From an uncultured virus (IMG/VR IMGVR_UViG_3300037517_002797) (Duplodnaviria; Heunggongvirae; Uroviricota; Caudoviricetes): a DNA stretch of 64,000 bases. Positions within the stretch are counted from its first letter, which is position 1; each line of letters opens with the position of its first letter. Made by a program: the position numbers and the translations under genes. This document shows positions 1-64,000 of this stretch, in pieces. The DNA lies in the IMG/VR virus record IMGVR_UViG_3300037517_002797; one strand, written 5' to 3'. Under the pieces are notes generated by a model that was not told where the DNA came from, made no database searches, and worked only from the letters and a program-made list of their open reading frames with translations.

Positions 1-449
1 AACTCGGCTGGGAAGCCAAGAAACTTGCGAGCTTTCCAAATGCGGCCAAGAGTCTTGTAAGGAGTCTTGCCAGTGCGCACGCACTCGAGATCCTCTGCTG
101 TAACTTCAACAACCACTGGCTCCTTGAAAAGCTTCCAGTTGTTTGTGGCTAGCTGTGTGAACAGCGGGTCAGCGAATGATAGCAAGGTTGTTCCTATGCT
201 TGCGGCAGCTGGATTGCTAACAGCGCCAGAAGTTACAGGTGCTAGCTTGGCAGTTGTTGTCGTGCCAGCGATAAGACGCCAGGTCTTTCGTGGTGCGTGC
301 TCTGAGATGCGACGGCGATACATTGACAGCGGCACGATGGTGTGCGATGCTGCCATGCCTTCTGGCATGAACAAGACCTGCGTGGTCATGTTGTCCTTGC
401 GGAACTCTAGGTAGACGGCCTTGCCGACCGTAGGTAACTGTGTTGTCAT
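1..449 (-). CDS. hypothetical phage protein, 3' end outside window
   Basis: Read by hand: ATG at 449 after AAAGGACA RBS; MTTQLPTVGKAVYLEFRK... stays open to the window edge. Confidence 0.75.
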   Translation of the reverse strand, partial: MTTQLPTVGKAVYLEFRKDNMTTQVLFMPEGMAASHTIVPLSMYRRRISEHAPRKTWRLIAGTTTTAKLAPVTSGAVSNPAAASIGTTLLSFADPLFTQLATNNWKLFKEPVVVEVTAEDLECVRTGKTPYKTLGRIWKARKFLGFPAE

Positions 450-479
450 TTGGTGTCCTTTGTTTGTAGGTGTGGTATC

Positions 480-495
480 AATATACATTCCTTAG
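480..495 (-). promoter_or_regulatory. conserved phage promoter motif, copy 1 (CTAAGGAATGTATATT)
   Basis: Same 16-bp pattern recurs at 990, 1890, 2822 and 4000, each upstream of a minus-strand gene. Confidence 0.7.
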
Positions 496-504
496 AAACT
501 TGGC

Positions 505-551
505 GGGTCCAGCCGGCGGGGGCGTAGTCGCACAAGCCGCCGGCTGGTCCC
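505..551 (-). terminator. GC-rich hairpin, probable terminator
   Basis: CCAGCCGGCGG (509-519) pairs with CCGCCGGCTGG (537-547), just downstream of the 565..948 stop. Confidence 0.6.
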
Positions 552-564
552 AAGCTTGTCTGCA

Positions 565-948
565 CTAGACGTGAACTAGCGCAAGGAAGTCCTGGAATGA
601 CATCTCTGGTGGGAGAGCCATTGTTCGGATTGTCGTTGAGTCTTCTGCATTCACAACCACGACTACTTGGTCGTCCCAGATTACTACTGGCACGTCGTTG
701 TAGTCAGGCTTGCTGAAAGAATTCTCGCCGGCGCTAATGCCGAACCCAGTTTCTTCTGTCCAGTAGTTCCCAATGATTTGTGAGATGGCAATGCGTGTTG
801 CGTAGTCTGGATCGTTCCAGCGTGGCTGTGATGCAACGAGTGCTCGCTGCAAGTCACGATACCTGTCTGAACCGCCCCAGTGCGAGTACAAGAACACAGG
901 GACTGATTCCCTGTTGGCCTTGAACCCGATTACTGCTCTGTCGCCCAT
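565..948 (-). CDS. hypothetical phage protein
   Basis: 127-aa ORF, AAAGGACA RBS. Confidence 0.8.
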   Translation of the reverse strand: MGDRAVIGFKANRESVPVFLYSHWGGSDRYRDLQRALVASQPRWNDPDYATRIAISQIIGNYWTEETGFGISAGENSFSKPDYNDVPVVIWDDQVVVVVNAEDSTTIRTMALPPEMSFQDFLALVHV

Positions 949-989
949 GTCGTTATGTCCTTTCGGTAGGTTGTTTACTTGATGGTGTT

Positions 990-1005
990 ATCTTACATTC
1001 CTTAG
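990..1005 (-). promoter_or_regulatory. conserved phage promoter motif, copy 2 (CTAAGGAATGTAAGAT)
   Basis: Motif repeat ending in TANNNT -10. Confidence 0.7.
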
Positions 1006-1622
1006 ATTTGAACCAGCCTCATTGCTTCTTCACGTGCGTCTTGCTGAAGCTCGTGAGCTTTCTCGTAACAGTCTGTGTCATCGCTGTCAAAGTCAATCTC
1101 ATCGTAGCCTTCAATGTCAGATATATCACCGCCGGCTTCAGCTGCAACCTCGCCATTGAAAAAGCTCGTTGCGCCGTAGAAGCCCATGCCCTCTTCAGAG
1201 AAGCTAAGAACAAAGGTCAGCTCTGGGAATATTGCTGAGATGCGTCGGAACGCTTCTTCAGGTGGACCCCACGGAGACTGGAATGTGTATGACACTGTGG
1301 TGCCATCGTTGTAGATGTCGCCACCGTCGGTATCGCTGTCTGACCACTTGGTTCCCCAGTTGGCAATGTTCCAGTCGTACCAGTCCTTGTGACCATACTT
1401 GTCAATGTTTGACTGCTGCTTCGCAGCAAGCTCCAAAGCTTCTGGTGAGTTCTTGTCTGTGAAACCGCCAGCCATTGTCACTGTCAAATCCTCTGGAGTT
1501 GGCAGGTAGCTTTCAATGAGCAGCAGGTCTTGTGAGTCGTCTTTCTTGACGCCGGCGACAAAGCGGCTAATCGCTTCTTTGTCACCAGTGATTGTGAGTT
1601 CGTTTGAGCACCAATTAGGCAT
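1002..1622 (-). CDS. DUF1281/YubB-like ferredoxin-fold protein
   Basis: MPNWCSN start, WYDWNIANWGTKW and F.SPWGPP motifs typical of the family. Confidence 0.75.
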   Translation of the reverse strand: MPNWCSNELTITGDKEAISRFVAGVKKDDSQDLLLIESYLPTPEDLTVTMAGGFTDKNSPEALELAAKQQSNIDKYGHKDWYDWNIANWGTKWSDSDTDGGDIYNDGTTVSYTFQSPWGPPEEAFRRISAIFPELTFVLSFSEEGMGFYGATSFFNGEVAAEAGGDISDIEGYDEIDFDSDDTDCYEKAHELQQDAREEAMRLVQI

Positions 1623-1854
1623 TGCTCTCCGCCTTTACTACTGGGCTCAAGCCACGGACGATCCTGCCAAGCAGAGCGTCAGGTGTCTCGCCTTCGCTTG
1701 CGTAGACGAAGATGTGCTGGTTGTGTCCCAAGCACTCAATGTCAACAACTGCGTACAAGTTGCCGCCTTTGACATTGTTCAGTTGAACTGAGACCTTAGG
1801 CGAGTCGCCTTCGGCCAGGTGGATGTTTGTTCGTGATGATGCGTATTCACGCAT
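1615..1854 (-). CDS. hypothetical protein
   Basis: 79-aa ORF, AAAGGACA RBS, overlaps next start. Confidence 0.7.
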   Translation of the reverse strand: MREYASSRTNIHLAEGDSPKVSVQLNNVKGGNLYAVVDIECLGHNQHIFVYASEGETPDALLGRIVRGLSPVVKAESNA

Positions 1855-1889
1855 GTCGTATGTCCTTTCGGGTAGGTGTTGTTGAGCCT

Positions 1890-1905
1890 ATATTACATTC
1901 CGTAG
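1890..1905 (-). promoter_or_regulatory. conserved phage promoter motif, copy 3 (CTACGGAATGTAATAT)
   Basis: Motif repeat. Confidence 0.7.
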
Positions 1906-1909
1906 ATTT

Positions 1910-2170
1910 CTACAGATCCACGCTCCACTCTTGTGGGTACAGGAGTGGTGCGGCGCAATCTAGACAGATTGTCCACGGGTCCAGCGCCGATATCTCAACG
2001 GATACGACGATGCACGGAATGATTGTATCTTCCGCAGAAATGATCCCGAGGATCATTCCACAGTTAGCGCACTCATCGGCATCAATTACAAAGTCGTAGA
2101 TTTCTTCTTCGGCGAGCTCGAGCATGTCTTCGACTGATTCAATGACGAACACGGAGATGTCGTGGTTCAT
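1910..2170 (-). CDS. small acidic protein with two CxxC pairs
   Basis: CANC...CLDC; leaderless TAGCGT-N6-ATG. Confidence 0.7.
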   Translation of the reverse strand: MNHDISVFVIESVEDMLELAEEEIYDFVIDADECANCGMILGIISAEDTIIPCIVVSVEISALDPWTICLDCAAPLLYPQEWSVDL

Positions 2171-2228
2171 ATGAACACGCTATCATCTCGCGTGCCCGTC
2201 ATCGGAATCCGACGCTTAGCTAACCGCC

Positions 2229-2756
2229 CTACTTAGCGATTGCTCTGATGCGTGAAAGCTTTGTCTCAAGACGTGCAATGCGATCCTCGAGATGCTTCGT
2301 GCGATCAGCGATAAGAATGTTGATCAAGTCATTTGCACTTGGCGCTGATTTCTTCTTGGCTTGAGCTTTCTTTTTTGACTTGTTGCGTGCGCCACTTGAC
2401 GAGTTCGCAACTGTAATCTTGAAAGGAACCTTTGGAAGCGACGTGCGAGTTGCACGTGTACCTGCTGTGTAGAACAGCAGTGCGTCTGCGCCACGGCTTC
2501 TGCCACGAAGTTCACGCTCTGCTTTTGTCTCAGTTCGTGAGAGCAGCTGCTTTGATTCAACAAAGGCATCGAGAACCATTCGGAGGTACTCACGTGAAAG
2601 TGTCTTGCCACGAAGGCCCTTGTATAAGGAGTTGATCTCGTTGATCGTCAGTGGCATCGATGCATCTGCAATGATCCCATAAACGACATCACGAGTCATT
2701 TGACCCTTTTTGAGGGCGCCTTCTCTGGCACGTTTTGATATGGATAGGTTGACCAT
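2229..2756 (-). CDS. basic putative DNA-binding protein with C-terminal coiled coil
   Basis: Start chosen at 2756 after AAGGACA; very K/R-rich. Confidence 0.6.
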   Translation of the reverse strand: MVNLSISKRAREGALKKGQMTRDVVYGIIADASMPLTINEINSLYKGLRGKTLSREYLRMVLDAFVESKQLLSRTETKAERELRGRSRGADALLFYTAGTRATRTSLPKVPFKITVANSSSGARNKSKKKAQAKKKSAPSANDLINILIADRTKHLEDRIARLETKLSRIRAIAK

Positions 2757-2821
2757 GTAATTTGTCCTTACTGTCGTTGGTACTACCAATATATCACGGG
2801 AGTGTGACATATTCGTGATTG

Positions 2822-2837
2822 ATTGTAACTTCCTTAG
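2822..2837 (-). promoter_or_regulatory. conserved phage promoter motif, copy 4 (CTAAGGAAGTTACAAT)
   Basis: Motif repeat. Confidence 0.6.
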
Positions 2838-3580
2838 ATTTTGAACATCTGAGTTTCAAGCGCGAGGCGCGTCAGTGTTGACTGCGTCGGAACACCATTC
2901 GCGTCGGACCCAACAACTCCGATCAGTCTTTGGAACCGCGCGTAAGCGCGCTGCGTTTTTACGTCAAACTTTCCGCGCTCGTAGTCTCTTAAGCCAACCG
3001 CGACGACCAGTGCCCGTTGCAATATTTCCACGCTGGCATGCCGCTTGCCGGGTAACAGCTGAGATGTCAACAGCTCAGGCTTGCCCGTCAATATATTTGA
3101 GTCCTTGGCAGGCCGCTGTTTGAAATCAGGACGACAAAATCCAAGAACTTCATATTTCCAGCGCGTGCGTTCAAAGATCCCGTCATTAACATCCGGCGCC
3201 TTAGGCAGGCCTGAAGAAATGTTTGCTTCGATTGCGGTGAACGTCTCGCTGATCTTCCATCCGTCAATGTTCGTGACGATGCCAACGTGCGGCATGCCGA
3301 ACGCGCCGTCAAGAGAAAACGAGTAAAAGACAATGTCACCGGGTTGCGGACGTTCGCGCCATCTTCTTTGATAAATGAATTCGGCAAGCCCGTTCGGACT
3401 GTACACGCAGGCAGGTATTTTTACGCCGGCGTCATAAGCGACGCAGTCTATAAATGAACCAGACCATGGCGCGCCCGTTGACGTATATCCCGTCCTCGCC
3501 GCAAAGTCATTTCTACCGCCAGGGGATGCGCGGTAGCCAAGATAACTTTTTGCGAGCTCAAGAAATCTGTCAGCGGTCAT
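2834..3580 (-). CDS. CHAP-like domain plus peptidoglycan-binding domain protein
   Basis: PWSGSF, PQPGDIVFY, HVGIV, IEAN; C-terminal VEILQRAL...G.FD..TQ.A..RFQ...A.GVP. Confidence 0.7.
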   Translation of the reverse strand: MTADRFLELAKSYLGYRASPGGRNDFAARTGYTSTGAPWSGSFIDCVAYDAGVKIPACVYSPNGLAEFIYQRRWRERPQPGDIVFYSFSLDGAFGMPHVGIVTNIDGWKISETFTAIEANISSGLPKAPDVNDGIFERTRWKYEVLGFCRPDFKQRPAKDSNILTGKPELLTSQLLPGKRHASVEILQRALVVAVGLRDYERGKFDVKTQRAYARFQRLIGVVGSDANGVPTQSTLTRLALETQMFKI

Positions 3581-3993
3581 TCGATGATTGTACCATCAGG
3601 CGCGACAACTTCGGTCCATCCGCCGTGCCCGTCTCCATAAACGAGACAGCCGTGCCCGTCACTATCCCAGGAGAATTCGCAGCATGACTTGCCACCCGTC
3701 GCTTCTTTCTCGTCAATTGACATCGAGTGCATGCCACCCGTCTTGCCAAAGATTCCAGGAAGAATGCGAGCGATCTTCAAGCAACATTCATGGCAGAGCG
3801 CGACGTTATGCAAAAGTGACCCGTCATCGAGCGCCAGGTCCGTAAACATGCCGTACCCACCTGAAAAATCGAGGCACCAGCCGTTTTCTACCTGAAGCCA
3901 GCCCGTCTGGGTCTGGTCTTCGCCAGGCGTGCCCGTCCCAATTACCTGGACGTCCGCGCCGCAATTGTCGCAGTCGGCCGTCACTAAATTCAT
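3577..3993 (-). CDS. Cys-rich hypothetical protein
   Basis: CDNC...CHEC; overlaps next gene; leaderless start. Confidence 0.7.
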   Translation of the reverse strand: MNLVTADCDNCGADVQVIGTGTPGEDQTQTGWLQVENGWCLDFSGGYGMFTDLALDDGSLLHNVALCHECCLKIARILPGIFGKTGGMHSMSIDEKEATGGKSCCEFSWDSDGHGCLVYGDGHGGWTEVVAPDGTIIE

Positions 3994-3999
3994 AATTTC

Positions 4000-4015
4000 A
4001 GTATACTTTCCCTAG
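4000..4015 (-). promoter_or_regulatory. conserved phage promoter motif, copy 5 (CTAGGGAAAGTATACT), leaderless
   Basis: Motif repeat; ATG 6 nt after TATACT. Confidence 0.65.
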
Positions 4016-4023
4016 TTTTGGGG

Positions 4024-4185
4024 CTATTGACTGATATATGAGGCCGAAAGCCCTTGAAATAAGGCTCTCGCGGCATTTGCCCGTGCGGTGACCCGAATAT
4101 GCTCTTCTCGAGTCTTTGCCTTCTCGATGTCGTCAACGAGGTCCAAATACAGTTTTTCCGCTAGATCTAGGGTTTCTTGTGACAT
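4024..4185 (-). CDS. small hypothetical protein
   Basis: MSQETLDLAEK..., starts right after the upstream stop. Confidence 0.6.
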   Translation of the reverse strand: MSQETLDLAEKLYLDLVDDIEKAKTREEHIRVTARANAARALFQGLSASYISQ

Positions 4186-4186
4186 T

Positions 4187-5101
4187 TTAGGTTTCCTCGA
4201 CGATTTCTGCGTCTTCAATGTCACTCTCGGCGTCTTTTGGTATTTCCAGACCAGCTTCGGCCATTTTCGCCGCAACTTGAATTGCGCCGGCCGCTAGACG
4301 TTGTAGACGTTCAGCAACTACCTGAGCTGGTTGACGCCCGTCAGTAACTTCAAGGCGCGCATCGAACTCTATACCACCACGAACTCCCGCGCGGTCCAGG
4401 ATTTCAGTCGAAGCTTTAAGCTTCACTGGTTCAGATTGCGCGTTCTGCATAAGATCTTCTAAGACGTCCACCGCGTAAGGCGCAGCCTGCGTCAGCTTTG
4501 CCCGGGCGCGCTCGACATCTTCTCCAGGACGACGCTGAACAGACCCAAGGTGGATGCGACAGTACCCGTCATCTGCCGGGCGTCCTGAAGACCAAAGCAT
4601 GCAGCGGATCCCGTCATCCTTGACGTGCTTGCATCGAGTTGGGAGGGCAGCTGGTTTACGTCGAGGTGAGCTCGGTCCACCTGCCTCTTGCTCTTTTATC
4701 CAGGCGCGTGTCGCGCCAACTACCCAAGGAGGCACAAGGTAGTCGGACGCGCTCTCCGCGAGTAGATCTAGACCCGTTATATAATCAGAGTTGATACGGT
4801 CTGGATCTACAAGAATTGGTTTCTTTTCTGTGAGGGACATGACCCGGCGCGCTTTTGCCATCTCGGCAGAACGCGCCTGGATCAATCCCGTTGGAACTCC
4901 ATTCGAGGCGTACACAGGATCCCATCCCATCTTGTGTGCCCGAAGGAGTCCTCGGTTTTCAAAGGTATCTTGGCAGACCCCGCGCTCGACTTCTTCAATG
5001 CCGATGTCGCCTAGCTTGGGGCGTATGTTGATTGGAGAGTCTACTTCAAACTCGGCTCTCTCCGGACCGGGTTCATCTCCAAATACAAGTTCTTCTGACA
5101 T
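4187..5101 (-). CDS. putative terminase small subunit-like protein
   Basis: RC...RC...YCRIHLG zinc motif then helical AVDVLEDLM...SEPVKLKASTEILDRAG, resembling actinophage TerS-like proteins. Confidence 0.45.
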   Translation of the reverse strand: MSEELVFGDEPGPERAEFEVDSPINIRPKLGDIGIEEVERGVCQDTFENRGLLRAHKMGWDPVYASNGVPTGLIQARSAEMAKARRVMSLTEKKPILVDPDRINSDYITGLDLLAESASDYLVPPWVVGATRAWIKEQEAGGPSSPRRKPAALPTRCKHVKDDGIRCMLWSSGRPADDGYCRIHLGSVQRRPGEDVERARAKLTQAAPYAVDVLEDLMQNAQSEPVKLKASTEILDRAGVRGGIEFDARLEVTDGRQPAQVVAERLQRLAAGAIQVAAKMAEAGLEIPKDAESDIEDAEIVEET

Positions 5102-5118
5102 GTTTTCCTTTAATAGTG

Positions 5119-5162
5119 TTGGACCCCGCCTGTGGGGAGAGGGCGAACCAGGCGAGGCCCAA
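5119..5162 (-). terminator. hairpin downstream of histone-like gene
   Basis: TTGGGCCTCGCCTG / CAGGCGGGGTCCAA 14-bp stem with G-U pairs on minus strand. Confidence 0.5.
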
Positions 5163-5173
5163 CTCGTTGTAGC

Positions 5174-5398
5174 CTACTTACCGCCGAAGATCCTCTTCAA
5201 TAGAGACTTCTTCTTGGCAGGTGCGGACGTCTTCGGTGCCGGTGCTGGATCTGCAAAGGTTCCCTTTGCGATCTCTTCTGGGCGGACGTTTGCTGGAGCT
5301 ACTTTCTTCGGTGCTGCAGCCTTCTTGGCTGGCGCGGCTTTCTTTTTGGCCGGCGCTGCCTTCTTGGCTGCTGCTTTCTTTGCTACTGGTTTGTTCAT
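5174..5398 (-). CDS. histone H1-like Lys/Ala/Pro-rich protein
   Basis: PAKKAA repeats; GGAG RBS before ATG 5398. Confidence 0.7.
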   Translation of the reverse strand: MNKPVAKKAAAKKAAPAKKKAAPAKKAAAPKKVAPANVRPEEIAKGTFADPAPAPKTSAPAKKKSLLKRIFGGK

Positions 5399-5426
5399 TG
5401 TTCTGTTCTCTCCCTGTTTGGATTGG

Positions 5427-5624
5427 TTACTTGGAAGTTCCGCGACCAAAGGCTGAATCATTCTTGTTGACCCAACGCAGGAGGACTGGAACTACCGCTG
5501 CTACTCCGGCCGACAGGATTGCCTGTGGGTCGGTATTGCCGCTCAGGTAGACGGCCAGGCAGGCGCCGATAAAGGAGCGAGCGTAGGACGAGGCCATTGC
5601 GGTCATTTGTGGTGTTAGTTTCAT
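5427..5624 (-). CDS. putative holin
   Basis: Two hydrophobic helices, SYARSF...TDP...PVLLRW.N.ND.AFG pattern like actinophage holins. Confidence 0.6.
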   Translation of the reverse strand: MKLTPQMTAMASSYARSFIGACLAVYLSGNTDPQAILSAGVAAVVPVLLRWVNKNDSAFGRGTSK

Positions 5625-5867
5625 GGATTTCTCCGTTTCTGGAGCCCGGTTGGGTCCAGTGAAGATCATAGATCATAGCGGGACAAGTGATTTCCCGTGA
5701 GTTTTTCATAAGAGTAGGGACTGATGGCAGGACTCTTTTAGAAACAACGGTTCTCGGGCACAAAACGGCCCGTCAAAAAATGCTTCGAGAAACTGTCTTT
5801 TTTGCCCAAAAGTAGTGCAAAATGGAAATTTGGTATTCCGCTTTCAAAAAAGTCAAAAACTTGAAGG

Positions 5868-5943
5868 TTCCAGCCCAGCCACCTACTACAACAAGGAAGC
5901 CGAGAGAAAGGGATAAGCTCGGCCTACCAAAACTGGGCTGGAA
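5868..5943. repeat. nested inverted repeat downstream of tRNA
   Basis: Outer TTCCAGCCCAG/CTGGGCTGGAA, inner GCCGAG/CTCGGC. Confidence 0.65.
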
Positions 5944-5948
5944 CCCAG

Positions 5949-6020
5949 AGCCTAGAGTCAGGATTGAACTGACGACCTACCGCTTACAAGGCGGTTGCTC
6001 TACCACTGAGCTATCCAGGC
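5949..6020 (-). tRNA. tRNA-Thr(UGU), CCA not encoded
   Basis: Acceptor GCCTGGA/TCTAGGC, D arm AGCTCAGTGGTAGAGC, anticodon arm ACCGC-CTTGTAA-GCGGT, T loop GTTCAATC. Confidence 0.95.
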
Positions 6021-6028
6021 GTGTACGC

Positions 6029-6688
6029 TTATTTTACCTCAAAGATTGTTTCTTTATGATGCTTCAATTTGATCAATGGGTTGACATAGATCTTGTACCC
6101 AGCTCGTTGCGCTTGACCACACCACGAGTAGTCTTCCCCGACATTTACTCTTATCTCTGAGTCTGGCGACCACTTCATTTTTCCAATCAGGAACCAAGGT
6201 CTTGGGATATTCTCAAAGACGCCAGACTTGACACATAGGAATCCAAAGCCTACGCCACCGACCTCAACAGGTTCAGTGTGAAGTAAGAACTCAACCGACT
6301 GAACAGAAGTCATGGCACCATGCTCGTTTGGATAGCCTACGGCCAACTTACCGTATTGGTCAATAGCGTAGAGTCCAGACACTATTTCCAGCTCTGATTT
6401 GTATAGAGCAAGAAAGTCTTCTGGATCCCATTCCACATCTGAGTCAATCCAGAACAACTTGTCATAGGTAAACTTACCTTCAGCAATCTCGTTTGAATCA
6501 TAGTTGTGATCCCATCGGTCTATCGCTGTAAGTTCTCGAGCTGTCGGAACAAATGACGAGTACTTGTTTAGAAAAGTATAAGTCAGTCCTTCAGCCGTTA
6601 GAGCTTCCAAAGTCTTCACAAGAGACTGAACATACTCTGAATGGAACATTCGTCCCGGAGTTGCGATTACAACATTGTAGTGTTTCAT
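6029..6688 (-). CDS. GT-A fold glycosyltransferase-like protein
   Basis: WIDSD DxD motif, GFGFLCVK, GEDYSWC; paralogue of 52761..53606. Confidence 0.7.
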   Translation of the reverse strand: MKHYNVVIATPGRMFHSEYVQSLVKTLEALTAEGLTYTFLNKYSSFVPTARELTAIDRWDHNYDSNEIAEGKFTYDKLFWIDSDVEWDPEDFLALYKSELEIVSGLYAIDQYGKLAVGYPNEHGAMTSVQSVEFLLHTEPVEVGGVGFGFLCVKSGVFENIPRPWFLIGKMKWSPDSEIRVNVGEDYSWCGQAQRAGYKIYVNPLIKLKHHKETIFEVK

Positions 6689-7158
6689 TATACCTCTGTT
6701 CGGCACTTACGGCAGAGTAGCGCGTCATATCCAGTAGCATAGGTTGTAGCCTTTCCAGACTGAGTTACTGGAACAGGAACCACATTCTCGTCATTCTGCT
6801 TACATCTGTCACATTTTAGATCTACAACCCACTCAATGGACTTACCCGTCTCAATATGAGAGATCATTCCACGAGTCAGCGCATGAAGCTTCCCACCACC
6901 ATCAGTCCTTCGTAAGAACTTGCGAGTGTCTTCAGCTTCGAGAACTGGTCTACAGTTCTTACATGGGCATTCCATTCTTGCTGGCTTACAGAAAGTTATA
7001 CCGTTTACCGTCGTGTGCCTAGCAACTGCGTGGCCACAGAGACAGATACTTGGATCCGAACGTCTTGGTCTTCCCTGTTCTCTCAATTCTTCCTCAGCCT
7101 CGAGTACTTCCTCAACTGAAAGACCCATCGCCTTTAGCGCGTCTTCTGCACTACTCAT
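6688..7158 (-). CDS. Cys-rich zinc-binding hypothetical protein
   Basis: CLCGH..H, CPC..C, CDRC, CRKC; TAATG coupling. Confidence 0.7.
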   Translation of the reverse strand: MSSAEDALKAMGLSVEEVLEAEEELREQGRPRRSDPSICLCGHAVARHTTVNGITFCKPARMECPCKNCRPVLEAEDTRKFLRRTDGGGKLHALTRGMISHIETGKSIEWVVDLKCDRCKQNDENVVPVPVTQSGKATTYATGYDALLCRKCRTEV

Positions 7159-7264
7159 GTCACTTTCCTTTCATCTTTGTACAAAGCCAGAAACTCAGTT
7201 TTGTACACGTTTGTACACACGAAACTATATCATGTACATAGCATAAATGTCGCATAAAAAACTT

Positions 7265-7353
7265 ATAAAACAAAGAAGCCAAGTTTAGTTTACGTTACCT
7301 ACCTACACACATGTATACGCGTATATAAAAATAAGTTGGCTTCTTTGTTTTAT
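7265..7353. repeat. perfect 18-bp inverted repeat with internal 12-bp palindrome, in AT-rich strand-switch region
   Basis: ATAAAACAAAGAAGCCAA (7265-7282) / TTGGCTTCTTTGTTTTAT (7336-7353); TATACGCGTATA at 7314-7325. Confidence 0.9.
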
Positions 7354-7601
7354 GTATTATAAATGCCCACATACTAAGCCAGATTTTTTGTAGCCATCAC
7401 GCAAAGTGCCTTAGTATCTTTTTGACACAATTTTTCCCTCTCACTCTTTTTCTCTTTCTTCTCTTCCTCACGACGCCCAGAAAAGTAAAATCATAAAGTA
7501 CATTTCGTTTCATTAGTAAGAGTTCTAGAGCGACAAAAATCACGTCACTTGTACTTTATCTACGTGACCATCACACATCTAAAAACGTGTAAAATTGCCT
7601 C

Positions 7602-7856
7602 GTGATTCAATTTGTAGATGAGACACAGCAGCAAAGAACAATGCGAAGACTCACTGCGTGTCTTCACACTCTGTACTCAATTTCAGAAGAATTAGATGAT
7701 CCAGAAAATGTAGAAGACCGCGGAGATCTACTAATCGCAGCAGAAAACTTACTCGATGCTGCACTGTGCATTACAGATGACATTCGCGGCATTGTCTGGC
7801 AATATTCACAAACCCCTGCTGAAATAGCAGCCGAAGAGAATGATACTGATATCTAA
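7602..7856 (+). CDS. acidic hypothetical protein
   Basis: 84 aa; TAAAAT-N6-GTG leaderless start. Confidence 0.7.
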   Translation: MIQFVDETQQQRTMRRLTACLHTLYSISEELDDPENVEDRGDLLIAAENLLDAALCITDDIRGIVWQYSQTPAEIAAEENDTDI

Positions 7857-7858
7857 CT

Positions 7859-10800
7859 TTGACAACAAGAGCGGCTGGTGGGGACCGGCGGCATCAGGGC
7901 AATAGACGATCAAGGACAAGTAAGCGTAAGTTTTTTCACGGTTGGTGGATCGTGCTACCCACTGTGGCAATGTCATTTGCGCCATTAGCGTCAAAAGTAG
8001 AAGCATCTACTATTAGTATTCCTGACGCTGGCTTTGAAGATGGAACATTTACAGGCTGGTCAAAAGGATCACAGTCTGGAACATTGGGCAACACCATTAC
8101 TGGTAACGGTAGTGGAGTAACTATATTTACTGGTTCTCGGACTTTCACTCACGGTTCTAGGGGTGCTGTTGGAAGCCCGTCTAGCGAGTATTACGCACCA
8201 GCAGTTGCTTCTGGGAGTTGGACATTCTCACCCAACAACGGAACAAACGCTGTTCTGCTTCAACCCAAGGGTGAACAGACTTTTGACCAAGCGGCAAGTG
8301 CTTTGAGCCTTTCAGCTGGCTCGGTGACAGAAATCAAAAGCATGCTTACATCACAAGCGCAAGCATCAGGCATGGGTCAAGGTACACCGACAGATGCGGC
8401 ATGGATAACTCGTGATGTCCAACTGACGGCAGGTACGACCTACACAATGGCTTGGAACTACGTCGGAACTGACTATGTCCCTTACAACGATGGCTCCATA
8501 ACTTCACTCGTTCCCGTGACCGTTACTGGCACTCCAGTAGTAACGGTAAACAACTATGTTGAGCAATACGCACTTCTTGGGTTTACCAATCCTGGCACTG
8601 GTGATTACTCTACGAATTCTTATGGTGCTACTGGTTGGCAAACTTCAACATACGAAGTTTCTATAAGCGGTACATACAAACTTGGTTTTGCTTCGTTCAA
8701 CCTTGACGACCAAGGTTTGCCTCCTGCGTTGATGGTTGATAGTGAGGCTGGCTCAACAGAGCGTTGTGTCTCTGGAACTTGCACCACATTCGGTGGAGTT
8801 CCTTCCAATAGTGAAACCGCTCCAACGGTTCCCCCTACAACTACAACTACTGTTTCCCAAACTACTACTACGAGCACCACGAGCACTACGGTTCCTCAGA
8901 CAACCACCACGAGCACTACGACTACTACAAGTACCACCACCACCACTACTACTACTATTCCCGCTTCAACATCGCTTGAAGTTACAAGCCTCTTGGATGA
9001 TGGTTCAAGCGGAACTCTTCGCTGGGCAATCAATCAAGCCAACGCAAATGCTGGTGGGATTTACGATGCCATTGACATCACCACAGAAGGAACAATCACC
9101 CTCACTTCCGACTTGCCCAACATTACGGCTGGGGTGACAATCACCGGCACGGGAATGGCTACGACAATTATTGATGGCAATAATTTGTGGCGAGCCATTT
9201 ACAACAATGGCTCAAGAACAATTGTTATTGAAGACATCACATTCAAGCAAGGTAAAAATGTTTCATGGAACGGTGGGCTGATTTACAACGCCTCCGGAAC
9301 AATGACGTTCAATCGGATAAAGATTTCCAATCATTCATCGTGGGCTTTCTACCAAGGCGGCGGTGGAGTTACCACATTCAATGATTCCCAATTCACCAAT
9401 AATGGTTATGCAATTACCTCTGACCACGGCGGAACACCTACAGCCCTGAGCCTTACGGATACTGATTACTCAAATCGTATTTATGTCAATGGCTCTACAT
9501 TTACATCAAATACTTATGGCATTCGTACCGAGCGCTTTGTCAAAATAAATAACAGTCAGTTCACAGGCAACACACAGGTTGGCGCGTATCTAGGAGGGCT
9601 CAACCGTCAGCAAGTTCTAAATTCAACATTTACTTCAAACGGTGTTGGCGTGTATTTATCGTCATGGATTCCGACAAGTTGGGCGGTTGGCGCTGGTAAC
9701 CAAACGGTTTCAGGTAATACATTCAATGGCAACACCACGGCTATTCAGTTTGCAAATAATTGGAATAACGGCTCGTCCGTGTACAACGGAGTAAGTGCAA
9801 ACTCTTTCTCCACAGCCAGTGGGAACACATTTGGCACTACTGCGCAAAACACAAACAATTTCTCAGGCTCTGGATATGTAGAGTCCAATAGCACAATCAC
9901 TGCGGCTTATCTCAATCCAGTCACAAACCTGACTGCTGTTGCAAACTCAGATGGAAGTGTTGACCTTGATTGGGACGCATCGGCGGCAAGCAATTGCGTC
10001 ATCTATGGTTACTCAGTTAGTTTCTACGACTTGACCGTAATCGGTGGAGCACAATCAGGTGGTTGGGGAGTTTGGACAAATCAAGGAACCAACTACTCAT
10101 TGAGCACTGAAATGTTCTCTGGTAGCAACCCTGTCACGACTGGATATGGACCCGTTCGTTTTGGCATCAAAGCAATGACGGCTGGGTGTGCTGGGGTTGG
10201 AACTGGTAGTTGCACCTATGGTCCTGAAGTAACCGTTGATGCAACCGTTCTTGACCCGACTACGACCAGTACGACTGTCGCTCCTGTCGTCGTGACTCCC
10301 CCAAACGGTACAACAGTGCCACTGCCGCAATACCCAGAGCCTGCAACAGAATCCACAACAGTGCCGCTTCCCGTAGAAACAGGAACTGGAATTGAATTGC
10401 CAACAGAGACAATTCCAGAATACTCAGAACCAATTGGAATAGACCCATCAGAAACAGAAACGGTAGTAGTAATAATTCCACCAGATGATTATACCGTCAT
10501 TGATATAGAAAATAACGAGCCAATCACGACAGTCATATTAGACAACATTCTTGAAAATACGTTCACTACCGATATTGAGGCTGACGAGGTTGGTGCTGTT
10601 CTTGACACTCTCCTTGGTGCAGAACTTACCAACACACAGTTTGACAATGTTCTAGAAGCCGTCTTCACCGAAGATGTTTCGGCAGATGTATTCACCGAAG
10701 CACTGACAACGATGCTAGATGCAGACATCACTAGCGAACAGTTGACAGCAGTTTTGGATTCAGCATTCTCCGAAGATACTTCTGCTGAGAACATGGTGTC

Positions 10801-11770
10801 GGCTTTGGAATCAATCTTTGATGGTCCGCTTAGCTCTGGCGACCTGAACACAGTTATGGCAGCCGTGTTTGACGAGGACATTTCCGTTGCAGACACCATG
10901 ACGGTTCTTGGAGACTTGCTTGAAACAAACCTAAGCGTGTCAGAAACAGAAGCAATCTTTGACAGCGTCTTTGACGGTGACCTTTCCGATGCAGAAACCA
11001 TTGACCTCATTGTTGATGTGTTGGCCGACGATATAACCGCAGAGACTTTGGGCGCTGCTCTTGGCGCGGTCTTTGACGAAGCAGTAAGCACCGAGGTTTT
11101 GATTGAAACCTTTACCGCCGTCTTGGGTAATGAACTTAACGAAGAGTCGCTCGGTGTCATCGTAGATGTCCTTGAGTCAGACACGATCACTGAAGAGCAA
11201 GTATCGCAAGTTGTCACATTGGTAATTGATCAGGAAGGTGGTATCCCTAGTGACCAAGCAACAGAATTGGCAACGAGCTCCAAAGTGCTTGAAAGCATCG
11301 ACGGAGAACAAGCAACGGAAGTGTTTGCCGCAATCGTTGTTGCCGAGGTCACGGAAGAAGCGGGTGCTGCAATTGCCGAGGCACTCATCAACGCTGTAGT
11401 AGAAGTTAAAGAATCATTTGAAGAAGAGATCAATGTGTTTGACGGAGTGTTTGACACCTATGTAGCTACTGGCTCGGCAATCGATGTAGGTACTCGTAGA
11501 ACTCTTGTCGCAGCGTCCGCCGCGGCAGCAGCATTGACAACAGCCGGTGCAGCGGGAGCAGCCACTGGCGGCTCATCAGGTGGAGGCAACGGCGGTTCAG
11601 GTGGCGGTTCAGGTGGCGGTTCAGGTGGAGGAAACGGAAGCAATAACGGAGTAGGGAAAAAGCCTGAAGAGGAAGGCCAAGGCGGCGGAGAGCTCGTTGG
11701 GCTTGAGGAAGACGAAGAGAAGAAACAATTTACCCGTAATAGTATTTTCAAGTACAAGGAGAACAGCTGA
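7859..11770 (+). CDS. large multidomain exported/surface protein (signal peptide, Thr-rich linker, beta-helix, FN3-like, acidic repeats, Gly-rich tail)
   Basis: 1303 aa; hydrophobic N-terminus ending VEA; poly-Thr; F..N repeats; VTNLTA...VDLDW; start codon uncertain. Confidence 0.7.
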   Translation: MTTRAAGGDRRHQGNRRSRTSKRKFFHGWWIVLPTVAMSFAPLASKVEASTISIPDAGFEDGTFTGWSKGSQSGTLGNTITGNGSGVTIFTGSRTFTHGSRGAVGSPSSEYYAPAVASGSWTFSPNNGTNAVLLQPKGEQTFDQAASALSLSAGSVTEIKSMLTSQAQASGMGQGTPTDAAWITRDVQLTAGTTYTMAWNYVGTDYVPYNDGSITSLVPVTVTGTPVVTVNNYVEQYALLGFTNPGTGDYSTNSYGATGWQTSTYEVSISGTYKLGFASFNLDDQGLPPALMVDSEAGSTERCVSGTCTTFGGVPSNSETAPTVPPTTTTTVSQTTTTSTTSTTVPQTTTTSTTTTTSTTTTTTTTIPASTSLEVTSLLDDGSSGTLRWAINQANANAGGIYDAIDITTEGTITLTSDLPNITAGVTITGTGMATTIIDGNNLWRAIYNNGSRTIVIEDITFKQGKNVSWNGGLIYNASGTMTFNRIKISNHSSWAFYQGGGGVTTFNDSQFTNNGYAITSDHGGTPTALSLTDTDYSNRIYVNGSTFTSNTYGIRTERFVKINNSQFTGNTQVGAYLGGLNRQQVLNSTFTSNGVGVYLSSWIPTSWAVGAGNQTVSGNTFNGNTTAIQFANNWNNGSSVYNGVSANSFSTASGNTFGTTAQNTNNFSGSGYVESNSTITAAYLNPVTNLTAVANSDGSVDLDWDASAASNCVIYGYSVSFYDLTVIGGAQSGGWGVWTNQGTNYSLSTEMFSGSNPVTTGYGPVRFGIKAMTAGCAGVGTGSCTYGPEVTVDATVLDPTTTSTTVAPVVVTPPNGTTVPLPQYPEPATESTTVPLPVETGTGIELPTETIPEYSEPIGIDPSETETVVVIIPPDDYTVIDIENNEPITTVILDNILENTFTTDIEADEVGAVLDTLLGAELTNTQFDNVLEAVFTEDVSADVFTEALTTMLDADITSEQLTAVLDSAFSEDTSAENMVSALESIFDGPLSSGDLNTVMAAVFDEDISVADTMTVLGDLLETNLSVSETEAIFDSVFDGDLSDAETIDLIVDVLADDITAETLGAALGAVFDEAVSTEVLIETFTAVLGNELNEESLGVIVDVLESDTITEEQVSQVVTLVIDQEGGIPSDQATELATSSKVLESIDGEQATEVFAAIVVAEVTEEAGAAIAEALINAVVEVKESFEEEINVFDGVFDTYVATGSAIDVGTRRTLVAASAAAAALTTAGAAGAATGGSSGGGNGGSGGGSGGGSGGGNGSNNGVGKKPEEEGQGGGELVGLEEDEEKKQFTRNSIFKYKENS

Positions 11771-12132
11771 TGTACAGCATTAAAAACATTAAAAAATTCA
11801 TGTCCAAGAAAGCCACTGACCGTGACGGCGATGGCGACGTTGGTGATGGCACAAAATTAGAGCGCAAGGTTGGGACTTCGGCATTTTCGCAATCAGTTAA
11901 AAACATTGTCAAACGCCGTAAGCCAAAACAAGAGCGCGAAAAAACGTTTAGTCTAAAAGGCTTTATAGTCAAGTTTGCAAACGAAACAGCGGCACTCTCG
12001 TTTACTCTTGCGAGTAGCGTGATCGTGTTCGTAACCCTCTCGGGCAAGACACAGACAATCGCGTTGATCGCAACTCTTGCTGCTCTTGCTGTTCATTACA
12101 CAAAAGTAATGCTTGAAAACGACATGGACTAA
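11770..12132 (+). CDS. membrane protein, two C-terminal TM segments
   Basis: TGATG coupled to upstream gene; hydrophobic C-terminus. Confidence 0.65.
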   Translation: MYSIKNIKKFMSKKATDRDGDGDVGDGTKLERKVGTSAFSQSVKNIVKRRKPKQEREKTFSLKGFIVKFANETAALSFTLASSVIVFVTLSGKTQTIALIATLAALAVHYTKVMLENDMD

Positions 12133-12185
12133 CTAGCCTAAACGATTAGTATTTGCTTATGCAATTTGTTTACGGCTTAGGTGGA

Positions 12186-13133
12186 ATGGTTAGCTACAGA
12201 GACACGCTTCCAAATGTAGATCCGCCATCTCGTGAGTTTCTTACGGCACTTCACAAAATTAGCAATTTTAGAAATGCTCTAACCATTCTTTCTGTGTATG
12301 CGCAAACAGTCTTAGTAATCTTGCTTTGTGTAAAGACAAGCAGCATACTTGTTTATTTTCTATGCGCAGTACTTATGGGTCGTGCGCATACGCAAAATGG
12401 TAAACTTTCGCATGAAGCAGTCCACCGTACTCTTTTTTCAAGTAGAAAAGTAAATGATTTTATTGGTCGGTGGTTTGTTTCGTACCCATCAGCAATTATG
12501 TTTGACAGGTCTAGGTACTACCACCTAATTCACCATGCAAATGAGCTTGGTGAAAAAGAACCAGAGCTACCCATCTATGCCAACTACCCAATTTCAAAAG
12601 CAAGCATGTATCGCAAGATCACAAGAGATGCGAGCGGGTATATGGGTCTTAAAAACATCTATCATTTCTTTGTGTTAAGTCCGCGGTACAGACCAGAAGA
12701 CAAGATTTACAGAACAAAGATATCCATTGTGCAAGTTTTGATACTTATGGCGTTCACTTTTAGTGTTGGTTTTTACTTTTATTTTTTACTTTGGGTTTTG
12801 CCATGGCTTACATCGCGCAGGGTTATTGAGCGCCTGCACGCAATTGCCGAGCACGGTGGAATGATGCCAAGCAATGATATTCGTCTGACCTCGCATTTTG
12901 TAAGGCAAACAATAATTGGAAAGCTGCTACTGATGCCTTTGAATAGCGGTCATCACATGGCTCACCACGTTGACCCACAAATCCCGTTTAGAAACTTGCC
13001 AAAACTTAGCCGTGAAATGCGGCGCAGCGGATTTATTCCAGATGCGATAGTTCATAATAACTACACGTCCTTGCTCAAGAAACTAACTACGCCTTCAACC
13101 ATTGGATACAGCGAGATTCGCATACCAAGATAG
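12186..13133 (+). CDS. membrane fatty acid desaturase family protein
   Basis: Three His boxes HEAVH, HLIHH, HMAHH plus TM segments. Confidence 0.85.
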   Translation: MVSYRDTLPNVDPPSREFLTALHKISNFRNALTILSVYAQTVLVILLCVKTSSILVYFLCAVLMGRAHTQNGKLSHEAVHRTLFSSRKVNDFIGRWFVSYPSAIMFDRSRYYHLIHHANELGEKEPELPIYANYPISKASMYRKITRDASGYMGLKNIYHFFVLSPRYRPEDKIYRTKISIVQVLILMAFTFSVGFYFYFLLWVLPWLTSRRVIERLHAIAEHGGMMPSNDIRLTSHFVRQTIIGKLLLMPLNSGHHMAHHVDPQIPFRNLPKLSREMRRSGFIPDAIVHNNYTSLLKKLTTPSTIGYSEIRIPR

Positions 13134-13150
13134 CGGCGTACAATATTTAG

Positions 13151-13420
13151 ATGTTGCACATCAAAAAGCGCCAGCAAACAAAACGGCTTAGTCTTATATT
13201 TGCTTTTTCCTTTGTGCTTGCTTCGTGCGGCTATGACGGTGGCTATCGTTATCCATGCCAAGATCCAGAGAATTGGGAGAGTGAAGAATGCAATCCACCG
13301 GTATGCAAGGTAAATGGGGCCTGCACAGAAGACTTGCTCGGATTCAATCCAACCTTGGAAGATCTAGTAAACCCAGAACTAAACGAATTACTTCCAACAG
13401 AGGAGACCATCGCGCCATGA
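13151..13420 (+). CDS. lipoprotein
   Basis: Basic N-terminus, hydrophobic stretch, LASC lipobox, YRYPCQDP.NW. Confidence 0.7.
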   Translation: MLHIKKRQQTKRLSLIFAFSFVLASCGYDGGYRYPCQDPENWESEECNPPVCKVNGACTEDLLGFNPTLEDLVNPELNELLPTEETIAP

Positions 13421-13707
13421 AAAAGCGTCTTACCCCCGCAGAACTAGATGCTCGACTTAAGTTTGTAATTGGCTGCATGCTTGGGGCAGTGCTGCTAATC
13501 ACAACCTTCTTTATTCTTTACGCATTGGTATTCGTTACTCAACCAATTGGTGCACAAGCAGAAAATGACAAGATGTTCTTTGGTGTTCTTTCCTCTGTTG
13601 CAACATTTATTACTGGTACACTCGCTGGTCTTATGATCTCAACTGGCCGCAATGCTGAAGACAAAGACGGCAATGGCATTCCAGATAATCTCGAAGGAAA
13701 AGAATAG
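13417..13707 (+). CDS. two-TM membrane protein
   Basis: MKKRLTPAELDARLKF..., ATGA coupling. Confidence 0.7.
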   Translation: MKKRLTPAELDARLKFVIGCMLGAVLLITTFFILYALVFVTQPIGAQAENDKMFFGVLSSVATFITGTLAGLMISTGRNAEDKDGNGIPDNLEGKE

Positions 13708-14114
13708 TGTACGAGTACAAAGTAAACAAAGTAACTAAGATTGTAGACGGAGACACCATTGATGTTGTTATTGATCTTGGTTTTGATATTTCATTCTCTT
13801 CTAGAGTTCGCCTCGCTGGCATTGATACTCCCGAGTCTCGCACGACTGACAAGGCTGAAAAAGTACTCGGTCTAGAAGTAAAAGAACACCTTAAGAAACT
13901 TATTGATGCTGCAAAAGTAGTTGTCATTAAAACTGAAAAGATGGACAGCAGCGAAAAGTATGGCCGAATCTTAGGGTGGTTGTACCTAGATGGTGCCGAA
14001 ACATCGGTCAATGAGGCGTTGATCGCAACGGGCTACGCCTGGGGCTATATGGGCGATACAAAAGTTAAGGACTTTGAGCTTCTTAAGCAGCGCCGCCAAG
14101 CTAAACAACTTTAG
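13707..14114 (+). CDS. thermonuclease (SNase-like)
   Basis: VDGDTID, RVRLAGIDTPE, KYGRILG. Confidence 0.9.
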   Translation: MYEYKVNKVTKIVDGDTIDVVIDLGFDISFSSRVRLAGIDTPESRTTDKAEKVLGLEVKEHLKKLIDAAKVVVIKTEKMDSSEKYGRILGWLYLDGAETSVNEALIATGYAWGYMGDTKVKDFELLKQRRQAKQL

Positions 14115-14156
14115 ACTATTAAGATTTCTACTGATCATGTAGGTTAGTATACCCTC

Positions 14157-14771
14157 GTGAACAACTCGCATAGAATTGTGGTAATCCCAAACTTTATTAA
14201 CAGTGACGTTCTGCACGAAATAGCAAAATTATTGAGCGAAGTAAAGATAACACACCTCAACACCATGCTTGATGGAGGTGTTGAACGCGCATCATTGGTG
14301 TACCACGACCAAACCAATAGACACATAAAACGCCCGCCTGTGATTATTGATTATTCTGATAATGATGCTTTGTATAAAACCCTTGATGGACAAGTGTCAA
14401 GAATACAAGAAGAAATTGAAAGATCATTTTCTCTAGAAGTACATCCAGAAACTAAGTATGCAGTTACCGTCTATGTTGAAGGCGCTGAACTGCCAGGGCA
14501 TTTTGACCGCGCCGAACTAATTGCGGGACCAACACCTAACGGTTATCCACATAGGGACGTAAGTTCGGTTCTTTATCTCAATGATGATTTTGTTGGCGGT
14601 GTTTTTAGTTTTGATATTCAGGGTATTAGAATCATTCCAAGGGCGGGAACCCTTATTTTGTTCCCAGGCACCAGGCCATTTACTCATTCTGTAAGCGTTC
14701 TTGAGTCTGGACTTCGCTACACAGTGCCTCAGTTTTGGGCGGTAAAAACTTCCGATGATCGTATGGATTAG
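14157..14771 (+). CDS. 2OG-Fe(II) oxygenase, P4H-like
   Basis: HFD...YLNDDFVGG...HSV...R. Confidence 0.85.
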   Translation: MNNSHRIVVIPNFINSDVLHEIAKLLSEVKITHLNTMLDGGVERASLVYHDQTNRHIKRPPVIIDYSDNDALYKTLDGQVSRIQEEIERSFSLEVHPETKYAVTVYVEGAELPGHFDRAELIAGPTPNGYPHRDVSSVLYLNDDFVGGVFSFDIQGIRIIPRAGTLILFPGTRPFTHSVSVLESGLRYTVPQFWAVKTSDDRMD

Positions 14772-14780
14772 TATAAATCC

Positions 14781-15659
14781 ATGCACGGCGTTCATTTAAG
14801 ATACAAAGAGCTACACCCCCTCATACACGTGTACACCGGGCTGCTGCCGAATGTGGCAGATTTAATGAACACAGCGCGAAAATCATTTGAGTCAAGCAAC
14901 GGTCAGTATTACCTAAATGACTGGAATGATTGGTTTGTATTTGGAAAGTACACGTGGGCTAATTCAAACAAAGATAGCAAAACGCTAGAACCAATGTACA
15001 GAACTGAAATGGATTTTTGCAATACAGTAGAAAAAGCAAACATTGCTGCAATGTCACACTATGTTGGCGTACACAATGTCCCTATTCCAGAAACCGTGCT
15101 AATGCCTACTTGCAATTATTGCATGTATTATCCAAATGTTGTTGTTGCCGAAACCAAAGACGATAGCCTAACAATGCACTACCACACTGACTTCAACATT
15201 GGAGAGTGGTATTGGCCCGGTGAAAAGTTTCTAATTACAGCAACAACGTATTTCAATGATGACTACGAAGGTGGTGAAATACACTTCTGCGTTGACGAAC
15301 AGATCATTAAGTACCGACCACAGGCTGGCGACATACTCGTGTTTCCGTCAGGTTCGCCGCTGTTTCCTGGCGATAAGCCATACTTTCACGGAGTAACAGA
15401 GATTAAGAACGGCCACAGGCTTATTGCAAGAAACTTCTTAAAGTACACAGCAGAAGGAACATCTGACTGGTACGACGGAGAGGCTAAGCATGGAAAAGAA
15501 GAGTGGCAGATAATTGCAAAAGAAATGGCAAAAAATGAAAACGACGTGCGACACACGTATACCGAAGGCAGAATAGAAAAGAAATACGGTAGCCTTCCAG
15601 TGTGGCAAAGCCCGTTAGTAGATCGGTTGTACAAAAGCAACACTTCAGAGGTACAGTAG
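14781..15659 (+). CDS. 2OG-Fe(II) oxygenase, P4H-like
   Basis: HTD...YFNDDYEGGE...HGV...R. Confidence 0.85.
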   Translation: MHGVHLRYKELHPLIHVYTGLLPNVADLMNTARKSFESSNGQYYLNDWNDWFVFGKYTWANSNKDSKTLEPMYRTEMDFCNTVEKANIAAMSHYVGVHNVPIPETVLMPTCNYCMYYPNVVVAETKDDSLTMHYHTDFNIGEWYWPGEKFLITATTYFNDDYEGGEIHFCVDEQIIKYRPQAGDILVFPSGSPLFPGDKPYFHGVTEIKNGHRLIARNFLKYTAEGTSDWYDGEAKHGKEEWQIIAKEMAKNENDVRHTYTEGRIEKKYGSLPVWQSPLVDRLYKSNTSEVQ

Positions 15660-15664
15660 TAGTT

Positions 15665-15847
15665 ATGCCACTGAAAGATCCGCAGGCACGAAAAGACTAC
15701 GAGCGCGAAAGAAAAAATCGCAAACGTGTCGAGGCGTACAATCTTCTTCCTGAGCCAGAAAGAACACGTAAGCTACAGGCAAATGAGGCGCGTAGGGCTC
15801 ACAAGATGCGCTGGACGCCAGACAAGATAAAACTTAAGAACTACTAA
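15665..15847 (+). CDS. small basic protein
   Basis: MPLKDPQARKDYERER... Confidence 0.55.
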   Translation: MPLKDPQARKDYERERKNRKRVEAYNLLPEPERTRKLQANEARRAHKMRWTPDKIKLKNY

Positions 15848-16005
15848 GCGTTCTGTTTTTCTTCAATACGTGTTTGGTAGTACCAATACTCTACGTTCTT
15901 GGTTGTGTCTACATTTCCGTAATAAGAGTACTCGTTCACTGCCTTCATAACAAAACGATGAAACAACACGCCAACAGCGCCAGAGATAAGAATAAATAAG
16001 ATCAT
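15844..16005 (-). CDS. small membrane-anchored protein (53 aa, absent from ORF track)
   Basis: MILFILISGAVGVLF...; CATAAT-N6-ATG. Confidence 0.5.
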   Translation of the reverse strand: MILFILISGAVGVLFHRFVMKAVNEYSYYGNVDTTKNVEYWYYQTRIEEKQNA

Positions 16006-16139
16006 GCGTCTATTATGGCACCTATCTCAATAAAAAATACCGTTGTTACCAAGTATCTCTAAAAAAGATAAGGCCTATCACGTTCATTTATTATTTCATA
16101 TGTATAATGAACGCCGAAGGACATACAACAAGGAGAGAC

Positions 16140-16613
16140 ATGACAGAGGAACTAACCGCGGTCTACGCGGAAAAATTAAAGCCAATGGTTGAATCAGCAA
16201 GAAAAGCCTGCGGTTCACGTACACAAGACACGCCAAATCATGAGATTAGCCGTCAATACACTGCGCAACTGCGCGAGTACCACGAGCAAGGTGGAAACCT
16301 CGTTGCGCTTGCGAAAGAGCTAGGCGTTGCTTATTCAGGTATCCGACGCAGAGTATTTCTTTCTACTGTGATCATTACATCTGGTGGCCGTAAGCACAGC
16401 ACCTCAACTCAACAAGAAACTGATGACGCAGTCGCTCGAGTCAAGCGCGCTAAGGCCGCTGGGACACGCCAGTATCACGCGCAATTAGCAACTGAGTATT
16501 TACAGAACGGAGTATCACTAGGGAAGATAGCGCAGGGTCTTGGCATCAAGAATGCGTCTCCGCTGTACTACGCAGTTCAACGTCATCAAAAGCGCATAGC
16601 CACAGGAAAGTAG
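16140..16613 (+). CDS. tandem HTH-like DNA-binding protein
   Basis: LVALAKELGVAYSGIRR and LGKIAQGLGI...LYYAV; AAGGAG RBS; TGTATAAT upstream. Confidence 0.65.
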   Translation: MTEELTAVYAEKLKPMVESARKACGSRTQDTPNHEISRQYTAQLREYHEQGGNLVALAKELGVAYSGIRRRVFLSTVIITSGGRKHSTSTQQETDDAVARVKRAKAAGTRQYHAQLATEYLQNGVSLGKIAQGLGIKNASPLYYAVQRHQKRIATGK

Positions 16614-16618
16614 CACTA

Positions 16619-16993
16619 ATGACAACTCATGCTCAAAATGTAAACTACAAAAGCAAAACTTACATTGTTCTTTGCTACGCAAAGACACAAAAAGACTGGT
16701 TCACAGCGGACAAGTACAGGGAGTTTCAGCAGCATAATGTAAAGCTCATTGAAGACGTCGGCAAAAGTTTTAAGTCTCTCGTAAAGCACGGCTACTTGCT
16801 GCAAGTTGGTGAGCTTTCACGTGCAAAATACAAGATCACAGAACTAGGAATTACAGCACTGGCGCATATTGGTTCCCACCGAGTCAGGTCAGATCATGAA
16901 GCTATGGCGGACAGAGCTCGTTCGGCTGGAAAAGTAGGGCTACCAAAGGCAAACAAGGCGCGGCTATCAAATATGGAGAAAGCAACAGCATGA
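16619..16993 (+). CDS. winged-helix-like protein
   Basis: SLVKHGYL...YKITELG pattern. Confidence 0.55.
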   Translation: MTTHAQNVNYKSKTYIVLCYAKTQKDWFTADKYREFQQHNVKLIEDVGKSFKSLVKHGYLLQVGELSRAKYKITELGITALAHIGSHRVRSDHEAMADRARSAGKVGLPKANKARLSNMEKATA

Positions 16994-17160
16994 AGCACGA
17001 AAAAGAAACTACACAAGAAGCGTTGCGAGTACTTGCTGATTTACTTGAGCATGTTGAAACTACACAAGCAAAAGTTCAAGTAAAAATATACCCAAGCTTC
17101 CTCCGTGAAGTTGCAGATGAAATAGATAAATTGAGCAAGAAAAAGAGGAAAAAGAAATGA
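16990..17160 (+). CDS. small hypothetical protein (56 aa)
   Basis: Read by hand, ATGA coupling, MKHEKETTQEALRVLADLL... Confidence 0.5.
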   Translation: MKHEKETTQEALRVLADLLEHVETTQAKVQVKIYPSFLREVADEIDKLSKKKRKKK

Positions 17161-17440
17161 CAATGACTGTGCTTTCCGCTGTGCTTGGCGCAACATTTGG
17201 GTATGCTATTGCCATGTGGGTTGTCCGCCCAGACTTACAAAGCCATTGCGAGTCTTGCAGTTGCAACTATGACTATGATCAGTACGAGCATGCTCGACAG
17301 AATTAGGCACGTGTGGTACTGGTTTAAGTCAGGATACATTCCACACCGCTGTGAAAACTGGCAAACATACCTAGGAGGTAGAAAGTCAGGCGTAATGTTC
17401 TGCAACATGTGCGGAAAGATCCTAGACGAGCATAAAGACT

Positions 17441-17800
17441 CTAGCTCGTAGTTGTTTTATTGGTCTTAGGCCGACCAACCACTCCCACCGTATTTGTTTT
17501 TTCACGCTCTTCTCTATCAACTCGTCGGCGCTCTCTAGCACGCTGACGGCGTTGAAGCGTTGGATCTGTGATGAACCCAAGTTCAAATCGCTCGTCCTCG
17601 GACTCGCCACCCCAAAAACCATGCTCGCCGTTTACCCTGGCGTAGTCACGGCACTGAGAAATAACTGGACATTCCGCGCAGACTAGTTTTGCTCGCTTTT
17701 CTCTTTTTTCTTTTGCTTCAGGTCTTTCTGCGTGGTGACCAAAAAAGTAATAAGTTTTGCCGTGGCATGCGGCGTCTGAAAACCAAGATGTGTTGTTCAT
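17441..17800 (-). CDS. whiB: WhiB family transcriptional regulator
   Basis: W...AAC, AKLVCAECPV...C, GFWGG.SE.ER. Confidence 0.9.
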   Translation of the reverse strand: MNNTSWFSDAACHGKTYYFFGHHAERPEAKEKREKRAKLVCAECPVISQCRDYARVNGEHGFWGGESEDERFELGFITDPTLQRRQRARERRRVDREEREKTNTVGVVGRPKTNKTTTS

Positions 17801-17838
17801 AACGGGCCTAACCGTATCACGCCCGTGTCTACAAAGTC

Positions 17839-18012
17839 TTAATTGTCACCAATATTTGCCAAAATAATTTGGCGAATGTCAAGAAGAGTGTCAGTTATCT
17901 CGGAAGTTGCAACTATGTTCTTTGAAACTATTGAGTAGAGAGTGTCATCAATCATTTTGATGCCAGCGGTTAGTTGTAGTTTTTCAGCAACTTCTTCAAT
18001 GACTTGTGTCAT
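17839..18012 (-). CDS. small hypothetical protein
   Basis: AGAGGA RBS before MTQVIEEV. Confidence 0.55.
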   Translation of the reverse strand: MTQVIEEVAEKLQLTAGIKMIDDTLYSIVSKNIVATSEITDTLLDIRQIILANIGDN

Positions 18013-18082
18013 AATCCTCTTAATTCGTTTGATGTCAAAGACAATGAGTATTACAACAATGACTATACCAACCGTTTTGAGA

Positions 18083-18343
18083 CTACGCCTCAGACTTTGG
18101 TTCTTTTTTTGCATCAACTTTTGCTTTTGTAAACACCGCGTCAATTTCTTCCTTTGTCAATTTTCCATCGTCAAGGTACGCACGAGACAATCCTTCAATG
18201 ACTGATGCAACTCCACCGATGCCAGCCATAAAGATCGCAGTTATCATTGGGACACCGGCAATTGCGCCAGCGCCGATAACACCAAGACCAGACGCAGCGA
18301 ATGTCGCCAAAATACGCAAAAGAATATGCTTAAGCTGTTCCAT
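18083..18343 (-). CDS. small two-TM membrane protein, holin-like
   Basis: Two hydrophobic helices, DDGKLT.EEI tail; leaderless start. Confidence 0.6.
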   Translation of the reverse strand: MEQLKHILLRILATFAASGLGVIGAGAIAGVPMITAIFMAGIGGVASVIEGLSRAYLDDGKLTKEEIDAVFTKAKVDAKKEPKSEA

Positions 18344-18395
18344 AGCCTAATTCTATATTTATACGGAAACGGCGACTAGAAGCCAAATACAGCAA

Positions 18396-19394
18396 CTAAA
18401 TTGCAATTTTCTTAGTGTAGACCTCGCTCTTAAGCATCATCTGTACTTGCGGATACGAGACCTTGTTGTATAAGTTTATGTATGAAAACGGAGTGTCAAT
18501 AACACTATGTATGTCGCCTTCAAAGTTGTACCAATACGCAGGAGTTGTTCTTATTGCAGTAAACTGTGTGCCAGGCTTTGAAAAGATTCCATTGTAAAAC
18601 GCGGTACCAAGCAGCCCAGCGACATGTTCTGCATTATAGAAAAGTCTAATCTGATCTTGCATTGATATTCCAGAAGGCTGAACAACTGCGTACCCTTGCG
18701 ACATAAAGTAGTCTTCAATTGCGTCCTCAACCCAGGGCTCATTCCAGCGTAATTTTATTTGATCTTTTTTCCACTTTTGTCCAGTGCTTGCGTAGTCTGG
18801 ATGTTTTGGCAATTCTTCACTAACAATTTTTCTTGTCAAAAATATCTTTTTAGGCAGCGACGTGTCTTCAATTGCGTACTGGCTAAAGAACTCTCTAAGC
18901 TCTAGATTTAGCGTAGGAGTCATTCCATAGTCGTGTCTAGGGAAATGTGTGTTTGCTATGATCATTTGGCTGTCATACATTACGACGAGCTTTTCAATAA
19001 GAACAACAGTGTTTTTAAGATCGGTGTCTTTTAGCCTAATTCCATCAAAGCTTTTCATCATGCTAAACACAAGATCATGGACTGGCTTCATGTTTTGGTA
19101 CTTGGGAAAGAAAAAGTGTTCATGATCAATCCACAAGTATTTAGCGTCTTTATCTTTAGTTCTTCTTGTATGTAAAAAGACTGAAAGATACTCTTTAAGA
19201 AAATGAAAGTAATGCGGCACACCAGTGAAAATTACGTATGTTCCATTCAAACATATTGTGTTTTCATCTGCAGTCGTGCCACCAAGAATTACATTCTCAA
19301 AAGTGTACATAACTCCGTTTGGGTCGTCTTCAGCGACAACCCTGTCATATGTAGCACCGTAGTTAAGCAAGTCTGGTGTAGCTTTGTGTGCCAT
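18396..19394 (-). CDS. glycosyltransferase family 61 (DUF563)-like protein
   Basis: HYFHF, KIFLTR, SMQDQIRLFYNA..VAG..GTAFYN.IF. Confidence 0.7.
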   Translation of the reverse strand: MAHKATPDLLNYGATYDRVVAEDDPNGVMYTFENVILGGTTADENTICLNGTYVIFTGVPHYFHFLKEYLSVFLHTRRTKDKDAKYLWIDHEHFFFPKYQNMKPVHDLVFSMMKSFDGIRLKDTDLKNTVVLIEKLVVMYDSQMIIANTHFPRHDYGMTPTLNLELREFFSQYAIEDTSLPKKIFLTRKIVSEELPKHPDYASTGQKWKKDQIKLRWNEPWVEDAIEDYFMSQGYAVVQPSGISMQDQIRLFYNAEHVAGLLGTAFYNGIFSKPGTQFTAIRTTPAYWYNFEGDIHSVIDTPFSYINLYNKVSYPQVQMMLKSEVYTKKIAI

Positions 19395-19400
19395 AAAGCT

Positions 19401-19562
19401 TTACTTTTTCTGTGTTTTAGTGGCCTTTAAGCACTCTTGACACGTAACGTGCTGCTTACCAATTGACACCCAAAGCGAGTCGTCAGTTAGTCCACAGGCA
19501 GTTGAATAAAAGCTAAGCCCAGAACTTGCCTTAGACAGATGAACAACTGCTGTATCGCCCAT
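19401..19562 (-). CDS. small zinc-finger-like protein (53 aa, absent from ORF track)
   Basis: TAATG coupled to RNR; VH...TACG...VTCQEC. Confidence 0.55.
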   Translation of the reverse strand: MGDTAVVHLSKASSGLSFYSTACGLTDDSLWVSIGKQHVTCQECLKATKTQKK

Positions 19563-21610
19563 TACTTGTTGTTTTCCTTAATGAACTTAATCTCACAAGC
19601 GTCCGTTGTGCAATACGCTTCGCCAATAGCGTCTGCAGCAAGTCCACCGTACACACCTGTAAAGTCAATTGGAAACAACGCAACTGTTGCTTTGTTGTAT
19701 TCTTCTTGAGTAATCTGAGTATACGGCATCTGCGGGTATGTCATGTTGCCGCTCGGCAAGAACGAAACAGTCTTAAGCTGCCCGTCATACATGTGAAGTA
19801 CGGTTCCAACGTGCTCTGCTTCTGTTTCAGCGTTGAACGAAATTGTTACGGATACAGAGTTGTCTGACCAGTAGCGCTGTGCTGCAGCAGCCAATGACAT
19901 CTTTTCAAAGATGGTTACATCTTTTTCTGCTCGAGCTGCCTTTGACTTGATTGGAAAGAAAACAACGCTTGTTGTATCTGGCGACTCAGATGCTGGTTCA
20001 ACGCGGTAGTTAGCCATCTTGAACAGTGGCAACATTGGATCTTCATTCGCAAAGCGAATAGCGCGGTTAAAGAACTTTCCACCTGGTGTCCAGTGAACTC
20101 CTGGCGACTCACCAGCCAAGATTGAAACAGTACCTGAAGGCTTTACTGTTGTCATCTTGATTGACTCGCGGATACCCAACCACTCAGAATAGATGTTGTC
20201 ATATTCACGAATAACGCCGTAACCCTGATCCATCCAATCACGAAGTGTTGGTAGTCCATTGTTATCTGCAAAGTCAGCAACGCCAGACATTGAGGTTCCA
20301 ATGCGGCGGTTGCGCTGCATAATTGCGTTCGTCTCTTCCCAGTGCGTTGGCAAAAGCGTAACGGTCTTAGCGTAGAGATATGCAAACTTCAAAGTGCGCT
20401 TGTAGTCTTCAAGATTCTCGTGTCGGCCGAGGTATGTTTCAACCAACGTGCAACATTCATAAGACTCAAGTGACTGCTCAGCACACGGGTTGTAGCCAGC
20501 AACACGGTGATCTTTGTTGTTTGCTGGATCGGCAAGGCGACCATACTTACGCGACATGTCCATCCAAATAACACCAGGTTCGCCGTTCAAAGCGATGCCT
20601 TCAATGATTGGTGACAAGTCTGCACCAACTGATGTTGCTACAGAGTTATTGGACATCCAACCCCAACCCGGCGCTGTTGGGTCATACGAGTTTCGCTCAG
20701 GAAACTTTTCTGAATTCTTAAGGTTTAAGAAGTCTTGGTCATCAAGGCGACCAAGCAGCAACTCAGCCGAACGACGGACGTTGCCAGAAACTACGCAAAC
20801 TCCAATTAAGTTTCCAATGTCAGCAATGTCAACACGTGTAAGCTTATCGCCAGCACGATCAAAAAAGATGCGATGGATATGGTTGTGAAGCTTTTCAAGC
20901 GGCTCGTGCCCTGCCGCGGTTCCACCGAATGTTTTGATTGGTGTTCCTGCCGGGCGAACTTCGCTGTAATCAAAGTTTACAGGCAACTGATCAGCTTTCA
21001 AATACGAGTTAAGCAGCATTGCAACGGACTCAACCCAACCTTCGCGTGTGTCTGGAATACTAAAGCTAAGCGGTGCGCCAGTTGGCTTATAAATTGTAAA
21101 GTCTTTGTCTGCACCCTTGTCATCAAAACCAACGCCAACACCAAGCATTGATGCTTCCATCAAGAAAGCAAATGGTTTAGCTGGATTGTTCTTGTTCATT
21201 TCAGCAGTTGATACAAACGCGCAGTTTTGCAATGCGGCTGAGTTGCGCTGCACGTTGACAAGCGGTGTGCCCATGACCCAAAGGCCACGTCCTGGTGGAG
21301 TCCACTTCAATTGAAACAGGCGATCAAAAGCTTCCTTTGCGCTTGCTTGTCCTTTTGCATCATTCCACGGAAGGCGGTTTGCTTTGCAATGATCCTTTTG
21401 AAGTGAATACATGCCGTTGATAACGCGCTCACAAACATCAACCCATGTTTCTTTTGTGCCATCTTCCTTTAGCCGCGAATATGTGCGAAGAAACGTAATT
21501 TCTCCAACGGAGTTTCCAGCGGCATCAGCGTAGCCAAATGGCGCTTTTTGCCCCCGATACGTGCTAACGAAGTCGTCGCTTAGGCGGAAAGAAAATATGG
21601 ATGTTGACAC
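19562..21610 (-). CDS. nrdJ: class II adenosylcobalamin-dependent ribonucleotide reductase (RTPR-type)
   Basis: PPGRGLW, NCAF, GNVRRSAE, YNPCAEQ, TTVKPSGT, C-terminal CTTDACEI. Confidence 0.93.
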   Translation of the reverse strand: MSTSIFSFRLSDDFVSTYRGQKAPFGYADAAGNSVGEITFLRTYSRLKEDGTKETWVDVCERVINGMYSLQKDHCKANRLPWNDAKGQASAKEAFDRLFQLKWTPPGRGLWVMGTPLVNVQRNSAALQNCAFVSTAEMNKNNPAKPFAFLMEASMLGVGVGFDDKGADKDFTIYKPTGAPLSFSIPDTREGWVESVAMLLNSYLKADQLPVNFDYSEVRPAGTPIKTFGGTAAGHEPLEKLHNHIHRIFFDRAGDKLTRVDIADIGNLIGVCVVSGNVRRSAELLLGRLDDQDFLNLKNSEKFPERNSYDPTAPGWGWMSNNSVATSVGADLSPIIEGIALNGEPGVIWMDMSRKYGRLADPANNKDHRVAGYNPCAEQSLESYECCTLVETYLGRHENLEDYKRTLKFAYLYAKTVTLLPTHWEETNAIMQRNRRIGTSMSGVADFADNNGLPTLRDWMDQGYGVIREYDNIYSEWLGIRESIKMTTVKPSGTVSILAGESPGVHWTPGGKFFNRAIRFANEDPMLPLFKMANYRVEPASESPDTTSVVFFPIKSKAARAEKDVTIFEKMSLAAAAQRYWSDNSVSVTISFNAETEAEHVGTVLHMYDGQLKTVSFLPSGNMTYPQMPYTQITQEEYNKATVALFPIDFTGVYGGLAADAIGEAYCTTDACEIKFIKENNK

Positions 21611-21653
21611 GGAAATGACCTCGTTCGCAAAGATGATTGATTAGGAATTGAAA

Positions 21654-21887
21654 TTATACTTGGCTATCGTTCAACCAAGATAATTGATCAAACATTTCTT
21701 TACATTGCGGACATATCGGAAATCCGCTAGGATCTCGAGAAGGCACCCACACTTTTCCGCAGATTGCAACGATCGGAATTCCCTCAACAAGTGCTTTCGT
21801 GATCTCGTCTTTTTCAGCGTAGTGTGCAAACTTGTCGTGATCGCCGTCGTTGTACACAGTTGGCGTGTCGTACTTTAGATCAGTCAA
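21654..21887 (-). CDS. DUF3039-like actinobacterial protein
   Basis: FAHY..K..I....V.G....AICGKVWVP.RDP..FPICP.C. Confidence 0.8.
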   Translation of the reverse strand: MTDLKYDTPTVYNDGDHDKFAHYAEKDEITKALVEGIPIVAICGKVWVPSRDPSGFPICPQCKEMFDQLSWLNDSQV

Positions 21888-22128
21888 TGTAGTCAGATCC
21901 CTGAAATGAACATCTAGGGCACTTATTTTTTTGTTGTTCTAATTCATCTAATGCAAGTCGGTACATGGCTTTTGTCATAGCGTGCACTTCGCGCAGCTCG
22001 TCTAATTGACGACCCATGTCTTCAACTTTGTACTCTAGTTCTTTAAGGTACAGAAAAGTATTCTTATCCATTTTCTGAACAAAGCGTGGATCTTTATCCA
22101 TCATGACGGCTGGCAACTCGGGCACCAA
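21880..22128 (-). CDS. coiled-coil protein with C-terminal CxxC
   Basis: Overlaps both neighbours; true start probably downstream. Confidence 0.55.
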   Translation of the reverse strand: MVPELPAVMMDKDPRFVQKMDKNTFLYLKELEYKVEDMGRQLDELREVHAMTKAMYRLALDELEQQKNKCPRCSFQGSDYID

Positions 22129-22898
22129 TACAACGTGCGCCCGCCCATATCGTCTGCTTGAACAGTGTTGCTACAGACACGGCAAGGATTGCCAGTGCGC
22201 TTATAGACATAACTAGTTTGTGAACAACCATGAAGTTTTACCTCATCATTTGTTAGGTGACTTTCGGCCACAGTCTTAATCTTACCGTCTTCAGCACCAA
22301 CCTTTAAGAGACGCACTGAGTCACGCCATAGCGAGTCAAACTTGTCGCGATGCAATTCCTTACCTGGAACAAATGGCGACTGATTAGAGAGGAATAGAAG
22401 CTCAGCTCTGTACACGTTTCCTATGCCAGCAATGACAGATTGGTCCATCAACAGCTGACCAACGGTCTTCTTGCTCTTTTTGATCTTTTGCCATGCTTCT
22501 TCTGGATCTGCGTCGTCACGAAGTGGATCTGGGCCAAGACTATTCATCTTTCCCATGTACTTTTGTTTGTCAAAAATCTCGCAAGCAGTCGGCCCAACAA
22601 GGTCAGACACGTATTCTTCGTTAGTAATTCTAAGACGAATACTGTCTTTTGCCACTTGGCCTTTGTTCTTTCGTGTAGTAAACCAGCCATACAGCCCAAG
22701 ATGAATATGAACAATGTCGTCATCAAAATGAAAGAATAGGTGCTTACCTTTGCACGTCACGTCGGTCATTACTCTATTGTTAATGAGCTCGGCGCCTTCG
22801 GCAAATCTCCCTTGTGGACTACTTGCTTGAACAGTTGTTCCAAGGAATCCATATGAGTGAACCGTCGCTAAATGTCTTATACTGTGTCCTTCTGGCAT
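22101..22898 (-). CDS. nei: Fpg/Nei family DNA glycosylase/AP lyase
   Basis: N-terminal PEG, GKHL, HLGLYG, H2TH LMDQSVIAGIGNVYRAE, C-terminal zinc finger. Confidence 0.92.
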   Translation of the reverse strand: MPEGHSIRHLATVHSYGFLGTTVQASSPQGRFAEGAELINNRVMTDVTCKGKHLFFHFDDDIVHIHLGLYGWFTTRKNKGQVAKDSIRLRITNEEYVSDLVGPTACEIFDKQKYMGKMNSLGPDPLRDDADPEEAWQKIKKSKKTVGQLLMDQSVIAGIGNVYRAELLFLSNQSPFVPGKELHRDKFDSLWRDSVRLLKVGAEDGKIKTVAESHLTNDEVKLHGCSQTSYVYKRTGNPCRVCSNTVQADDMGGRTLYWCPSCQPS

Positions 22899-22915
22899 AT
22901 GCTCATTATAAAACC

Positions 22916-23860
22916 TTAGTCAACTGATTTCATCAACCGACTAACGATTTTCTTGTCAATTATCCCTAAATGCGCTGAAACATCTTCTCTTCCGTATGAA
23001 ATCACGTATTCGTCGCCTCGTTCAACTATTCCATTTGCAAACTCAATACCTGGAGCTTCAAAGCAAAACGGCGCGCTGATCTCAATAATCCACCCATCTT
23101 CGTCAAATCGCACGAAGTAATGCGAATAGGTCTTATGAACATACTCAAGCATTCCAAATGTTGTTGACGAGAATTTAGTGTACCGATTGATTTCAAGTGA
23201 GTGCATCAATCCGATGTACGTGCCGTTGCTGTATTCAAGTAGTTGGCCATTGCCGCGCAACTTATTGAGATGTGGATTGTCACGTAGGCGATGAATTACT
23301 CTGTCGCCAATTACAACAGCATTTCCATCATAAACATAGTCAAAGTTCTTTGGTTGCTTTGCGCAGGTCATCCAGTTTTTCTCTGGCTTCTTAGTTTCAA
23401 TACCAGGAAGTATGTCAACTCGAGTAACGCTTTTTGCACTCTTGTCCATGTAGCAAACGCAGTTCCGCGCAACGGGCACATTCCTTTCCAGGAACACACC
23501 CATGAACACCCAACCTTCCCTCCACACAAGCTTAGGGTCTTCGACTCCTCTGACGACTTCTCCTTTTACATCAATAGCCGCAGCGGAAAAATTGACTTTC
23601 CAAAGGTTCTCGTCTTCAATTTTCAAATCATCATTTAGCTTCGCAAACCAAACCTGATTGCGAATTGGTCCACCAGTAGTTACAAACAGCTCGCCATGTC
23701 CAAGAATGACGTAGTTGCTCGAGCGAATTGCTACGCAGTAGTTGCCCTTGTCATCAACAGCGATTGACGGATTGAACGCCGACCAAGTCTTTACATTCCG
23801 ATCTACAAGGCGACGAAGATGTTGAACTCGCCCGCCAAGTTCTTCAAGCGTAGAATCCAA
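22916..23860 (-). CDS. beta-propeller glycoside hydrolase-like protein
   Basis: FNPSI, GVEDPKL, EKNWM, IEFANG...ISYG..D; start uncertain (TTG 23860 vs 23923). Confidence 0.6.
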   Translation of the reverse strand: MDSTLEELGGRVQHLRRLVDRNVKTWSAFNPSIAVDDKGNYCVAIRSSNYVILGHGELFVTTGGPIRNQVWFAKLNDDLKIEDENLWKVNFSAAAIDVKGEVVRGVEDPKLVWREGWVFMGVFLERNVPVARNCVCYMDKSAKSVTRVDILPGIETKKPEKNWMTCAKQPKNFDYVYDGNAVVIGDRVIHRLRDNPHLNKLRGNGQLLEYSNGTYIGLMHSLEINRYTKFSSTTFGMLEYVHKTYSHYFVRFDEDGWIIEISAPFCFEAPGIEFANGIVERGDEYVISYGREDVSAHLGIIDKKIVSRLMKSVD

Positions 23861-24629
23861 CAGGGTACCGATCAACAACGCCAGATGTCTTAGTGCACGT
23901 TGCAAGAATGTTGTCGCCAACATTTGTCACGTTGACACCGGCAAGTTTTAGCTGATTCACTGCACCAGACAATCCGTCTTCAAATAGATCTTCAGTCCAG
24001 ACGCGCGGTTCAAACCCAGCGCATTTAAGAAATGCGTCAAGCGACTTTGCGGTGTATTCGTAGTTATGACGATGGTATTCACCCGTGCGATGGTAGTGCA
24101 TATAGAAATACGGCTCAACACCGTGAATGATCTTGTGCAGCCCACGCGAACTCAACACGTTTGGCGTTGTTACGAGCAACTTACCGTTACTTTTCAAAAC
24201 ACGATTAACTTCGGAAAGCATAAACATTGGATCAATTTCCATGTGCTCAATGACCTCACCACAAAGAACAAAGTCAAAATAGCCATCTTCAACTGGTAGT
24301 TCGGTTGTTTCAAGATCAACGCAAAGCGTTCGCAGCTTGAGCTTTTTATCGCCTAGGCCATGCATCATCTTTCCATCTGCGCTCCGCGACACGTCAAAAT
24401 GCGTCACAACAACCTCAAGATCTGGAAGAAGTTCTTTTAGCGCTAGTGGAATAAACCCCGAAGTGCCAAGCTCGAGCATACGCCCTGTTGGGTTCATACT
24501 GACGATGAGTTCAACTGTCCGTGCCAAACGCGCCTCGTGCCCACGATGGTAGTCGTCAGCGTCCTGAAGCAGCCCCCGAACAACCTTCTTAACTCTCTCA
24601 CTGACATTATGATAAGGATGTGATCTCAC
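23844..24629 (-). CDS. class I SAM-dependent methyltransferase
   Basis: LELG, FDFVLCGEVIEH, RVLK..G.LLVTTPN. Confidence 0.85.
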   Translation of the reverse strand: MRSHPYHNVSERVKKVVRGLLQDADDYHRGHEARLARTVELIVSMNPTGRMLELGTSGFIPLALKELLPDLEVVVTHFDVSRSADGKMMHGLGDKKLKLRTLCVDLETTELPVEDGYFDFVLCGEVIEHMEIDPMFMLSEVNRVLKSNGKLLVTTPNVLSSRGLHKIIHGVEPYFYMHYHRTGEYHRHNYEYTAKSLDAFLKCAGFEPRVWTEDLFEDGLSGAVNQLKLAGVNVTNVGDNILATCTKTSGVVDRYPVGFYA

Positions 24630-24714
24630 ATTCTTATTCTACGCTAGTCGCAGCGGAAAAAATGAACCTTAGTCAAATTACAGTCTTATTCATAATGTAT
24701 AGTTAGTACTCCCA

Positions 24715-25560
24715 ATGGTAGCATCACACGTTCTTCGCGGGTACTATGTAGACCCTAAGGCACCGCCCGCCACGCCATTGTCAAAAGACAAGGTACCGAC
24801 CACTCGCAAGATTGACGACATGGTCATATCACTTGCTAACTCGTACGGCTGGCCAATTGCGTATGCGCAAGAACAAAGTGGCAGACTTATTCATAACCTA
24901 TTCCCAATTAAGTCAAGTGAAACAGAGCAGATCTCGTCATCATCAAAGGTTGAGCTACAGCTTCACACCGAAACAGCATTTCACCCATACCTACCAGATT
25001 ATGTTGTTCTTTACTGCGTTCGCGGTGACTCGACGGCTGCAACAACATACGCTGTGCTTGACGATATTCTTTCGCACCTTGACACAGAACACGTCAATGT
25101 TCTTCGCCAACGAAGGTTTACAACGTCAGTTGACTTGAGCTTTAGAACAAAAGGCGAGCCAGATCAAATCGTCTTTACTGAGATTATCTCTTCTACAGAG
25201 CGTGGTCCTCGCCTAAAATACGACCACCAGCTTATGCGCGGAATAGATCTCGAGGCGCAACGCGCTCTTGATCATCTATCAGATGCAATTTCAAAGAGCA
25301 CAAGATTAGTAGTTCTTGAGGCTGGAGATGCGCTGGTTATCAACAACCACGACACCGTTCACGGCAGAACCCCGTTCACTCCACGATATGACGGAACGGA
25401 TCGTTGGCTCAAGCGCGCTCTTGTTCTGCGCAATTTGCCAATGGAAGCAAAGGGTGGAGTAATTAGTACTACGCACTTTGGAACAATTCTTCCTCAGATT
25501 GGAAACCCTCATCGGTACAAAGACATTAGTTCTCAACTAATGCAAGGAAGCCTGCAATGA
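24715..25560 (+). CDS. TauD/clavaminate synthase-like 2OG dioxygenase (AsnO/VioC type)
   Basis: LHTE, VHGRTPF.PRYDG.DRWLKR. Confidence 0.85.
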   Translation: MVASHVLRGYYVDPKAPPATPLSKDKVPTTRKIDDMVISLANSYGWPIAYAQEQSGRLIHNLFPIKSSETEQISSSSKVELQLHTETAFHPYLPDYVVLYCVRGDSTAATTYAVLDDILSHLDTEHVNVLRQRRFTTSVDLSFRTKGEPDQIVFTEIISSTERGPRLKYDHQLMRGIDLEAQRALDHLSDAISKSTRLVVLEAGDALVINNHDTVHGRTPFTPRYDGTDRWLKRALVLRNLPMEAKGGVISTTHFGTILPQIGNPHRYKDISSQLMQGSLQ

Positions 25561-25686
25561 CCAAAGCACTACAAGTTGCCATTGTTTTGTCCATAATGAT
25601 CCCTTGGTACTGTGTAGTAAAATCAAAGCAAGATTGATTCTGCTGTAATACCTGCAGCGGAAAACTGAGCTTTTAGGAGTAGTGCA

Positions 25687-26499
25687 ATGGCCAAAGTAGC
25701 CTGGGATTACATTGTCAAGGTTGTTCTTCCAAAGGACTTAAAAGGCGTAGAGCCTGGTAAGCTTTCACCAGAACTGCTTGTCTCAATTCCTGGTGGAGGA
25801 AAGCTTCACCGCCTCGCCGCCCAAGCGTGGCTTGCGATGGTCGCAAAGGCAAAGGCTGAAGGCGTAGAGCTAAAGCCAACAAGTGCTGGCGACACGTATC
25901 GCAGCTACGATAGTCAAAAGGCTGGATTTTTGCAACGCTATCAGCTCGAGCCAACAGGAACAAACTCAACAAAAGAGTTTGAAGGAAAGACCTGGCACCT
26001 CAAAAAAGGCATGGCAATGCTTGCTACACCAGGCAAGAGCCAGCACAACCTTGGAATTGCAGTAGACGTGCATTCAGCTTCAGAGCCAAAGCGTCTTAAC
26101 TGGTTGATTGCAAACGTAAAAGATTTTGGCTGGTCATGGGAAGTTGTTCCTTCTGAGCCTTGGCACATTCGCTATGTTGCCGGTGATGCAGTTCCTGCAG
26201 CAGTAAAGGCATGGGCTGATGCAAATCCTGGTGCAGTGCCGGCAGCTTCAGCTGCTCCTGCTGCAAAACCTGCTGCCGCAGCTAAACCAGCCGCTGGTGG
26301 TAAGCCAGCATTCCCGGGACCTCTGACAGCGGGTGCAAGTGGCGACGCAGTAAAAGCGTTGCAAGAAAAGCTAGGTGTCCCAGTCACTGGAACATTTGAT
26401 GCAGCAACTGGTGCTGCAGTTAAGAAGTTTAAGAATGCCAATGGCCTAGGCACTGACGAAGTTGCTGGTCCAAAGGTCTGGGCAAGGCTTTTTGCATAA
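25687..26499 (+). CDS. endolysin: M15/VanY-type peptidase plus PG-binding domain
   Basis: YRSY..Q, PGKSQHNLGIAVD, EPWH; Ala/Pro linker; VKALQ...G.FD..T..AVK.F. Confidence 0.88.
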   Translation: MAKVAWDYIVKVVLPKDLKGVEPGKLSPELLVSIPGGGKLHRLAAQAWLAMVAKAKAEGVELKPTSAGDTYRSYDSQKAGFLQRYQLEPTGTNSTKEFEGKTWHLKKGMAMLATPGKSQHNLGIAVDVHSASEPKRLNWLIANVKDFGWSWEVVPSEPWHIRYVAGDAVPAAVKAWADANPGAVPAASAAPAAKPAAAAKPAAGGKPAFPGPLTAGASGDAVKALQEKLGVPVTGTFDAATGAAVKKFKNANGLGTDEVAGPKVWARLFA

Positions 26500-26747
26500 T
26501 GATTGAGATTGTTGTTGCACTCATTGGCACTGTTGGTCTCATCTCTGTTGCGTACCTTGAAACAGAGCGCAGGGGATCAAAAAAGCGCTGGGCCGAAAAC
26601 AAAGATGACCATAACTTTGTTGTTGACAAAATTGAACAACTTGGCAAGTCGCTTGGTCGCTCGATTGACCGCGTTGAAGAGACTGGAATCCGCACAGAAG
26701 GAAAGCTCGATCAACACATAAATGACCACGCTACAGGGAAGCTATAG
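26499..26747 (+). CDS. N-terminal TM plus coiled-coil protein (lysis-associated)
   Basis: TAATG coupled to endolysin; ends LDQHI.DH. Confidence 0.6.
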   Translation: MIEIVVALIGTVGLISVAYLETERRGSKKRWAENKDDHNFVVDKIEQLGKSLGRSIDRVEETGIRTEGKLDQHINDHATGKL

Positions 26748-26754
26748 TTGCGTC

Positions 26755-26952
26755 ATGGGAAAGAAAAAAGGCGGCGGTGGTGGAGCTAAAGGCCCACAAC
26801 AGCGAACACGAACAAACCCACTAACAGGTGAGGTTGAAACAATTAGCGGAACAAAAGCAGGACGCAAACGCCAGCGACTATCGCTAGGCCATCCGTTGCG
26901 CACACACGATTTACGAGTTCCAACAAAGACGAGTCAAAAGAAAAAGAAGTAA
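26755..26952 (+). CDS. small very basic protein
   Basis: MGKKKGGGG...; TATAGT-N6-ATG. Confidence 0.6.
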   Translation: MGKKKGGGGGAKGPQQRTRTNPLTGEVETISGTKAGRKRQRLSLGHPLRTHDLRVPTKTSQKKKK

Positions 26953-27118
26953 CAAGCTTTCTAAATGACACACGAGCAGATGACATCATCTTCGCCGTAC
27001 TCTTAGAGAAAGGATTCATTGATAGTGACGGCGGAAAAGTTGAACGTCAGCGCGTTACAAATTCTAAGCGCTACCTTAGGGGTGTTCGTCCGCCGCTCGG
27101 AGGTGACGGCGGACAGCA

Positions 27119-27337
27119 TCACCCCATCTCCGAAAGCTTGGGCGCAGTTAGCCAGTGATACCACTGCTCCAATGTAATCTCAAAAGCGCGCACTGCGCTA
27201 TGATGATCAGTGATGCCGTCAATTAATGACTCAGCAAGTTCATTGAACTTTTTATCTCGAGACAGCAACAAACCGTTTGTTATTTCGTAGTCACGAACAG
27301 CGTGATGAAACAGATGATGCTTGTGATCCCTTGACAT
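27119..27337 (-). CDS. hypothetical protein
   Basis: TAATG coupling. Confidence 0.55.
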   Translation of the reverse strand: MSRDHKHHLFHHAVRDYEITNGLLLSRDKKFNELAESLIDGITDHHSAVRAFEITLEQWYHWLTAPKLSEMG

Positions 27338-27909
27338 TAGTCTTTATAGATTCGCCAGTTACCTAGCTTGCCTTTACTATTGACCATGATGTATCGTGCA
27401 ACGTTGACGTTGCAGATCGGATCTTTCAATCCTTGCATTTTGTTTTCAACAGCAGCATCGCCACATACAAGTTTTGTCACAGAGTACCAGCTCGAGTTGA
27501 TTTGCAATAAGCCAGTATCATACGAGCGATCTTTGTTAAGTGCGTATGTCATGTTTCCATTGGCGTCCCATTTGGCGTTCTGTGCCTCTGGGTTGCAACC
27601 ACTTTCGCGCCAGGCGATGTACGAAAAAACGTCTACTGGTAGCAACGCTGCCTCGTAAAGGAGAGGTTCCCACATCGGGCATCGCTTCTTTGGATCCCGT
27701 GGGTAGTTAAATCTTGCGTCATATGGAGATGCAACCACGAATGATTGCTTGTCTACGAGAATAACCTCTCGTGAGGTTTCTGTGTATTCGCCCATAGTCC
27801 CAATGGGACTCGGAGGTTCCTTGCCGCTGGTTGTGGCATCTACTACGAAACCAGTAGCTGCGGTTACCAAGCTTGCAAAAGATAATAGTATACCGTTAAT
27901 GAATCTCAT
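27337..27909 (-). CDS. exported lytic transglycosylase (SLT/lysozyme-like)
   Basis: Signal-like N-terminus; WRESGCNP.A.N, D.GLLQIN. Confidence 0.8.
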   Translation of the reverse strand: MRFINGILLSFASLVTAATGFVVDATTSGKEPPSPIGTMGEYTETSREVILVDKQSFVVASPYDARFNYPRDPKKRCPMWEPLLYEAALLPVDVFSYIAWRESGCNPEAQNAKWDANGNMTYALNKDRSYDTGLLQINSSWYSVTKLVCGDAAVENKMQGLKDPICNVNVARYIMVNSKGKLGNWRIYKD

Positions 27910-28140
27910 GTGTGCAGTCTCCTCGGGTAGGGAATAGGACGCTCAAGGACTGTGTAAGGTAGTTCTAACTATACCAGGTCAATCAATTGATTGTTACAAC
28001 TTACGAACAAAAAGTAATATGACCCTTTGTTTATATAGGAAATAACTTTTTAAGATCTACTTCTAAATCACGTTTTTCAGCAATGACATTCGTGATTTGA
28101 TGGTAAAGTTGTATTGTCATCGCGGCCGAAGGATTGACTA

Positions 28141-28494
28141 ATGTCTGCTGGTATTCATCACATTTCAATTGAGCAAGGTGCAACATTCACGCAGGTAATG
28201 ACGTGGAAGATTAGCGACGTGGTTGTAAACCTTACTGGATACACCGCACGACTAAAAGCAAGGTCAACAGTTGGAAGCAGAAATGTTCCGTCAATGTCAC
28301 TTACTAGTGCTGTTGGTGGAGACATTACTCTTGGCGGCGCTGCTGGAACAATTACCATTAGCCTAACCGCTACTGAAACTGCAGCACTAAACCCTGGAAA
28401 GTACACTTACGACCTCGAGCTTCAATCCTCGGGAGGAGTTGTTACCCGTCTGCTGAAAGGCAATTTGACGGTTGTCGCGGAAGTAACATACTAA
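28141..28494 (+). CDS. virion structural/adaptor-like beta protein
   Basis: IEQGATF...NLTGYTAR...YDLEL...RLLKG pattern typical before fibre genes. Confidence 0.6.
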
Positions 28495-29186
28495 TGACCA
28501 GTGTCGTATACATCGCTGGATCAAACACAACTGTTGAGGTTTCAACTACAACAAACACTGTTGAGATCAACACAACGAATACCACAACTGAAGTAGTTGT
28601 TTCTAACCTTCAAGGTCCACAAGGTGTGCAAGGTCCAACTGGCTCCGCAGGCGCTACTGGACCAACTGGCGCTCAAGGTACTCAAGGCGCAACTGGTGCA
28701 ACAGGACCAACAGGCGCGGCAAGTACTGTCACTGGCCCAACTGGCCCAACTGGACCACAAGGCAATGCAGGTAGTTCAGGAGCTATAGGAGCAACAGGAG
28801 CAACTGGTGCTGCTGGACCAACTGGCCCTACGGGTGCGGAAGGTGTCACTGGACCAACTGGTCCACAAGGCGAAACTGGCATTACTGGTGACTCAGGCTC
28901 ACAAGGTTTACAAGGACAAGGATTTGATTTTCGAGGTCCATACAGTCCAGGATCAACTTACAATGAGTACTTTGTAGTAACTTACAATGGTTCTGCCTAC
29001 GTCTGCCGCGAAAATGGTGTTGTTAATGTTGTACCAGGCTCTAGCCCAGCTTGGGATTTATTTGCAGAAAAGGGCTCAACTGGTCCTACTGGACCTTCTG
29101 TGACAGGTGCGTCAGGGACATTTACATCTTCAAATGGGAAAACAGTCACAGTTACAAATGGAGTAATTACAAGTATTGTCCCTTGA
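28494..29186 (+). CDS. collagen-like (Gly-X-Y) fibre protein
   Basis: GPT/GAT triplets with AASTVT interruption. Confidence 0.85.
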
Positions 29187-29234
29187 TCTTCAGCAACTTC
29201 TGAGTCAATTTAGGTTAATACCTGCAGCGGAAAA

Positions 29235-29876
29235 ATGATAACTAACAACAGAGTCTTAATACTTGCTGCTGGAGATGGCTTGCGATGGGGAAACTACCAA
29301 GGCGTCGCTAAGCACTTTATCAATATTGACGGCGAGAAAATCTTGCATCGCACGTGTCGCCAGTTTCTCAGCTACACTGATGACGTGTATGTAGTTGAAA
29401 AGTCCGACGAGTACGTGTATCCAGGAACCAAGCTATTTGTGCCTCCACACGACATCTCCTGGGGAGACTTTGCCAAGTATTGGTCCTCGAGAGAGCTTTG
29501 GTCTTTAGAAAGAACAGTACTTGCATTTGGCGACGTGTACTACACTGATCAAGCCATAGAGAAGATTATGACAACACCGGGCGAGATCATGTGGTTTCTT
29601 CGACACAACCACTCGACAGTTACCGGCGGAAGACCTGAGATCTTTACGCTTGCGTTTGACTCAAGCACACACGCGGTACTTGACCAGCATCTTGAGAGGC
29701 TGATCAAGGGTAAAGTTCCTCCTCCAGGCGGCTGGCGGCTGTACAAAAGTCTTGTCCGTCCGCACTATCAAAACAATAAGATGCATGTTGTTATTGATGA
29801 TGAGACTACCGACTTTGATTTTCCCTACGATCTAGACAATTTTGAGCGTCTAAGACTAGAAAGAAAACAATCGTAA
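29235..29876 (+). CDS. NTP transferase (nucleotidyltransferase) domain protein
   Basis: ILAAGDGLRW, KH...I.GE.IL.R, FGDVYY, DFD.P.D. Confidence 0.75.
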   Translation: MITNNRVLILAAGDGLRWGNYQGVAKHFINIDGEKILHRTCRQFLSYTDDVYVVEKSDEYVYPGTKLFVPPHDISWGDFAKYWSSRELWSLERTVLAFGDVYYTDQAIEKIMTTPGEIMWFLRHNHSTVTGGRPEIFTLAFDSSTHAVLDQHLERLIKGKVPPPGGWRLYKSLVRPHYQNNKMHVVIDDETTDFDFPYDLDNFERLRLERKQS

Positions 29877-29981
29877 AAGCCTTATAAAATAAGGGCCAAA
29901 ACCATATAACCTTAACCTTAATGGTATACAATCTGACTTGTACATTAACAGCAGCAAACCGTTGCTAGATAAGGGTTTCGT

Positions 29982-30680
29982 ATGGCAACTAAGAAGAAAG
30001 AGGTTGCATTCCTCTACGCACGTGTTTCTACGCAAATGCAAGCAAACGATGGCATGTCGTTAGGCGCGCAGGAGCGAGATCTTAAACGAGCAGCCGAACT
30101 TGCTGGATTTACAGATGTAAAAATTCTCCGAGAAGAAGGTCGGTCAGGTAAGTCAATCAAAGGACGACCTGTACTTCGTGACGCACTTGAGAAGTTGGAC
30201 AAAGGCGAGGCGTCTGCGTTGTTTGTGACTAGGATTGATCGCCTTGCTAGATCTACCCAGGACTTTCTTAGCATCGTTGATAGGGCCCATAAAAACGATT
30301 GGCGAATTGTCATGCTTGACCTCAACCTTGACACTGCCAGTTACCAGGGTCGGTTTGTTGTCACAATCATGTCGGCGCTTGCTGAAATGGAACGAGCTAT
30401 CATTGCTGAGCGCCAACGAGATGTCCATAAGGATCGCCGAGAAAAAGGACTTAAGTGGGGAGTAGATCTTGGACCAAAGCGCATGATCTCTGACGAGCTG
30501 TATGAAAAGATCGTAGAGCTTCGCGGACTAGGAATGTCGTACGCAAAAATTGCAAACAAGTTTAATGCTGAAGGTGTACAAACGCCGTTTGAAAAACGCT
30601 GGTACGCTACAACGATAAAGCAGTACATTGACAAAGGCGATAAACAGATTAGGTCAGGGGAGGAAAATCCTCAACCCTGA
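29982..30680 (+). CDS. serine recombinase (resolvase family) with C-terminal HTH
   Basis: YARVST, SG.S...RP.L, RIDRLARS, AEMER..I.ER. Confidence 0.92.
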   Translation: MATKKKEVAFLYARVSTQMQANDGMSLGAQERDLKRAAELAGFTDVKILREEGRSGKSIKGRPVLRDALEKLDKGEASALFVTRIDRLARSTQDFLSIVDRAHKNDWRIVMLDLNLDTASYQGRFVVTIMSALAEMERAIIAERQRDVHKDRREKGLKWGVDLGPKRMISDELYEKIVELRGLGMSYAKIANKFNAEGVQTPFEKRWYATTIKQYIDKGDKQIRSGEENPQP

Positions 30681-30685
30681 CCTAA
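30649..30685. terminator. hairpin at convergent junction
   Basis: TTAGGTCAGGG / CCCTGACCTAA with inner GAGGA/TCCTC. Confidence 0.6.
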
Positions 30686-30741
30686 CCGTTTTGGCTGCCT
30701 CTCTCCCAAGGCGCCAGACCTTATGTACTTAGAAGCTCTTG

Positions 30742-30900
30742 CTAATCGCCCGCGCTATTAATGACGTCGTTTACATACTCTTCTACTGTCATACCTTGCT
30801 CGGCTGCGCGTTTTGTGATCATCTTATAGTCTTTTTTCTTAATAGCTACAACACAAAGTGGCGCACCATTTACAGTGATGTCTACTTTGACTTTTCTCAT
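30742..30900 (-). CDS. small ribbon-helix-helix-like protein (52 aa, absent from ORF track)
   Basis: ATGA coupled to primase stop; VVAI...DYKMI.KRAAEQGMTVEEYV..VI. Confidence 0.5.
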   Translation of the reverse strand: MRKVKVDITVNGAPLCVVAIKKKDYKMITKRAAEQGMTVEEYVNDVINSAGD

Positions 30901-33545
30901 CGGGCAAACCTCTGAACAGTTCCCCAGTCAACCTCGCCGCTTTGAACAACTCGAGGTAGAAGTTGGCGACCAATGATTTGAGCTCTTGAACCGTGGCCAT
31001 CAATTTGAAGACCTCTGTCCGACAGCTTTCGTTGAAACGCAATCTGTGTCATTGCCTTTTCGCCACGCTCTTCGCTCCAAGCTCTGTACACGGCGTATAG
31101 GGACTTTACAGGCGTTGCAGTATTTTCAGCTTCTTTGGTTTCTTCAGTTAAGAAGAATCCAATTCTGTCTTCATTCTTTCTATAAATGTCGGCAGCCTCG
31201 CTTACGGCCTTGCACCAACCTAAGCCATCACGTGCGCTGGAACCAAGCAACTTGATTGCGCCTTCAACCGCCCATGAAAGAACTGCAGGAAGTCCACCTT
31301 CAGGATCAAAGATGTAATGCTTAAGGTCTGGATCTGGGTTTTCAGGAACATTCAACAGTGGCACTGGACGAATACGGCGCCACATTGCATCATCAGTAAT
31401 GATTGGTCTGTGGTTAGTCGTAACCCACAACTTAGCGCGTGATTGAAATGTAAACGGCTTTTCACCAGGTGAACGTGCTGAGATTTCAGATGAACCAGTC
31501 AATTTTTTGATTGAGTTTTCTTTGATACGCTCGCCGTCTGGCAATTCGTCAACCCACACCATGCGACGGCCACGAAGCTCGGCCCAGTGGTAAAGATCAG
31601 AACCATGCGCTTGTCCATCGCCTTGAGCAAGAATGCTTGAGTCAAGTGGCCATGCGTACTGAGATGTTCCCATCGCCTTAACCAAAGCTTCAACCATCGT
31701 GTTCTTACCAGAGCCTGGAGGACCGTAAACCATGAACATAACATCGTATGTTCGCAAACCAGTTAGTGAATAGCCTGCGGCTTTTTGCAACCACTCTTGT
31801 AATTCTTTATCGCCACCAGTAGCAAAGTCAATAAACTGTTCCCAACGCACGTTGCGTATTCCAGGATTGTAAGCAACAGGTGCACGTCGTGTGATGTAAA
31901 GGTCTGGTCGTCCGCGCAATAGCTCACCAGTGCGTAAGTCAACAACTCCGTTTAACACACCAATAAGCGTTTCATCGCTGTCCCAAGACTCAACATCAAT
32001 CAAAATACGCGGGTCAGACGTTGCGCTTTCAATCAAACCATTGATACGCGAGTTTGATTTTGCTTGCTGCGCCCACTTAATAACTTCTGATTGCTTGTCT
32101 GCATCGTCAAGATAATGAACAACCTCACTCGCAACAATTGGCGCAACCTTCTTTGAAAGCTCGCGCATTTCAAGACTTTCAATATCTGGCTTCCAATACC
32201 CACCGTCCCAGTGAAACCAACCAAGTCCTGGTGTGTAGCGAACTGCGGCGCCAAACGAGTCAATCAACCGTCGGCCATTGCCAACGTCTGTAAGCGTTCG
32301 CTTACCAGGCTCGCCACCCTCCTCCTCACCAAGTGCGTCAGGGTCTTTTGGCACATCAATGTTTGACAGGTTACTTGCGTTTGCAAGTGAGTCGCCGTCT
32401 TCAACAGATGATAGTACCGATCCGCCAATCGTGCCAGGTAAGTTTGAAGTTGTAGTTTGAGTCGAGCTTTGTATTGGTTTTTGTTGTGTCTGCGCTGGTG
32501 TCTGTTGCGCTGGCTTTGATGCTGAAGCTCGAGACTCTTCTTGTGACTTGTTCGCCCACTCTTGTAGCCCAGGCCACAAGCGTTCAGTCTTAGGATTGTC
32601 AATAACAAACTGCATTGCACGACGAACGTGCATAAGCAATCCACCAGGGCCTTCAAGTTCTAGTGGTGGACGAACTTTCTCTGCATTGAACCTAATCATC
32701 ATAGTCTCAACTGCAAGTCGTCCTGCTTCAGTGTGAACTGGAAACTTATTTGCAAGCGCGCACGTCATCGAGTAAATGTCAACGGCGCGAGAACCTTCGT
32801 CAATTCCCTCCTCGAGAAGACGATCAACATCGACGCGCTCACCGCCCCACTCAAGTCCTTCAAGAAATCCCCAGTCGCCAGAGCCAAGAGAAGCAGACAT
32901 ATTTTTATTTCTCTTGCGCAAAGTAACAAGCAGCTCTTCTGGCGCTTGTGCTATCTCAATTTCCCACGGCGCCTTGCCCTTAACCCACTCGTAGCACACT
33001 CCCGAAAAGTGACGTGACGGCGCAATCAATACATATCCATTATGCTTGATGTCAATTCCGTTTAGGCCAGATTTTTTAAGGTTGCCGACCAAGTTTTCTG
33101 ACTCTTCGCAACGATAAAACAAGTGGCGCCCACGAGTAGCTTTTCCTCCCATCGTGTACGCGCCAGTGATTGCCTCAACTGTCGGTGGTAACGCGCCTTC
33201 AACGAGTGCTTCAAACTTCTCAAATGAGTCTGGCCCACCAGACCGCGGGTCAATGTCAATTACAAAGAATCCACTTGGGCGGCAGAAAACGCTGACGTTG
33301 CTCTCGCTGCCTTCTGGCCACCAGTTTTGAATAGCAGAAAGTTCACTTGTTGCCTGTGTGTTCCACTCGGGAATGCTTGGGTGTTTGCCGACGTCCTTTG
33401 GTTCAGCGTGGGTTCCACCACAAGTGCATCGGCCGTTGTTGATGCCATAGCATGGCATAACTTTCCAGCCATTTTGGGCGTACCACTGGGCCGCTGGCCC
33501 TAGTCTTCCAGTAGCTGAGTCCCATGCGCTCATCTGGTAAGGCAC
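30897..33545 (-). CDS. bifunctional primase-polymerase fused to D5/P4-type SF3 helicase
   Basis: C.C...H..GKHP, VIDID, GRHLFY, YVLIAPS; TD.GN..R, GPPGSGKNT, DE, TNHRP, AMWRR. Confidence 0.9.
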   Translation of the reverse strand: MPYQMSAWDSATGRLGPAAQWYAQNGWKVMPCYGINNGRCTCGGTHAEPKDVGKHPSIPEWNTQATSELSAIQNWWPEGSESNVSVFCRPSGFFVIDIDPRSGGPDSFEKFEALVEGALPPTVEAITGAYTMGGKATRGRHLFYRCEESENLVGNLKKSGLNGIDIKHNGYVLIAPSRHFSGVCYEWVKGKAPWEIEIAQAPEELLVTLRKRNKNMSASLGSGDWGFLEGLEWGGERVDVDRLLEEGIDEGSRAVDIYSMTCALANKFPVHTEAGRLAVETMMIRFNAEKVRPPLELEGPGGLLMHVRRAMQFVIDNPKTERLWPGLQEWANKSQEESRASASKPAQQTPAQTQQKPIQSSTQTTTSNLPGTIGGSVLSSVEDGDSLANASNLSNIDVPKDPDALGEEEGGEPGKRTLTDVGNGRRLIDSFGAAVRYTPGLGWFHWDGGYWKPDIESLEMRELSKKVAPIVASEVVHYLDDADKQSEVIKWAQQAKSNSRINGLIESATSDPRILIDVESWDSDETLIGVLNGVVDLRTGELLRGRPDLYITRRAPVAYNPGIRNVRWEQFIDFATGGDKELQEWLQKAAGYSLTGLRTYDVMFMVYGPPGSGKNTMVEALVKAMGTSQYAWPLDSSILAQGDGQAHGSDLYHWAELRGRRMVWVDELPDGERIKENSIKKLTGSSEISARSPGEKPFTFQSRAKLWVTTNHRPIITDDAMWRRIRPVPLLNVPENPDPDLKHYIFDPEGGLPAVLSWAVEGAIKLLGSSARDGLGWCKAVSEAADIYRKNEDRIGFFLTEETKEAENTATPVKSLYAVYRAWSEERGEKAMTQIAFQRKLSDRGLQIDGHGSRAQIIGRQLLPRVVQSGEVDWGTVQRFAR

Positions 33546-33817
33546 CTAAATGACTGTAAAGACATCAATAAAAACGTTGTTGGCATTGTGTAGCCTTTGT
33601 GTTGGGAGAGAGCAGATTGTTACTTTATCAAAAATGTTATGCACGCAACTATATCCCAGCCTGGTTGCAAAATGCTGAACAACTTTGAAATCTTTCATAT
33701 GTATTGCTAGAGACATTATCAAATAAATTACAATATTGTCATTAGATATACATAGTACATGTTCCAGTACATGATATAAATTAGATAAGTACATTCACGC
33801 CTGACCACCGGAGAACT

Positions 33818-34069
33818 ATGGGATCGCTATTTGATGACATCAAAAAAGAAAAGTCAACTCGAGGCACGCGCTCACGAATTGCAGAAATACTAGATGAAAT
33901 GAATAAGTCAGATGCTGCCGATCTACTTAAGGCGCTTGATGATCATTCAATTCCTGCTTCAAGTATTTCAAAAGCGTTGAATAAGCGCGGACTTAAGTTA
34001 GCTGTCAACGTAATCAGTCGTTATCGCCGCGGCGAACTTGTAACTAAGGTAAACAATGAGCCTGTCTGA
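33818..34069 (+). CDS. small HTH-like protein
   Basis: GGAG RBS; SISKAL..RG......ISRYRRG. Confidence 0.65.
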   Translation: MGSLFDDIKKEKSTRGTRSRIAEILDEMNKSDAADLLKALDDHSIPASSISKALNKRGLKLAVNVISRYRRGELVTKVNNEPV

Positions 34070-35051
34070 TGATATTCGCAAAGAAGATGAAATAGCCGAG
34101 CTACGAGCCGCGCTTAAGAAAGCACAGCAGACAGCGTATAAGGCTAAAAGGGCCAATGAAATAATCACAGAAGCAGTGTTTAGTGCCGCAAGAGACGCGG
34201 CAATTGCATCTGGTCCAGCTAAACCTTCAGAGATAAAACGAGAAAAAGACTCGCGAAAAACTAAAGCTGAAGTTGCTCTTATTCATGCAACCGACTGGCA
34301 AAACGGAAAACGAAGCATATCGTACGGAATTGGAAAATGCTCTGATCGCATAGAGCAACTGACTAGCAAAGTCATTGAATTGACAACAATCCAACGAGCG
34401 CACCACCCAGTCCGCGAGTGTGTTGTTTTATTTGGTGGTGACATGGTTGAAGGCATTACTATTTTTCCTGGTCAAGCCTGGGAAATAGAAGCTCATTTGT
34501 TTGAACAACTATTTGAAACAGTTCGGATAGAAGAAACTATGATCCGAACACTCGCAGCATTCTTTGACAAAGTTCATGTAGTGTGCGAGTACGGCAACCA
34601 CGGTCGCCTTGGGCGTAAGGGTGAGATGCCAGCAAACGACAACATTGATGCGATTAGCTACAGAATAGCACAAGATAGAACTAAAGATCTCAAGAACGTG
34701 ACGTGGCAAATGTCTCCTGATTGGTACCAAATGGTGGCAATTGGAAACTATAAAGCACTACTCGTTCACGGTGACGAGTGCAAAGGAACATCGAGTATTC
34801 TACGAAAGGCAAATGCCTGGGCCACAGGTGTTATTGAAGAGTTTCAAGATGTCTACATGGGGCACTTCCACACCCCGACTACCATGACTATGGCCAACGC
34901 CGGGCGCGTGTTCATCACTGGATCGCCAGAGTCACACAACGAGTACGCTCGAGAAGTAGTCGCGGCAGTTGGCAAGCCGTCGCAGCGGCTTCACTTTGTT
35001 GACCCAGTAAAAGGCCGCGTTACCGCTGAGTATGTCGTATGGCTTGACTAG
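34056..35051 (+). CDS. calcineurin-like metallophosphoesterase
   Basis: TDWQ.G, GGDMVEG, GNHGR, HGD, GHFH. Confidence 0.85.
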   Translation: MSLSDDIRKEDEIAELRAALKKAQQTAYKAKRANEIITEAVFSAARDAAIASGPAKPSEIKREKDSRKTKAEVALIHATDWQNGKRSISYGIGKCSDRIEQLTSKVIELTTIQRAHHPVRECVVLFGGDMVEGITIFPGQAWEIEAHLFEQLFETVRIEETMIRTLAAFFDKVHVVCEYGNHGRLGRKGEMPANDNIDAISYRIAQDRTKDLKNVTWQMSPDWYQMVAIGNYKALLVHGDECKGTSSILRKANAWATGVIEEFQDVYMGHFHTPTTMTMANAGRVFITGSPESHNEYAREVVAAVGKPSQRLHFVDPVKGRVTAEYVVWLD

Positions 35052-35090
35052 GGATACAATTGCCAAAACGGCAATTGCATCGGAGCCTAT

Positions 35091-35477
35091 ATGGCGAAGT
35101 CAAGGATCAAATCTTCAAAAACGGCGAAAAACCAAGTCTTAATTGACGCACAAGAAGCAATTTACGAACTCATAGAAGACAACCAACATGTAGATCTTTC
35201 TCGCATTGGAATGGTCTGGGCAGGCATTCTTGACCTTGAAGGGCCAATTCCAACATCAGAAGTTGCTGCCATGTTAAGTGCTTATGACCTCGTCAGGGCA
35301 ACGACTATGGTAGATTCTCGCCCACATTGGGTCAATGTTGTTGCTTTTGCGGCACTTGCTGATGCTGCAGACACAGCAGTGGCGGCAGACGTGTCTGAAA
35401 AATCAGAAGCAATTAACGAAGACAAAACACCTACTGCAATTGGGTTTGCGTCATCTTATAAGAATGACAACCAATAG
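35091..35477 (+). CDS. degenerate DUF6378-like protein
   Basis: Aligns by eye with 58720..59001 (RI...W..I...EVA.M.....R...WV....FAA). Confidence 0.5.
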   Translation: MAKSRIKSSKTAKNQVLIDAQEAIYELIEDNQHVDLSRIGMVWAGILDLEGPIPTSEVAAMLSAYDLVRATTMVDSRPHWVNVVAFAALADAADTAVAADVSEKSEAINEDKTPTAIGFASSYKNDNQ

Positions 35478-35552
35478 ACTGTTGGTATTATTCTAAGGTA
35501 GTTTTAAGCACAGAAACGCCTGTGCGCGATTGCGCATGGACTGGAGTTGCAC

Positions 35553-37787
35553 ATGCCTTGGCCAAATGATGTTACAACACGAGTAGTCACTGGAAGCTAT
35601 ACCACTCCGTATGGAAATGCTGCCCGAGGAGTAATTACTTTTACCCCAACTGTGACTGTTGTAGACGCAGAAGATGCCATCATTGTTGCTAGTCCAATTG
35701 CATGTACTCTTGACTCAACTGGCTCTTTTAGCGTAACGCTTCCGTGCACTGATGACACAGACTTAAGCCCGGTTGGTTGGGCCTATCAAGTAAGCGTCAA
35801 CATCTACGGTGTATCTCCGTTTACATTCAACACGTACTTGGTCACAGGTGACGGCTCAGCAGTTGACATCTTTGCAGAAATTATTGATATTCTAAACGCT
35901 GGATCCTATGGCCCAACTGTCTCAACATCACGTGGGTCTATTGGCCCAGTAGGTCCCACAGGACCAACGGGTGCGCCTGGCACTGCATCAAACACTGGTG
36001 CAACGGGTGCAACTGGCGCTACTGGGCCGACAGGACCTACAGGTGCAGCATCAACAGTAACTGGGCCAACTGGACCTGCTGGAACCTCAATAACCATTCT
36101 TGGTTCATATGGGTCACAAGCTGCACTTATCGCAGCGCAGCCAACAGGTAGCGCTGGCCAGGGATACCTGGTAAACGGAGATCTTTATGTTTGGTCAGCA
36201 ACTTCATCTGCCTGGGTAAACGTTGGAAACATCCAAGGTCCTACAGGTTCACAAGGGCCAACAGGAGCAACCGGCGCAGCCTCAACTGTCACTGGACCAA
36301 CAGGCGCGCAAGGGGCTACTGGACCTACTGGAGCAACCGGTGCAGCGAGTACCGTCACTGGACCGACCGGTGCGCAGGGTGCAACTGGTGCAACTGGTGC
36401 AACTGGCGCTGCAAGCACAGTTACTGGACCAACTGGTGCGCAAGGAATTCAAGGAGTAACTGGACCAACTGGTGCAACTGGAGCAACGGGTGCACAGGGA
36501 ATTCAAGGTGCAACCGGTGCAACAGGTGCAACGGGTGCGGCAAGCACTGTCACTGGTCCTACTGGTGCAACTGGTGCGCAAGGAATTCAAGGTGTAACTG
36601 GAGCGACGGGTGCAACCGGTGCAGCAAGCACCGTCACTGGACCAACGGGAGCGACTGGTGCAGCTTCAACTGTCACTGGACCAACAGGTGTTCAAGGAAT
36701 TCAAGGTGTAACGGGACCTACTGGTCCAACTGGTCCAACAGGTGCAACTGGAGCAGCGAGCACAGTCACTGGACCAACAGGAGCAACTGGTGCAGTCGGA
36801 GCAACGGGCGCAACTGGTGCAACGGGAGCAACGGGTGCGGCAAGCACAGTCACTGGACCAACGGGAGCGACGGGAGCAGCGAGCACAGTTACTGGACCAA
36901 CAGGAGCAACTGGAGCAACTGGCGCGCAAGGTGTTACTGGTGCAACTGGAGCAACGGGTACCCAAGGTGTTACGGGACCGACTGGCCCACAAGGTCAATC
37001 GTCTTCGTTCTACGACTACAAGATTAAAACGACTACTACGTCTGGTGACCCAGCGAGTACATTCATTTCTTACAACAACGCTACGCAAACTTCTGCAACG
37101 CAATTACAAATTTCACACATTGACAAAGATGGATATGACATTGACATCTTCCTTGCTCTTATCAAGACTAACGATGTTCTTTACATCCAAGATGCAAACG
37201 ATTCAAACAACTACCAAAAATTCAATGTAACTTCTAACGCTGTTTCACAAACTGGATACGTTGAAGTAGCGGTGTCATTGCTTACAAGCGGTGGAACTGG
37301 AACAACACCAGGTTTTGCAAACAACCATTCAGTTATCTTGGTTTTGATTAACGTTGGTGCAACAGGACCTACTGGGCCTCAAGGTGCAACTGGTCCTACA
37401 GGTGCAGTGGGTGCAGCAAGTACTGTCACTGGACCAACTGGACCGACAGGAGCTGCGAGCACAGTCACTGGACCTACAGGTGCAACGGGTGCGCAAGGAA
37501 TTCAAGGTGTCACTGGACCTACAGGTGCAACTGGTGCAGCGAGCACAGTCACTGGTCCAACTGGTGCGCAGGGTGTTACTGGTCCGACTGGTGCGCAGGG
37601 TGTTACTGGTCCGACTGGTGCAACTGGTGCGGCCTCAACTGTCACAGGTCCAACTGGTGCTACCGGTGCTGCCGGTGCTGCCGGTCCAACTGGACCGACA
37701 GGTGCAGCTTTTATAAATATCGACGGTGGAGATCCGTATACAATATACGGAGGAACCACTGTGATTGATGCAGGAGGAGTAAGCTAA
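35553..37787 (+). CDS. collagen-like fibre/virion protein
   Basis: Ig-like N-terminus, long GPT/GAT/GAQ runs broken by AASTVT, internal globular domain. Confidence 0.85.
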
Positions 37788-40700
37788 TGGCAATCCAAAT
37801 CCAACTTAGGCGAGGTACTGCGGCGCAGTGGTCATCAGCCAGCCCGAACCCAGTGCTTGCCATTGGTGAAATTGGAATCGAGACTGATACAGATCAGTTT
37901 AAGATTGGAGATGGCGTTACCACGTGGAACTCTCTTCCATATGGCGGACTTCAAGGTCCGACAGGCGCGACTGGCCCAACTGGTGCGCAGGGTGTTACTG
38001 GTCCGACTGGTGCAACTGGCGCAACAGGTGCAGCAAGTAGCGTCACTGGCCCAACTGGTGCGACTGGTGCGACTGGTGCGACTGGTGCAACGGGAGCCAC
38101 AGGTGCGGCGGGAACACTTGATCTTCTTAGCGATGTCACGGCTGGATCTCCAGCAAACGGCGACTTGCTTAAGTGGAACGGCACCGCATGGGTTAACTCA
38201 ACCACAATTGAAAGCCTTGTAATTTCTGGCAACTTGACAGTTAGTGGAAACACAACAACTCTCAACACAGAAACTCTTTCAGTCGAGGACAACATCGTTG
38301 TTCTTAACTCAGGTGCAACTGGCTCACCATCGTTGAACGCTGGTATTGAAGTTGAGCGTGGTGACTCAACAAATGTTGTGCTTCGTTGGAATGAAACAAA
38401 TGATAAGTGGGAAGTTACTGAAAACGGTTCAACCTACAGCAACATCACTACAACAGCGTCACTTGAAGCTCGTCTTGCTGCGGATCACTGGCACAGGCCA
38501 GCGTACTACGGGACTACAGAGGCTTTGCCGAACTCGCCGACGTACACTAATGGAACATTAGACGCAGACGGTGGCTATGGAATTGGCGCAAAACTTGAGT
38601 CATCAGCAAACGCCCGTCTTGTTGTAGACAACACACAAGTTTCTACAGGTCAACGCATTCTCGTTGTTAACCAAGCCAACGCAGTGCACAACGGCGTGTA
38701 CACGGTTACAAACCAAGGAAGCGTGTCAGCTAACTGGATCCTTACTCGAGGCGACGGTATGGATGGAACGTGGCCTGGACAAGTCACACCCGGCGAGTCT
38801 ATTTTTGTAAGCGCCGGTGAAATAAATCATGATCAAGGTTTTGCAGTTTCATCAACAGGCACTGGTACTAACGGCGCTCATATATTTGGAACTGATGCAA
38901 TCACGTTTATTCGTTACACTGGAACACAGTCATTCAACGCTGGCGCTGGTCTTGTAGCAAACGCGGCAACAAACAGTCTTGACGTAGTTACAGCAAATAC
39001 TTCGCGAATTGTCGTAAATAGCAACTCAATTGACTTGGCAACAATTACGCCAAGCAACAGTGTTGGCGACGATGGTGCGACATTTATTAAGACAGTAAAC
39101 GTTGATGGATACGGCCGTGTTACTGGAATTACAACGTCAAACGTTGCTATTCAACTTGGATCAAATACAACTGGAGATTATGTAGCAAACATTATTCCTA
39201 GCACAGGTGTGACGATTTCAAACAATGCTGGAGAAGGAGCAAATCCACTAATATCAATTGGACAAGATGTTGCAACAACAGCAAACGTGTCGTTCCACAC
39301 AGTTTCAGCAAACATCACTGGTCCAGTCGCGGGCAACCTGACAGGAAACGTGACAGGAAACGTGACGGGCGACGTGACTGGCAACTTGACGGGCAACGTC
39401 ACTGGAAACGTGAGTGGTAACGCTGGCACTGCAACAACTCTTGCAACGTCACGAACAATTGAGCTAACTGGCGATGTTATTGGTTCTGCATCATTCAATG
39501 GCTCAGCAAACGCAACAATCAGTGCAACAATTGCTGCAAATAGCGTAGCGCTTGGAAGCGATACAACAGGAGATTACACCGCGACCGTAGTTGGCGGAAC
39601 TGGTGTAACAGTTTCGTCAAACACAGGTGAAGCCTCCGCACCTACAATTGCGATTGGTCAGTCTGTAGCAACGTCAGCGAGTCCAACATTCGTAGACATG
39701 AACCTTACTGGCAACGTTGTATTTGAAGGTGCGACAGACAATACTTTTGAGACAACATTGACCGTCGCTGATCCAACAGCCGATAGAACAATTACTCTTC
39801 CAAATGTCTCAGGAACCGTTGTAACAACTGGTGATACTGGTTCGGTAACGAGCACGATGATCCTTGATGGAACAATTGTTGATGCCGACATCAATGCGTC
39901 TGCCGCTATTGACAAAACAAAGATTTCAGGAACAGCAATTACTGCCGGCGACACTGGAACAGTGACCAGCACAATGATTGCTGATGGAACAATCGTTAAT
40001 GGTGACATTAGCGCAAGCGCCGCAATTGCGCACAGCAAGTTGGCAAACGCGACTGCTGGCCAGTTGCTCTTGGGAACAACCACAACCGGTGTTGTTACTG
40101 CGACCACAGTTTCTGGTGACGTGACAATTGATGGAGCCGGCGTAACAGCTATCGCTTCTGGAGTAATCGTAGACGCTGATGTCAATGCATCGGCAGCGAT
40201 TGCAGATACAAAACTTGCAACAATTTCAACAGCAGATAAGGTTTCGCTAGCAGCACTCAACATTGACGGTGGCACAGATATTGGAGCCGCACTTGCTGAC
40301 GCAGACTTGATCATCGTTGATGATGGCGGTGCAGGAACAAACCGCAAGGCCGCAGTTACACGAGTCACAGACTATGTGTTTGGCAAGGTGTCTGGAGACA
40401 TCACAATTGCATCTAATGGTTCAGCAACAATCGCTGCAAACTCTGTTGCTCTTGGGACTGACACAACTGGAGATTACACAGCCACGGTTGTTCCAGGCAC
40501 AGGCGTAACAATCACAAGTAATACAGGTGAAGGTTCAACACCAACTATTGCAATCGGACAAGCGGTATCAAACACGTCGGCAGTTACGTTTGCAACAGTT
40601 ACGACAACTGGCGACCTAACTGTTGGCGCAAACCTCAACCTTACTGGAAACATCAACACGTACACGCAAAACAGCCTGTCAATTGACGATCCATTTATCT

Positions 40701-42139
40701 ACCTAAACAACAACAGCAACATCTCTAACCCGGACCTTGGTATTGCTGGTAACTACAACGATGGCACGTACAAACACACTGGTCTTTTCCGTGACGCAAC
40801 AGATGGTAAGTGGAAGTTCTTCCAAGACTACACTCCAGAGCCTGCAAGCCCGATTGATACAGCAAATGTGTCATACGCGGCAGCACCACTGGTAGTTAGC
40901 ACATTGGACACTACTGCTACTACTGGAACCGCGCCAATCACTGTTATGTCAACAACGCTTGTAGCGAACTTGAACGCCGATCTTCTTGACGGTCAAAGCA
41001 GTGCGTATTTTGCGCCAATAGGCAGCCCAACATTTACTGGAACAGTGACACTGCCAACAGGAACTGTCACAAGCGCAATGATCCTTGATGGAACAATTGA
41101 TAACGCCGACATTAGTACCTCAGCTGCAATTGCTCATACAAAGCTTGCATCCACAACTGCAGCGTTCGTGTTAATGGGCAACGCAACTGGCGTGGTCACT
41201 GGAACTGCAGTCAGTGGTGACGTTACAGTTACAGATGCTGGAGTAACTGCGATTTCATCTGGAGTAGTTGTAAACGATGACATTAATGCATCAGCGGCGA
41301 TTGCACTAAGCAAACTTGCAACTGGCACTGCTGGAAACATTCTGGTTTACAACACAACAGGCGTTCTTACTTCTGTTACAGAGTCAGGCGACGTAACAAT
41401 TTCAGATGCTGGTGTCACAGCCATCGCGTCTGGAGTAATTGTTAATGCAGATGTAAACGATTCAGCAGCGATTGACTTTAGCAAACTTGCAACTCTTACA
41501 AGTGGAAATATCTTGGTAGGTAGCGCAAGCAACGTTGTCACGTCAGTAGCAGTCAGCGGCGACGTAACAATCGCAGCTAACGGTAACGTGCAGATTGCGT
41601 CAGGCGCAATCGTCAACGCAGACATTAGCGCTTCGGCCGCAATTGAGCTCTCAAAACTTGCAACTAGTACTGCTGGAAACATCATTGTGTACGATGCTTC
41701 AGGTGTTCCGACCGCGGTTACTGAGTCTGGTGACGTAGTAATTGACTCATCTGGCGTTACATCAATTAGTGCTGGAGTAATTGTCAACGCGGACATCAGT
41801 GCTACAGCAGCCATTGACCTCGGTAAACTTGCTGATGTCTCGACGAGTGCTCAGACCGCGAGCTACACTCTTCTACTTGCGGATAAGAACAAGGTCGTTG
41901 AAATGAGCGTTGGCTCTGCAAACAACCTTACAGTTCCAACAAACGCAAACGTAGCATATCCACTTGGATCGCAGATCATGGTTCTTCAGACAGGCTCTGG
42001 CCAGACAACAATTGTTGGCCAGGGTGGAGTAACAGTAAACGGTACTCCAGGGCTTAAGCTTCGCACTCAATGGTCTATGGCTACTTTGATTAAGAGAGCT
42101 ACAGATACATGGGTAGCTGTTGGAGACTTGTCAGCCTAG
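37787..42139 (+). CDS. long tail fibre protein
   Basis: [11 protein letters not shown]...[19 protein letters not shown]-terminus, short collagen, GNVT repeats, IVNADI.ASAAI repeats, C-terminal W...GDL. Confidence 0.85.
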
Positions 42140-42169
42140 AGCTGACAATCGTGTTACGATTGGATTGAC

Positions 42170-42877
42170 ATGGCATCAGTAAAAGACAGTGGCGGAAAAA
42201 AGCCGAACGCACCTACGATTGGCACTGCGACAAGAAACGTAGACACTGGCGCCGTGTCTGTTGCATTTACTCCAGGTTACGGCGGAAAAAACACGCCAAC
42301 GTACACAGTTACATCAAGTCCTGGCAGCCTCACCGGCACTGGTTCTTCTTCACCAATAACTGTCACAGGTCTTACCGCAGGAACTGCGTACACGTTCGCG
42401 GTTACGGCGACAAGCAACGGAATTACTTCTGATGCGTCGGCAGCGTCTAACTCAGAAACGCCAGGAGTTAGGCCTTCTGCTCCAACAATCGGCACAGCAA
42501 CTGGAGGCAACGCTCAAGCAACTGTTGCGTACACTGCCGGTGCAGTAGGCTCTGGCGGCGTTACATACACTGCAACGTCAAGCCCGGGTGGAATAACGGC
42601 TACTGGTGCTTCCCCAATTACTGTGACTGGTCTAACTAACGGTACAGCTTATACATTTACTGTTACAGCGTCTAACGCTTACGGTTCAAACGTATCAGCA
42701 GCGTCCAACTCAGTTACTCCAGTAGCTCCGCCATATTTTCCACCGTACTTCCCACCGTACTTCCCACCCTACTTTCCTCCGTTTTTTCCACCATTCTTTC
42801 CTCCGTTCTTCCCACCGTTCTTCCCACCGTACTTCCCACCGTACTTTCCACCATTCTTTCCTCCGTTTTTTAAGTAA
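42170..42877 (+). CDS. double fibronectin type III protein with C-terminal (PP[YF]F)12 tail
   Basis: Two P.APTIGTAT...TVTGLT.GTAYTF.VTA..ASNS.TP units, then 12 tetrapeptide repeats. Confidence 0.85.
   Translation: MASVKDSGGKKPNAPTIGTATRNVDTGAVSVAFTPGYGGKNTPTYTVTSSPGSLTGTGSSSPITVTGLTAGTAYTFAVTATSNGITSDASAASNSETPGVRPSAPTIGTATGGNAQATVAYTAGAVGSGGVTYTATSSPGGITATGASPITVTGLTNGTAYTFTVTASNAYGSNVSAASNSVTPVAPPYFPPYFPPYFPPYFPPFFPPFFPPFFPPFFPPYFPPYFPPFFPPFFK
42728..42871 (+). repeat. 12 x 12-bp coding tandem repeat (PPYF x4, PPFF x4, PPYF x2, PPFF x2)
   Basis: Codons parsed directly; synonymous variation between units. Confidence 0.95.
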
Positions 42878-42898
42878 AAGTGTTGATACAATACATAC

Positions 42899-43519
42899 GT
42901 GAGCTCTCCATGGAAGATTCAGCCAGGGTACTTTGGTAACGGACCAGAAAATATCCATGTAATTGACAATTTCATCGAGTTAGATGATCTTCGTGAAATA
43001 TCTTCATTTGCAAAAACAATTACAGAGTGGTCAAACCCAAAAACTGAAAACGAGTACGCAGAAGACGGCACATGCACGTACAACGCGGCATATTGGAACA
43101 ATCGCCAATGCTCTGACACTATTCTTGCAAGAATATCTCCGCATATTTACAACTTGGTTGATAAGTACATTGACAAGATGCAAAGTTACGCCGAAGAAAC
43201 ATTCAACTGCAAGTTGACAAAACGCCCACCGTGCATTATTCGCTGGTTTCAAGGAATAGAACAAAGACCGCACGCGGACAAGCAAATGAATGACGGATCG
43301 CCTAATCCTTTTCCAGACTACGACCTAAACTCATTGTTCTACTACAATGATGACTTTGAGGGTGGAGAACTGTACTATCCAGACCATGATATTTCTATAA
43401 AGCCAAAACCAGGTCTTGCAGTTTTACACCCAGGAGACATTAACTATCTTCACGGAGTAAAAATGGTTACCGCTGGCGAAAGGTTTACAACACCGGCGTT
43501 TTACACCGTGGTTGGTTAA
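42899..43519 (+). CDS. 2OG-Fe(II) oxygenase, P4H-like
   Basis: HAD...YYNDDFEGGELY...HGV...R. Confidence 0.9.
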   Translation: MSSPWKIQPGYFGNGPENIHVIDNFIELDDLREISSFAKTITEWSNPKTENEYAEDGTCTYNAAYWNNRQCSDTILARISPHIYNLVDKYIDKMQSYAEETFNCKLTKRPPCIIRWFQGIEQRPHADKQMNDGSPNPFPDYDLNSLFYYNDDFEGGELYYPDHDISIKPKPGLAVLHPGDINYLHGVKMVTAGERFTTPAFYTVVG

Positions 43520-43545
43520 TATAGTTATACGCAAAAGGAGACGTA

Positions 43546-44205
43546 ATGAACACTGAGCACATTGGTGACCCGAAGCTTGGCATGCTGGTATATAGAAATG
43601 CACTGCCAGAAGACCTAGAAATTATTTCTCGTCTTGAAAAGACAATTGGCAGTAGCACTATAGCGCCGTTTATGTGGATGGAAGCTTTAGTCGGTCACGC
43701 GCAAAGAATGCCAGAGTACAGAGACTGCGTAGATTGCAAAATTGGTGATGTCCACCTTAGGCATTTACCTCCACAATTTGAAGAGATTAGAAACGTGTAC
43801 AACGACACGGCTGCAGCCATAAAAAATTGCTTGTCTGACTACCAATCGGGGTACAACATAAACATGCAGTACATGGAAGCGATCAATTTTATTCGCTACT
43901 CAGCAGGGCAGCACTTTCAAATTCACACTGATCACGGGTTTTCGTATACTTGCACTGTTTCGTCAATCGCGTATATAAACGACGACTACGACGGAGGCGA
44001 ACTGTGGTTTCCGTACTTAGATATTTCATATAAAGCAACTGCTGGAGACATAGTTATGTTTCCGTCAACTTACATATACGCACACGCCGCTAAACCTGTA
44101 ACACAAGGCACAAAATACTCTGCAGTTACGATGTTTGACTACAACGACCGCAACCATGACATCAAAGGCAGCCGTGATGGCGTAGCCGCACCAGCCCAAT
44201 ATTAG
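43546..44205 (+). CDS. 2OG-Fe(II) oxygenase, P4H-like
   Basis: HTD...YINDDYDGGEL...HAA.PV..GTKY. Confidence 0.9.
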   Translation: MNTEHIGDPKLGMLVYRNALPEDLEIISRLEKTIGSSTIAPFMWMEALVGHAQRMPEYRDCVDCKIGDVHLRHLPPQFEEIRNVYNDTAAAIKNCLSDYQSGYNINMQYMEAINFIRYSAGQHFQIHTDHGFSYTCTVSSIAYINDDYDGGELWFPYLDISYKATAGDIVMFPSTYIYAHAAKPVTQGTKYSAVTMFDYNDRNHDIKGSRDGVAAPAQY

Positions 44206-44224
44206 AATTTTAAGTAGAGGAACT

Positions 44225-44827
44225 ATGGAAATACGACCAGAAGAAATCCCAGTGTTAGAAGATCTTGGCACGTCGCTGTACGAGTTTGTTCTTGAAGACC
44301 TTGACTCTGGCGTCAATGTTCTTGAAAGTAACAAAGGCAAAGTAACAATGATCGTAAATGTCACCGGCGAGTGCGCTAACTCGGCGCAGTACATTCCTAT
44401 TCAATCTCTTTATGACGAGTATAAAGACCGAGGATTCGAAGTAGTGGCTGTGCCAAGCACAGATTTTTGCGAGCACGCTTACGGTGAGTTTACGGATTCA
44501 AACGCAAGTCCTCAAAATATGAGAGATCATATGAAAAAACTGTATAAGACAGATCTTCCGTTTTCAAAGCTAACTGCAACTGTTGAAAACTCAAAGACGG
44601 GGCTTGACATACACCCATTGTATGAAAAACTTCAAAGTATTGGCGGCCCAATGCAAGGAAACTTTGAAAAAATCATTATCTCAAAAAATGGAAAAAAGAT
44701 ATTTAGGTTCTGCAATTCAGATCTTCTTAACTTAGGCTACGACGCCGGCGACAGATCAATTGACGCAGACACAGCGCTAATTTTTATCAAGGAAGCAATT
44801 GAAACGCTACTTAATGAAGAAGAGTAA
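44225..44827 (+). CDS. glutathione peroxidase-like protein (atypical)
   Basis: KGKV..IVNV..EC, GFEVVA.P..DF, HPLY..L, GNFEK. Confidence 0.75.
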   Translation: MEIRPEEIPVLEDLGTSLYEFVLEDLDSGVNVLESNKGKVTMIVNVTGECANSAQYIPIQSLYDEYKDRGFEVVAVPSTDFCEHAYGEFTDSNASPQNMRDHMKKLYKTDLPFSKLTATVENSKTGLDIHPLYEKLQSIGGPMQGNFEKIIISKNGKKIFRFCNSDLLNLGYDAGDRSIDADTALIFIKEAIETLLNEEE

Positions 44828-44878
44828 AGAAGCAGGCATCTTAAGACACAGTAAGACTAGCGAAAGGTACATCATCAA

Positions 44879-45583
44879 ATGACAAAAGTACGGCTAACTC
44901 GGGGACATCAAAACGCACCATTAGTTCAGCAGTCTCGTATCAAGCGAGATTGGATGGACGATACTTACAATAAGCATGCGTATCAATGCCTGCCAATGAC
45001 AGTAGCAAATGTCAGCGGTTGGGAGCTTGTGCTGGACGAAGATCTTGTGGTTATTTGGGAAGGTGGAAATAGTGTTGTCAAAGTGATAAGCGGAGGAACG
45101 CAAAAAGACAGGCAAGTTGCCCACCCGTCTATGATTGGGATTATTTCTCTTAGCACCGGCTGGGCTATCAACACTGAAGAAGGTTATGCGACTTGGGTGA
45201 CTGGCTCACCAAACTACTTCATTGATGGCGCAGTTCCTCTTGCGGCAACTATCCCAAGCAGTTGGTGGCCTGACGAAGTTCAAATGAATTGGAAGATTAC
45301 CAAGGTCAACGAGCCAGTGACTTTTCCAGCAGGTACTCCATATTGTTTTTTCACTATCTACCCAGAAAATCTTTTAGAGTCTGTAGAATTTGAAGTAGGC
45401 AATATCTGGGATAAGCCAGACCTTATTGAGTCTCGGGTCAAGTATAGCGATATGAAGATGAAGAACCAAGAAGACAATCCATGGACTTGGACTAAAGGTA
45501 TCAAAACAGGGCTAGACGCAGACGGTAACCGCATCGGGCCAACATTTACTGGACTACCAAAACTGAATGAACCGCATGCATGA
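44879..45583 (+). CDS. DUF6065-like protein
   Basis: RDWMD.T..KHAY.CLP...AN..GW, G.PN, MNWK.T. Confidence 0.7.
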   Translation: MTKVRLTRGHQNAPLVQQSRIKRDWMDDTYNKHAYQCLPMTVANVSGWELVLDEDLVVIWEGGNSVVKVISGGTQKDRQVAHPSMIGIISLSTGWAINTEEGYATWVTGSPNYFIDGAVPLAATIPSSWWPDEVQMNWKITKVNEPVTFPAGTPYCFFTIYPENLLESVEFEVGNIWDKPDLIESRVKYSDMKMKNQEDNPWTWTKGIKTGLDADGNRIGPTFTGLPKLNEPHA

Positions 45584-46142
45584 GTTGCTAACTTTAATGG
45601 CAACGCATGCCTATGTCTCTCAAATTGACGGCATTGACTATGGCGTAGTGACAGCGGAAGTTCTTCAACAGGACTTGGTGTTTTCAAGAGGCTATGGTTT
45701 TCGCGTGTATCCAGACTCAAATGAATGCCACAAGTTGCGAAACTCTATTGAACTATTAGCAAATACTGTTCTTCCATTGCCAGTAAACCTAACAGACATA
45801 TGGGCGACTACGACTAGCAAGGGCGAGTCGGTTTCATACCATTCACACCACTCCAACACTCACATGAGACCAGAAGAATATTGGAGTGGAGTTGTCTACA
45901 CATCTTCTGACGACAACTCAGCCGAGTTGGTTTTACATTCATTTGGCTATAACAGGATTGAGTCAATGACCAAGATAAAGCCAGAGATTGGCAAAGTAGC
46001 GTTTTTTAACTCGTATGTTCCGCATTTTACAACTATGCACCAGTCTGACACGCCTAGGGTTGCAATCAGTTTTAACTTAAAGCCAAAAAATCCAAACATC
46101 ACAGAGGTGCCAGACATGGGTGTGTACAGAGGTGACAAGTGA
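45576..46142 (+). CDS. putative 2OG-Fe(II) oxygenase, HxH type
   Basis: YHSH...SGVVY...P..G....F.SY.PH...R..ISFN. Confidence 0.75.
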   Translation: MHELLTLMATHAYVSQIDGIDYGVVTAEVLQQDLVFSRGYGFRVYPDSNECHKLRNSIELLANTVLPLPVNLTDIWATTTSKGESVSYHSHHSNTHMRPEEYWSGVVYTSSDDNSAELVLHSFGYNRIESMTKIKPEIGKVAFFNSYVPHFTTMHQSDTPRVAISFNLKPKNPNITEVPDMGVYRGDK

Positions 46143-46330
46143 ATGACTTAGCAAAAGAACAGGCAAAGCAGTATCTAAAAAAGTCTATAGACACGCTGCA
46201 ATCAATTCTAGGAGTAGATGCGTTTTCTCTTACTGAAATTCCTGTAGACAAGTCTTCACAGATGTACGACTCATACTATTGCTTAATGCATGAAGTAGCT
46301 GCCTACAGAAAGCTACTTGATAATGAATAG
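46139..46330 (+). CDS. small hypothetical protein
   Basis: GTGA coupling in operon. Confidence 0.6.
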   Translation: MNDLAKEQAKQYLKKSIDTLQSILGVDAFSLTEIPVDKSSQMYDSYYCLMHEVAAYRKLLDNE

Positions 46331-46796
46331 TGAAGAAATGGTTGGGCAAGATCCGACTGACTACCCATCATTAGACAACAATGGCGTAGTTTGGGACAAA
46401 GCTACTGAAACATGGGTGGTTGAAAACGGTTCTTCAGCTCATTGTCATTTGTACGGTCCTCCAGTAGAAAGACTCCCTCGTGGAGAAACTCATCTTGTAT
46501 GGGACAGCCCGACAGATGTTGCGCATTCAGACACAGTAAAAAAGTACGATAGTGGCGCAGACTACGAGTACCACAAGACACAGTTGCACGCGCACATGTA
46601 CGTGTTGGGATTCTCTGACGATGAGATTGACCGTCTTACTGTAGATGACCTAATTCATAAGGTCCGTGAAGTGTACAAGTACAAGCAAGTTGCACACGAG
46701 CTGGCAGGCCAAGTTTACATCAAAAGAAAAAACATTGCTATGGTTAGAGGTATCCGAAGAGCAAATCACAGAATTCAGGTTGCCAGCCGTGGATAA
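46323..46796 (+). CDS. hypothetical protein
   Basis: Overlap-coupled ORF. Confidence 0.65.
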   Translation: MNSEEMVGQDPTDYPSLDNNGVVWDKATETWVVENGSSAHCHLYGPPVERLPRGETHLVWDSPTDVAHSDTVKKYDSGADYEYHKTQLHAHMYVLGFSDDEIDRLTVDDLIHKVREVYKYKQVAHELAGQVYIKRKNIAMVRGIRRANHRIQVASRG

Positions 46797-47517
46797 CAGC
46801 TATAACATTCCACGAATTGTTGATGCATTCTCTAAAACTCAAAGTTACGTGCCGTCATTTCCTGGCAAGTACTACAAACTATCTTCTACAATTATGGCTG
46901 AGTACACAGCGGCACTGGACTTTGACAGAAGAAACATAGCCACGGGAGGTGTTGACTTGTCAATATTTCCATGGGAAATGTTTGCCGATACAAATGAAAG
47001 AACTTTGCGTACATATACGCTTTCGCAAGTAATACAAGATCTTTTGTATCAACTGCAACAACCAAAGTCAGTGTTGATATGCGGGCCAGACATGTCTAAC
47101 ACCCGCGTAATTCAATGCTGCGAAGACGCAAATGTTGATGTTACTCTACTAAACACGGTTTTCCTTGACTACTTCGAGCAATGCGTAAAGACAATAAACC
47201 CAAGATTTGCAAGTGTCAACTATGATGTTCTTACCATGCAAGATCTAGAGTCAGGCAATTCAAAAAAGTTTGATTTGATTGAACTATGGCATAACCAAGT
47301 AGATACGACGTTTACAAACATTCATTACTACACGTCTTTACTGAACGACAAAGGCATGCTTTTGATCAATGGAAGCTCAGACTGGGCGTTTCTCTACGAA
47401 AACGAGACAGACGCACACCCAATGTTTGACCTGCACGACGAACTAAAAAGCGATGAATCTTTGTACGTGTACCACATTCCTTTGCACTATGGATATACAG
47501 TGGCGGTTAAGAAATGA
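46789..47517 (+). CDS. degenerate Rossmann methyltransferase-like protein
   Basis: PKSVLICG, KFDLI, LLN..GMLLI; start inferred at GTG 46789. Confidence 0.45.
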   Translation: MDNSYNIPRIVDAFSKTQSYVPSFPGKYYKLSSTIMAEYTAALDFDRRNIATGGVDLSIFPWEMFADTNERTLRTYTLSQVIQDLLYQLQQPKSVLICGPDMSNTRVIQCCEDANVDVTLLNTVFLDYFEQCVKTINPRFASVNYDVLTMQDLESGNSKKFDLIELWHNQVDTTFTNIHYYTSLLNDKGMLLINGSSDWAFLYENETDAHPMFDLHDELKSDESLYVYHIPLHYGYTVAVKK

Positions 47518-48500
47518 AAGTCATAGATAACTTCATAACAGATCAGCAGCTTCTTAGCGCGGTTAGAAGCGATAATTCTTTCTTCCCCGAGTCAATGGGT
47601 GACGGCCAAAGAATAGCAGAGCAACTAAACTCGTACCACTACCAAGATTCTAGTGTGTACTCTCCGTACTTGTTCTGGGACGGTTGGTGGAAAAGCCCAG
47701 CGAACACGCTTAAGAAAAAAGTAATTCGTGCGATATGGGAAAATAACCTTGATTATCAGTTAGAAGATATCGTTGGTTTTGAGTACTGGACCAGGACTTT
47801 TGGCCCTGGGCAGGTACTAAGTCCTCATGTTGACGAAGACACATTTCTTTATGAAGAAAGCAAGACTTTCAGTGGGCCAATTGCTGGCTGCGTGTACTAC
47901 GGAGAACATAACCATGACGGAGGTTTTCTAGAGATTCATAAGAGTGTTCTCACTGACGGCGAGAAAAACGCGCTCGAAAGAGAAAATATTGAATCATTGT
48001 TTTCACCAACTGAAGATCTTGAAAGAATTGCGTACAGAGGAAACCGCTTAGTCATCTTTGACACTGGCCACGTTTTGCACGGAACAACTCCTGCTAAGTC
48101 GGGGACACGTCAGGTAATGGTTGTAAATGTTTGGCATAAAAACAATCCTCCCCGCGGGCTTGCGCTAAACAAATTTGCGTACGAAGCGCCAGACCAGACT
48201 CAAGCAATTGAGCCTACTCAATTTTCTCTTAAAGTAAGATCTCCTCTTGGCACGGACGACTACAGTGTCGAGATGACTGGAAAAACAACCGCGGCAATTA
48301 CACACTACAGAGGCCGAGTAGATATTGAAGACGTTAGTTTTGATGGAACGTCATTTTGTGCTTGTTTTGCAGTAAGCACACCAATGACCACAGATGTTGA
48401 CTTAAGATTTACTGTTGATCGGTCCACCGGGTTTATAGCAGGGACTGCTGATATTGGAAAGTTTATGTCAGTTTCAATTGAAGGACTGGTAGTTCAATGA
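47514..48500 (+). CDS. 2OG-Fe(II) oxygenase with extra C-terminal beta domain
   Basis: GFEYW, PHVDED, NRLVIFD...LHG...R...VN.W. Confidence 0.8.
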   Translation: MKVIDNFITDQQLLSAVRSDNSFFPESMGDGQRIAEQLNSYHYQDSSVYSPYLFWDGWWKSPANTLKKKVIRAIWENNLDYQLEDIVGFEYWTRTFGPGQVLSPHVDEDTFLYEESKTFSGPIAGCVYYGEHNHDGGFLEIHKSVLTDGEKNALERENIESLFSPTEDLERIAYRGNRLVIFDTGHVLHGTTPAKSGTRQVMVVNVWHKNNPPRGLALNKFAYEAPDQTQAIEPTQFSLKVRSPLGTDDYSVEMTGKTTAAITHYRGRVDIEDVSFDGTSFCACFAVSTPMTTDVDLRFTVDRSTGFIAGTADIGKFMSVSIEGLVVQ

Positions 48501-49126
48501 CATCTATTTTTGAAGTACCGATTAGTTCAATAAACGGAGACCAAGATATTCTTAGCACTGTAAAAGGCAAAGTATGCCTATTTGTGAATATCGCAACAAA
48601 ATGTGGGTACACGCCGACGTGTAGCCCTATGTGGTCGTTTGCTAGAACTTCACGGCAGCTATGGGAACTTCAACAACTTCACGAAATGTACTACGACAAA
48701 GGATTTTCTGTCGTAGGACTTCCATGCAATCAGTTCTATGGAATGGAGCCATCTTCAAACAAAGAAATAGCCGAGTTCTTAGAAACAGCGTACCCGTTTG
48801 TCACGTTTCCAGTCACCGAAAAAGTAGACGTAAATGGAGCAAATGAGCACAGGATCTTTACAATACTCAAAGGAACCGAGACACGGCGGTCTGACGACAG
48901 CCCAGCCGACACCAGCGCCGCAGCAATGGCCGGGCAAAATCTTGCCAACCAAGCAATTGCAAGAGTGCCAGGCAACAATGAAAAGTTTATTGTCGGTCGT
49001 GACGGGCAACAACTCATGAGATTTAGCTACAGAAACTGGCCACTTGCAGAGGTATCCCTAACTAACGAGAGCGAGTGGACAATAAAAGGTGCAGTAGAAA
49101 TGCTAACTTCTGACTACAAAAAGTAG
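48497..49126 (+). CDS. glutathione peroxidase-like protein
   Basis: KGKV.LFVNIATKCGYT, GFSVVGLPCNQF, FP..EKVDVNG, EKFIVGRDG. Confidence 0.85.
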   Translation: MTSIFEVPISSINGDQDILSTVKGKVCLFVNIATKCGYTPTCSPMWSFARTSRQLWELQQLHEMYYDKGFSVVGLPCNQFYGMEPSSNKEIAEFLETAYPFVTFPVTEKVDVNGANEHRIFTILKGTETRRSDDSPADTSAAAMAGQNLANQAIARVPGNNEKFIVGRDGQQLMRFSYRNWPLAEVSLTNESEWTIKGAVEMLTSDYKK

Positions 49127-49138
49127 TAGAATACGCTT

Positions 49139-50065
49139 ATGTTTGATCCAAAGCCTGAGCATCTTGGCAGCGGCGTTGTTGTGTTTAGGAACGCCCTAGA
49201 AAACATTGATCATAGTTTTCTAATTCCTCATCTTTCCGCAATACATGAAGGAATTGTTGAAAAAGAGTACACAATTATTCACGACGAAAATGGCGAACCG
49301 CTGTACGCAATAAATAATTCCGGTCATAGGTACGAAATTGACGGTATTTACAAAGTAAATAGACTAACTGGTTTTGCTACAGATGATAAAGAAAGTAAAG
49401 CCTACAAGTTTTTTGCTTCATGCGAAGATGTTATCTACGACTGCCTCATAAGATACATCGAGCTATTTCCACTAATTCTTCCATCTCTATGGTGGAGAGA
49501 ACAGGGGCACGTTGCGGCCTACCGACCAAGCGGCGCAATGGGCTACCATTCTGACAATGATGTAAACTACAGCCCAGGCGCAGTCCCTGATATGCAATTA
49601 GCGACACGACACGTTGTGGGTGCTCTTCTGTACTTTAATGACTCAGTAGAAGAAAATGCAGACCTCACTAAGTACGAGTATGTTGGTGGAGAGTTAGACT
49701 TTAAGTACCTTGGAATTACATACAGGCCAAAGAAAGGAGACGTGTTGATGTTTCCATCTAACTACATGGCGGTTCATGAAGTCAAAGATGTGTACGAAGG
49801 CACACGATACGTCTACATTGCTTATTTTTCTCAAGGTTCTCCAGACCATGAGCGTGGAATATCTCCTCTTGAAGATTTAGATTTTCTCTGTTCAGGTCAA
49901 GTTTGGATGCCAGATCTATTCAATGACTATCATTTTTACTTAAAAAATAAATACGGAGAAGACTTAATAAACTACCCGCACCTAACTCTTCCTCTTGGAA
50001 GAACGCTAACTAGCAGCGGCACGACAGAAGAAGTTCTTAAGGAAAAGAGAAAAAATGCTAAATAA
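49139..50065 (+). CDS. 2OG-Fe(II) oxygenase, paralogue group A
   Basis: HSD...YFND...GGEL.F...FPSNY..HEV...R. Confidence 0.88.
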   Translation: MFDPKPEHLGSGVVVFRNALENIDHSFLIPHLSAIHEGIVEKEYTIIHDENGEPLYAINNSGHRYEIDGIYKVNRLTGFATDDKESKAYKFFASCEDVIYDCLIRYIELFPLILPSLWWREQGHVAAYRPSGAMGYHSDNDVNYSPGAVPDMQLATRHVVGALLYFNDSVEENADLTKYEYVGGELDFKYLGITYRPKKGDVLMFPSNYMAVHEVKDVYEGTRYVYIAYFSQGSPDHERGISPLEDLDFLCSGQVWMPDLFNDYHFYLKNKYGEDLINYPHLTLPLGRTLTSSGTTEEVLKEKRKNAK

Positions 50066-50915
50066 CAATGTAGAAGCCGAGCACCTTGGTGGAGGCGTCG
50101 TACTGTTTCGCAATGCAATATCTTTTGACGTCGCCTGGGCAGTTCAGTTTGCAGAAGAACAAATTAGCAAAGAACGTGAAGAAATGTACACTAAAGCTGT
50201 AGACCCAGAAACTGGAGAACCAGCATACTTAAATAAAAGCGGATACTACTTTAAAGCATACGGTGTTGACATAATGCCTCGCAGGGGTTCGCAAATACAC
50301 GGAACAAGCCGCGACGATGTTCGCGATTTTATTGAAGCTGTCGAGCGCGCTAAAGACGAGTATCTTTTAAAGTACTTCGTGCTGTTTCCAATTGCGTATA
50401 AAAATGTGTGGTGGAAAGTCAAAGGTCACCTTGTCTCGTATTCCACACAATACGGAGGAAGCTTTTTAGGCCCGCACTCTGATACAAGTGCCGACTACGC
50501 TTACGGCTATCCGCACCCCGGCAACCAACTCGCTACAAGAAATAGTGTTTCTTGCGTCGTGTACATCAACGATGATTTTGATGGTGGTCACCACTACTTT
50601 AATTACTTAGACATAGACTACAAGCCAAACTCAGGCGACATTCTTATGTTTCCAGCAAACTACATGGCTTCACACGAAGTAACACCGATCATTAACGGAA
50701 GCAGATACTCGTATCTTGGTTGGTATGCGCAGGGTTCTCCAAATAAAGAAGTTAATGAGCATATAGTAGATCCAGCAACTGATCCAGAACTTGCTAAAAC
50801 GGCAACAAACGTGTACATGCCGACTCTTCGCGAAGACTTTAAAAATTATTTAGACAGTATAGACCATGACAAATCTTCTCACGCCTATCAATTAGTAGAA
50901 AGAATGAGCTCATGA
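50055..50915 (+). CDS. 2OG-Fe(II) oxygenase, paralogue group A
   Basis: HSD...YINDDFDGG...HEV...R. Confidence 0.88.
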   Translation: MLNNNVEAEHLGGGVVLFRNAISFDVAWAVQFAEEQISKEREEMYTKAVDPETGEPAYLNKSGYYFKAYGVDIMPRRGSQIHGTSRDDVRDFIEAVERAKDEYLLKYFVLFPIAYKNVWWKVKGHLVSYSTQYGGSFLGPHSDTSADYAYGYPHPGNQLATRNSVSCVVYINDDFDGGHHYFNYLDIDYKPNSGDILMFPANYMASHEVTPIINGSRYSYLGWYAQGSPNKEVNEHIVDPATDPELAKTATNVYMPTLREDFKNYLDSIDHDKSSHAYQLVERMSS

Positions 50916-51676
50916 ATGCTGTTCATTTAGGAAACGGAATTGTGTATTTTAAAGACGTGTTTACCTTTGACAACGACTACTTTAGTAGTTTTGTTGAAAG
51001 ACTGCACGACACTGATAGGCGCCACGAACAGGTAGTTGCTAAAGAAGACGAAGCGTACGTGCTTACAGAGGGCGGATACAGGATCACAAGAAATGATGCA
51101 GACTACGCGCCGCGCCGTTTTTCTAAACTGACTAACTTAAATCAAGAAGATAAGAAGTTTATTGAAGAAGTTAGAGATGCAATCCACTCGTGTGTAGTTG
51201 AGTACTGCAAGGTTTTTCCAATAGTGATTGAAAACATAAGATGGGCAACAAACGGATACGTCATCAAATATGAAAACGGTCAGTCAATTGGCGCCCACTC
51301 TGACTGCAATATTGCATACGCCGAAGATGGAGTAACTCCTGTTAACTCGTTTCCAATGCAAAACATTCTTACTTGTGGGCTGTTCTTTAATGACGATTTT
51401 GAAGGCGGCACAGTGTCATACAGGCCGTGGGGCATTTCAGTAAGACCAAAGCCTGGATCAGTTCTTATATATCCTTCTTCATACATGGGTTGCCACGAAG
51501 TTGCCGCAGTCACTGAAGGCACACGGTACGCATACCTGTGTTGGTACGGTCAGGGACCAATAAATAGCTCAGACCATCGTATGACAGATCAAATAAAAAA
51601 AGAAACTGGGTACGAAACAGTCAATACAAATTCAGCTCAAAGATTTGTCCCAGTAGGGGCGATCAAGCTTTCTTAA
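50912..51676 (+). CDS. 2OG-Fe(II) oxygenase, paralogue group A
   Basis: HSD...FNDDFEGG...HEV...R. Confidence 0.88.
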   Translation: MNAVHLGNGIVYFKDVFTFDNDYFSSFVERLHDTDRRHEQVVAKEDEAYVLTEGGYRITRNDADYAPRRFSKLTNLNQEDKKFIEEVRDAIHSCVVEYCKVFPIVIENIRWATNGYVIKYENGQSIGAHSDCNIAYAEDGVTPVNSFPMQNILTCGLFFNDDFEGGTVSYRPWGISVRPKPGSVLIYPSSYMGCHEVAAVTEGTRYAYLCWYGQGPINSSDHRMTDQIKKETGYETVNTNSAQRFVPVGAIKLS

Positions 51677-52694
51677 TTTCTTGAGCAGTGTGACTTTGCC
51701 CGTATTGCGTTACACATCTGTTTTGAAACACTGGGTTAATCCCATGCTCAAGTTCTGTAGCATTTAAAGACCAAATGGAGTACTGAGACTTGCAATACAT
51801 TTCGTAGTCGTCGTAGATACTGTCAAACCACACAGGTGGACACCATTCTCTACTTTCTGAGCTTTCTACTATGTTGATGTGCGCGCTTTCGTCGTTTCCA
51901 CCCTGGCCAAAAAATGTTAAGTATGCATACCGCGTACCGCCATTCATTTTTGTTACGCCGTGTGCTGCAATGTAGTTTGTAGGAAAAAAGATGATGTCAC
52001 CTTTTTTAGGAATGTACTCTACATTTGCGTGTGGAAATTTTAGATGCCCTCCTGAAAAGTTTTCTCCATCGAGCTCTTCTTGCGTTTCTACTGAGTCATT
52101 AAAATACGCAAGAGCCCCTGCGGTCTGCCTCGCGGCGACCATACCTCGTGGCATATAGCGAACTCCACCAGTGACTTTATAGTTTGTGTCATTGTCTTGG
52201 TGCCATCCTAAGACTCCACCGCTGTCGTATCGAAGAACGTGCCCCCGTGTCTTCCACCACAGGCTTCCTACGACAAGAGGAAACATATCAATATACTTAA
52301 TAAGGCACTTGTATATTGAGTCTTCTAGCCCAACAAAATAGTCTACAATATCTTTAGGTGTTTCGTAAACAACTGGAGCAAGAATTCGCGTAGGCGCGTT
52401 TGGCACATCTTCAAGACGGTACCTAAACCCATCTTCGTTTATTCCGTACTCAACTCCGTCTTCTCCAACAGCGTATGACCATCTATCTTTGCCAATTTCA
52501 TATGCTCGACGATCAATGTAGTCTAAAGCGTACTTTTCTACGCTAAAGGCATCGTGAAATACAACCAAACCACTGCCTAGGTCTGTGTATTGAAGCTTAC
52601 TTATCTCTAAAAGCTCAGCTTCTCCAATTTTTGGAGTAGACGGCAGCACTGGCCATTTGTCAAAGTCAGCAGGTGGTTCTGAAAAATTTTGCAT
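51663..52694 (-). CDS. 2OG-Fe(II) oxygenase, paralogue group A, inverted
   Basis: HQD...YFND...GG.L.F...HGV...R; AGAGGA RBS. Confidence 0.88.
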   Translation of the reverse strand: MQNFSEPPADFDKWPVLPSTPKIGEAELLEISKLQYTDLGSGLVVFHDAFSVEKYALDYIDRRAYEIGKDRWSYAVGEDGVEYGINEDGFRYRLEDVPNAPTRILAPVVYETPKDIVDYFVGLEDSIYKCLIKYIDMFPLVVGSLWWKTRGHVLRYDSGGVLGWHQDNDTNYKVTGGVRYMPRGMVAARQTAGALAYFNDSVETQEELDGENFSGGHLKFPHANVEYIPKKGDIIFFPTNYIAAHGVTKMNGGTRYAYLTFFGQGGNDESAHINIVESSESREWCPPVWFDSIYDDYEMYCKSQYSIWSLNATELEHGINPVFQNRCVTQYGQSHTAQEIKKA

Positions 52695-52760
52695 ATGTCC
52701 TCTATTCAATACTATACGCTGTTACCAATTTTACACTGGTTATCGAGATAATATGAATGA

Positions 52761-53606
52761 ATGGCAATCAAAAAGAGCAAAACTTCTAGCAAGGCTACGC
52801 CAGACGAGACCGGCAAAATAGTCATATCAAATGAAGAGCTTAAAAGCTGGAATCTGTATATCGCAGTTCCATGCTATGACAACACTGTTACAGAGCCGTT
52901 CATGATGTCACTTATAAAGTCAATGCTGACATTTACAAATATAGGTCTAAAGACAAGTGTAAGCACTTTAGCGGATTCACTGATCTCAAGGTCAAGAAAT
53001 ATGCTTGTAGCAAAGTTTATGGCAAATCCAGAGTACACTCATTTGCTTTTTATTGACTCAGATATATCGTTTGAGTCCGACTCTATTCTCAAGTTGCTGT
53101 GGCACAATAAAGACGTAATTGCTGGAGCGTACCCGGTAAAAGAAATAAACTGGGAAAAGACAGAAGCTATGGTACGCGAAGGAATTCCGATAAGGCAGGC
53201 AGTAAAAGAATCTGCACGGTTTGCTTTTAGCGCAATAGAGCCTGGCCAAACAAAAGTAGACATCTCAGATGGAGCAATATCTGCGTACGACCTTGGTACT
53301 GGATTTATGCTTATTAAGCGAAGCACAATTGAAAAAATGATTGAAGCATTCCCTGAACTTAAGTATGTAGATGACACTGGCGGACTGAGTTCTGAAGAGA
53401 AAAAGTACTCGTACAATTTTTTCAATCCGCATATTGACTCTCGCCAGCGGTATCTTTCAGAAGACTACGCTTTTTGCAGATACTGGCAGCAACTCGGAGG
53501 AAAGACGTGGCTTGATCCTTCAATTGATTTAGTGCACACTGGCCGGTTCAAGTACAGTGGAAGCGCCAATTCGTACGTCAATAGTATTATGACAATGCCA
53601 AAATGA
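52761..53606 (+). CDS. GT-A fold glycosyltransferase-like protein
   Basis: IAVPCY, SLISRSRN, FIDSD, GTGFMLIKR, SEDYAFC..W. Confidence 0.75.
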   Translation: MAIKKSKTSSKATPDETGKIVISNEELKSWNLYIAVPCYDNTVTEPFMMSLIKSMLTFTNIGLKTSVSTLADSLISRSRNMLVAKFMANPEYTHLLFIDSDISFESDSILKLLWHNKDVIAGAYPVKEINWEKTEAMVREGIPIRQAVKESARFAFSAIEPGQTKVDISDGAISAYDLGTGFMLIKRSTIEKMIEAFPELKYVDDTGGLSSEEKKYSYNFFNPHIDSRQRYLSEDYAFCRYWQQLGGKTWLDPSIDLVHTGRFKYSGSANSYVNSIMTMPK

Positions 53607-55342
53607 AAATTGCAGTCTACACAATAGCACTAAATGAAGAGCAGTTCGTCGAGCCGTGGTTCAATTCTGCTAAAAACGCTGACTATTTGCTAATTGCGGA
53701 TACAGGCTCAACTGATGGCACAATTGAAAAGGCACGAAAGCTTGGCATTAATGTTGTACAAATTTCAGTAAAACCTTGGAGATTTGACGACGCTAGAAAC
53801 GCATCACTTGCGCTGATACCACCTGACATTGATATATGCATTGCGCTTGACATGGACGAAGTCTTTGTTGAAGGCTGGCGAGATCATCTAGAAAATATGC
53901 CAAAGGAAACAACAAGACCACGCTACAAATATGTGTGGAATTGGAACCCAGACGGAACAGAAGGCCTGGTGTACGGCGCGGATAAAGCGCATGCACGCCA
54001 TGGCTACCGCTGGGTTCACCCAGTGCACGAGGTGCTTTCACCAACTAACGATGAATTTCAAGCTTGGATTGGTATGGAAGTTCATCATCATGCTGATTCT
54101 TCAAAGTCCCGCGGACAGTATCTTCCTCTGCTTAAGAAAGCTGTTGACGAACGCCCGAATGACGATAGAAACGCTTACTACTACGCTCGTGAATTATTCT
54201 TCTATGGAAAGAATGACGAGGCTGTAACAGAATTCAAGCGTCATTTAGCCCTACCGACAGCGCAGTGGCGGCCAGAGCGAGCAGCGTCAATGCGGTACTT
54301 AGCAAAGATAGAACCGCACGAGGCAGAGACGTGGCTTCTTCGCGCTGCGGCAGAGGCGCCCGACTCCCGTGAGCCGTGGGTTGAACTTGCGTTTCATTAC
54401 TACACGGCAGGCAAGTGGGAAAACTGCGTGTCATCAGCAAGGCGCGCGCTAACAATTAAAGAAAAGCCGCTGGTATACCTTAATGACGCATCTGCATGGG
54501 GAGCTCTTCCTCATGACCTTGCGGCAATCTCGTCGTGGAATATTGGAAACAAACACGAGGCTATTTCGTATATACGAGACGCGCTTAAGTTTGAACCAAA
54601 CAACGAAAGACTGCAGTCAAACCTTGCGATGATGCTTCGCGAGACGTATCCTGTGCAGGTTACAGCAGTGATTCCAACAAAGTCAAACGTGGCCGGTGCG
54701 TTAGCTGTAATTGAAAAGCTGCAAAACGACCCACAGGTTATTGAAATTGTTGTGGTTGCAGACGGACCAAATGCGCATGCAACATACAAGAAAGTTCTTA
54801 AAGATAAAGAAAAAGTAACGCTAAAGAAAGTTGACTTAGCTGTTGGAATTCACGTCATGTGGAACATCGGAATTGCTGTGTCTGCCAGGAACAACACCGC
54901 AACGGCCTTTGTAAACGACGATGTAGTTCTTGAAGATAACTGTATTGGCTCACTTGCCTCGCTTCTTGAGTATGACAAGAGTCTTGGACTAACATCTCCG
55001 CTGTATGACTATAGAAAGTTTACTGACATAACTCAGGACGTGACATCAACAAGCAACGGCAGAACTGATGGCAGTGGCGGACTTGGTGGATTTTGCATGG
55101 TGCTTCCAGAAGACCTGACAAAAGAATGGCGCTTCGACGAGTCAATGAAGTGGTGGTACGGAGACGACGATGTACTTATGTGGTGCAACACAACAAAGAA
55201 GCGCCGCGGAGTACTGACGTGCATTACAAGATGCAGTGGAAATCGGTCGCTCACGATTGCAACCGATCCTCCACCTAACTTTAGAGAAGTAGTACAAGAC
55301 GATAAGCTTAAGTTCTACATCAAATGGAATTTGGAGGCGTAA
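53603..55342 (+). CDS. GT2 glycosyltransferase with TPR repeats and second GT-A domain
   Basis: IALNEE, DTGSTDGT, FDDARN, LDMDE, VHE; TPR helices; C-terminal VNDD...WYGDDD. Confidence 0.85.
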   Translation: MKIAVYTIALNEEQFVEPWFNSAKNADYLLIADTGSTDGTIEKARKLGINVVQISVKPWRFDDARNASLALIPPDIDICIALDMDEVFVEGWRDHLENMPKETTRPRYKYVWNWNPDGTEGLVYGADKAHARHGYRWVHPVHEVLSPTNDEFQAWIGMEVHHHADSSKSRGQYLPLLKKAVDERPNDDRNAYYYARELFFYGKNDEAVTEFKRHLALPTAQWRPERAASMRYLAKIEPHEAETWLLRAAAEAPDSREPWVELAFHYYTAGKWENCVSSARRALTIKEKPLVYLNDASAWGALPHDLAAISSWNIGNKHEAISYIRDALKFEPNNERLQSNLAMMLRETYPVQVTAVIPTKSNVAGALAVIEKLQNDPQVIEIVVVADGPNAHATYKKVLKDKEKVTLKKVDLAVGIHVMWNIGIAVSARNNTATAFVNDDVVLEDNCIGSLASLLEYDKSLGLTSPLYDYRKFTDITQDVTSTSNGRTDGSGGLGGFCMVLPEDLTKEWRFDESMKWWYGDDDVLMWCNTTKKRRGVLTCITRCSGNRSLTIATDPPPNFREVVQDDKLKFYIKWNLEA

Positions 55343-55343
55343 C

Positions 55344-55868
55344 ATGCACGGCGCGGTAACTCAGTGGTTTGGCTATTCACTTAGTCAGATTGCGGCTCGA
55401 GAGAGTATAAAGAAAACTGGGAACAACGTTCTTGAGATCGGAAGTCTTGACATTAATGGCAGCATTAAGTCAATGTTCAGTGAACTTACTTCTGAAGGTG
55501 GATCATACCTTGGAATTGATCTTCAAGAAGGCCCTGGTGTAGACATTGTTGTTGACGGGGTGGCGTTTAGAAGCGATACACCGTTTGACATCATCGTGTG
55601 TGCTGAGGTATTTGAGCATACTCCAGTATGGCCGTCAATCATTGCTAATGCGTACAACCACCTTGTTCCCGGTGGATTTTTCATTGCAACGATGGCAGGA
55701 GAAGGACGACCACCTCACTCAGCTATAGATGAGAATCCAATTCGTAGTTGGGAATACTACAAGAATGTTACAGCAACAGAATTAGCGCAGTACCTGCAGA
55801 TATTCGCAGATGGCGAAGTAAACGTCCAAGACACCGATACTAGGTGCTGGGCTGTGAAGCAGTCTTAA
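55344..55868 (+). CDS. SAM-dependent methyltransferase
   Basis: VLEIGS.DING, YLGID...GPGVD, FDIIVC.EVFEH, L.PGG. Confidence 0.85.
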   Translation: MHGAVTQWFGYSLSQIAARESIKKTGNNVLEIGSLDINGSIKSMFSELTSEGGSYLGIDLQEGPGVDIVVDGVAFRSDTPFDIIVCAEVFEHTPVWPSIIANAYNHLVPGGFFIATMAGEGRPPHSAIDENPIRSWEYYKNVTATELAQYLQIFADGEVNVQDTDTRCWAVKQS

Positions 55869-56385
55869 GCTTTTTTACTTTCTTTTCTTTAGCTTTTTCT
55901 TTTTCGTTCTTTTTCTTTTCATCACGCGTTTCACGGTCAGAGTGGTACGCAGTTACGGCGTTAGCGCTAGTGCGGCTACGCCACACGAACTGGCACTCAT
56001 CACAAACTACAAGCTTCATTTTTGTCCACCGTCCGCCTTCTGGTGAGTCAGCAACAACTACCCTAAGCTTATTAGGGCGACCACCGCAATGAGGGCAGTT
56101 TGGAAATCTTTTACGTCTAACTTCTTGGCCAGTGTATGAAACGGACAATGCACGACGAAGTTCTCCTTCATCTTTTCCACCCCACACGCCATGTATTTGT
56201 TTATTTTCAAGAGCCCACTTAAGGCATTGACTTCTTACTGGACATGTGTAGCATAAGTTTTTAGCTGCGTACTTTTCTTTTGGAACTTTTGAGAACCAGT
56301 ACTTCTTAATGTGTGCGTTTTCTGGCTGTGCGCATGCGGCATCGTCCATCCACGCCACGTCGCTCAAGCCTCCAGGCTTTTTCAC
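55840..56385 (-). CDS. whiB: WhiB family regulator with C-terminal zinc ribbon
   Basis: WMDDAAC, AKNLC.TCPV...C, GVWGG; then CPHC...CDEC and basic tail. Confidence 0.85.
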   Translation of the reverse strand: MKKPGGLSDVAWMDDAACAQPENAHIKKYWFSKVPKEKYAAKNLCYTCPVRSQCLKWALENKQIHGVWGGKDEGELRRALSVSYTGQEVRRKRFPNCPHCGGRPNKLRVVVADSPEGGRWTKMKLVVCDECQFVWRSRTSANAVTAYHSDRETRDEKKKNEKEKAKEKKVKKLKTASQPST

Positions 56386-56720
56386 GTAATTTCAACCCAC
56401 ACAACCTCGTGAATTGAATCAACAATGTCACCAAGCTGTGTTTCGCCATCTTCGTTGCACGCATACTTTTCGTGCGAACCGTCAACCGTACCTGCGTAAC
56501 CGTAGCTTGTCTTTGCATTTTCTATCTTTTTGAAAGCGTCACCAAGAGAATCAACTACTCCGTCGCGTTGAATTGCAGATGCGAGCGCTCGTTTGACTAT
56601 CTCGTGCTCAGTGTCAACGTGATCTTCTGTGTAAAAGACGACAGTAGAACTATTATAAGTTCTGTAGCCTTCTCCAGACCATTCTGACCATAGGCACTCG
56701 CCTTTTCTTGAATCCTTCAT
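56382..56720 (-). CDS. hypothetical protein
   Basis: GTGA coupled to whiB. Confidence 0.7.
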   Translation of the reverse strand: MKDSRKGECLWSEWSGEGYRTYNSSTVVFYTEDHVDTEHEIVKRALASAIQRDGVVDSLGDAFKKIENAKTSYGYAGTVDGSHEKYACNEDGETQLGDIVDSIHEVVWVEIT

Positions 56721-56836
56721 GCGTATAGCATTGTATCTCGCATTCTAGTGATTCCTGGTCACGTCTAATTTATAGATGCTTAGACGACTATCACACCATT
56801 TTTAAGAGCTTCTAGTGAATGTAGAAGCGTCTCAGA

Positions 56837-57343
56837 TTAGTTTGCGTAGCCGTCCTGATGAGGCCATAAGTAGTCGTAGGTTGGTGGCTGCTCACCAGTG
56901 TCCTCTGGCCAACCAAACTGCTTGTACCACTCATAATTTTTGCAAAGCAGCGCGGTGCGGTGAGTAGAGCACAAATCTGCGTAGTACTTTGCATCTGCCA
57001 TCCATGGTGGAACAATTAGCTCTGACGATATGCGACCAAGCTCAAGAGCCTTGTCGTAGGTGCGGTACGTCTTATCAAGAAGTGTTGACTTGTAACCGCG
57101 CGAGATCCACTCAAAGTATGTCGCTGAGATGTACGAAACAAATAGCGTCTCGTAGCCGCGCCACATACGGACAACTGGATGGTTTGTCCAGCCTTTAGGC
57201 TCGCGATGCTCGTTGTTCGGGTCGAGCTTGCACATTGTCATAAGGCACTGCCATGCCTCGAGCGTCTGCTTATGCAGTCGCTTATTGTCGAGATGATGGG
57301 CCGTAAGCTCGAATGACTCGGTGTTTGTAAGAAATGATTGCAT
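56837..57343 (-). CDS. MSMEG_6728-like protein (pyrimidine dimer glycosylase superfamily)
   Basis: MQSFL...LD.KRL.KQ..E..Q, W.NHP.V.MW.G, PPW, HR..LL.K...Y, Y.WP. Confidence 0.8.
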   Translation of the reverse strand: MQSFLTNTESFELTAHHLDNKRLHKQTLEAWQCLMTMCKLDPNNEHREPKGWTNHPVVRMWRGYETLFVSYISATYFEWISRGYKSTLLDKTYRTYDKALELGRISSELIVPPWMADAKYYADLCSTHRTALLCKNYEWYKQFGWPEDTGEQPPTYDYLWPHQDGYAN

Positions 57344-57411
57344 GTAGCCGTCCTTTGTCGTTGGCTACATTATACATCATTAGTGGCCATTTTTTGTGAC
57401 CAACCAAAGTA

Positions 57412-58659
57412 CTAGCTTTCTTTTGTGTAGTACTTCTTCTTAACTGCCTGGCGGCTAAAGCCTTTGTCTGTATTGACTAACCACTCGCGGTCGCCGATTA
57501 GTTCGCCCTGCGGGCCATTTGGCTGTCCTTCAAGTGATGCCTTTGCAGCGTCAGCAATCCATTCAGCGGCCTGTACTGCAACTGCCTTGCCCCAAGTTGC
57601 AGACAACGGCGAGTAGTCTTTTGCGGCAGCGAATTCCCAGTCGTCTGGAAGACCCTGCAGTCGTGCAGCTTCGCGGTGAGTAATGCGACGCTCGAGTGTT
57701 GGGTGGATCACGTGATCAAGTGCACCGCCTGTCATAACGTGCGCCCACGAGTTTCCATCCCAACGGCACGGCATCGTAAATCCCATGTTGAAGTCACTGG
57801 CACGAAGCTTTTCTTCTTGTGCAAGCCAAGCCTGTGGAAACTGGTCGTTGTTCTTTGCGACAGCTTCTCGAAGCGCCTTGCTTACTGGAGTCATTGGCTT
57901 CCAACCATCGTTTCCAAGAATGTCAAAGATTTCTTTGATGCGCTGTCCTTCAAGGTTTGTTTTGTTGATGTGTCCGTCAACTACGCCACTTTCATTGCGA
58001 AGGTGCTCAACAAACTTTGATGGAGCCTTTCTGTACGGCTGCGGATCCCATGACATGTCGAGATCCTCAAGGTCACCAATTACGTCCATCATTGTTGGCA
58101 TTTCTGCTGGTGCAATTGCCTCTGCACCGAATGGCATTCCTTTTTCAACAGCAGTCCAGAAGTAACGCATGCGGTATGAAAAACCACCAACCTGAAGGTT
58201 GTTCATCTTGACATGGTACAGGTCATATTCTTTTCCAGAAAGCTCTTCAACCATGTCGCGGTACTTAATCATTGCATCGCGCCCTTGAGTAAGCGCCTGT
58301 TGCACGCATTCAAAGATAATCATCTTCGGCTTGATGCGCGCGGCGTACTTCATAAATGCGCGAGTGTGCTCGTGTGCCTTTGCGTCAGGACCGCGGTTTG
58401 CAGGGCCAGACCACACCGACCAACCAGAGCATGGAGGGCAGCCAAGTACGATGTCGGCTTTGTTGTCTGGCCATTCATTTGGATCATCTGAAAAGAATGA
58501 AGACCAGTTGTCGCCAAGATGCTTGCGGTTTAGCTCAGCAACACGGTTGCCAAAGTTCAAAGTTCCTGTGCGGACATTCATATCAATGCCCTTGTTTACA
58601 AAGCCAAGGCTCATAAAGCCAGCGAGGCCGTTGCAGTCGTTAAAAGTAAATTCTGACAT
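57412..58659 (-). CDS. C5-cytosine DNA methyltransferase homologue with non-canonical cofactor motifs
   Basis: GCPPCSGWS (IV), FECV (VI), RMR (VIII), REAARLQG.PD (IX), GKAV (X). Confidence 0.85.
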   Translation of the reverse strand: MSEFTFNDCNGLAGFMSLGFVNKGIDMNVRTGTLNFGNRVAELNRKHLGDNWSSFFSDDPNEWPDNKADIVLGCPPCSGWSVWSGPANRGPDAKAHEHTRAFMKYAARIKPKMIIFECVQQALTQGRDAMIKYRDMVEELSGKEYDLYHVKMNNLQVGGFSYRMRYFWTAVEKGMPFGAEAIAPAEMPTMMDVIGDLEDLDMSWDPQPYRKAPSKFVEHLRNESGVVDGHINKTNLEGQRIKEIFDILGNDGWKPMTPVSKALREAVAKNNDQFPQAWLAQEEKLRASDFNMGFTMPCRWDGNSWAHVMTGGALDHVIHPTLERRITHREAARLQGLPDDWEFAAAKDYSPLSATWGKAVAVQAAEWIADAAKASLEGQPNGPQGELIGDREWLVNTDKGFSRQAVKKKYYTKES

Positions 58660-58719
58660 GTGTTCTCCGTTGTTGCCGTTTATTCAACTGTATCCGGTGA
58701 CGCCAGAAAAAGTGGTAAC

Positions 58720-59001
58720 TTACTTTTCGCCTACTTCGTACCCGCAGGCAGCGTAGCCAGCGATATCTACCCAGGTATCTGGTTGGAATCCAGACTTAGA
58801 AGCGTATCTGGCCACTTTTACAGCAACCATCGCCATAGCAACATCTTCTTGAGTAACTTCAATTCCAAAGATTACTGACCATAGTTTGGCAATTCTTGTA
58901 AAGTTCTCTTCTGGACCGCCGTACTGCGCATCGCGCTGGCCAGTGATAATCGTGGCTGCTTCGTCCAAACAGCGAGTTCTTCCATTCTTAGCTTTCGTCA
59001 T
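58720..59001 (-). CDS. DUF6378-like protein
   Basis: L.EA..II.G.R...YG....NF.RIA.LW...VA..M...K.AR...D.WVD.AGY. Confidence 0.8.
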   Translation of the reverse strand: MTKAKNGRTRCLDEAATIITGQRDAQYGGPEENFTRIAKLWSVIFGIEVTQEDVAMAMVAVKVARYASKSGFQPDTWVDIAGYAACGYEVGEK

Positions 59002-59191
59002 TTTCTACCTTTGTTCTTACATATACTGTTGCTTTATAGTCATTTGACGCCGATGGCTCAATGTGTATTTCGGTATCATGCGGAAGTTCAATTTCGTCGT
59101 TTTCCATAAATTCTTTCCAATTTCTCAACGCCTGCTCTTTTATCTCTTCTAGCGTTGATCCAAATACTTCAAATTCAATTGCTGCTCTCAT
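58988..59191 (-). CDS. small acidic protein
   Basis: Coupled in operon. Confidence 0.65.
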   Translation of the reverse strand: MRAAIEFEVFGSTLEEIKEQALRNWKEFMENDEIELPHDTEIHIEPSASNDYKATVYVRTKVENDES

Positions 59192-59427
59192 GCGAGTGCT
59201 CTTTTCTCCAGTGAGTATGGTGAGTGATGTGTTTCTGGTAATTCTGGAAGTATGCCATCAATGCTGCGAACAATCACGTCGCCTCCACCAACTGCAAGTA
59301 CTTCGCAAAAGCGTCCGTTGTGTATTTCTCCAACGACACCTTGGTATGCGTTTAGTTTGACGCGAACAATGTCGCCAACGTTTGTATCTTTTAGCGATAC
59401 TTCACTCCAAGTTACTTCTGAGGACAT
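59188..59427 (-). CDS. small SH3/KOW-like protein
   Basis: VGDIVRV...G..CEV pattern; GGAGG RBS. Confidence 0.55.
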   Translation of the reverse strand: MSSEVTWSEVSLKDTNVGDIVRVKLNAYQGVVGEIHNGRFCEVLAVGGGDVIVRSIDGILPELPETHHSPYSLEKRALA

Positions 59428-59873
59428 TGCGCCTCCGGGCATGTTGAAGTGTCAAAGTCGTCAAGAGCTCGAGTGCATGTGCTGCACTTTACGCCGTCAG
59501 CTTTGACCTTGTATCCTTTAAGTTGACGCTGTCTGTTTACTTCCATTTTGTTGACGTAGTACTCATCAAGTTGCTCGTCAGTTCCACCTACAGCACAAAT
59601 GATATTGGCAACGAAGTGAAGAATATCTACGCATTCCTTGACTACTGCATCACGGTTTACATATGGATCATCATGTTGCCAAGGCTTCCATGAGATTTCC
59701 TTGCGAACTTCCGCAAGCTCGTCGTCAATCGCAAGCATGTTCCAGCGCAGGTACTCGATGATGTTGTTGAGCTTGTACGGTTGATCGCCTTCAAACTTAT
59801 GATAAATGACTCCGTACGCTTCTTCTTGAAGCTCTTTTGTTTTCTTGAGCCAATCGTTGAATAGTATGCCCAT
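59412..59873 (-). CDS. all-alpha dNTP pyrophosphatase (dimeric dUTPase/MazG-like)
   Basis: DELAE...WKPW...ECVDILHF...Y..K...N..RQ..GY. Confidence 0.8.
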   Translation of the reverse strand: MGILFNDWLKKTKELQEEAYGVIYHKFEGDQPYKLNNIIEYLRWNMLAIDDELAEVRKEISWKPWQHDDPYVNRDAVVKECVDILHFVANIICAVGGTDEQLDEYYVNKMEVNRQRQLKGYKVKADGVKCSTCTRALDDFDTSTCPEAQCPQK

Positions 59874-60877
59874 TAGATTCCTATCTCTCCTTTTAGATGA
59901 TTTACTGCGTGTACAGGGTTGCGAACCACGTTGACATATTGCTCTCGCTGAGCAACTGCAATTTCATATCTATCAAGCGCCGACATTTCTTCTATTCCAG
60001 CCGCTAGATGATTCCAGTCTTTACCGATAGTTGAGCTAATGCGCCACTCTGTTGCAATTGGAGTAAGCGCGTTCATTGCTTGAATAAACAATGGAGACCA
60101 CCACAACAACTTATCATTGTGTGGACCGATAAGCACTCCAAGTGAGTTTGACACTTTTTCAACAACGTGCTCGTCTGTCCAGGTTCTGCTTTCTTTGGCT
60201 ACGTCTGTTGGGTACATTAAATGTTCAGCAGTGTCAATGCACCATTTAGCCTTCGTGTTTCCAACAATCCAATAGTTCTGCCTGTTCTTTAGTGCCATGC
60301 CGTCTTCAATAAATATTGAATCAAGGTTTACGCCAGAGAAAGAACTGTTCATTGACTCTGGAATACCTGGAGAGTCAGACACGCTCTGATCTACTGGAAG
60401 CTTTGGGTAGATAGTTTTTGGCCATTTTTCAGAAAGCAATATTTTTGCTCCAGCGATCACTTTGTCTTTTGATTTTTTATTTTGCGTGACTTCTTTGAAT
60501 TCTTTTCTTGACGAGTATAGTTGCTTTACCAACCGCGAGTTTTCTTTGTCAATTGACCTAAGGCTCGCATGGATCTTAGTAGGCTCTGGCGCATCTACAA
60601 ATAGTCTAAGCTTTTTACTTCCATACAGTGTGGCAATTAGCGCAAGAATTCCGTATGTCTTGTTTGCAGTCATACTGAGCATCGGTGCAACGCCTGCAAG
60701 AACTACGTCATACTCGTCAAAATCTTTTTTTGTCCACAAAACGCTAGGGTCTGCCCAAACAACCTCGTGCCCGTCTTTAGTAAGAGCATAGTCAATTGAA
60801 CCGGCAAAAGAAAAGTTTCGCCGACTTAAAGCCTGTGAAGATTGCGACGCAGTCATTCCGCATATTAGCACTTTCAT
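59873..60877 (-). CDS. putative GT-B glycosyltransferase-like protein
   Basis: MKVLICG, GHEVVW, YDVVL, late QAM...TPI; operon context. Confidence 0.45.
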   Translation of the reverse strand: MKVLICGMTASQSSQALSRRNFSFAGSIDYALTKDGHEVVWADPSVLWTKKDFDEYDVVLAGVAPMLSMTANKTYGILALIATLYGSKKLRLFVDAPEPTKIHASLRSIDKENSRLVKQLYSSRKEFKEVTQNKKSKDKVIAGAKILLSEKWPKTIYPKLPVDQSVSDSPGIPESMNSSFSGVNLDSIFIEDGMALKNRQNYWIVGNTKAKWCIDTAEHLMYPTDVAKESRTWTDEHVVEKVSNSLGVLIGPHNDKLLWWSPLFIQAMNALTPIATEWRISSTIGKDWNHLAAGIEEMSALDRYEIAVAQREQYVNVVRNPVHAVNHLKGEIGI

Positions 60878-61605
60878 ACTAGGTCACCGTTCTTGCTTGC
60901 AATGTACGCAGACGGTATCCCGACATCAAAAGCTTTGACATCATACAGATGCGTTGGCCATCGCATAATTGTATTTAGGTATGGACCAATTTTCATTTCA
61001 GAAGACTCTTTGCGATTAGCCCATTCATTTGACAGTATGTCAAAAGCTCTGCTTGTTTGAAATACTACTGGACCGCACCATACCTTTACGTTTCCATCAA
61101 TCCAAATATCGTCTATTCCGACTGCTGTTCCTTCAACAAACTTATAGTTTTCGTTGTCGTTTTGCGCGTGCTGGATTCTTGTAAACCGAGAAGCCTGCTC
61201 AAGAGTCACTGTTCGGACTCCGATTGCGTCGGTCTGGTTTACTCTACTGTTAAAAGCCATGTCAACTACAATGTCTTGATCCATCACATTGTCGCTCATA
61301 AGCAGCATTGTTTGATCGTGAACCGCGTCAGACAGTCCGATCATTGTCGCGTGTCCTGGCCCTGCTGGTTCTTCTTGAACAACAAGTCGTACCCATTTTG
61401 AATACGAAGAAAGCGCTTCACTAATGTCGTTGTAGTTTGCACTAGAAGCAACAACAGTTACTCGCTCAACTCCAGAAGCAGAGGCGTATTCAACAGCATA
61501 AGCAACCAAAGGCATGCCATTGATCTCAAGCAGAGGCTTGTAGAACGGCTTTGCCAGTCCTTCCATACGCTGACCACGGCCTGCGGCAAGGATTACTGCT
61601 TCCAA
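60874..61605 (-). CDS. sugar-phosphate nucleotidyltransferase
   Basis: AVILAAGRGQRM, KPLLEING.P, QEEP.G.GHA, DVG.P. Confidence 0.85.
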   Translation of the reverse strand: MEAVILAAGRGQRMEGLAKPFYKPLLEINGMPLVAYAVEYASASGVERVTVVASSANYNDISEALSSYSKWVRLVVQEEPAGPGHATMIGLSDAVHDQTMLLMSDNVMDQDIVVDMAFNSRVNQTDAIGVRTVTLEQASRFTRIQHAQNDNENYKFVEGTAVGIDDIWIDGNVKVWCGPVVFQTSRAFDILSNEWANRKESSEMKIGPYLNTIMRWPTHLYDVKAFDVGIPSAYIASKNGDLV

Positions 61606-62111
61606 CGCCAGTCCTGCTTTGCCCAGATGAAGTCCCAGCCTGCTTCTTCTGCAGGACCTTTTCCTTCAATTCTGTCGTCAATGTACACACCAGACGAGTC
61701 AAGGCTTTCAAGTATTTCCTTGCGAGCGTCAGTTGTAACACTTGCAGCTACGAGATTGTCAGCATTAAGTCCAAGCTCTTGAAGTATCACAGTTGCAGTT
61801 GCTTTTGCAGCGCCAGTGACATAAAAAACTCGAGCTCGCATATCGTGCTCAAGCGCACGCATAATTTCAGCAAACGGAAGCGCATTCTTTAGTGCCGCGC
61901 CTGCGCGAAGTACCTCGATGTACGCCTCTGTCTTCTTTTCATGAAGCCTGCGAGCTTTTTCGTGCGACCCAACCGCAGAAGGCAGCCATGTCTGCCACGG
62001 GTGGCCCCAGGCTTGCATCGGCATTTCAATTCCAACGTACTTGTAAGACTCGATGACTAAGCTTCGAGAGTCAACGAGAACTCCGTCAATGTCTGAACAC
62101 CATGTTGCCAT
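61593..62111 (-). CDS. HAD superfamily phosphatase
   Basis: DIDGVLVDS, VTG, YIDD. Confidence 0.85.
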   Translation of the reverse strand: MATWCSDIDGVLVDSRSLVIESYKYVGIEMPMQAWGHPWQTWLPSAVGSHEKARRLHEKKTEAYIEVLRAGAALKNALPFAEIMRALEHDMRARVFYVTGAAKATATVILQELGLNADNLVAASVTTDARKEILESLDSSGVYIDDRIEGKGPAEEAGWDFIWAKQDWRWKQ

Positions 62112-62113
62112 AC

Positions 62114-62875
62114 TTAATTCCTTTCAATAGCTCTGTGTAGTACTTCAATTACGCGAGGCAGCGAGTCGGGTATGTTTCGTTTGACATACGGAATTGCACG
62201 CATTACGTGAACAACCGCCCATGCCTCTCCAACCTCAAATAGCTCTTCATCATTTACAATGTCTGCAATGTCATTGTGGCTGTACGCAAGCATTCCATTG
62301 TTGTACTTGGCGTGCTCCCATCCATAGGCGCTTTGAAGCATTTTGCCAACATCAACAGCAGGAGAGTCTGGTACGACTTCAGTTGCTCTGATTGGATCAA
62401 TCAACACGTTGCCATAGCCAAGACGAAACATGACATTTTCTGCCGTAGGATCCCCGTGAGTCAATGCATGCTTGAGTCTGTACGCGCCTACAGCCGCTTT
62501 TGTTGCGTCTGCAATGATAGCGTCGGCTGCAGTGCTACTGATAAGTCCAGAAAGATGACGATCAATAGTTGCTTGCATCTTTTCTTTAAGAAGATTATGT
62601 GTGTTTGTCGTTGGCGGAACCACCGCGGGCTGCGACCACACATGGCGAAGAAGAGCTACGTGAACAAATGAGTTGTCAATATTCCAGTAGTCAATGTACT
62701 CAAGCTTTTCCATGACATAGCCATCGTCAAGAAGACTGACAATGCTTGGAAAAACATGACTTCCATGCTGAATGATCCATTCGCCTTGCTCGCGTGTTCG
62801 CTCTGGAATTCCACCTGACTTGGTAACAGTGCCATCGCCATTATCAATGACAATGGCGCCAGATAGACCCCTCAC
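62114..62875 (-). CDS. APH/choline kinase-like phosphotransferase
   Basis: GLSGA, Y.ME, HGDPT.ENV, LIDP, DVGKM.QS. Confidence 0.8.
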   Translation of the reverse strand: MRGLSGAIVIDNGDGTVTKSGGIPERTREQGEWIIQHGSHVFPSIVSLLDDGYVMEKLEYIDYWNIDNSFVHVALLRHVWSQPAVVPPTTNTHNLLKEKMQATIDRHLSGLISSTAADAIIADATKAAVGAYRLKHALTHGDPTAENVMFRLGYGNVLIDPIRATEVVPDSPAVDVGKMLQSAYGWEHAKYNNGMLAYSHNDIADIVNDEELFEVGEAWAVVHVMRAIPYVKRNIPDSLPRVIEVLHRAIERN

Positions 62876-64000
62876 GAGAAAGCGCTTTCAATCAATATCT
62901 CTGCACTCTTGCGTGGATCATTTCGTGTCCTAAGTACTTCGCGGTTGTGCTTTGCGATACTAAAGCGATCAGCATCTGAAATCTCAAGACATTGTTCAAA
63001 CGCTTCTTTGCACTTGCGAATAATCTCAAGGCCGTCTTCTTTAACCAATCGTGATTGCGTTGGCGATCCTTTGTACCAGTCAAGAACAAGCATTCTGAAC
63101 TGTGGATCAGATAAGTGACCTGGGACAATGCACATTGCACCAGCGTCTGCTGCCTCGAGCGACGAATACTCAACAAGTCCTCGTGCAAAATTGTGCGCAG
63201 TAAGGTTCATGTGAACACGGAACCTTGATGCAATAGCTGCTGAGTCCATGTAGTTTCCAAGATAGCGAACTAGCGCGTGTCCAGGAATTCGTGCGTCCCA
63301 CGGGTAAGGCGTGATGATGTTTCCATCAGCGCCCTTTGTTGGATCAACACGCTGAGCATAGCGTTTTGTCTGCGCTCCAAAGTGGTCACGAAGTTGCTCG
63401 TAGACAATGTATGTTGGCGATGGACCAAGCCCTACTGAACACGATCCCCAGATTTCAACAGTGACGTGCTCTGGAAGCTGTGCGCCGGCCAATGCAACAA
63501 CTGGCTGTCCCTTGTTGTATATGAAGCGCCCAGAGGTGCCAACAGTCCAGTCATTTGTTATCGGCGCGTCAATGTCAAACTTTGGAATGTATGGCATGCA
63601 GCCTTTGATCCAGTCCATTGACTTAAAAAGCTCATTGCTATCTCGAGCAGAGTCATCGCTCATCGTGACGAGTTTTGCGCCTCGTGACGGCGACTCAAGA
63701 AGCTGCGGCACGAATGGAATGTCTTTTTCTGGATAAAACGATCCATGAAGTGACGTAGTCCACTTTGTCTTTGTTCTGCGCAATGCATCAACGTATTCTG
63801 GAAGCACTGGCTGGCCAGTCTTCGCGGATTCTTTGATTGCTGTTTTGTCGTGCAATGGCACCTTAATTTCAGGAAGCACAATCATGTCATAGGTGTCAAG
63901 CGTCTCAACAAGATGCGCTGTCTTTACAACAACATCTGGCGCTTCACTCCACCATCGGCCACCTGGTTGTGGCTTTCCCCAAGATGCTCGGGTCTTTCCA
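62872..64000 (-). CDS. putative GT-B glycosyltransferase, 5' end outside window
   Basis: Frame open to window edge; SGRF..NKG, EYSSLEAADAG. Confidence 0.6.
   Translation of the reverse strand, partial: GKTRASWGKPQPGGRWWSEAPDVVVKTAHLVETLDTYDMIVLPEIKVPLHDKTAIKESAKTGQPVLPEYVDALRRTKTKWTTSLHGSFYPEKDIPFVPQLLESPSRGAKLVTMSDDSARDSNELFKSMDWIKGCMPYIPKFDIDAPITNDWTVGTSGRFIYNKGQPVVALAGAQLPEHVTVEIWGSCSVGLGPSPTYIVYEQLRDHFGAQTKRYAQRVDPTKGADGNIITPYPWDARIPGHALVRYLGNYMDSAAIASRFRVHMNLTAHNFARGLVEYSSLEAADAGAMCIVPGHLSDPQFRMLVLDWYKGSPTQSRLVKEDGLEIIRKCKEAFEQCLEISDADRFSIAKHNREVLRTRNDPRKSAEILIESAFS

Follow-up and report, generated by a model that had tools for sequence, protein, structure and literature searches.

The window analysed here is a 64,000-nt stretch of uncultured lake phage DNA, and all coordinates are window positions. 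It encodes an FN3-FN3 protein with a C-terminal (PP[YF]F)12 tail, directly followed by a block of eight 2OG-Fe(II) oxygenases, a DUF6065 protein, two GPx-fold proteins, glycosyltransferases and methyltransferases (Table 1), and proline repeat and enzymes travel together in two phage clades. It is, in our judgement, fairly probable that a post-translational hydroxylation cassette acts on this FN3-FN3 protein, a substrate which the phage itself supplies, with the prolines of the repeat as the hydroxylated residues. If this is true, the repeat would be the target of a group of long-enigmatic phage oxygenases.

Table 1. Features of the repeat–oxygenase locus, with the basis for each call.
Feature	Position	Strand	Basis
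Collagen-like tail fibre protein (context, upstream)	35547..37787	+	GXY repeats in translation; PHROG tail fibre families, e.g. phrog_6320 E 4.9e-68
1450-aa tail fibre protein, directly upstream of carrier	37787..42139	+	phrog_8745 tail fibre E 1.2e-31
Repeat carrier, FN3-FN3 protein with C-terminal (PP[YF]F)12-K tail; candidate substrate	42170..42877	+	sequence, Pfam
ox1, P4H/P3H-like 2OG-Fe(II) oxygenase, candidate core enzyme	42899..43519	+	PF13640 E 5e-6
ox2, P4H-like 2OG-Fe(II) oxygenase, candidate core enzyme of the window's clade	43546..44205	+	PF13640 E 5e-11
GPx-fold thiol peroxidase-like protein A	44225..44827	+	PF00255 GSHPx E 6.8e-12; NF007900 E 1.5e-16, below cut-off
DUF6065, predicted dUTPase-fold partner protein, candidate cassette core	44879..45583	+	PF19541 E 5.6e-43
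ox3, PF13759-type 2OG oxygenase	45567..46142	+	PF13759 E 2.1e-9; TIGR02466 E 6e-8
159-aa ORF, conserved beside the methyltransferase-fold gene	46317..46796	+	no Pfam, NCBIfam or PHROG match
Methyltransferase-fold protein, start codon uncertain	46666..47517	+	no Pfam match; predicted fold
ox4, 2OG oxygenase with C-terminal extension	47514..48500	+	PF13640 E 8.3e-6; HVD...H...R
GPx-fold thiol peroxidase-like protein B	48497..49126	+	PF00255 E 1.2e-26; NF007900 E 5.3e-30, below cut-off
ox5, 2OG oxygenase	49139..50065	+	PF13640 E 1.4e-8; HSD...H...R
ox6, 2OG oxygenase	50055..50915	+	PF13640 E 5.2e-12
ox7, 2OG oxygenase	50912..51676	+	PF13640 E 4.6e-9; HSD...H...R
ox8, 2OG oxygenase, opposite strand	51663..52709	-	PF13640 E 2.7e-9; HQD...H...R
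Probable GT-A-type glycosyltransferase	52761..53606	+	phrog_34859 glycosyltransferase E 9e-6; Anp1 E 2e-4, below cut-off
GT2-TPR-GT2 protein	53603..55342	+	PF00535 E 2.6e-10, 2 stretches; TPR families; phrog_13126 E 7.5e-121
Class I SAM-dependent methyltransferase	55344..55868	+	PF13489 E 1.6e-8; phrog_32762 E 2e-23

Gene families in the block were called by Pfam, NCBIfam and PHROG searches. The first-pass annotation had described 12 PP[YF]F units, with the oxygenase block starting about 20 bp later; the units number exactly 12, and 21 bases separate the carrier stop from the start of ox1. The 235-residue carrier contains two fn3 stretches (PF00041, E 4.7e-11) and ends in ...VA-(PPYF)4(PPFF)4(PPYF)2(PPFF)2-K-stop, the corresponding DNA repeat having a period of 12, 10.8 copies and 83% matches. 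Counting distinct sequences only, 46 FN3 carriers and 30 small carriers keep the PPxF tail. It moves among proteins that have 2–4 FN3 domains and others built on three or more unrelated small N-terminal regions, and it also takes a six-residue form, [GSA]PP[GAT]FF. Both collagen-like genes upstream of the carrier match PHROG tail fibre families, and in almost every related locus a homologue of the 1450-residue fibre protein sits before the carrier. Since the carrier gene closes the tail-fibre module, its product would most likely be a modified, stiff and hydrophilic appendage on or near the fibres.

Pfam assigned seven of the oxygenases to PF13640 and one, ox3, to PF13759. Seven display an HxD...H motif followed, some ten residues past the second histidine, by an Arg or Lys (alignment A7), and the first metal motif of ox3 is H-x-H in the same alignment; thus, of the earlier claim of eight oxygenases with intact Fe ligands, the number of enzymes stands and the ligands are strictly shown for seven. 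In ox1, H125, D127, H185 and R195 are invariant across 20 homologues. Searched against the PDB, the ox1 profile matched prolyl 3-hydroxylase 1 (P3H1; 8k0e, E 3.6e-12), PiuC/PKHD hydroxylases (4e-9), Bacillus anthracis P4H (7e-9) and lysyl hydroxylase LH3 (7e-6), with Tet/JBP enzymes reaching only E 0.02–0.4. In ox2, H127, D129, H180 and K190 are invariant, the lysine lying ten residues past the second histidine, which we take to be the spacing of collagen P4H, and the ox2 profile matched B. anthracis P4H (3itq/5hv0, E 1.5e-8). A further structure, 5c5t (‘prolyl 4-hydroxylase’), was matched by both profiles (E 1.6e-3 for ox1, 7e-4 for ox2). Sequence searches gave no informative PDB relative for ox3 and none for ox4; ox5 belongs to an ox2-related subfamily with an N-terminal HLGxG-V-FRNA motif, and ox6 matched P3H1, PiuC and P4H weakly (E 0.006–0.03). 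Judged by sequence, the oxygenases belong with the collagen prolyl/lysyl hydroxylases and not with nucleic-acid or obvious small-molecule families. Two extra oxygenases are encoded outside the block (14157–14771 and 14781–15659), adjoining the gene of a desaturase-like membrane protein in a neighbourhood free of repeats.

The DUF6065-like gene of the first-pass annotation was recovered by Pfam. The protein is predicted to have a dUTPase-like fold (model pLDDT 72), with dUTPases matching at Z 9.3–8.0 and Foldseek E 1e-5, and its Cys37 is invariant. Among 34 long relatives, 13 are fused to oxygenase domains (PF13640 in 7, Cupin_8/JmjC in 6), two to PqqD and one to SapC, and UDPGT-like and sulfotransferase-like pieces are also found. 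The oxygenase half of the PF13640 fusions, which occur in other organisms, is of the ox1 type in 7/7. Stand-alone bacterial DUF6065 genes had no conserved oxygenase neighbour in the six loci inspected.

The remaining enzymes of the block were largely as first described. Both GPx-like genes match PF00255 and retain the active-site Cys, as read from the sequence; a homologue of protein A was the best match in 64 of 159 loci, and one of the 159-residue ORF in 28 of 159. One methyltransferase was recovered by Pfam as class I, and a second, methyltransferase-fold protein through its model (pLDDT 70) and Foldseek matches to 3tr6, 3ntv and SafC (5lhm) at E 2e-8 to 7e-8 and TM ∼0.5. The latter, which has atlas features at 0.92 to Methyltransf_3/24 clusters and a poorly conserved Gly-rich SAM motif, is predicted to be catechol-OMT-like, closest in fold to cation-dependent catechol O-methyltransferases. 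Regarding the glycosyltransferases, the GT2-TPR-GT2 protein was confirmed, and its residues 1–341 share 61% identity with a glycosyltransferase of Actinomycetia phage DSL-LC01; the GT-A-type assignment is weakly supported. The putative GT-A protein also matches phrog_1574 (E 4e-39, unknown function), and its homologues elsewhere lie between fibre genes, beside small PPxF carriers.

The loci compared in the window's clade belong to related lake phages that share their gene order, and many are near-duplicates, so that the counts are not independent events. An oxygenase is present downstream in 59/59 PPxF-tailed FN3 homologues having at least 1.5 kb of downstream sequence, and DUF6065 in 37/37 of those with at least 6 kb. 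Oxygenase and DUF6065 are both absent from 18/18 tail-less FN3 homologues (loci of 5.6–20.7 kb), including two phages with complete genomes, which contain zero PF13640 and zero PF19541 genes. When loci were fetched by DUF6065 alone, as an unbiased anchor, a PPxF-rich ORF was found in 34/34 with at least 8 kb upstream and 44/45 with at least 6 kb. The density of such proline-rich ORFs is 12.1 per 100 kb in the 9 kb upstream of DUF6065; over the rest of 2.5 Mb of related loci it is 1.5 per 100 kb, and all 23 of the ORFs counted there are repeat carriers too. DSL-LC01, a published syntenic relative, has the fibres, the GT-TPR gene and WhiB, with carrier, oxygenases and DUF6065 jointly absent. The co-occurrence check proposed in the first-pass annotation thus comes out strongly in favour of a link, for which carrier swaps, joint absences and a second clade are the independent support. 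That polymer and enzymes are present or absent together across related phages makes the polymer a testable candidate substrate.

In the second, distant clade, DUF6065 shows 28% identity to that of the window, and a proline repeat lies directly upstream of the ox1-like and DUF6065 pair in 18/23 loci, the remaining five having just 235–3009 bases available upstream. The carriers are unrelated and the repeats comprise (A/V/T)TPPP, poly-P, PPPPSF, PPPPYF, PPVF, ATPPPPII, VTPP and EPTP. Proline is the sole constant of the repeats travelling with the enzymes; of the residues first suggested as targets, Pro and/or Phe/Tyr, Pro is hence favoured as the primary one. A PF11397 GlcNAc-transferase, not present in the window, is added in some of these loci. 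In one phage with a complete 110-kb genome, PF13640 and PF19541 are each represented by a single gene; the two are adjacent and come after genes for an FN3-(xTPPP)8 protein and a GlcNAc-transferase of PF11397 (E 9.9e-38). Second cassettes also exist, in which another Pro-rich FN3 protein is paired with its own oxygenase. A correlation between ox2-type enzymes and aromatic repeats in this clade was considered and is contradicted by these second cassettes, where ox2-like enzymes follow (SPPP)n, poly-P and (PT)n carriers.

We infer a cassette whose core would be the prolyl-hydroxylase-like ox1 working with DUF6065, joined in the window's clade by ox2. These proteins would hydroxylate prolines in the repeat, for which a polyproline-II-like conformation is expected, and the six paralogues ox3–ox8 would act on further positions or residues. 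Glycosyltransferases and methyltransferases of the block may modify the hydroxylated product next, and the two GPx-fold proteins may clear peroxide from uncoupled oxygenase turnover; glycosylation and methylation, like the cross-linking suggested in the first-pass annotation, are hypothetical steps. Against the repeat as substrate, the 8–15 oxygenases are far beyond the apparent need of a four-residue repeat. The repeat-free oxygenase pair at 14157–15659, the stand-alone bacterial DUF6065 genes, the Syn9 array and the PBCV-1 virions discussed below also count against it.

Alternatively, the oxygenases could act on other proteins, such as phage collagen-like fibres or host translation factors and ribosomal proteins, with the repeat protein being separately structural, which we regard as unlikely. 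Genes for collagen-like fibres are the immediate upstream neighbours, and bacterial P4H-family enzymes act on EF-Tu and ribosomal proteins as well as on collagen-like peptides. The best PDB matches include PiuC/PKHD-type hydroxylases, and many paralogues suggest many targets. However, collagen-like ORFs occur upstream of the cassette in only 8/34 and 5/15 loci, compared with 34/34 and 14/15 for proline repeats, and collagen-like genes are found without any oxygenase in 4/10 control loci and in DSL-LC01. A host target, moreover, would leave unexplained why the enzymes track the repeat.

More doubtful still is a small-molecule or non-ribosomal-type tailoring cluster that makes or modifies a metabolite in the infected cell, the repeat gene being a mere neighbour. 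The SapC fusion (1/34) and the UDPGT-like and sulfotransferase-like pieces among DUF6065 relatives point in this direction, as does a tryptophan halogenase at the same site in DSL-LC01, and the catechol-OMT-like fold protein and the methyltransferases would suit such chemistry. Furthermore, the dioxygenase array of phage Syn9 is without a proline-rich partner and is proposed to serve secondary-metabolite synthesis, not phage-protein modification (PMC2938197). In contrast, Pfam detected no NRPS, PKS, ATP-grasp, halogenase or transporter in the block, the best PDB relatives of ox1 and ox2 are protein hydroxylases, the repeat–enzyme pairing spans two clades despite changing carriers and repeat types, and relatives lack repeat and enzymes jointly. 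It is very unlikely that repeat and enzymes are unrelated passengers of a hypervariable island by the fibre genes, co-occurring through shared ancestry: every locus comes from related lake phages with conserved order, and promoter and terminator scans of the locus gave nothing above chance, but the pairing holds at 28% DUF6065 identity with other carriers, repeats and enzyme counts, the proline-rich ORFs beyond the 9-kb zone are carriers too, and second cassettes repeat the pairing.

For hydroxylation of the repeat, the best solved-structure relatives of ox1 and ox2, namely collagen P3H1, LH3 and B. anthracis P4H (8k0e, 6fxk, 3itq/5hv0), share the metal- and 2OG-binding residues, with identity limited to a catalytic core of ∼100–130 residues; their substrates are Gly-X-Y collagen repeats, whereas the carrier has no Gly-X-Y. 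Plant and algal hydroxyproline-rich glycoproteins (extensins) likewise combine a polyproline-II-type repeat containing aromatic residues with a P4H-family enzyme and glycosyltransferases, the latter encoded nearby in the window. Yet the window lacks Ser-Pro3-5, the YxY cross-link motif, a recognisable Hyp-arabinosyltransferase family and a secretory pathway, and no GT77/GT95 enzymes were found. Of the original interpretation, the repeat–enzyme link and the hydroxylase-type families are supported, and the ‘extensin-like coat’ is not, most defining extensin features failing. The minimal cassette of phage G002, in which a PF13640 oxygenase adjoins a PF11397 ‘Glycosyltransferase (GlcNAc)’ gene, presumably GT60/Gnt1, and in which the repeat contains Thr, resembles the Skp1 pathway. 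In Dictyostelium and Toxoplasma, the cytoplasmic P4H PhyA is followed by the GT60 polypeptide GlcNAc-transferase Gnt1, which acts on hydroxyproline, and GT60 also covers enzymes acting on Thr (PMC6939170). The Skp1 target is one proline of one protein, in contrast to the long repeat of the window, from which PF11397 is absent.

The literature, in agreement with the first-pass annotation, yielded no characterisation of such a phage repeat-hydroxylation system, although phage dioxygenase arrays and a dUTPase-fold protein were described in 2010. That paper reports, for Syn9, 10 dioxygenases in tandem along with a pair of tryptophan halogenases and a novel protein of dUTPase fold bearing a conserved cysteine (Iyer, Abhiman, de Souza and Aravind, 2010; PMC2938197), the last recalling the dUTPase-like DUF6065 with its Cys37. 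As in the window, the diverse 2OG dioxygenases of Syn9 (gp41–gp54) form a tandem array right after tail-fibre genes; Syn9 differs in its tryptophan halogenases and a JmjC member. No PF19541 was found by Pfam in gp40–gp54, the likeness to DUF6065 being by fold description, and across gp32–gp61 no ORF is proline-rich, the maximum being 7 Pro in 40 residues, so the repeat–enzyme link does not extend to Syn9. PBCV-1 offers the other viral parallel, with a virus-encoded small P4H-family enzyme and virus-encoded proline-rich repeat proteins (Eriksson et al., 1999, cited in PMC7019647); the enzyme is active on Pro-rich peptides, yet hydroxyproline was undetected in virions (PMC7019647). This virus infects eukaryotes, and its one P4H is encoded away from the substrate genes and without a DUF6065 partner, whereas the window has eight paralogues, a predicted dUTPase-fold partner and the repeat gene directly upstream.

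The candidate substrate, here called the carrier, is a protein of 235 residues in which two FN3 domains are followed by VA-(PPYF)4(PPFF)4(PPYF)2(PPFF)2-K and the stop codon. Its gene follows two fibre genes, and 16 further genes, all but one on the strand of the carrier, form a block that begins 21 bases 3' of it. Pfam assigned seven products to PF13640 and one to PF13759, giving eight 2OG-Fe(II) oxygenases (ox1 to ox8) in 10 kb; the remaining genes encode a DUF6065 protein (PF19541), two GSHPx-fold proteins, an unknown protein of 159 residues, a methyltransferase-fold protein, a weak GT-A candidate, a GT2-TPR-GT2 protein and a class I methyltransferase. The layout described in the first-pass annotation, in which 12 PP[YF]F units precede the oxygenase block, is real and far beyond chance. 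Its further proposal, that the oxygenases hydroxylate this tail, is well backed by the comparative genomics, and the tail is a putative substrate, which may then be glycosylated, methylated or cross-linked as proposed there.

Using the carrier as query, 80 IMG/VR loci were retrieved, a sample biased towards the tail since PPYF was among the search patterns. An oxygenase lay downstream of all 59 PPxF-tailed homologues with at least 1.5 kb of following sequence, and DUF6065 downstream of all 37 with at least 6 kb. Oxygenase and DUF6065 were both absent from the loci (5.6-20.7 kb) of all 18 tail-less FN3 homologues. Three of the five records with tail-less homologues are rated complete, and two of these three (41.4 and 40.6 kb) contained zero PF13640 and zero PF19541 matches.

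The reverse test, with DUF6065 alone as query, is unbiased towards the tail and also gave 80 loci. A PPxF-rich ORF (at least five PP.F within 60 residues; loci L081-L159) was present upstream of DUF6065 in 34/34 loci with at least 8 kb available, in 44/45 with at least 6 kb, in 50/56 with at least 4 kb and in 55/69 with at least 2 kb; the one locus that fails at 6 kb, L084, has a twin whose carrier lies approximately 9 kb upstream. These counts, as all co-occurrence counts reported here, take in near-identical contigs and related phages, and do not represent independent events. Among 76 distinct PPxF-rich ORFs, 46 carry the repeat on two to four FN3 domains and 30 on short N-terminal parts (36-87 residues) that fall into three or more unrelated kinds. 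The conserved element is the repeat, not the carrier. Most of these ORFs end in F-K-stop, and one group is built of a six-residue unit, [GSA]PP[GAT]FF. Small carriers in L099/L100, L101 and L103 run on past the repeat with ...PPCFG... or ...PPGFGGP... and lack F-K-stop.

Some relatives of the window's phage (L018, L022, L028, L069 and L010) possess a second cassette, about 10 kb upstream of the first and ahead of a large fibre gene. Its carrier is an FN3 protein that also has a Cys-rich domain, a stretch of (SPPP)n, (PT)n or poly-P, and a C-terminus rich in Cys; it is followed by an unknown ORF of 157-179 residues and then by an oxygenase of its own of about 200 residues (none in L010). A link of ox2-type enzymes to aromatic repeats was considered and dropped, as the second cassettes provide counter-examples.

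A more distant arrangement was found in G002, a complete 110-kb phage that encodes tail-less FN3 proteins in one region and, elsewhere, exactly one PF13640 and one PF19541 gene, which overlap by 11 bases. Upstream of this pair are a fibre C-terminal domain protein, an FN3 protein, two small ORFs and a PF11397 "Glycosyltransferase (GlcNAc)" gene (E 9.9e-38); the FN3 carrier bears P12, then eight copies of (V/A)TPPP and a Cys-rich end. The G002 DUF6065 shares 28% identity with that of the window and, as query, retrieved 23 loci of a second clade. A proline repeat lay directly upstream of the ox1-like and DUF6065 genes in 18/23 of them, and the five loci without it have only 235-3009 bases available upstream. 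Carriers ranged from 83 to 844 residues and their repeats included (A/T)TPPP, poly-P of 25-30, PPPPSF, PPPPYF, PPVF, PPPY, ATPPPPII, VTPP and EPTP. Proline is the sole constant of these repeats, which favours proline over Phe/Tyr as the primary target. By BLAST label, PF11397 was found in 4/23 loci (69-100% identity). In L160, the proline-rich carrier and the ox1-like gene flank a gene for a conserved 74-aa Cys-rich protein; homologues, again by BLAST label, occur in 14/23 loci of this clade (L163-L183).

The specificity of the association was examined in 2.5 Mb of loci by counting dominant ORFs in which 40 residues include 14 or more Pro. The 1.0 Mb reaching up to 9 kb upstream of DUF6065 contained 121 such ORFs, and the remaining 1.5 Mb contained 23; these 23 comprised 13 PPxF carriers whose locus ends before DUF6065, 10 second-cassette carriers and none unrelated. 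A proline-rich ORF accompanied the cassette in 34/34 loci of the first clade (at least 8 kb upstream) and 14/15 of the second (at least 3.1 kb upstream); with the same filter and loci, a collagen-like ORF did so in 8/34 and 5/15, respectively. Three short true carriers (L135, L136 and L168) were lost by the filter.

The closest published relative found, Actinomycetia phage DSL-LC01 (OQ999401), assembled from a lake metagenome, retains the fibres on one side and the GT-TPR gene, WhiB and following genes on the other; carrier, oxygenases and DUF6065 are all lacking. Since its GT-TPR gene stands without the cassette, the tie of GT-TPR to the repeat is weak. Its sole annotated proline-rich ORF represents an (AP)n linker within a protein of the replication region, and the proline-rich criterion is thus imperfectly specific. 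A YHYH-domain protein and a tryptophan halogenase are encoded at the carrier/oxygenase site, recalling the halogenases of the array of phage Syn9. In Syn9 itself, the proteins gp32 to gp61 have at most 7 Pro in any 40 residues, though the array follows fibre genes. Two more PF13640-like oxygenases in the window adjoin a membrane protein of 326 residues whose His-box motifs resemble those of a fatty-acid desaturase; no proline repeat was found near them, so they may have a separate function. Given these oxygenases and the lack of a proline-rich partner in Syn9, the link between repeat and oxygenases is shown for these lake phages only.

Seven of the eight oxygenases reach the PF13640 cut-off (27 bits) at 27.1-47 bits, with marginal scores for ox1 (27.8 bits) and ox4 (27.1 bits), and display HxD...H with a basic residue about 10 positions past the second His. 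These residues are invariant across 20 sequences each in ox1 (H125, D127, H185 and R195) and ox2 (H127, D129, H180 and K190), and were seen for ox4-ox8 in alignment A7. In ox3, the PF13759 member, the first metal motif is H-x-H rather than HxD. The array holds at least three subtypes (ox1/ox4, ox2/ox5-8 and PF13759).

A profile of 20 ox1 homologues was searched against all PDB sequences and matched prolyl 3-hydroxylase 1 (E 3.6e-12), Bacillus anthracis prolyl 4-hydroxylase (7e-9), PiuC/PKHD hydroxylases (about 4e-9) and lysyl hydroxylase LH3 (7e-6). The top match of the ox2 profile was Bacillus P4H (1.5e-8), ox6 alone weakly gave the same protein-hydroxylase set as ox1, and ox3 and ox4 had no informative match in the PDB. 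With P3H1, P4H, LH3 and PiuC as nearest relatives, the core enzymes are placed by sequence in the collagen-type protein hydroxylase branch (P4H, P3H, PLOD and PKHD type), which is consistent with, and does not prove, a protein substrate. DNA hypermodification of the Tet/JBP type, followed by glycosylation, was set aside, as no Tet_JBP family was found and Tet-like PDB entries matched the ox1 profile no better than E 0.02-0.4. Assignment of ox1 to the NCBIfam "FlmC family 2OG-Fe(II) oxygenase" was also dropped (32 bits against a cut-off of 240); in the text available from one report, FlmC is described as a cytidylyltransferase-like protein (PMC7591256).

DUF6065 was identified by Pfam at 147.6 bits (cut-off 26.6), contains an invariant cysteine, C37, and its profile recovered 1488 representative clusters at E <= 1e-3. 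A structural model (pLDDT only 72) aligned with nine dUTPases in VIA-align (Z 9.3-8.0, 112-133 residues aligned) and with dUTPases in Foldseek (E 1e-5, TM 0.6 on the target), at 8-18% identity in the structural alignments. Sequence searches with Pfam and NCBIfam detected neither a dUTPase family nor a dUTPase motif, and the profile found no dUTPase in the PDB at E <= 10; we do not file DUF6065 as a functional dUTPase, because the fold matches but sequence membership and motifs do not. We scanned 34 of 35 listed DUF6065 proteins of at least 350 residues for fusions. PF13640 was the partner in 7, Cupin_8/JmjC in 6 and PqqD in 2, nothing else was present in 14, and SapC, a UDPGT-like piece, HTH, an Arm DNA-binding domain and a sulfotransferase fragment occurred once each; the PF13640 half was closer to the ox1 than to the ox2 type in 7/7. 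On this pattern, DUF6065 is a recurrent partner of protein-type hydroxylases. For bacterial loci, alignment A4 was too diverse and the narrower A5 gave 80 alphaproteobacterial loci, where stand-alone DUF6065 had unrelated housekeeping genes and no oxygenase as neighbours (6 of the 80 annotated). Prediction of an ox1-DUF6065 complex scored 0.00 in two runs, with controls not folded, and bears neither way. A literature search did not find the term DUF6065.

Among the remaining enzymes, the methyltransferase-fold protein is nearest to cation-dependent catechol O-methyltransferases, at TM-scores of only about 0.5 and with the SAM motif weakly kept, and may serve at most as a lead for aromatic chemistry. 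The two GPx-fold proteins may remove peroxide from uncoupled oxygenase turnover, a purely conjectural role. No PDB relatives of the glycosyltransferases were found by sequence, and the GT-A-like protein aligned with the G002 PF11397 enzyme solely around the DxD region (pairwise E 0.005). The GT2-TPR-GT2 protein shares its TPR and glycosyltransferase layout with the flagellin glycosyltransferase FlmG, whose TPR part, in the text available from the same report, binds the protein substrate (PMC7591256).

The window is a piece of a large tailed phage genome, which also encodes ribonucleotide reductase, primase, endolysin, collagen-like tail fibres, a serine recombinase and tRNA-Thr. Its WhiB-family regulator indicates an actinobacterial host; this protein is extended at its C-terminus by a stretch that matches DUF6300 weakly and has a tail rich in Lys and Glu, and its gene is convergent with the end of the modification block. 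One PF13640 match was present in the nearest record, G001, a fragment of 41.6 kb. INPHARED contained no DUF6065 relative; the FN3 part retrieved one partial, unannotated match, and ox1 retrieved 7 records (cyanophages and marine viruses) at 24-48% identity, uninformative on context. Promoter and terminator scans gave nothing exceeding shuffled expectation. The 1303-aa protein, with no PHROG match, has a Thr-rich linker, a parallel beta-helix-looking region, long acidic D/E-rich repeats and a Gly-rich C-terminus. The DNA invertase lies two genes past a short collagen-like tail-fibre gene. The only inverted repeats found nearby (28494-30680) were weak (21 nt at 81%; 27 nt at 70%) and so far lend no support to an invertible fibre switch.

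Coordinates of features in the window and in related loci
Feature	Record	Coordinates	Strand	Match
1303-aa protein	window	7859-11770		
326-aa membrane protein	window	12153-13133		
PF13640-like oxygenase	window	14157-14771		phrog_61
PF13640-like oxygenase	window	14781-15659		phrog_61
Short collagen-like tail-fibre gene	window	28494-29186		
Serine recombinase/DNA invertase	window	29982-30680		phrog_125, E 1.5e-40
Carrier	window	42170-42877	+	
Methyltransferase-fold protein	window	46666-47517		
WhiB-family regulator	window	55840-56385	-	PF02467, E 8e-17
Second cassette	L018	168-2560		
Small carriers running past the repeat	L099/L100	about 6740-7160		
74-aa Cys-rich protein	L160	10781-11005		weak DUF6171, E 1.3e-4
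YHYH-domain protein and tryptophan halogenase	DSL-LC01	17004-21077		

The joint reading of these results, which we hold to be rather unlikely as a whole, is that these lake phages equip their fibre apparatus with a polyproline-II appendage that is hydroxylated and perhaps also glycosylated or methylated, with the oxygenase paralogues writing different marks and DUF6065 acting as a partner. The marks would be 3- and 4-hydroxyproline and possibly hydroxylated Phe/Tyr, which the catechol-OMT-like protein would methylate, a chemistry resembling that of mussel foot or extensins. For protein hydroxylases, DUF6065 would represent a new partner, either catalytic or presenting the substrate.

Multi-copy 2OG-Fe(II) oxygenases rank with the most frequent aquatic-phage genes that lack an explanation, and here a defined 48-residue repeat is encoded beside such enzymes in a comparative pattern of enzyme and substrate. 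If the joint reading is true, these oxygenases would be, at least partly, virion-protein tailoring enzymes that diversify host recognition. If demonstrated, hydroxylation of the tail would be the first proven case of a protein hydroxylation system in a phage structural module, give DUF6065 a function and phages a new route to surface variation. Enzymes that hydroxylate proline polymers in bacteria could also be of use for recombinant collagen-like or extensin-like materials.

Extensins are defined by Ser-Pro3-5 glycomodules and YxY cross-link motifs. The carrier tail consists of PP[YF]F alone and lacks both Ser and YxY, so that the extensin-like coat envisaged in the first-pass annotation is without these motifs. 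Literature searched by title and abstract held nothing relevant on phage prolyl hydroxylation of virion proteins. In the parts available of two reports, cyanophage oxygenases are discussed in terms of DNA repair or control of 2-oxoglutarate levels (PMC3037559), and the chlorovirus P4H has no known role, hydroxyproline being undetected in virions (PMC7019647). The PF11397 gene beside a P4H that marks the Skp1-type P4H and GT60 pathway is absent from the window but present in the G002-type cassette. For the Syn9 array, the accessible text notes a dUTPase-fold Cys protein and proposes secondary-metabolite synthesis (Iyer et al., 2010, PMC2938197). Like that array, the window has a tandem set of several unrelated 2OG dioxygenases in a phage; unlike it, the block has no tryptophan halogenase or JmjC/MINA-type member by Pfam, whereas Syn9 gp49 is JmjC_2 and gp41/42 are annotated as halogenases. 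The window has a dUTPase-fold protein with a conserved cysteine in DUF6065 (C37); since Syn9 gp40-gp54 gave no PF19541 match in Pfam, its homology to the Syn9 protein is at most putative. Of the elements of a RiPP-like system, Pfam found no PqqD (RRE) in the window; PqqD is fused to DUF6065 in 2 of the 34 long relatives, and the carriers, variable at the N-terminus and with a constant repeat at the C-terminus, resemble a leader/core layout.

Follow-up and report, generated by a model that had tools for sequence, protein, structure and literature searches.

The motif X asparagine of DNA cytosine-C5 methyltransferases is replaced by lysine in a protein, here called MTK, that is encoded within a 64,000-nucleotide stretch of DNA from an uncultured virus (the window). 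What does a protein with this fold and an altered cofactor site do? The initial annotation proposed a natural cytosine carboxymethyltransferase or, more loosely, some other non-methyl transferase. We compared MTK with known C5 enzymes in sequence, predicted structure and gene surroundings, and the looser proposal is the one we prefer.

A phage-only branch of the cytosine-C5 methyltransferase fold

MTK is specified by a single open reading frame (ATG start, 415 amino acids; Table 1), with a GGAG-like site upstream of the start; its source is a lake actinobacterial phage. Residues 58–372 match Pfam family PF00145 (DNA_methylase) with an E value of 8.6e-23 and 81.7 bits, versus a cut-off of 22. 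As this match starts only at residue 58, motif I lies outside it. The NCBIfam dcm model TIGR00675 scores 43 bits, below its cut-off of 100.65. The AF2 model of MTK (mean pLDDT 95.2) comprises a Rossmann-like catalytic domain and a target-recognition domain, and its top Foldseek matches are DNMT1, MET1, ZMET2, 3g7u, M.HaeIII and M.HhaI, with a probability of 1.00 for DNMT1, MET1, 3g7u, M.HaeIII and M.HhaI. Both Foldseek and the family profile match the target-recognition domain to the DNA enzymes DNMT1, MET1 and ZMET2. The same profile retrieves M.HaeIII (1.7e-25), the phage carboxymethyltransferase CmoX (8yf3, 3.8e-15) and the tRNA enzyme 6fdf (6.6e-6). MTK therefore resembles M.HaeIII (1DCT), M.HhaI, the prophage enzyme 3G7U and DNMT1/MET1 in Pfam family, fold and motifs IV, VI (Glu), VIII and IX, and its target-recognition domain is like that of DNMT1/MET1. 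It differs from these canonical enzymes in belonging to a virus-only family.

Related loci were sought with the single MTK protein and a 12-sequence sub-alignment as queries. The family comprises 140 clusters at 50% identity (E 1e-30 or better), and its Atlas clusters are 98–100% viral. When one genome was searched for each of 185,579 species, a single true member was found. The MTK subfamily is thus a deep, phage-only branch of the DNA cytosine-C5 methyltransferase fold. Its cultured carriers are the Gordonia phages Phendrix, GodonK, Sixama and GMA2 and the Micrococcus phage Kurnik. Megablast of window positions 55000–62000 against phages returned no match. Papers on carboxymethylcytosine, on Gordonia phage DNA modification and on HMUDK with cytosine methyltransferases yielded no literature on this family; we found no paper on phage Kurnik and none on hydroxymethylcytosine (hmC) in actinophages, and the literature searched reports no DNA analysis for any phage of the family.

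Table 1. MTK, its motifs and neighboring genes, in window coordinates
Feature	Position	Strand	Basis
MTK, C5-cytosine methyltransferase-fold gene	57412..58659	-	ORF, PF00145, AF2 model, Foldseek
Motif I, altered, DCNGLAG, residues 8-14	58618..58638	-	Translation; HaeIII and SpCmoX alignments
Motif II site, Gly32 in place of Glu	58564..58566	-	hhalign pairs G32 with SpCmoX E47
Motif IV, PPC 75-77 (58429-58437) and Ser78	58426..58437	-	Catalytic Cys77
Motif VI, ECV 117-119, Glu117 retained	58303..58311	-	Translation, family alignment
Motif VIII, RMR (RxR) 163-165	58165..58173	-	Translation, family alignment
Motif X, WGKAV 356-360, Lys358 codon 57586-57588	57580..57594	-	Translation, phmmer, hhalign
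Small class I SAM-methyltransferase-fold gene near MTK	55344..55868	+	PF13489 E 1.6e-8
MazG / dUTPase_2-type all-alpha NTP pyrophosphohydrolase, candidate dCTPase	59412..59873	-	PF08761 E 2.1e-11; phrog_18650
hyp334, GT-B fold glycosyltransferase, no Pfam family	59873..60877	-	AF2, Foldseek
Nucleotidyltransferase	60874-61605	-	Pfam
HAD hydrolase	61593-62111	-	Pfam
APH-type kinase	62114-62875	-	Pfam
hyp337, second glycosyltransferase-like protein	62872..63885	-	Language-model neighbors

Conserved replacements in the cofactor site

Conservation was assessed in three sets of sequences: a family alignment (the 146-row counts refer to the query plus 150 representatives at 50% identity, non-gap rows only), 121 close relatives of 60–95% identity, and an alignment (A1) of 64 diverse relatives. 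The set used for base flipping and attack on C6 is conserved, namely Cys77, Glu117, Arg163/Arg165, motif IX and the target-recognition domain. In the family alignment, Cys occupies the Cys77 site in 123/124 non-gap rows, the motif VI Glu is present in 141/142, and the first and second Arg of RxR are present in 143/146 and 146/146, respectively. The PPC nucleophile motif, motif VI Glu and RxR, which the initial annotation described as intact, are indeed all present in MTK and are kept in at least 97% of relatives.

All residue classes that line the methyl-transfer and cofactor site, by contrast, have been exchanged for others that are in turn conserved. MTK lacks the FxGxG SAM loop of motif I, with Asn10 at the place of the canonical Phe and Leu12 at that of the first Gly; among the 64 diverse relatives, position 10 is Gln in 36, Asn in 14 and Phe in 1. 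Ser78 stands where HaeIII has Gln, and Ser is found there in 108 of 122 non-gap rows; the motif reads GCPPC in MTK and GNPPC in most of the family. The Asn of ENV gives way to Ser (131/142) or Cys (7/142), which together account for 138/142, with Cys in MTK. At motif X, the Asn of GN(A/S)V is replaced by Lys358. Lys occupies this site in 139/146 non-gap rows and in 121/121 close relatives, and Arg in only 3/146.

The placement of Lys358 is consistent across methods. By phmmer and the family profile, its partners are the Asn residues of the M.HaeIII GNAV and 3g7u GNSV motifs, and hhalign (probability 98%) sets it opposite Arg350 of SpCmoX, a residue given as the equivalent of HhaI Asn304 in the CmoX paper (PMC12783734). 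The equivalence on which the initial annotation depended is therefore confirmed at the level of alignment, and, judged from the sequences compared, the motif X Lys is a family trait and not a chance substitution.

Compared with canonical enzymes, then, MTK has lost the motif I Phe and first Gly, the post-Cys Gln, the ENV Asn and the motif X Asn, and the conserved swaps in its family are Phe to Asn/Gln, Gln to Ser, ENV to E(S/C)V and Asn to Lys. The MTK clade has an additional swap in motif II, where the Glu that binds the cofactor ribose is replaced by Gly32. This Gly is present in 121/121 close relatives. Among diverse relatives, Glu occupies the site in 32/64, and its overall share lies between about one half and two thirds. 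N10, G11, L12 and A13 are each found in 114/114 non-gap rows of the 121 close relatives; the fixation of these residues and of G32 indicates that the pocket region is under selection, without decay. DNMT3A, which has a basic residue at motif X, retains canonical motifs I–III and ENV. The departures DCNGLAG, ECV and WGKAV pointed out in the initial annotation are thus present in the MTK translation and recur in the family-wide alignment, and its view that base activation is kept while the cofactor pocket is remodeled agrees with the conserved catalytic set and the changed pocket residues. In most of the wider family, the Glu of motif II is retained along with a G-x-A-G loop, which means that an adenosine-containing cofactor, possibly SAM, may still bind.

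Hydroxymethylcytosine genes and a proposed reaction of MTK

The surroundings of the MTK gene resemble the glucosyl-hmC pathway of phage T4 (gp42, gp1, gp56, Cd, and the alpha- and beta-glucosyltransferases). The family is accompanied by a ThyA-fold enzyme with a characteristic Asp, a kinase-like ORF, dCMP deaminase, an all-alpha NTPase, and GT-B proteins resembling BGT and AGT. A ThyA-fold gene was found in 36 of 37 large family-bearing records, that is, in 5/5 plus 31/32 IMG/VR records of at least 57 kb, and in all 24 of the latter that are at least 90% complete. In each of the 35 ThyA-fold genes read in relatives, Asp replaces the Asn of thymidylate synthase, and the best PDB match of the DSL-LC01 protein is the CMP 5-hydroxymethylase MilA (E 2.2e-18), with Asp opposite Asp. 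A P-loop kinase-like ORF, read by eye, lies beside the ThyA-fold gene. For the MTK phage itself, an IMG/VR contig (L067) that is 100% identical to window positions 55355–64000 extends past the window end, where it encodes dCMP deaminase and then the C-terminal 101 residues of a ThyA-fold protein, the Asp site falling beyond the contig edge. The dCMP-hydroxymethylase-type gene of this phage, seen by its C-terminus, hence lies just past the window end.

Several genes upstream of MTK may belong to the same pathway. In DSL-LC01, Phendrix and Sixama, a homologue of the MazG-type gene occupies the equivalent position upstream of MTK, and hyp334 also has homologues in these three. The AF2 model of hyp334 (mean pLDDT 90.7) matches SenB in Foldseek with an E value of 1.9e-6, and its highest TM-score is to T4 beta-glucosyltransferase (1qkj, 0.60/0.58). 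The trio of genes at 60874..62875 probably serves sugar activation. No Pfam match was obtained for hyp337; its language-model neighbors, which serve as a lead only, are GT4 / Glycos_transf_1 clusters and a viral cluster with PF11440 (T4 alpha-glucosyltransferase), and Micrococcus phage Kurnik encodes a homologue. Unlike the T4 pathway, the MTK module is made up of distant or unnamed proteins, and it belongs to a phage that is not T4-like and has an actinobacterial host. To our knowledge, T4 has no partner with the C5-methyltransferase fold.

From these data, the phages of the family appear to replace C by hydroxymethyl-C, and the replacement would be complete. One limit on the counts is that a single replication-module order is common to all contexts, and hence the records are not independent; the co-occurrence of MTK and the ThyA-fold gene may largely reflect common descent.

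Given this context, we tentatively regard MTK as a putative non-standard C5 enzyme of the hmC pathway, a reading to which we assign slightly less than even weight. The subfamily would be a fixed part of a T4-like hmC replacement module of actinobacterial phages. MTK would then neither methylate C with SAM in the ordinary way nor use carboxy-SAM, and would probably catalyze some different reaction at C5 in phage DNA, one that supports the hmC state. In such a reaction, Cys77 would add to C6 of the flipped base. The enlarged, Lys-bearing pocket could hold a non-SAM one-carbon or other donor, with the outcome that residual unmodified C is converted after replication. Alternatively, it could accommodate hmC's own 5-CH2-OX group, which would then be substituted or eliminated. 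Canonical C5-methyltransferases deprived of SAM are able, in vitro, to add aldehydes to C and to exchange or remove the 5-CH2OH of hmC. With somewhat more reserve, we suggest that the Lys-pocket family could be a new kind of C5 enzyme that transfers no methyl group and acts through Cys–C6 chemistry, either by installing a hydroxymethyl or other group or by exchanging 5-CH2-OX.

The family is of interest as a large, virus-restricted group in which the cytosine-attack machinery is kept next to a conserved non-canonical cofactor site, and which is linked to genomes where unsubstituted cytosine is expected to be scarce or absent. New C5 chemistry, if true, would extend the known reactions of the C5-methyltransferase fold, might provide a new tool enzyme for labeling C or hmC, and would give a counterpart in nature to SAM-free side reactions that have so far been observed solely with canonical methyltransferases in vitro. 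Since there are cultured carriers with non-pathogenic hosts (Gordonia terrae phages and Micrococcus phage Kurnik), the question is open to testing now.

How does this proposal compare with a simpler one, in which MTK is an ordinary SAM-dependent cytosine-5 methyltransferase with a divergent cofactor site, making 5mC on whatever unmodified C is available? Envisaged targets are residual C in phage DNA, phage DNA more generally if replacement is partial, and host DNA. Membership in PF00145, the full set of catalytic residues, and the retention of the G-x-A-G loop and, in many diverse relatives, of the motif II Glu all speak for such an enzyme. Moreover, a basic residue at motif X is compatible with methylation. 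M.MedI N377K still gives >99% protection and full methylation with SAM (PMC12015181), and DNMT3A/3B carry a natural basic residue, which in mouse DNMT3A is Arg887, at the site of DNMT1 N1580 and the M.HhaI Asn; the cofactor of DNMT3A is nonetheless AdoMet (PMC13594970). A basic motif X residue is accordingly not diagnostic. However, the engineered enzymes M.MpeI N374K and M.MedI N377K, which share with MTK a Lys at the motif X Asn site, have a single swap in a canonical SAM pocket, whereas in MTK the whole pocket differs. Four separate pocket positions have been changed and then conserved, and plain SAM use needs none of these changes. At all four adenosine contacts of CmoX, the MTK clade lacks the Phe, Glu and Asp equivalents. 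In addition, nearly all phages in which the family is found carry a dCMP-hydroxymethylase-type gene, and cytosine C5 should mostly be occupied in them. We therefore consider ordinary methylation a serious but rather unlikely explanation.

It is improbable, in our view, that MTK is no usual DNA-modifying catalyst at all, whether a Dnmt2-like tRNA methyltransferase, a base-flipping or DNA-binding accessory protein presenting hmC to glycosyltransferases, or a factor directed against host C-containing DNA. Large tRNA arrays do lie a few kb from the family gene in cultured carriers, and, by analogy with T4, a cytosine-specific protein could tell host DNA from hmC phage DNA. Yet conservation of the Cys, Glu and RxR at the level noted above argues for catalysis, and a role on RNA is at odds with the large target-recognition domain like that of DNMT1/MET1/ZMET2 and with the weak profile match to 6fdf.

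Carboxy-SAM as a proposed donor

We consider it very improbable that MTK is a natural carboxy-SAM-dependent C5-carboxymethyltransferase producing 5-carboxymethylcytosine as a Lys counterpart of CmoX. Natural 5-carboxymethylcytosine and CmoX were published in December 2025 (PMC12783734), so a natural carboxymethyltransferase is in itself not a new idea any more. CmoX of Synechococcus phage S-B43 (PDB 8YF3), described in that report as a Cx-SAM-dependent DNA cytosine C5-carboxymethyltransferase, is like MTK a phage protein of the C5 fold. The two share a basic residue at the HhaI Asn304 site (Arg350 in CmoX, which contacts the Cx-SAM carboxylate (PMC12783734), and Lys358 in MTK), a Ser after the catalytic Cys, and a gene position downstream of a pyrophosphatase gene. 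The lack of Arg at the R350 site does not by itself exclude carboxymethylation, since Lys works in engineered enzymes: as stated in the initial annotation, M.MpeI N374K uses carboxy-SAM (PMC12783734 and PMC12015181), although for the companion example, E. coli Dcm N436K, a full-text literature search gave no confirmation.

The remaining comparisons with CmoX point the other way. CmoX retains the canonical TFAGGGG (motif I), NEF, SPPC and ENV, none of which is found in MTK (GCPPC in place of SPPC), and its Cx-SAM adenosine contacts F25, E47, F48 and D69 lie opposite N10, G32, T33 and N51 in hhalign and are not conserved. Identity between the two proteins is only 25% over 194 residues, and the family profile matches 8yf3 less well than M.HaeIII. 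CmoX and MTK are not mutual closest relatives, and the basic motif X residue hence looks convergent.

A source of carboxy-SAM was likewise not seen. CmoX is accompanied by CmoA and CmoY, and 4257 CmoA genes were reported on the contigs of 5615 CmoX candidates (PMC12783734), indicating that CmoX normally brings its own CmoA. With the CmoA profile TIGR00740, no match was found among the window ORFs, as the initial annotation had noted, and a wider search was also negative, with 0/42 related phage records matching (G001, four complete GenBank phages, five large close relatives and 32 diverse IMG/VR records); in phage S-B43, the positive control, CmoA was detected with an E value of 2.5e-34. CmoA is also rare in the likely host phylum, where 1/401 genomes scored over the cut-off and 4/401 at E <1e-30. 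The 64 window ORFs scanned include no asparagine-synthase-type family (CmoY-like ATP-dependent amide ligase). Together, the company of hmC genes and the lack of a carboxy-SAM source indicate that MTK is probably not a carboxymethylase. The donor originally suggested for the remodeled pocket is thus not supported, given the missing CmoA, the differing adenosine contacts and the hmC context, and the carboxymethylase idea is probably inapplicable to MTK.

Class I methyltransferases are often beside or fused to family members, which recalls the position of CmoA beside CmoX: they are fused to the MTK homologue in 8 of 24 long family members, and such genes adjoin MTK in DSL-LC01 and in L044, the record of a 35%-identical member. 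They were considered as hidden Cx-SAM synthases and rejected, as they belong to differing Pfam families and are unlike SpCmoA. The methyltransferase at 55344..55868 gave no TIGR00740 match at E values up to 0.1 and no BLASTP similarity to SpCmoA. Nor is PF13489 an obligate partner of MTK, being present in only 22/37 records and absent from Phendrix, Sixama and Kurnik.

Other associations are more sporadic. The 5-hmdU DNA kinase and the amino-acid:DNA transferase were rejected as general partners (PF18723 in 1/32 and PF18724 in 1/32 records), although the L044 member adjoins an HMUDK-like gene and ADDT, and in another family member, P0257 (919 amino acids), the helical domain of 5-hmdU DNA kinase is fused on (PF18723, E 5e-40). 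Both arrangements speak for the reading of MTK as an hmC-pathway enzyme, and their rarity counts against it. The small ORFs that flank MTK (DUF6378; 67, 84 and 112 amino acids) are conserved only in DSL-LC01.

The MTK family and its motifs

In MTK, the look-alike of C5-cytosine methyltransferases, the Pfam PF00145 match (E 8.6e-23) begins only at residue 58 and hence misses motif I. All of the motifs that the initial annotation had read in MTK are present in the translation (see table), and its equation of the WGKAV Lys with the motif X Asn was confirmed by three kinds of alignment. Against PDB sequences (phmmer), WGKAV pairs with IGNAV of M.HaeIII and IGNSV of 3g7u, and a 64-sequence family profile gives the same pairing. 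With hhalign, this profile places Lys358 opposite Arg350 (probability 98%) of SpCmoX, the carboxy-SAM (Cx-SAM)-dependent DNA cytosine carboxymethyltransferase of Synechococcus phage S-B43 (translated from GenBank MN018232); the HhaI equivalent of Arg350 is Asn304, according to PMC12783734. For the target-recognition region (residues 186–376), plant MET1 and DNMT1 (domain E 3.6e-15) give better alignments than bacterial enzymes do, a resemblance that is unusual in a phage enzyme.

A HMMER scan of 1.84 billion representatives yielded 1035 family matches at E ≤1e-3 and 140 at E ≤1e-30. Conservation was counted over non-gap rows in a MAFFT alignment of the query and the best 150 of the 1035 matches. 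In these rows, motif X has Lys in 139/146 (Arg in 3; Val, Ser, Gln and Met in 1 each), the motif IV catalytic Cys is kept in 123/124, the motif VI Glu in 141/142, and the motif VIII Args in 143/146 and 146/146. The residue after the catalytic Cys is Ser in 108 of 122 rows, and the Asn position of ENV is Ser in 131 of 142 and Cys in 7. Motif I follows the pattern D-(C/V)-(Q/N)-G-(F/L)-A-G; when aligned with HaeIII and CmoX, its Phe position holds Gln or Asn, and Phe is kept in 1/64 rows. Among the query and 120 close homologues (60–95% identity), Gly32, Cys77, Glu117 and Lys358 are invariant, and Asn10 occurs in 114/114 non-gap rows. These data show a conserved core, predicted to attack cytosine, and a putative cofactor and transfer site that is conserved yet non-canonical. 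The motif X Lys is characteristic of the family and no isolated substitution.

The distribution of the family is essentially viral. Its nearest Atlas clusters are 98–100% viral, and in a pattern scan of prokaryotes at one genome per species (185,579 species) the single true member lay on a 17.5-kb contig from a Coriobacteriia MAG. In the cultured-phage collection, 15 records contain it: 13 Gordonia phage records, Actinomycetia phage DSL-LC01 (homologue 68% identical) and Micrococcus phage Kurnik.

Probable hydroxymethylcytosine setting and the proposed role of MTK

The window belongs to a large freshwater actinophage that encodes two WhiB proteins, collagen-like fibres and a PrimPol. MTK and a dCMP-hydroxymethylase-type gene keep near-perfect company: a ThyA-fold gene (PF00303) occurs in 5/5 relatives (DSL-LC01, Phendrix, Sixama, Kurnik and a 117-kb relative) and in 31/32 diverse IMG/VR records (24/24 at ≥90% completeness), although these counts are phylogenetically non-independent, which tempers any link of MTK to hydroxymethylcytosine (hmC). 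All 35 copies read have Asp for the thymidylate synthase Asn, and PCT instead of PCH. The best PDB match of the DSL-LC01 copy is the CMP 5-hydroxymethylase MilA (2.2e-18, Asp to Asp), and the closest phage relatives of that copy carry pyrimidine hydroxymethylase annotations. For the phage of the window itself, one IMG/VR contig (L067) matches positions 55355–64000 with 100% identity across 8646 bases and extends 7.7 kb beyond; by similarity and order, the extension encodes SSB-like, RecA-like, PD-(D/E)XK, helicase, RuvC, PolA and dCMP deaminase proteins, and it terminates within the same ThyA-fold gene, of which it includes the final 101 residues. Upstream of MTK lies a GT-B protein of no Pfam family (AF2 pLDDT 90.7), one of whose best TM-scores (0.60) is to T4 beta-glucosyltransferase. 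The MTK, GT-B and MazG genes are syntenic in DSL-LC01, Phendrix and Sixama.

We scanned 24 long family members for fusions. Eight have a C-terminal class I methyltransferase domain, drawn from three different Pfam families, one has a winged-helix domain, and in P0257 the fused part is a 5-hmdU DNA kinase helical domain (E 5e-40). Another, P0218 (752 aa), contains an intervening intein that includes a LAGLIDADG domain (matches to Hint_2, LAGLIDADG_3 and Intein_splicing). A class I methyltransferase was rejected as an obligate partner of MTK (PF13489 in 22/37 records). The MAG copy, 35% identical, adjoins an amino-acid:DNA transferase (PF18724, 1.2e-7) and a below-cut-off HMUDK-like ORF. This stretch (4488–6814 of contig L044) also holds a dual-specificity phosphatase, and it suggests that the phage concerned uses amino-acid type hypermodification of a 5-hydroxymethylpyrimidine in place of glycosylation. 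Such fusions and neighbours connect the family with post-replicative steps on 5-hydroxymethylpyrimidine DNA; the 5-hmdU kinase and the amino-acid:DNA transferase are rare among carriers (1/32 each).

We tentatively propose that MTK, from a virus-only family, serves the hmC state of phage DNA via C5 chemistry that is not SAM methylation, an account that is plausible but a little short of probable. Its target would be residual C, modified with a different donor, or else the 5-CH2-OX group of hmC. According to PMC13594970, pocket enlargement in bacterial orthologues needs two motifs changed, and these are the two altered in MTK (Ser for Gln after the Cys, and Lys for Asn in motif X); the changes fit a larger or anionic group beside C5. 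However, retention of the motif II Glu in many relatives leaves room for SAM binding, and MTK might be an ordinary 5mC methylase, which we consider rather unlikely. A basic residue at motif X is permissive, not diagnostic, since M.MedI N377K and mouse DNMT3A both use SAM. The former gives >99% protection by methylation with SAM and also carboxymethylates with carboxy-SAM (PMC12015181), and the latter, an AdoMet enzyme, has a natural Arg887 at the site of DNMT1 N1580 and the M.HhaI Asn (PMC13594970). Apart from carboxymethylation, treated below, other roles share the remaining probability.

Carboxy-SAM as a donor

The initial annotation raised the possibility that MTK is a non-methyl transferase, perhaps a carboxymethyltransferase using Cx-SAM; the carboxymethyltransferase idea is already published for a clade other than MTK's. 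According to PMC12783734, S-B43 CmoX forms natural 5-carboxymethylcytosine with Cx-SAM from a phage-encoded CmoA (the Cx-SAM synthase), and Arg350 touches the Cx-SAM carboxylate. The basic residue common to CmoX and the MTK family appears, most simply, to be convergent, because SpCmoX retains canonical TFAGGGG, NEF, SPPC and ENV, its adenosine contacts F25, E47, F48 and D69 correspond to N10, G32, T33 and N51 in MTK (hhalign), and the family profile matches M.HaeIII (1.7e-25) more strongly than CmoX (8yf3, 3.8e-15). That paper counts 5615 CmoX candidates and 4257 CmoA genes on their contigs; since its definition demands Arg, the list should exclude the MTK family, which has Lys.

No Cx-SAM source was found with the MTK family in the records searched. 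Profile TIGR00740, which recovered the S-B43 CmoA gene as positive control (E 2.5e-34), found CmoA in 0/42 related records: 0/4 complete genomes (DSL-LC01, Phendrix, Sixama, Kurnik), 0/1 for the nearest related record, 0/5 for the longest five of 36 close IMG/VR loci, and 0/32 IMG/VR records ≥57 kb out of 80 diverse loci (0/24 at ≥90% completeness). In the window, where the initial annotation saw no clear CmoA-like gene, neither of the two class I methyltransferase ORFs matches TIGR00740 at E up to 0.1. Among 401 sampled genomes from the phylum of the member-bearing MAG (taken as Actinomycetota because the MAG is labelled Coriobacteriia), CmoA was over the cut-off in 1 and at E <1e-30 in 4, one of these four being an unpublished genome that enters as a count alone. 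With CmoA missing from these records and ORFs and the adenosine contacts different, carboxymethyl transfer by MTK is very improbable. Literature searches on carboxymethylcytosine, Gordonia phage DNA modification and 5-HMUDK hypermodification found no paper on the MTK Lys family, and those on hmC or dCMP hydroxymethylase in actinobacteriophages found none on hmC in these phages.

Other features of the window

Features of MTK and of the window (nucleotide positions unless marked as residues)
Feature	Position	Strand	Remarks
MTK ORF	57412-58659	-	415 aa; ATG start; GGAG-like site upstream
MTK motif I, DCNGLAG	residues 8-14
MTK PPC	residues 75-77
MTK motif VI, ECV	residues 117-119
MTK motif VIII, RMR	residues 163-165
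MTK motif X, WGKAV	residues 356-360
MazG / dUTPase_2-type NTPase	59412-59873		upstream of MTK
Nucleotidyltransferase, HAD and kinase trio			upstream of MTK
Second glycosyltransferase-like protein			upstream of MTK; candidate only
Pyrimidine-dimer DNA glycosylase (PF03013)	56837-57343	-	directly downstream of MTK; syntenic in DSL-LC01
WhiB-family gene	55840-56385	-	C-terminal extension; weak DUF6300 match
WhiB-family gene	17441-17800	-
Glycosyltransferases	52761-55342
2OG-Fe(II) oxygenase paralogues	42899-52709; 14157-15659		at least 11: ten PF13640, one PF13759
Glutathione-peroxidase-like genes	44225-44827; 48497-49126
Collagen-repeat fibre genes	28494-29186; 35547-42139
PrimPol-D5 primase-helicase	30897-33545	-
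Serine recombinase	29982-30680	+
Class I methyltransferase	23844-24629	-	261 aa
Fpg/Nei-type glycosylase	22101-22898	-
Class II (B12) ribonucleotide reductase	19562-21610	-
Fatty-acid desaturase	12153-13133	+

The 261-aa class I methyltransferase, here 33 kb from MTK, resembles the C-terminal domain fused to MTK relatives elsewhere (BLASTP E 6.7e-9 to the family representative P0165, 27% over 184 residues). Both DNA glycosylases are of base-excision type, and the phage encoding them probably carries modified cytosine.

Most of the 2OG-Fe(II) oxygenase genes form one block, interspersed with the glutathione-peroxidase-like genes and a DUF6065 gene. This block adjoins the collagen-repeat fibre genes, which suggests phage-encoded hydroxylation of collagen-like tail fibres; the glycosyltransferases at 52761–55342 perhaps glycosylate these fibres too.

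Follow-up and report, generated by a model that had tools for sequence, protein, structure and literature searches.

A putative glycosyl-hydroxymethylcytosine pathway with a phage-made sugar donor in an uncultured freshwater actinophage

A coupled gene run and its continuation

The window analysed here is the whole stretch of 64,000 nucleotides from an uncultured virus (IMG/VR IMGVR_UViG_3300037517_002797). It was found that positions 57412-64000 are filled by ten minus-strand genes, overlapping or abutting one another:

62872 to beyond 64000, minus strand: GT1like, a GT-B (GT4-like, retaining-type) glycosyltransferase whose 5′ end lies beyond the window
62114-62875, minus strand: APH-fold kinase with a sugar or sugar phosphate as predicted substrate
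61593-62111, minus strand: HAD-superfamily phosphatase (possibly a phosphomutase)
60874-61605, minus strand: sugar-1-phosphate nucleotidyltransferase
59873-60877, minus strand: GT2like, a GT-B protein structurally nearest T4 beta-glucosyltransferase
59412-59873, minus strand: all-alpha NTP pyrophosphatase (dimeric-dUTPase/MazG-like), candidate dCTPase/dUTPase
59188-59442, minus strand: conserved ORF of 84 aa, syntenic in related loci (40-100% identity)
58988-59191, minus strand: conserved ORF of 67 aa, syntenic in related loci
58720-59001, minus strand: DUF6378 protein (Pfam DUF6378, 4.4e-29)
57412-58659, minus strand: atypical C5-cytosine-methyltransferase-like (C5-MTase-like) protein (Pfam PF00145, 8.6e-23)

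The genes overlap by 4, 13, 4, 1, 31, 4, and 14 nt, with one spacing of 2 nt; the sole larger spacing, of 60 nt, lies ahead of the C5-MTase-like gene. Judged by this ORF layout and the small junctions, the coupled run proposed in a first-pass annotation is real. All of its family calls hold, through Pfam matches and, for the two GT-like proteins, through AlphaFold models with GT-B folds. Its gene list named these families but omitted the two small ORFs between the dUTPase-like and DUF6378 genes, neither of which has a family match in Pfam, PHROGs, or NCBIfam. The DUF6378 protein carries the PHROG label 'phosphofructokinase', as an annotation only.

The operon was thought to continue past the window end, and this is seen on IMG/VR contigs 99-100% identical to the window. 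Their gene order is TMK-like kinase, ThyA-like protein, dCMP deaminase, PolA, SNF2 helicase, PD-(D/E)XK nuclease, AAA_24, DUF669, GT1like, and onward. The ten genes form the distal part of a long operon, devoted to replication and nucleotide metabolism, of an uncultured freshwater actinophage. Since the ThyA homologue is encoded past the window end, only the near-identical contigs assign it to this phage.

Is this gene order kept among relatives? The kinase directly follows GT1like in 32 of 44 IMG/VR loci; GT1like abuts GT2like in seven and the NTPase in one, and four loci stop too early to show the next gene. The sugar cassette (kinase, HAD protein, and nucleotidyltransferase) is modular and optional among relatives. 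In the relative DSL-LC01, a UDP-galactopyranose mutase (GLF, 5e-30) takes its place, flanked by a GT and the GT2like homologue. The core module of GTs, MazG-like NTPase, and C5-MTase-like protein recurs in the cultured Micrococcus phage Kurnik and Gordonia phage Phendrix, together with a ThyA homologue of the D/D/D type described below.

The ThyA homologue and other nucleotide enzymes

The first-pass annotation had pointed upstream for a thymidylate synthase or hydroxymethylase, and the ThyA homologue on the near-identical contigs has the signature of a dCMP hydroxymethylase. Its best PDB match is the CMP hydroxymethylase MilA (1.4e-18), and it is related to T4 gp42 (BLASTP, 3e-12), with the MRSNDV motif common to both. 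When aligned to thymidylate synthases, it keeps Cys146 and D169 and has D in place of L143 and N177. This D/D/D pattern is present in 20 of 20 loci holding the site and also in T4 gp42, Kurnik, and Phendrix; RB69 gp48 has E/N/D at the corresponding positions. According to the available part of PMC13326640, N177D indicates dCMP as substrate, L143D/E a non-methyl product, and D169N the 5-hydroxy type. By these diagnostics, which rest on that one paper and on alignments made here, the homologue with its T4 gp42/MilA signature is predicted to produce 5-hydroxymethyl-dCMP, not dTMP or 5-hydroxy-dCMP. The modified pyrimidine postulated earlier is accordingly specified here as 5-hydroxymethylcytosine (hmC) predicted to be made before replication. 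One 87%-complete relative also has a true ThyX (2.4e-55), and the ThyA homologue is thus unneeded for dTMP there.

A TMK-like kinase and the dCMP deaminase adjoin the ThyA homologue. The sole PDB match of the kinase is YorR, which is also the match reported for gp78, the nucleotide kinase of DLP3. The NTPase (59412-59873) matches Pfam dUTPase_2 (2.1e-11) and a PHROG dUTPase (2.2e-21), its PDB sequence matches to dimeric dUTPases are weak (0.003), and it is locally similar to the T4 gp56 dCTPase (BLASTP, 1e-7; 40% identity over 42 aa). A search for TET/JBP genes gave no match, and its controls gave no response either.

Glycosyltransferases and the sugar-donor cassette

GT1like (375 of its 416 aa lie inside the window; the full length was taken from P0020) and GT2like have no match in Pfam, PHROGs, or NCBIfam and no PDB match by sequence. 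Their AlphaFold2 models (pLDDT 90.7 and 92.6) have clear GT-B folds. A comparison with T4 AGT and BGT had been proposed, and at the level of fold both T4 enzymes came up. GT2like has one best structural match, T4 BGT, and an Atlas search with this protein also gave leads to PF09198. The top matches of GT1like are tied among GT4 retaining enzymes, including T4 AGT, PimA, BshA, TarM, and HepE. By profile comparison, the GTs have no sequence relation to T4 BGT (0.9%) and a weak relation to T4 AGT (14.9%). GT1like is predicted to act on DNA.

The kinase match to Pfam APH (2.4e-5) is just above the curated cut-off; all 11 relatives compared keep HGDPTAEN, IDP, and K19. The HAD protein matches Pfam Hydrolase (1.6e-6), with D7, D9, T99, D145, and D146 invariant in 10 of 10 relatives. 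The nucleotidyltransferase matches Pfam NTP_transf_3 (9.7e-15) and NTP_transferase (4.4e-12) and has an invariant LAAGRGQRM motif; its NCBIfam matches (archaeal GlmU, AglF, MurU, and HddC) are all under the cut-off.

The available text of PMC13326640 describes arabinosyl-5-hydroxycytosine clusters of RB69, DLP3, and HY126 that comprise a 5hodCMP synthase, a TMK-like kinase, GTs, the bifunctional nucleotidyltransferase/kinase AfhE, the HAD phosphatase AfhF, and an arabinose-5-P isomerase. The kinase resembles RB69 ORF052c, the kinase part of AfhE (hhalign probability 58.6%, E 9.5e-5, 165 columns), and the nucleotidyltransferase resembles RB69 ORF053c (62.6%, E 7.2e-5); the HAD protein has no sequence relation to RB69 gp51 (0.8%). 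Within the kinase family (586 representatives), there is one fusion each to a nucleotidyltransferase, a MazG-like domain, and GT1like, and in one fusion the kinase relative is placed behind the nucleotidyltransferase, as in AfhE. Thus, the trio looks like a split AfhE/AfhF NDP-sugar module of RB69-type phages, minus the isomerase, and this likeness to an experimentally characterised NDP-arabinose module favours the earlier proposal that the phage makes its own nucleotide-activated donor. Neither the window nor five related, incomplete contigs yielded a sugar-phosphate isomerase, so arabinose derived from ribulose-5-P is probably not the sugar.

The predicted pathway and its alternatives

It is probable that these genes specify a T4-like pathway to glycosyl-hmC DNA in which the phage makes a sugar donor itself. 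The NTPase would convert dCTP and dUTP into monophosphates, the ThyA-family enzyme just past the window would convert dCMP into 5-hydroxymethyl-dCMP, the adjacent TMK-like kinase and host enzymes would raise this to the triphosphate, and the phage family-A polymerase would incorporate it. After replication, GT1like (GT4/T4-AGT-like) and GT2like (T4-BGT-like) would put sugars on the hydroxymethyl group. The three genes between them may convert a host sugar phosphate into a phage-specific NDP-sugar in the order kinase, HAD phosphatase, and nucleotidyltransferase (as AfhE/AfhF) or phosphatase, anomeric kinase, and nucleotidyltransferase. I infer DNA as the acceptor; if this is true, a lake-water actinophage would shield its DNA from host nucleases much as T4 does, with one sugar from its own donor.

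The T4 glucosyl-hydroxymethylcytosine system consists of the gp42 dCMP hydroxymethylase, gp1 kinase, gp56 dCTPase, alpha-gt, and beta-gt. The phage shares with T4 the Cys, L143D, D169, and N177D residues and MRSNDV motif of the ThyA-family enzyme, an all-alpha NTPase locally similar to gp56, a pair of GT-B enzymes (GT2like closest to BGT, GT1like with AGT among its tied best matches), a location amid replication genes, and a dCMP deaminase. In contrast to T4, its GTs have no detectable sequence homology to BGT and at most a weak profile match to AGT, its kinase is thymidylate-kinase/YorR-like and not gp1-like, it has an extra C5-MTase-like gene, and its host is an actinobacterium. T4 takes host UDP-glucose, whereas this phage adds the kinase/HAD/nucleotidyltransferase cassette. 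The pathway is of an already known kind, T4-type glycosyl-hmC, and differs by the donor cassette, predicted from the genes.

As far as the RB69, DLP3, and HY126 clusters are described in the available text, they share with this locus a ThyA homologue adjoining a TMK-like kinase, GT-B enzymes with BshA/PimA-type structural matches, and a donor-making APH-fold kinase, HAD phosphatase, and nucleotidyltransferase; here, however, D169 is kept (pointing to 5-hydroxymethyl-C rather than 5-hydroxy-C), kinase and nucleotidyltransferase are separate genes, and the isomerase and a gp51 homologue were not found. The proposed hexosyl-cytosine cluster of Rhizobium phage RL38JI includes a phage UDP-galactopyranose mutase, like the one at the cassette position of the relative DSL-LC01 (not the window), but the RL38JI synthase is of the D169N 5-hydroxy type (PMC13326640, available part).

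Could the sugars go elsewhere than to DNA? The GTs and the NDP-sugar cassette might glycosylate virion proteins such as the collagen-like fibres or, for superinfection exclusion, teichoic acids or glycans of the host envelope, with the ThyA homologue and NTPase serving nucleotide supply only. The substrates of PimA, BshA, TarM, and HepE, tied at the top for GT1like, are lipids, small molecules, or wall polymers; in one JGI record, a homologue of GT1like is named as 'involved in cell wall biosynthesis', and sequence profiles tie neither GT to T4 AGT/BGT. The window also holds collagen-like proteins, about a dozen prolyl-hydroxylase-type 2OG oxygenases, and GT2+TPR, Anp1-like, and GT61 glycosyltransferases. 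However, the GT pair lies within the replication/nucleotide operon and not with the fibre and oxygenase genes, which are accompanied by separate GTs on the opposite strand. The linkage of the pair to the MazG-like NTPase and C5-MTase-like genes is kept in distant cultured actinophages, T4 BGT is the best structural match of GT2like, and the ThyA signature is that of a hydroxymethylase, not a thymidylate synthase. A non-DNA acceptor is therefore considered unlikely.

The C5-MTase-like protein suggests another source of the handle. Its Pfam match spans only profile positions 53-322 of 324, so that the N-terminal part is missing. Alignment with M.HaeIII shows motifs IV (GCPPCSGWS), VI (FECV), VIII (RMRYF), IX, and X (GKAV), with a degenerate motif I (CNGLAG). 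The motif-X residue is normally Asn in C5-MTases; here it is Lys, as it is in all 12 aligned relatives (Kurnik among them) and in Phendrix. If every cytosine bore a C5 substituent, this protein would be without a substrate, and thus the hmC model leaves a conserved gene unaccounted for. It may instead set the handle on DNA after replication, with SAM or a SAM analogue, for elaboration by the GTs or other enzymes, the ThyA homologue being lesser or separate. Across freshwater, Micrococcus, and Gordonia phages, no other gene accompanies the GTs and the MazG-like gene as constantly as the one for this protein. In the 5-carboxymethylcytosine system CmoA/CmoX/CmoY of Synechococcus phage S-B43, as the available part of PMC12783734 presents it, Arg350 of the C5-MTase homologue CmoX occupies the same motif-X position and binds the Cx-SAM carboxyl, and the SPPC motif is used to define CmoX. 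The present protein has CPPC, not SPPC, besides its degenerate motif I. Neither CmoA nor an amide ligase was recognised near its gene, and one nearby class-I methyltransferase (55344-55868) matched only UbiG, weakly. Carboxymethyl or methyl is no obvious glycosyltransferase acceptor, and a hydroxyl handle would already come from the D/D/D ThyA homologue and the kinase coupled to it. A handle set by this protein is thus quite improbable.

Slightly less probable still is a third reading, in which the ThyA homologue acts as a dCMP methylase or as an ordinary thymidylate synthase, DNA has at most 5mC or T, and the GT genes are unrelated neighbours. Records and PHROGs do annotate 'thymidylate synthase' and a dUMP-feeding dCMP deaminase adjoins the gene, but T4 has this deaminase too, a relative also carries ThyX, and all 20 loci have Asp for Leu143 and for Asn177, the residue that switches between dUMP and dCMP, just like T4 gp42 and MilA.

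The other glycosyltransferases of the genome and its collagen-like fibre genes make protein glycosylation plausible in this phage, which weighs against the DNA pathway proposed above.

Organization of the gene cluster and its surroundings

Ten minus-strand ORFs occupy the final 6.6 kb of the window (57412-64000). They are listed below from the window end inward, with their family matches.

Minus-strand ORFs of the cluster and their family matches
62872-64000, minus, GT1like, predicted GT-B protein, cut by the window end
62114-62875, minus, APH-fold kinase (Pfam 2.4e-5)
61593-62111, minus, HAD hydrolase (Pfam 1.6e-6)
60874-61605, minus, nucleotidyltransferase, sugar-phosphate type (Pfam NTP_transf_3 9.7e-15)
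59873-60877, minus, GT2like, predicted GT-B protein
59412-59873, minus, NTPase, dUTPase/MazG-like (Pfam dUTPase_2 2.1e-11; PHROG dUTPase 2.2e-21)
59188-59442, minus, ORF of 84 aa
58988-59191, minus, ORF of 67 aa
58720-59001, minus, DUF6378 protein (Pfam DUF6378 4.4e-29)
57412-58659, minus, MTase-like protein (Pfam C5 DNA_methylase 8.6e-23, profile positions 53-322 only)

Neighbouring ORFs overlap by 1-31 nt or are spaced by 2 nt, and the sole larger gap, of 60 nt, lies before the last gene. Family scans confirmed the assignments made in the first-pass annotation (C5 DNA_methylase, DUF6378, dUTPase_2, nucleotidyltransferase, HAD hydrolase and APH-fold kinase), from which the two small conserved ORFs of 84 and 67 aa were absent. 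A promoter/terminator scan was uninformative, with 5 promoter-like sites vs 9.9 expected. GT1like is truncated at the window end; its homologues are 412-416 aa in length, among them P0020, with 416 aa and 99% identity.

A search for related loci yielded 44 IMG/VR loci, many of them near-duplicates, and several match the window at 99-100% identity across all shared genes. These contigs bear out the earlier claim that the operon continues beyond the window. The upstream order is TMK-like kinase, ThyA homologue, dCMP deaminase, family-A DNA polymerase, SNF2 helicase, PD-(D/E)XK nuclease, AAA_24, DUF669 and GT1like, and the start of the ThyA homologue overlaps the 3′ end of the thymidylate-kinase-like kinase gene. 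On the same strand, the next genes downstream (55840-57343) encode a T4 DenV-type pyrimidine-dimer DNA glycosylase (1.5e-12), a protein of 112 aa and a WhiB-like regulator whose tail resembles DUF6300; this trio is syntenic in the relatives.

By its gene content, this looks like a phage of actinobacteria: the rest of the window encodes two WhiB proteins, collagen-like fibre proteins, a primase-helicase, a B12-dependent ribonucleotide reductase and lysis proteins. The nearest named record is Actinomycetia phage DSL-LC01, which was assembled from a lake metagenome. Every sampled 31-mer of 57412-64000 was present among the contigs from 20 metagenome runs on lake water (2020-2024), some of which may be the source sample or belong to a single campaign. 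The phage seems to recur in lake water.

The ThyA homologue and nucleotide supply

Among the genes beyond the window, the ThyA homologue matters most; it was assigned to this phage via the contigs 99-100% identical to the window, as the gene itself lies past the window end. Among solved structures, its closest relative is that of the CMP hydroxymethylase MilA (1.4e-18). The equivalent of the catalytic Cys146 is kept in 20/20 loci, in a PC motif that aligns with both thymidylate synthases and MilA. At the positions of Leu143 and Asn177, Asp is found in 20/20 loci, as in T4 gp42 and MilA, and Asp169 is retained within SND in 20/20, where RB69 gp48 has SQN. The resulting D/D/D pattern is present in all 20 loci holding the site, while RB69 gp48 has E/N/D. 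T4 gp42 itself is matched at 3e-12, with MRSNDV and both Asp residues common to the two proteins. It is reported that N177D marks a dCMP substrate, L143D/E a non-methyl product, and D169N a 5-hydroxy-dCMP synthase (PMC13326640). Thus, from the residue pattern (N177D, L143D, D169 kept, D/D/D in 20 loci), the ThyA homologue is predicted to make 5-hydroxymethyl-dCMP. A 5-hydroxy-dCMP synthase of the RB69 gp48 type was also considered and was rejected, since position 169 is Asp and not Asn in 20/20 loci.

The NTPase is locally similar to the T4 gp56 dCTPase (1e-7, 42 aa). The TMK-like kinase has 341 aa, and its single PDB match is YorR, the structure listed for the DLP3 gp78 nucleotide kinase (PMC13326640). 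In the copy of this kinase at L038:861-1886, past the window end, the match to kinase models is confined to residues 7-163, and the ~180 additional C-terminal residues have no family or PDB match.

The best-supported reading, which I consider probable, is that of a 5hmC pathway acting before replication, after which two new GT-B families would glycosylate the 5hmC DNA. The donor would come from an optional NDP-sugar module encoded by the phage and resembling AfhE/AfhF of RB69-type phages.

Predicted glycosyltransferases and the proposed donor cassette

GT1like and GT2like have no match in family libraries, and PDB sequence searches gave chance hits only. With 19 and 43 homologues as input, AlphaFold2 gave confident models (pLDDT 90.7 and 92.6, pTM 0.89 for both); in these models both proteins adopt GT-B folds, whose two Rossmann-like domains match solved GT-B enzymes along the whole length. 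GT1like gave a weak hhalign match to T4 AGT (14.9%). In an independent language-model feature search, 4 of the 30 matches of GT2like were PF09198 (T4 BGT) clusters. No Pfam match of GT2like to GT63/PF09198 was found at E <= 0.01, and hhalign gave its 19-sequence profile a probability of 0.9% against T4 BGT; therefore, GT2like is not a sequence-level member of GT63/PF09198. With respect to the anomeric configuration, T4 AGT and the GT4 enzymes are retaining and T4 BGT is inverting. Thus, the GT1like/GT2like pair would parallel the alpha/beta pair of T4.

From synteny and fold, I infer that 5hmC in DNA is the acceptor of the two enzymes. An acceptor other than DNA is the alternative that survives best, and I regard it as unlikely; the same synteny and fold speak for DNA. 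The isoelectric points of GT1like and GT2like, compared with those of T4 AGT and BGT, gave no discrimination. In two related loci (L008 and L010), GT2like is only 68-69% identical, whereas the flanking genes are mostly 88-99% identical (in L008, 69% vs 90-98%). This divergence in sequence points to local recombination or diversifying selection confined to one gene. Variability of this kind would be consistent with an arms race over the displayed sugar and says nothing about the acceptor.

The kinase, HAD and nucleotidyltransferase genes form a cassette between the two glycosyltransferase genes. The catalytic loop HGDPTAEN of the kinase and its IDP motif, which holds the metal-binding Asp, are invariant in 11/11 relatives, with K19 kept in all those aligned, and every aligned relative keeps LAAGRGQRM of the nucleotidyltransferase and D7, D9, T99, D145 and D146 of the HAD protein. 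In RB69, DLP3 and HY126, AfhE is an APH-like kinase fused to a nucleotidyltransferase and AfhF is a HAD phosphatase; together they turn arabinose-5-P first into the 1,5-bisphosphate, then into the 1-phosphate and finally into UDP-arabinose, with which the DNA is arabinosylated (PMC13326640). By hhalign, the kinase profile matched RB69 ORF052c, the kinase half of AfhE, at 58.6% (E 9.5e-5, catalytic loop included), and the nucleotidyltransferase matched the other half, ORF053c, at 62.6% probability. The HAD protein has the HAD motifs and so shares a superfamily with RB69 gp51, but hhalign gave 0.8% between the two and showed no specific relationship. In contrast to AfhE, where the kinase and the nucleotidyltransferase are one protein, the window phage has them as separate genes with the HAD gene between.

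SIS, the arabinose-5-phosphate isomerase, was found neither among the 73 window ORFs scanned nor in any of 5 related contigs, which are incomplete genomes (50-87% complete); the controls responded in 14/14 genomes. The cassette probably starts from a sugar phosphate of the host's metabolism. By analogy, the order phosphatase, anomeric kinase, nucleotidyltransferase, which is reportedly that of the MupP/AmgK/MurU recycling route, would fit the cassette equally well, and the HAD protein may be a mutase. In one relative (L020:6309-6824), the HAD gene has a stop codon inside a stretch aligning to the entire protein; it may be a pseudogene or reflect a sequencing error.

An HMM search of 1.84 billion representatives gave 586 kinase relatives. 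Among them, P0183 (487 aa) has an N-terminal nucleotidyltransferase before the kinase, which is the AfhE architecture, P0186 (362 aa) has an N-terminal MazG-like domain, and P0105 (683 aa) joins a GT1like (60% identical to P0020) to the kinase. The last type of fusion could be a gene-calling artefact because the GT1like and kinase genes overlap by 4 nt. In a 5.8-billion-protein set, fused kinase relatives of greater length were not found, the kinase alone and as a profile gave chance matches only in the PDB, and tblastn against 50,697 phage records returned no match.

Is the cassette a fixed part of the cluster? The conserved order is GT1like, kinase, HAD, nucleotidyltransferase, GT2like, NTPase, 84-aa ORF, 67-aa ORF, DUF6378, MTase-like, pyrimidine-dimer glycosylase, hypothetical protein and WhiB. 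The kinase directly follows GT1like in 32 of the 44 loci, many of which are near-duplicates, while GT1like abuts GT2like without the cassette in seven and abuts the NTPase in one; four end too soon to be scored. At the cassette position, DSL-LC01 encodes a UDP-galactopyranose mutase and, with it, a different glycosyltransferase. Thus, the donor module is exchangeable around a fixed core. A phage UDP-galactopyranose mutase is also present in the proposed hexosyl-cytosine cluster of Rhizobium phage RL38JI (PMC13326640).

Cultured phages have related clusters. Micrococcus phage Kurnik has a GT1like (36% identical), then two other glycosyltransferases, a MazG-like protein and an MTase-like protein behind the same replication genes, and also encodes a D/D/D ThyA homologue. 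In the Phendrix/GodonK group of Gordonia phages, a GT2like homologue (25% identical; Foldseek TM 0.76) occurs with two glycosyltransferases, a MazG-like protein, an MTase-like protein (36% identical, 4e-71) and WhiB, and a kinase is paired with a D/D/D ThyA homologue elsewhere in the genome.

The MTase-like protein, rival readings and other cargo

The atypical METHYLTRANSFERASE (57412-58659) scores 81.7 bits against PF00145 (cut-off 22) and, aligned to M.HaeIII, has the catalytic PC motif GCPPCSGWS, the ENV-like FECV, and motifs VIII and IX. Its motif I is degenerate (CNGLAG, not FxGxG), and its first ~57-61 residues fall outside the Pfam and PDB alignments. The motif-X Asn of C5-MTases contacts the cofactor. 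Here, motif X is GKAV and not GN, with Lys for Asn in 12/12 aligned relatives and in Phendrix. In the natural carboxymethyltransferase CmoX, Arg350 occupies this Asn position and binds the extra carboxyl of Cx-SAM, and CmoX is recognised by an SPPC motif and Arg at the HhaI-N304 position (PMC12783734). The MTase-like protein was rejected as a CmoX, as it has CPPC and not SPPC, Lys and not Arg, and the window ORFs included no recognisable CmoA.

On cytosine that is fully substituted at C5, a C5 methyltransferase finds no substrate. The steady linkage of the MTase-like protein with the glycosyltransferases is not accounted for by a pure T4-like model and is the main loose end. Because of this linkage, I also considered a previously unrecognised, composite cytosine hypermodification common to lake, Gordonia and Micrococcus actinophages. 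It would combine 5hmC, the two new glycosyltransferase families and a sugar new to DNA from the split cassette, and the MTase-like protein, with its invariant Asn-to-Lys exchange and degenerate SAM motifs, would not be a methyltransferase but would install or remodel a second, different C5 adduct (e.g., by using an analogue of SAM, or with 5hmC itself as its substrate). This is speculative and quite unlikely. A post-replicative pathway centred on the MTase-like protein is highly improbable beside a predicted 5-hydroxymethyl-dCMP synthase. Tet_JBP was matched in 0/4 contigs, a result that carries no information because the controls gave no response either. Least credible of all is a plain methylase or thymidylate synthase as the ThyA homologue: one relative (116.8 kb, 87% complete) encodes a bona fide ThyX too, so that the ThyA homologue is not the thymidylate synthase of that phage. 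Within the window itself, ThyX was not found.

Glycosylated cytosines have been described almost exclusively in phages that infect Gram-negative hosts (T-even, RB69-like, Rhizobium and Shewanella phages). With 5hmC made before replication and then glycosylated, the cluster would carry this strategy to actinobacterial phages, including ones recurring in lake-water metagenomes. It indicates two glycosyltransferase families that escape all sequence libraries, a portable cassette for donor synthesis, exchanged or lost among relatives, and an odd methyltransferase relative linked to the cluster. The literature searched yielded no report of modified DNA for these actinophages, and passages of the articles on DSL-LC01 and on Nanopelagicales phages refer to glycosyltransferases just in general terms. 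Since Kurnik, Phendrix and GodonK are cultured, the prediction is open to direct testing. Hypermodified DNA also influences phage recovery by sequencing and escape from restriction and CRISPR, and new DNA glycosyltransferases would be useful tools for epigenetic labelling.

Elsewhere in the window, two large collagen-repeat proteins are encoded (35547-37787 and 37787-42139), the second with an Mtd_N tropism-determinant domain. They are followed, up to 55868, by about ten prolyl-hydroxylase-type 2OG-Fe(II) oxygenases, two glutathione-peroxidase-like proteins, DUF6065, an Anp1-like glycosyltransferase, a GT2+TPR protein and a class-I methyltransferase. Collagen hydroxylation and glycosylation machinery is known from giant viruses, and 35547-55868 looks like such machinery dedicated to collagen-like tail fibres. 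Three further stretches (12153-15659, 18396-19394 and 29235-30680) encode a fatty-acid desaturase, a staphylococcal-nuclease homologue, two further 2OG oxygenases, a GT61 glycosyltransferase, a second short nucleotidyltransferase-like ORF and a serine recombinase.
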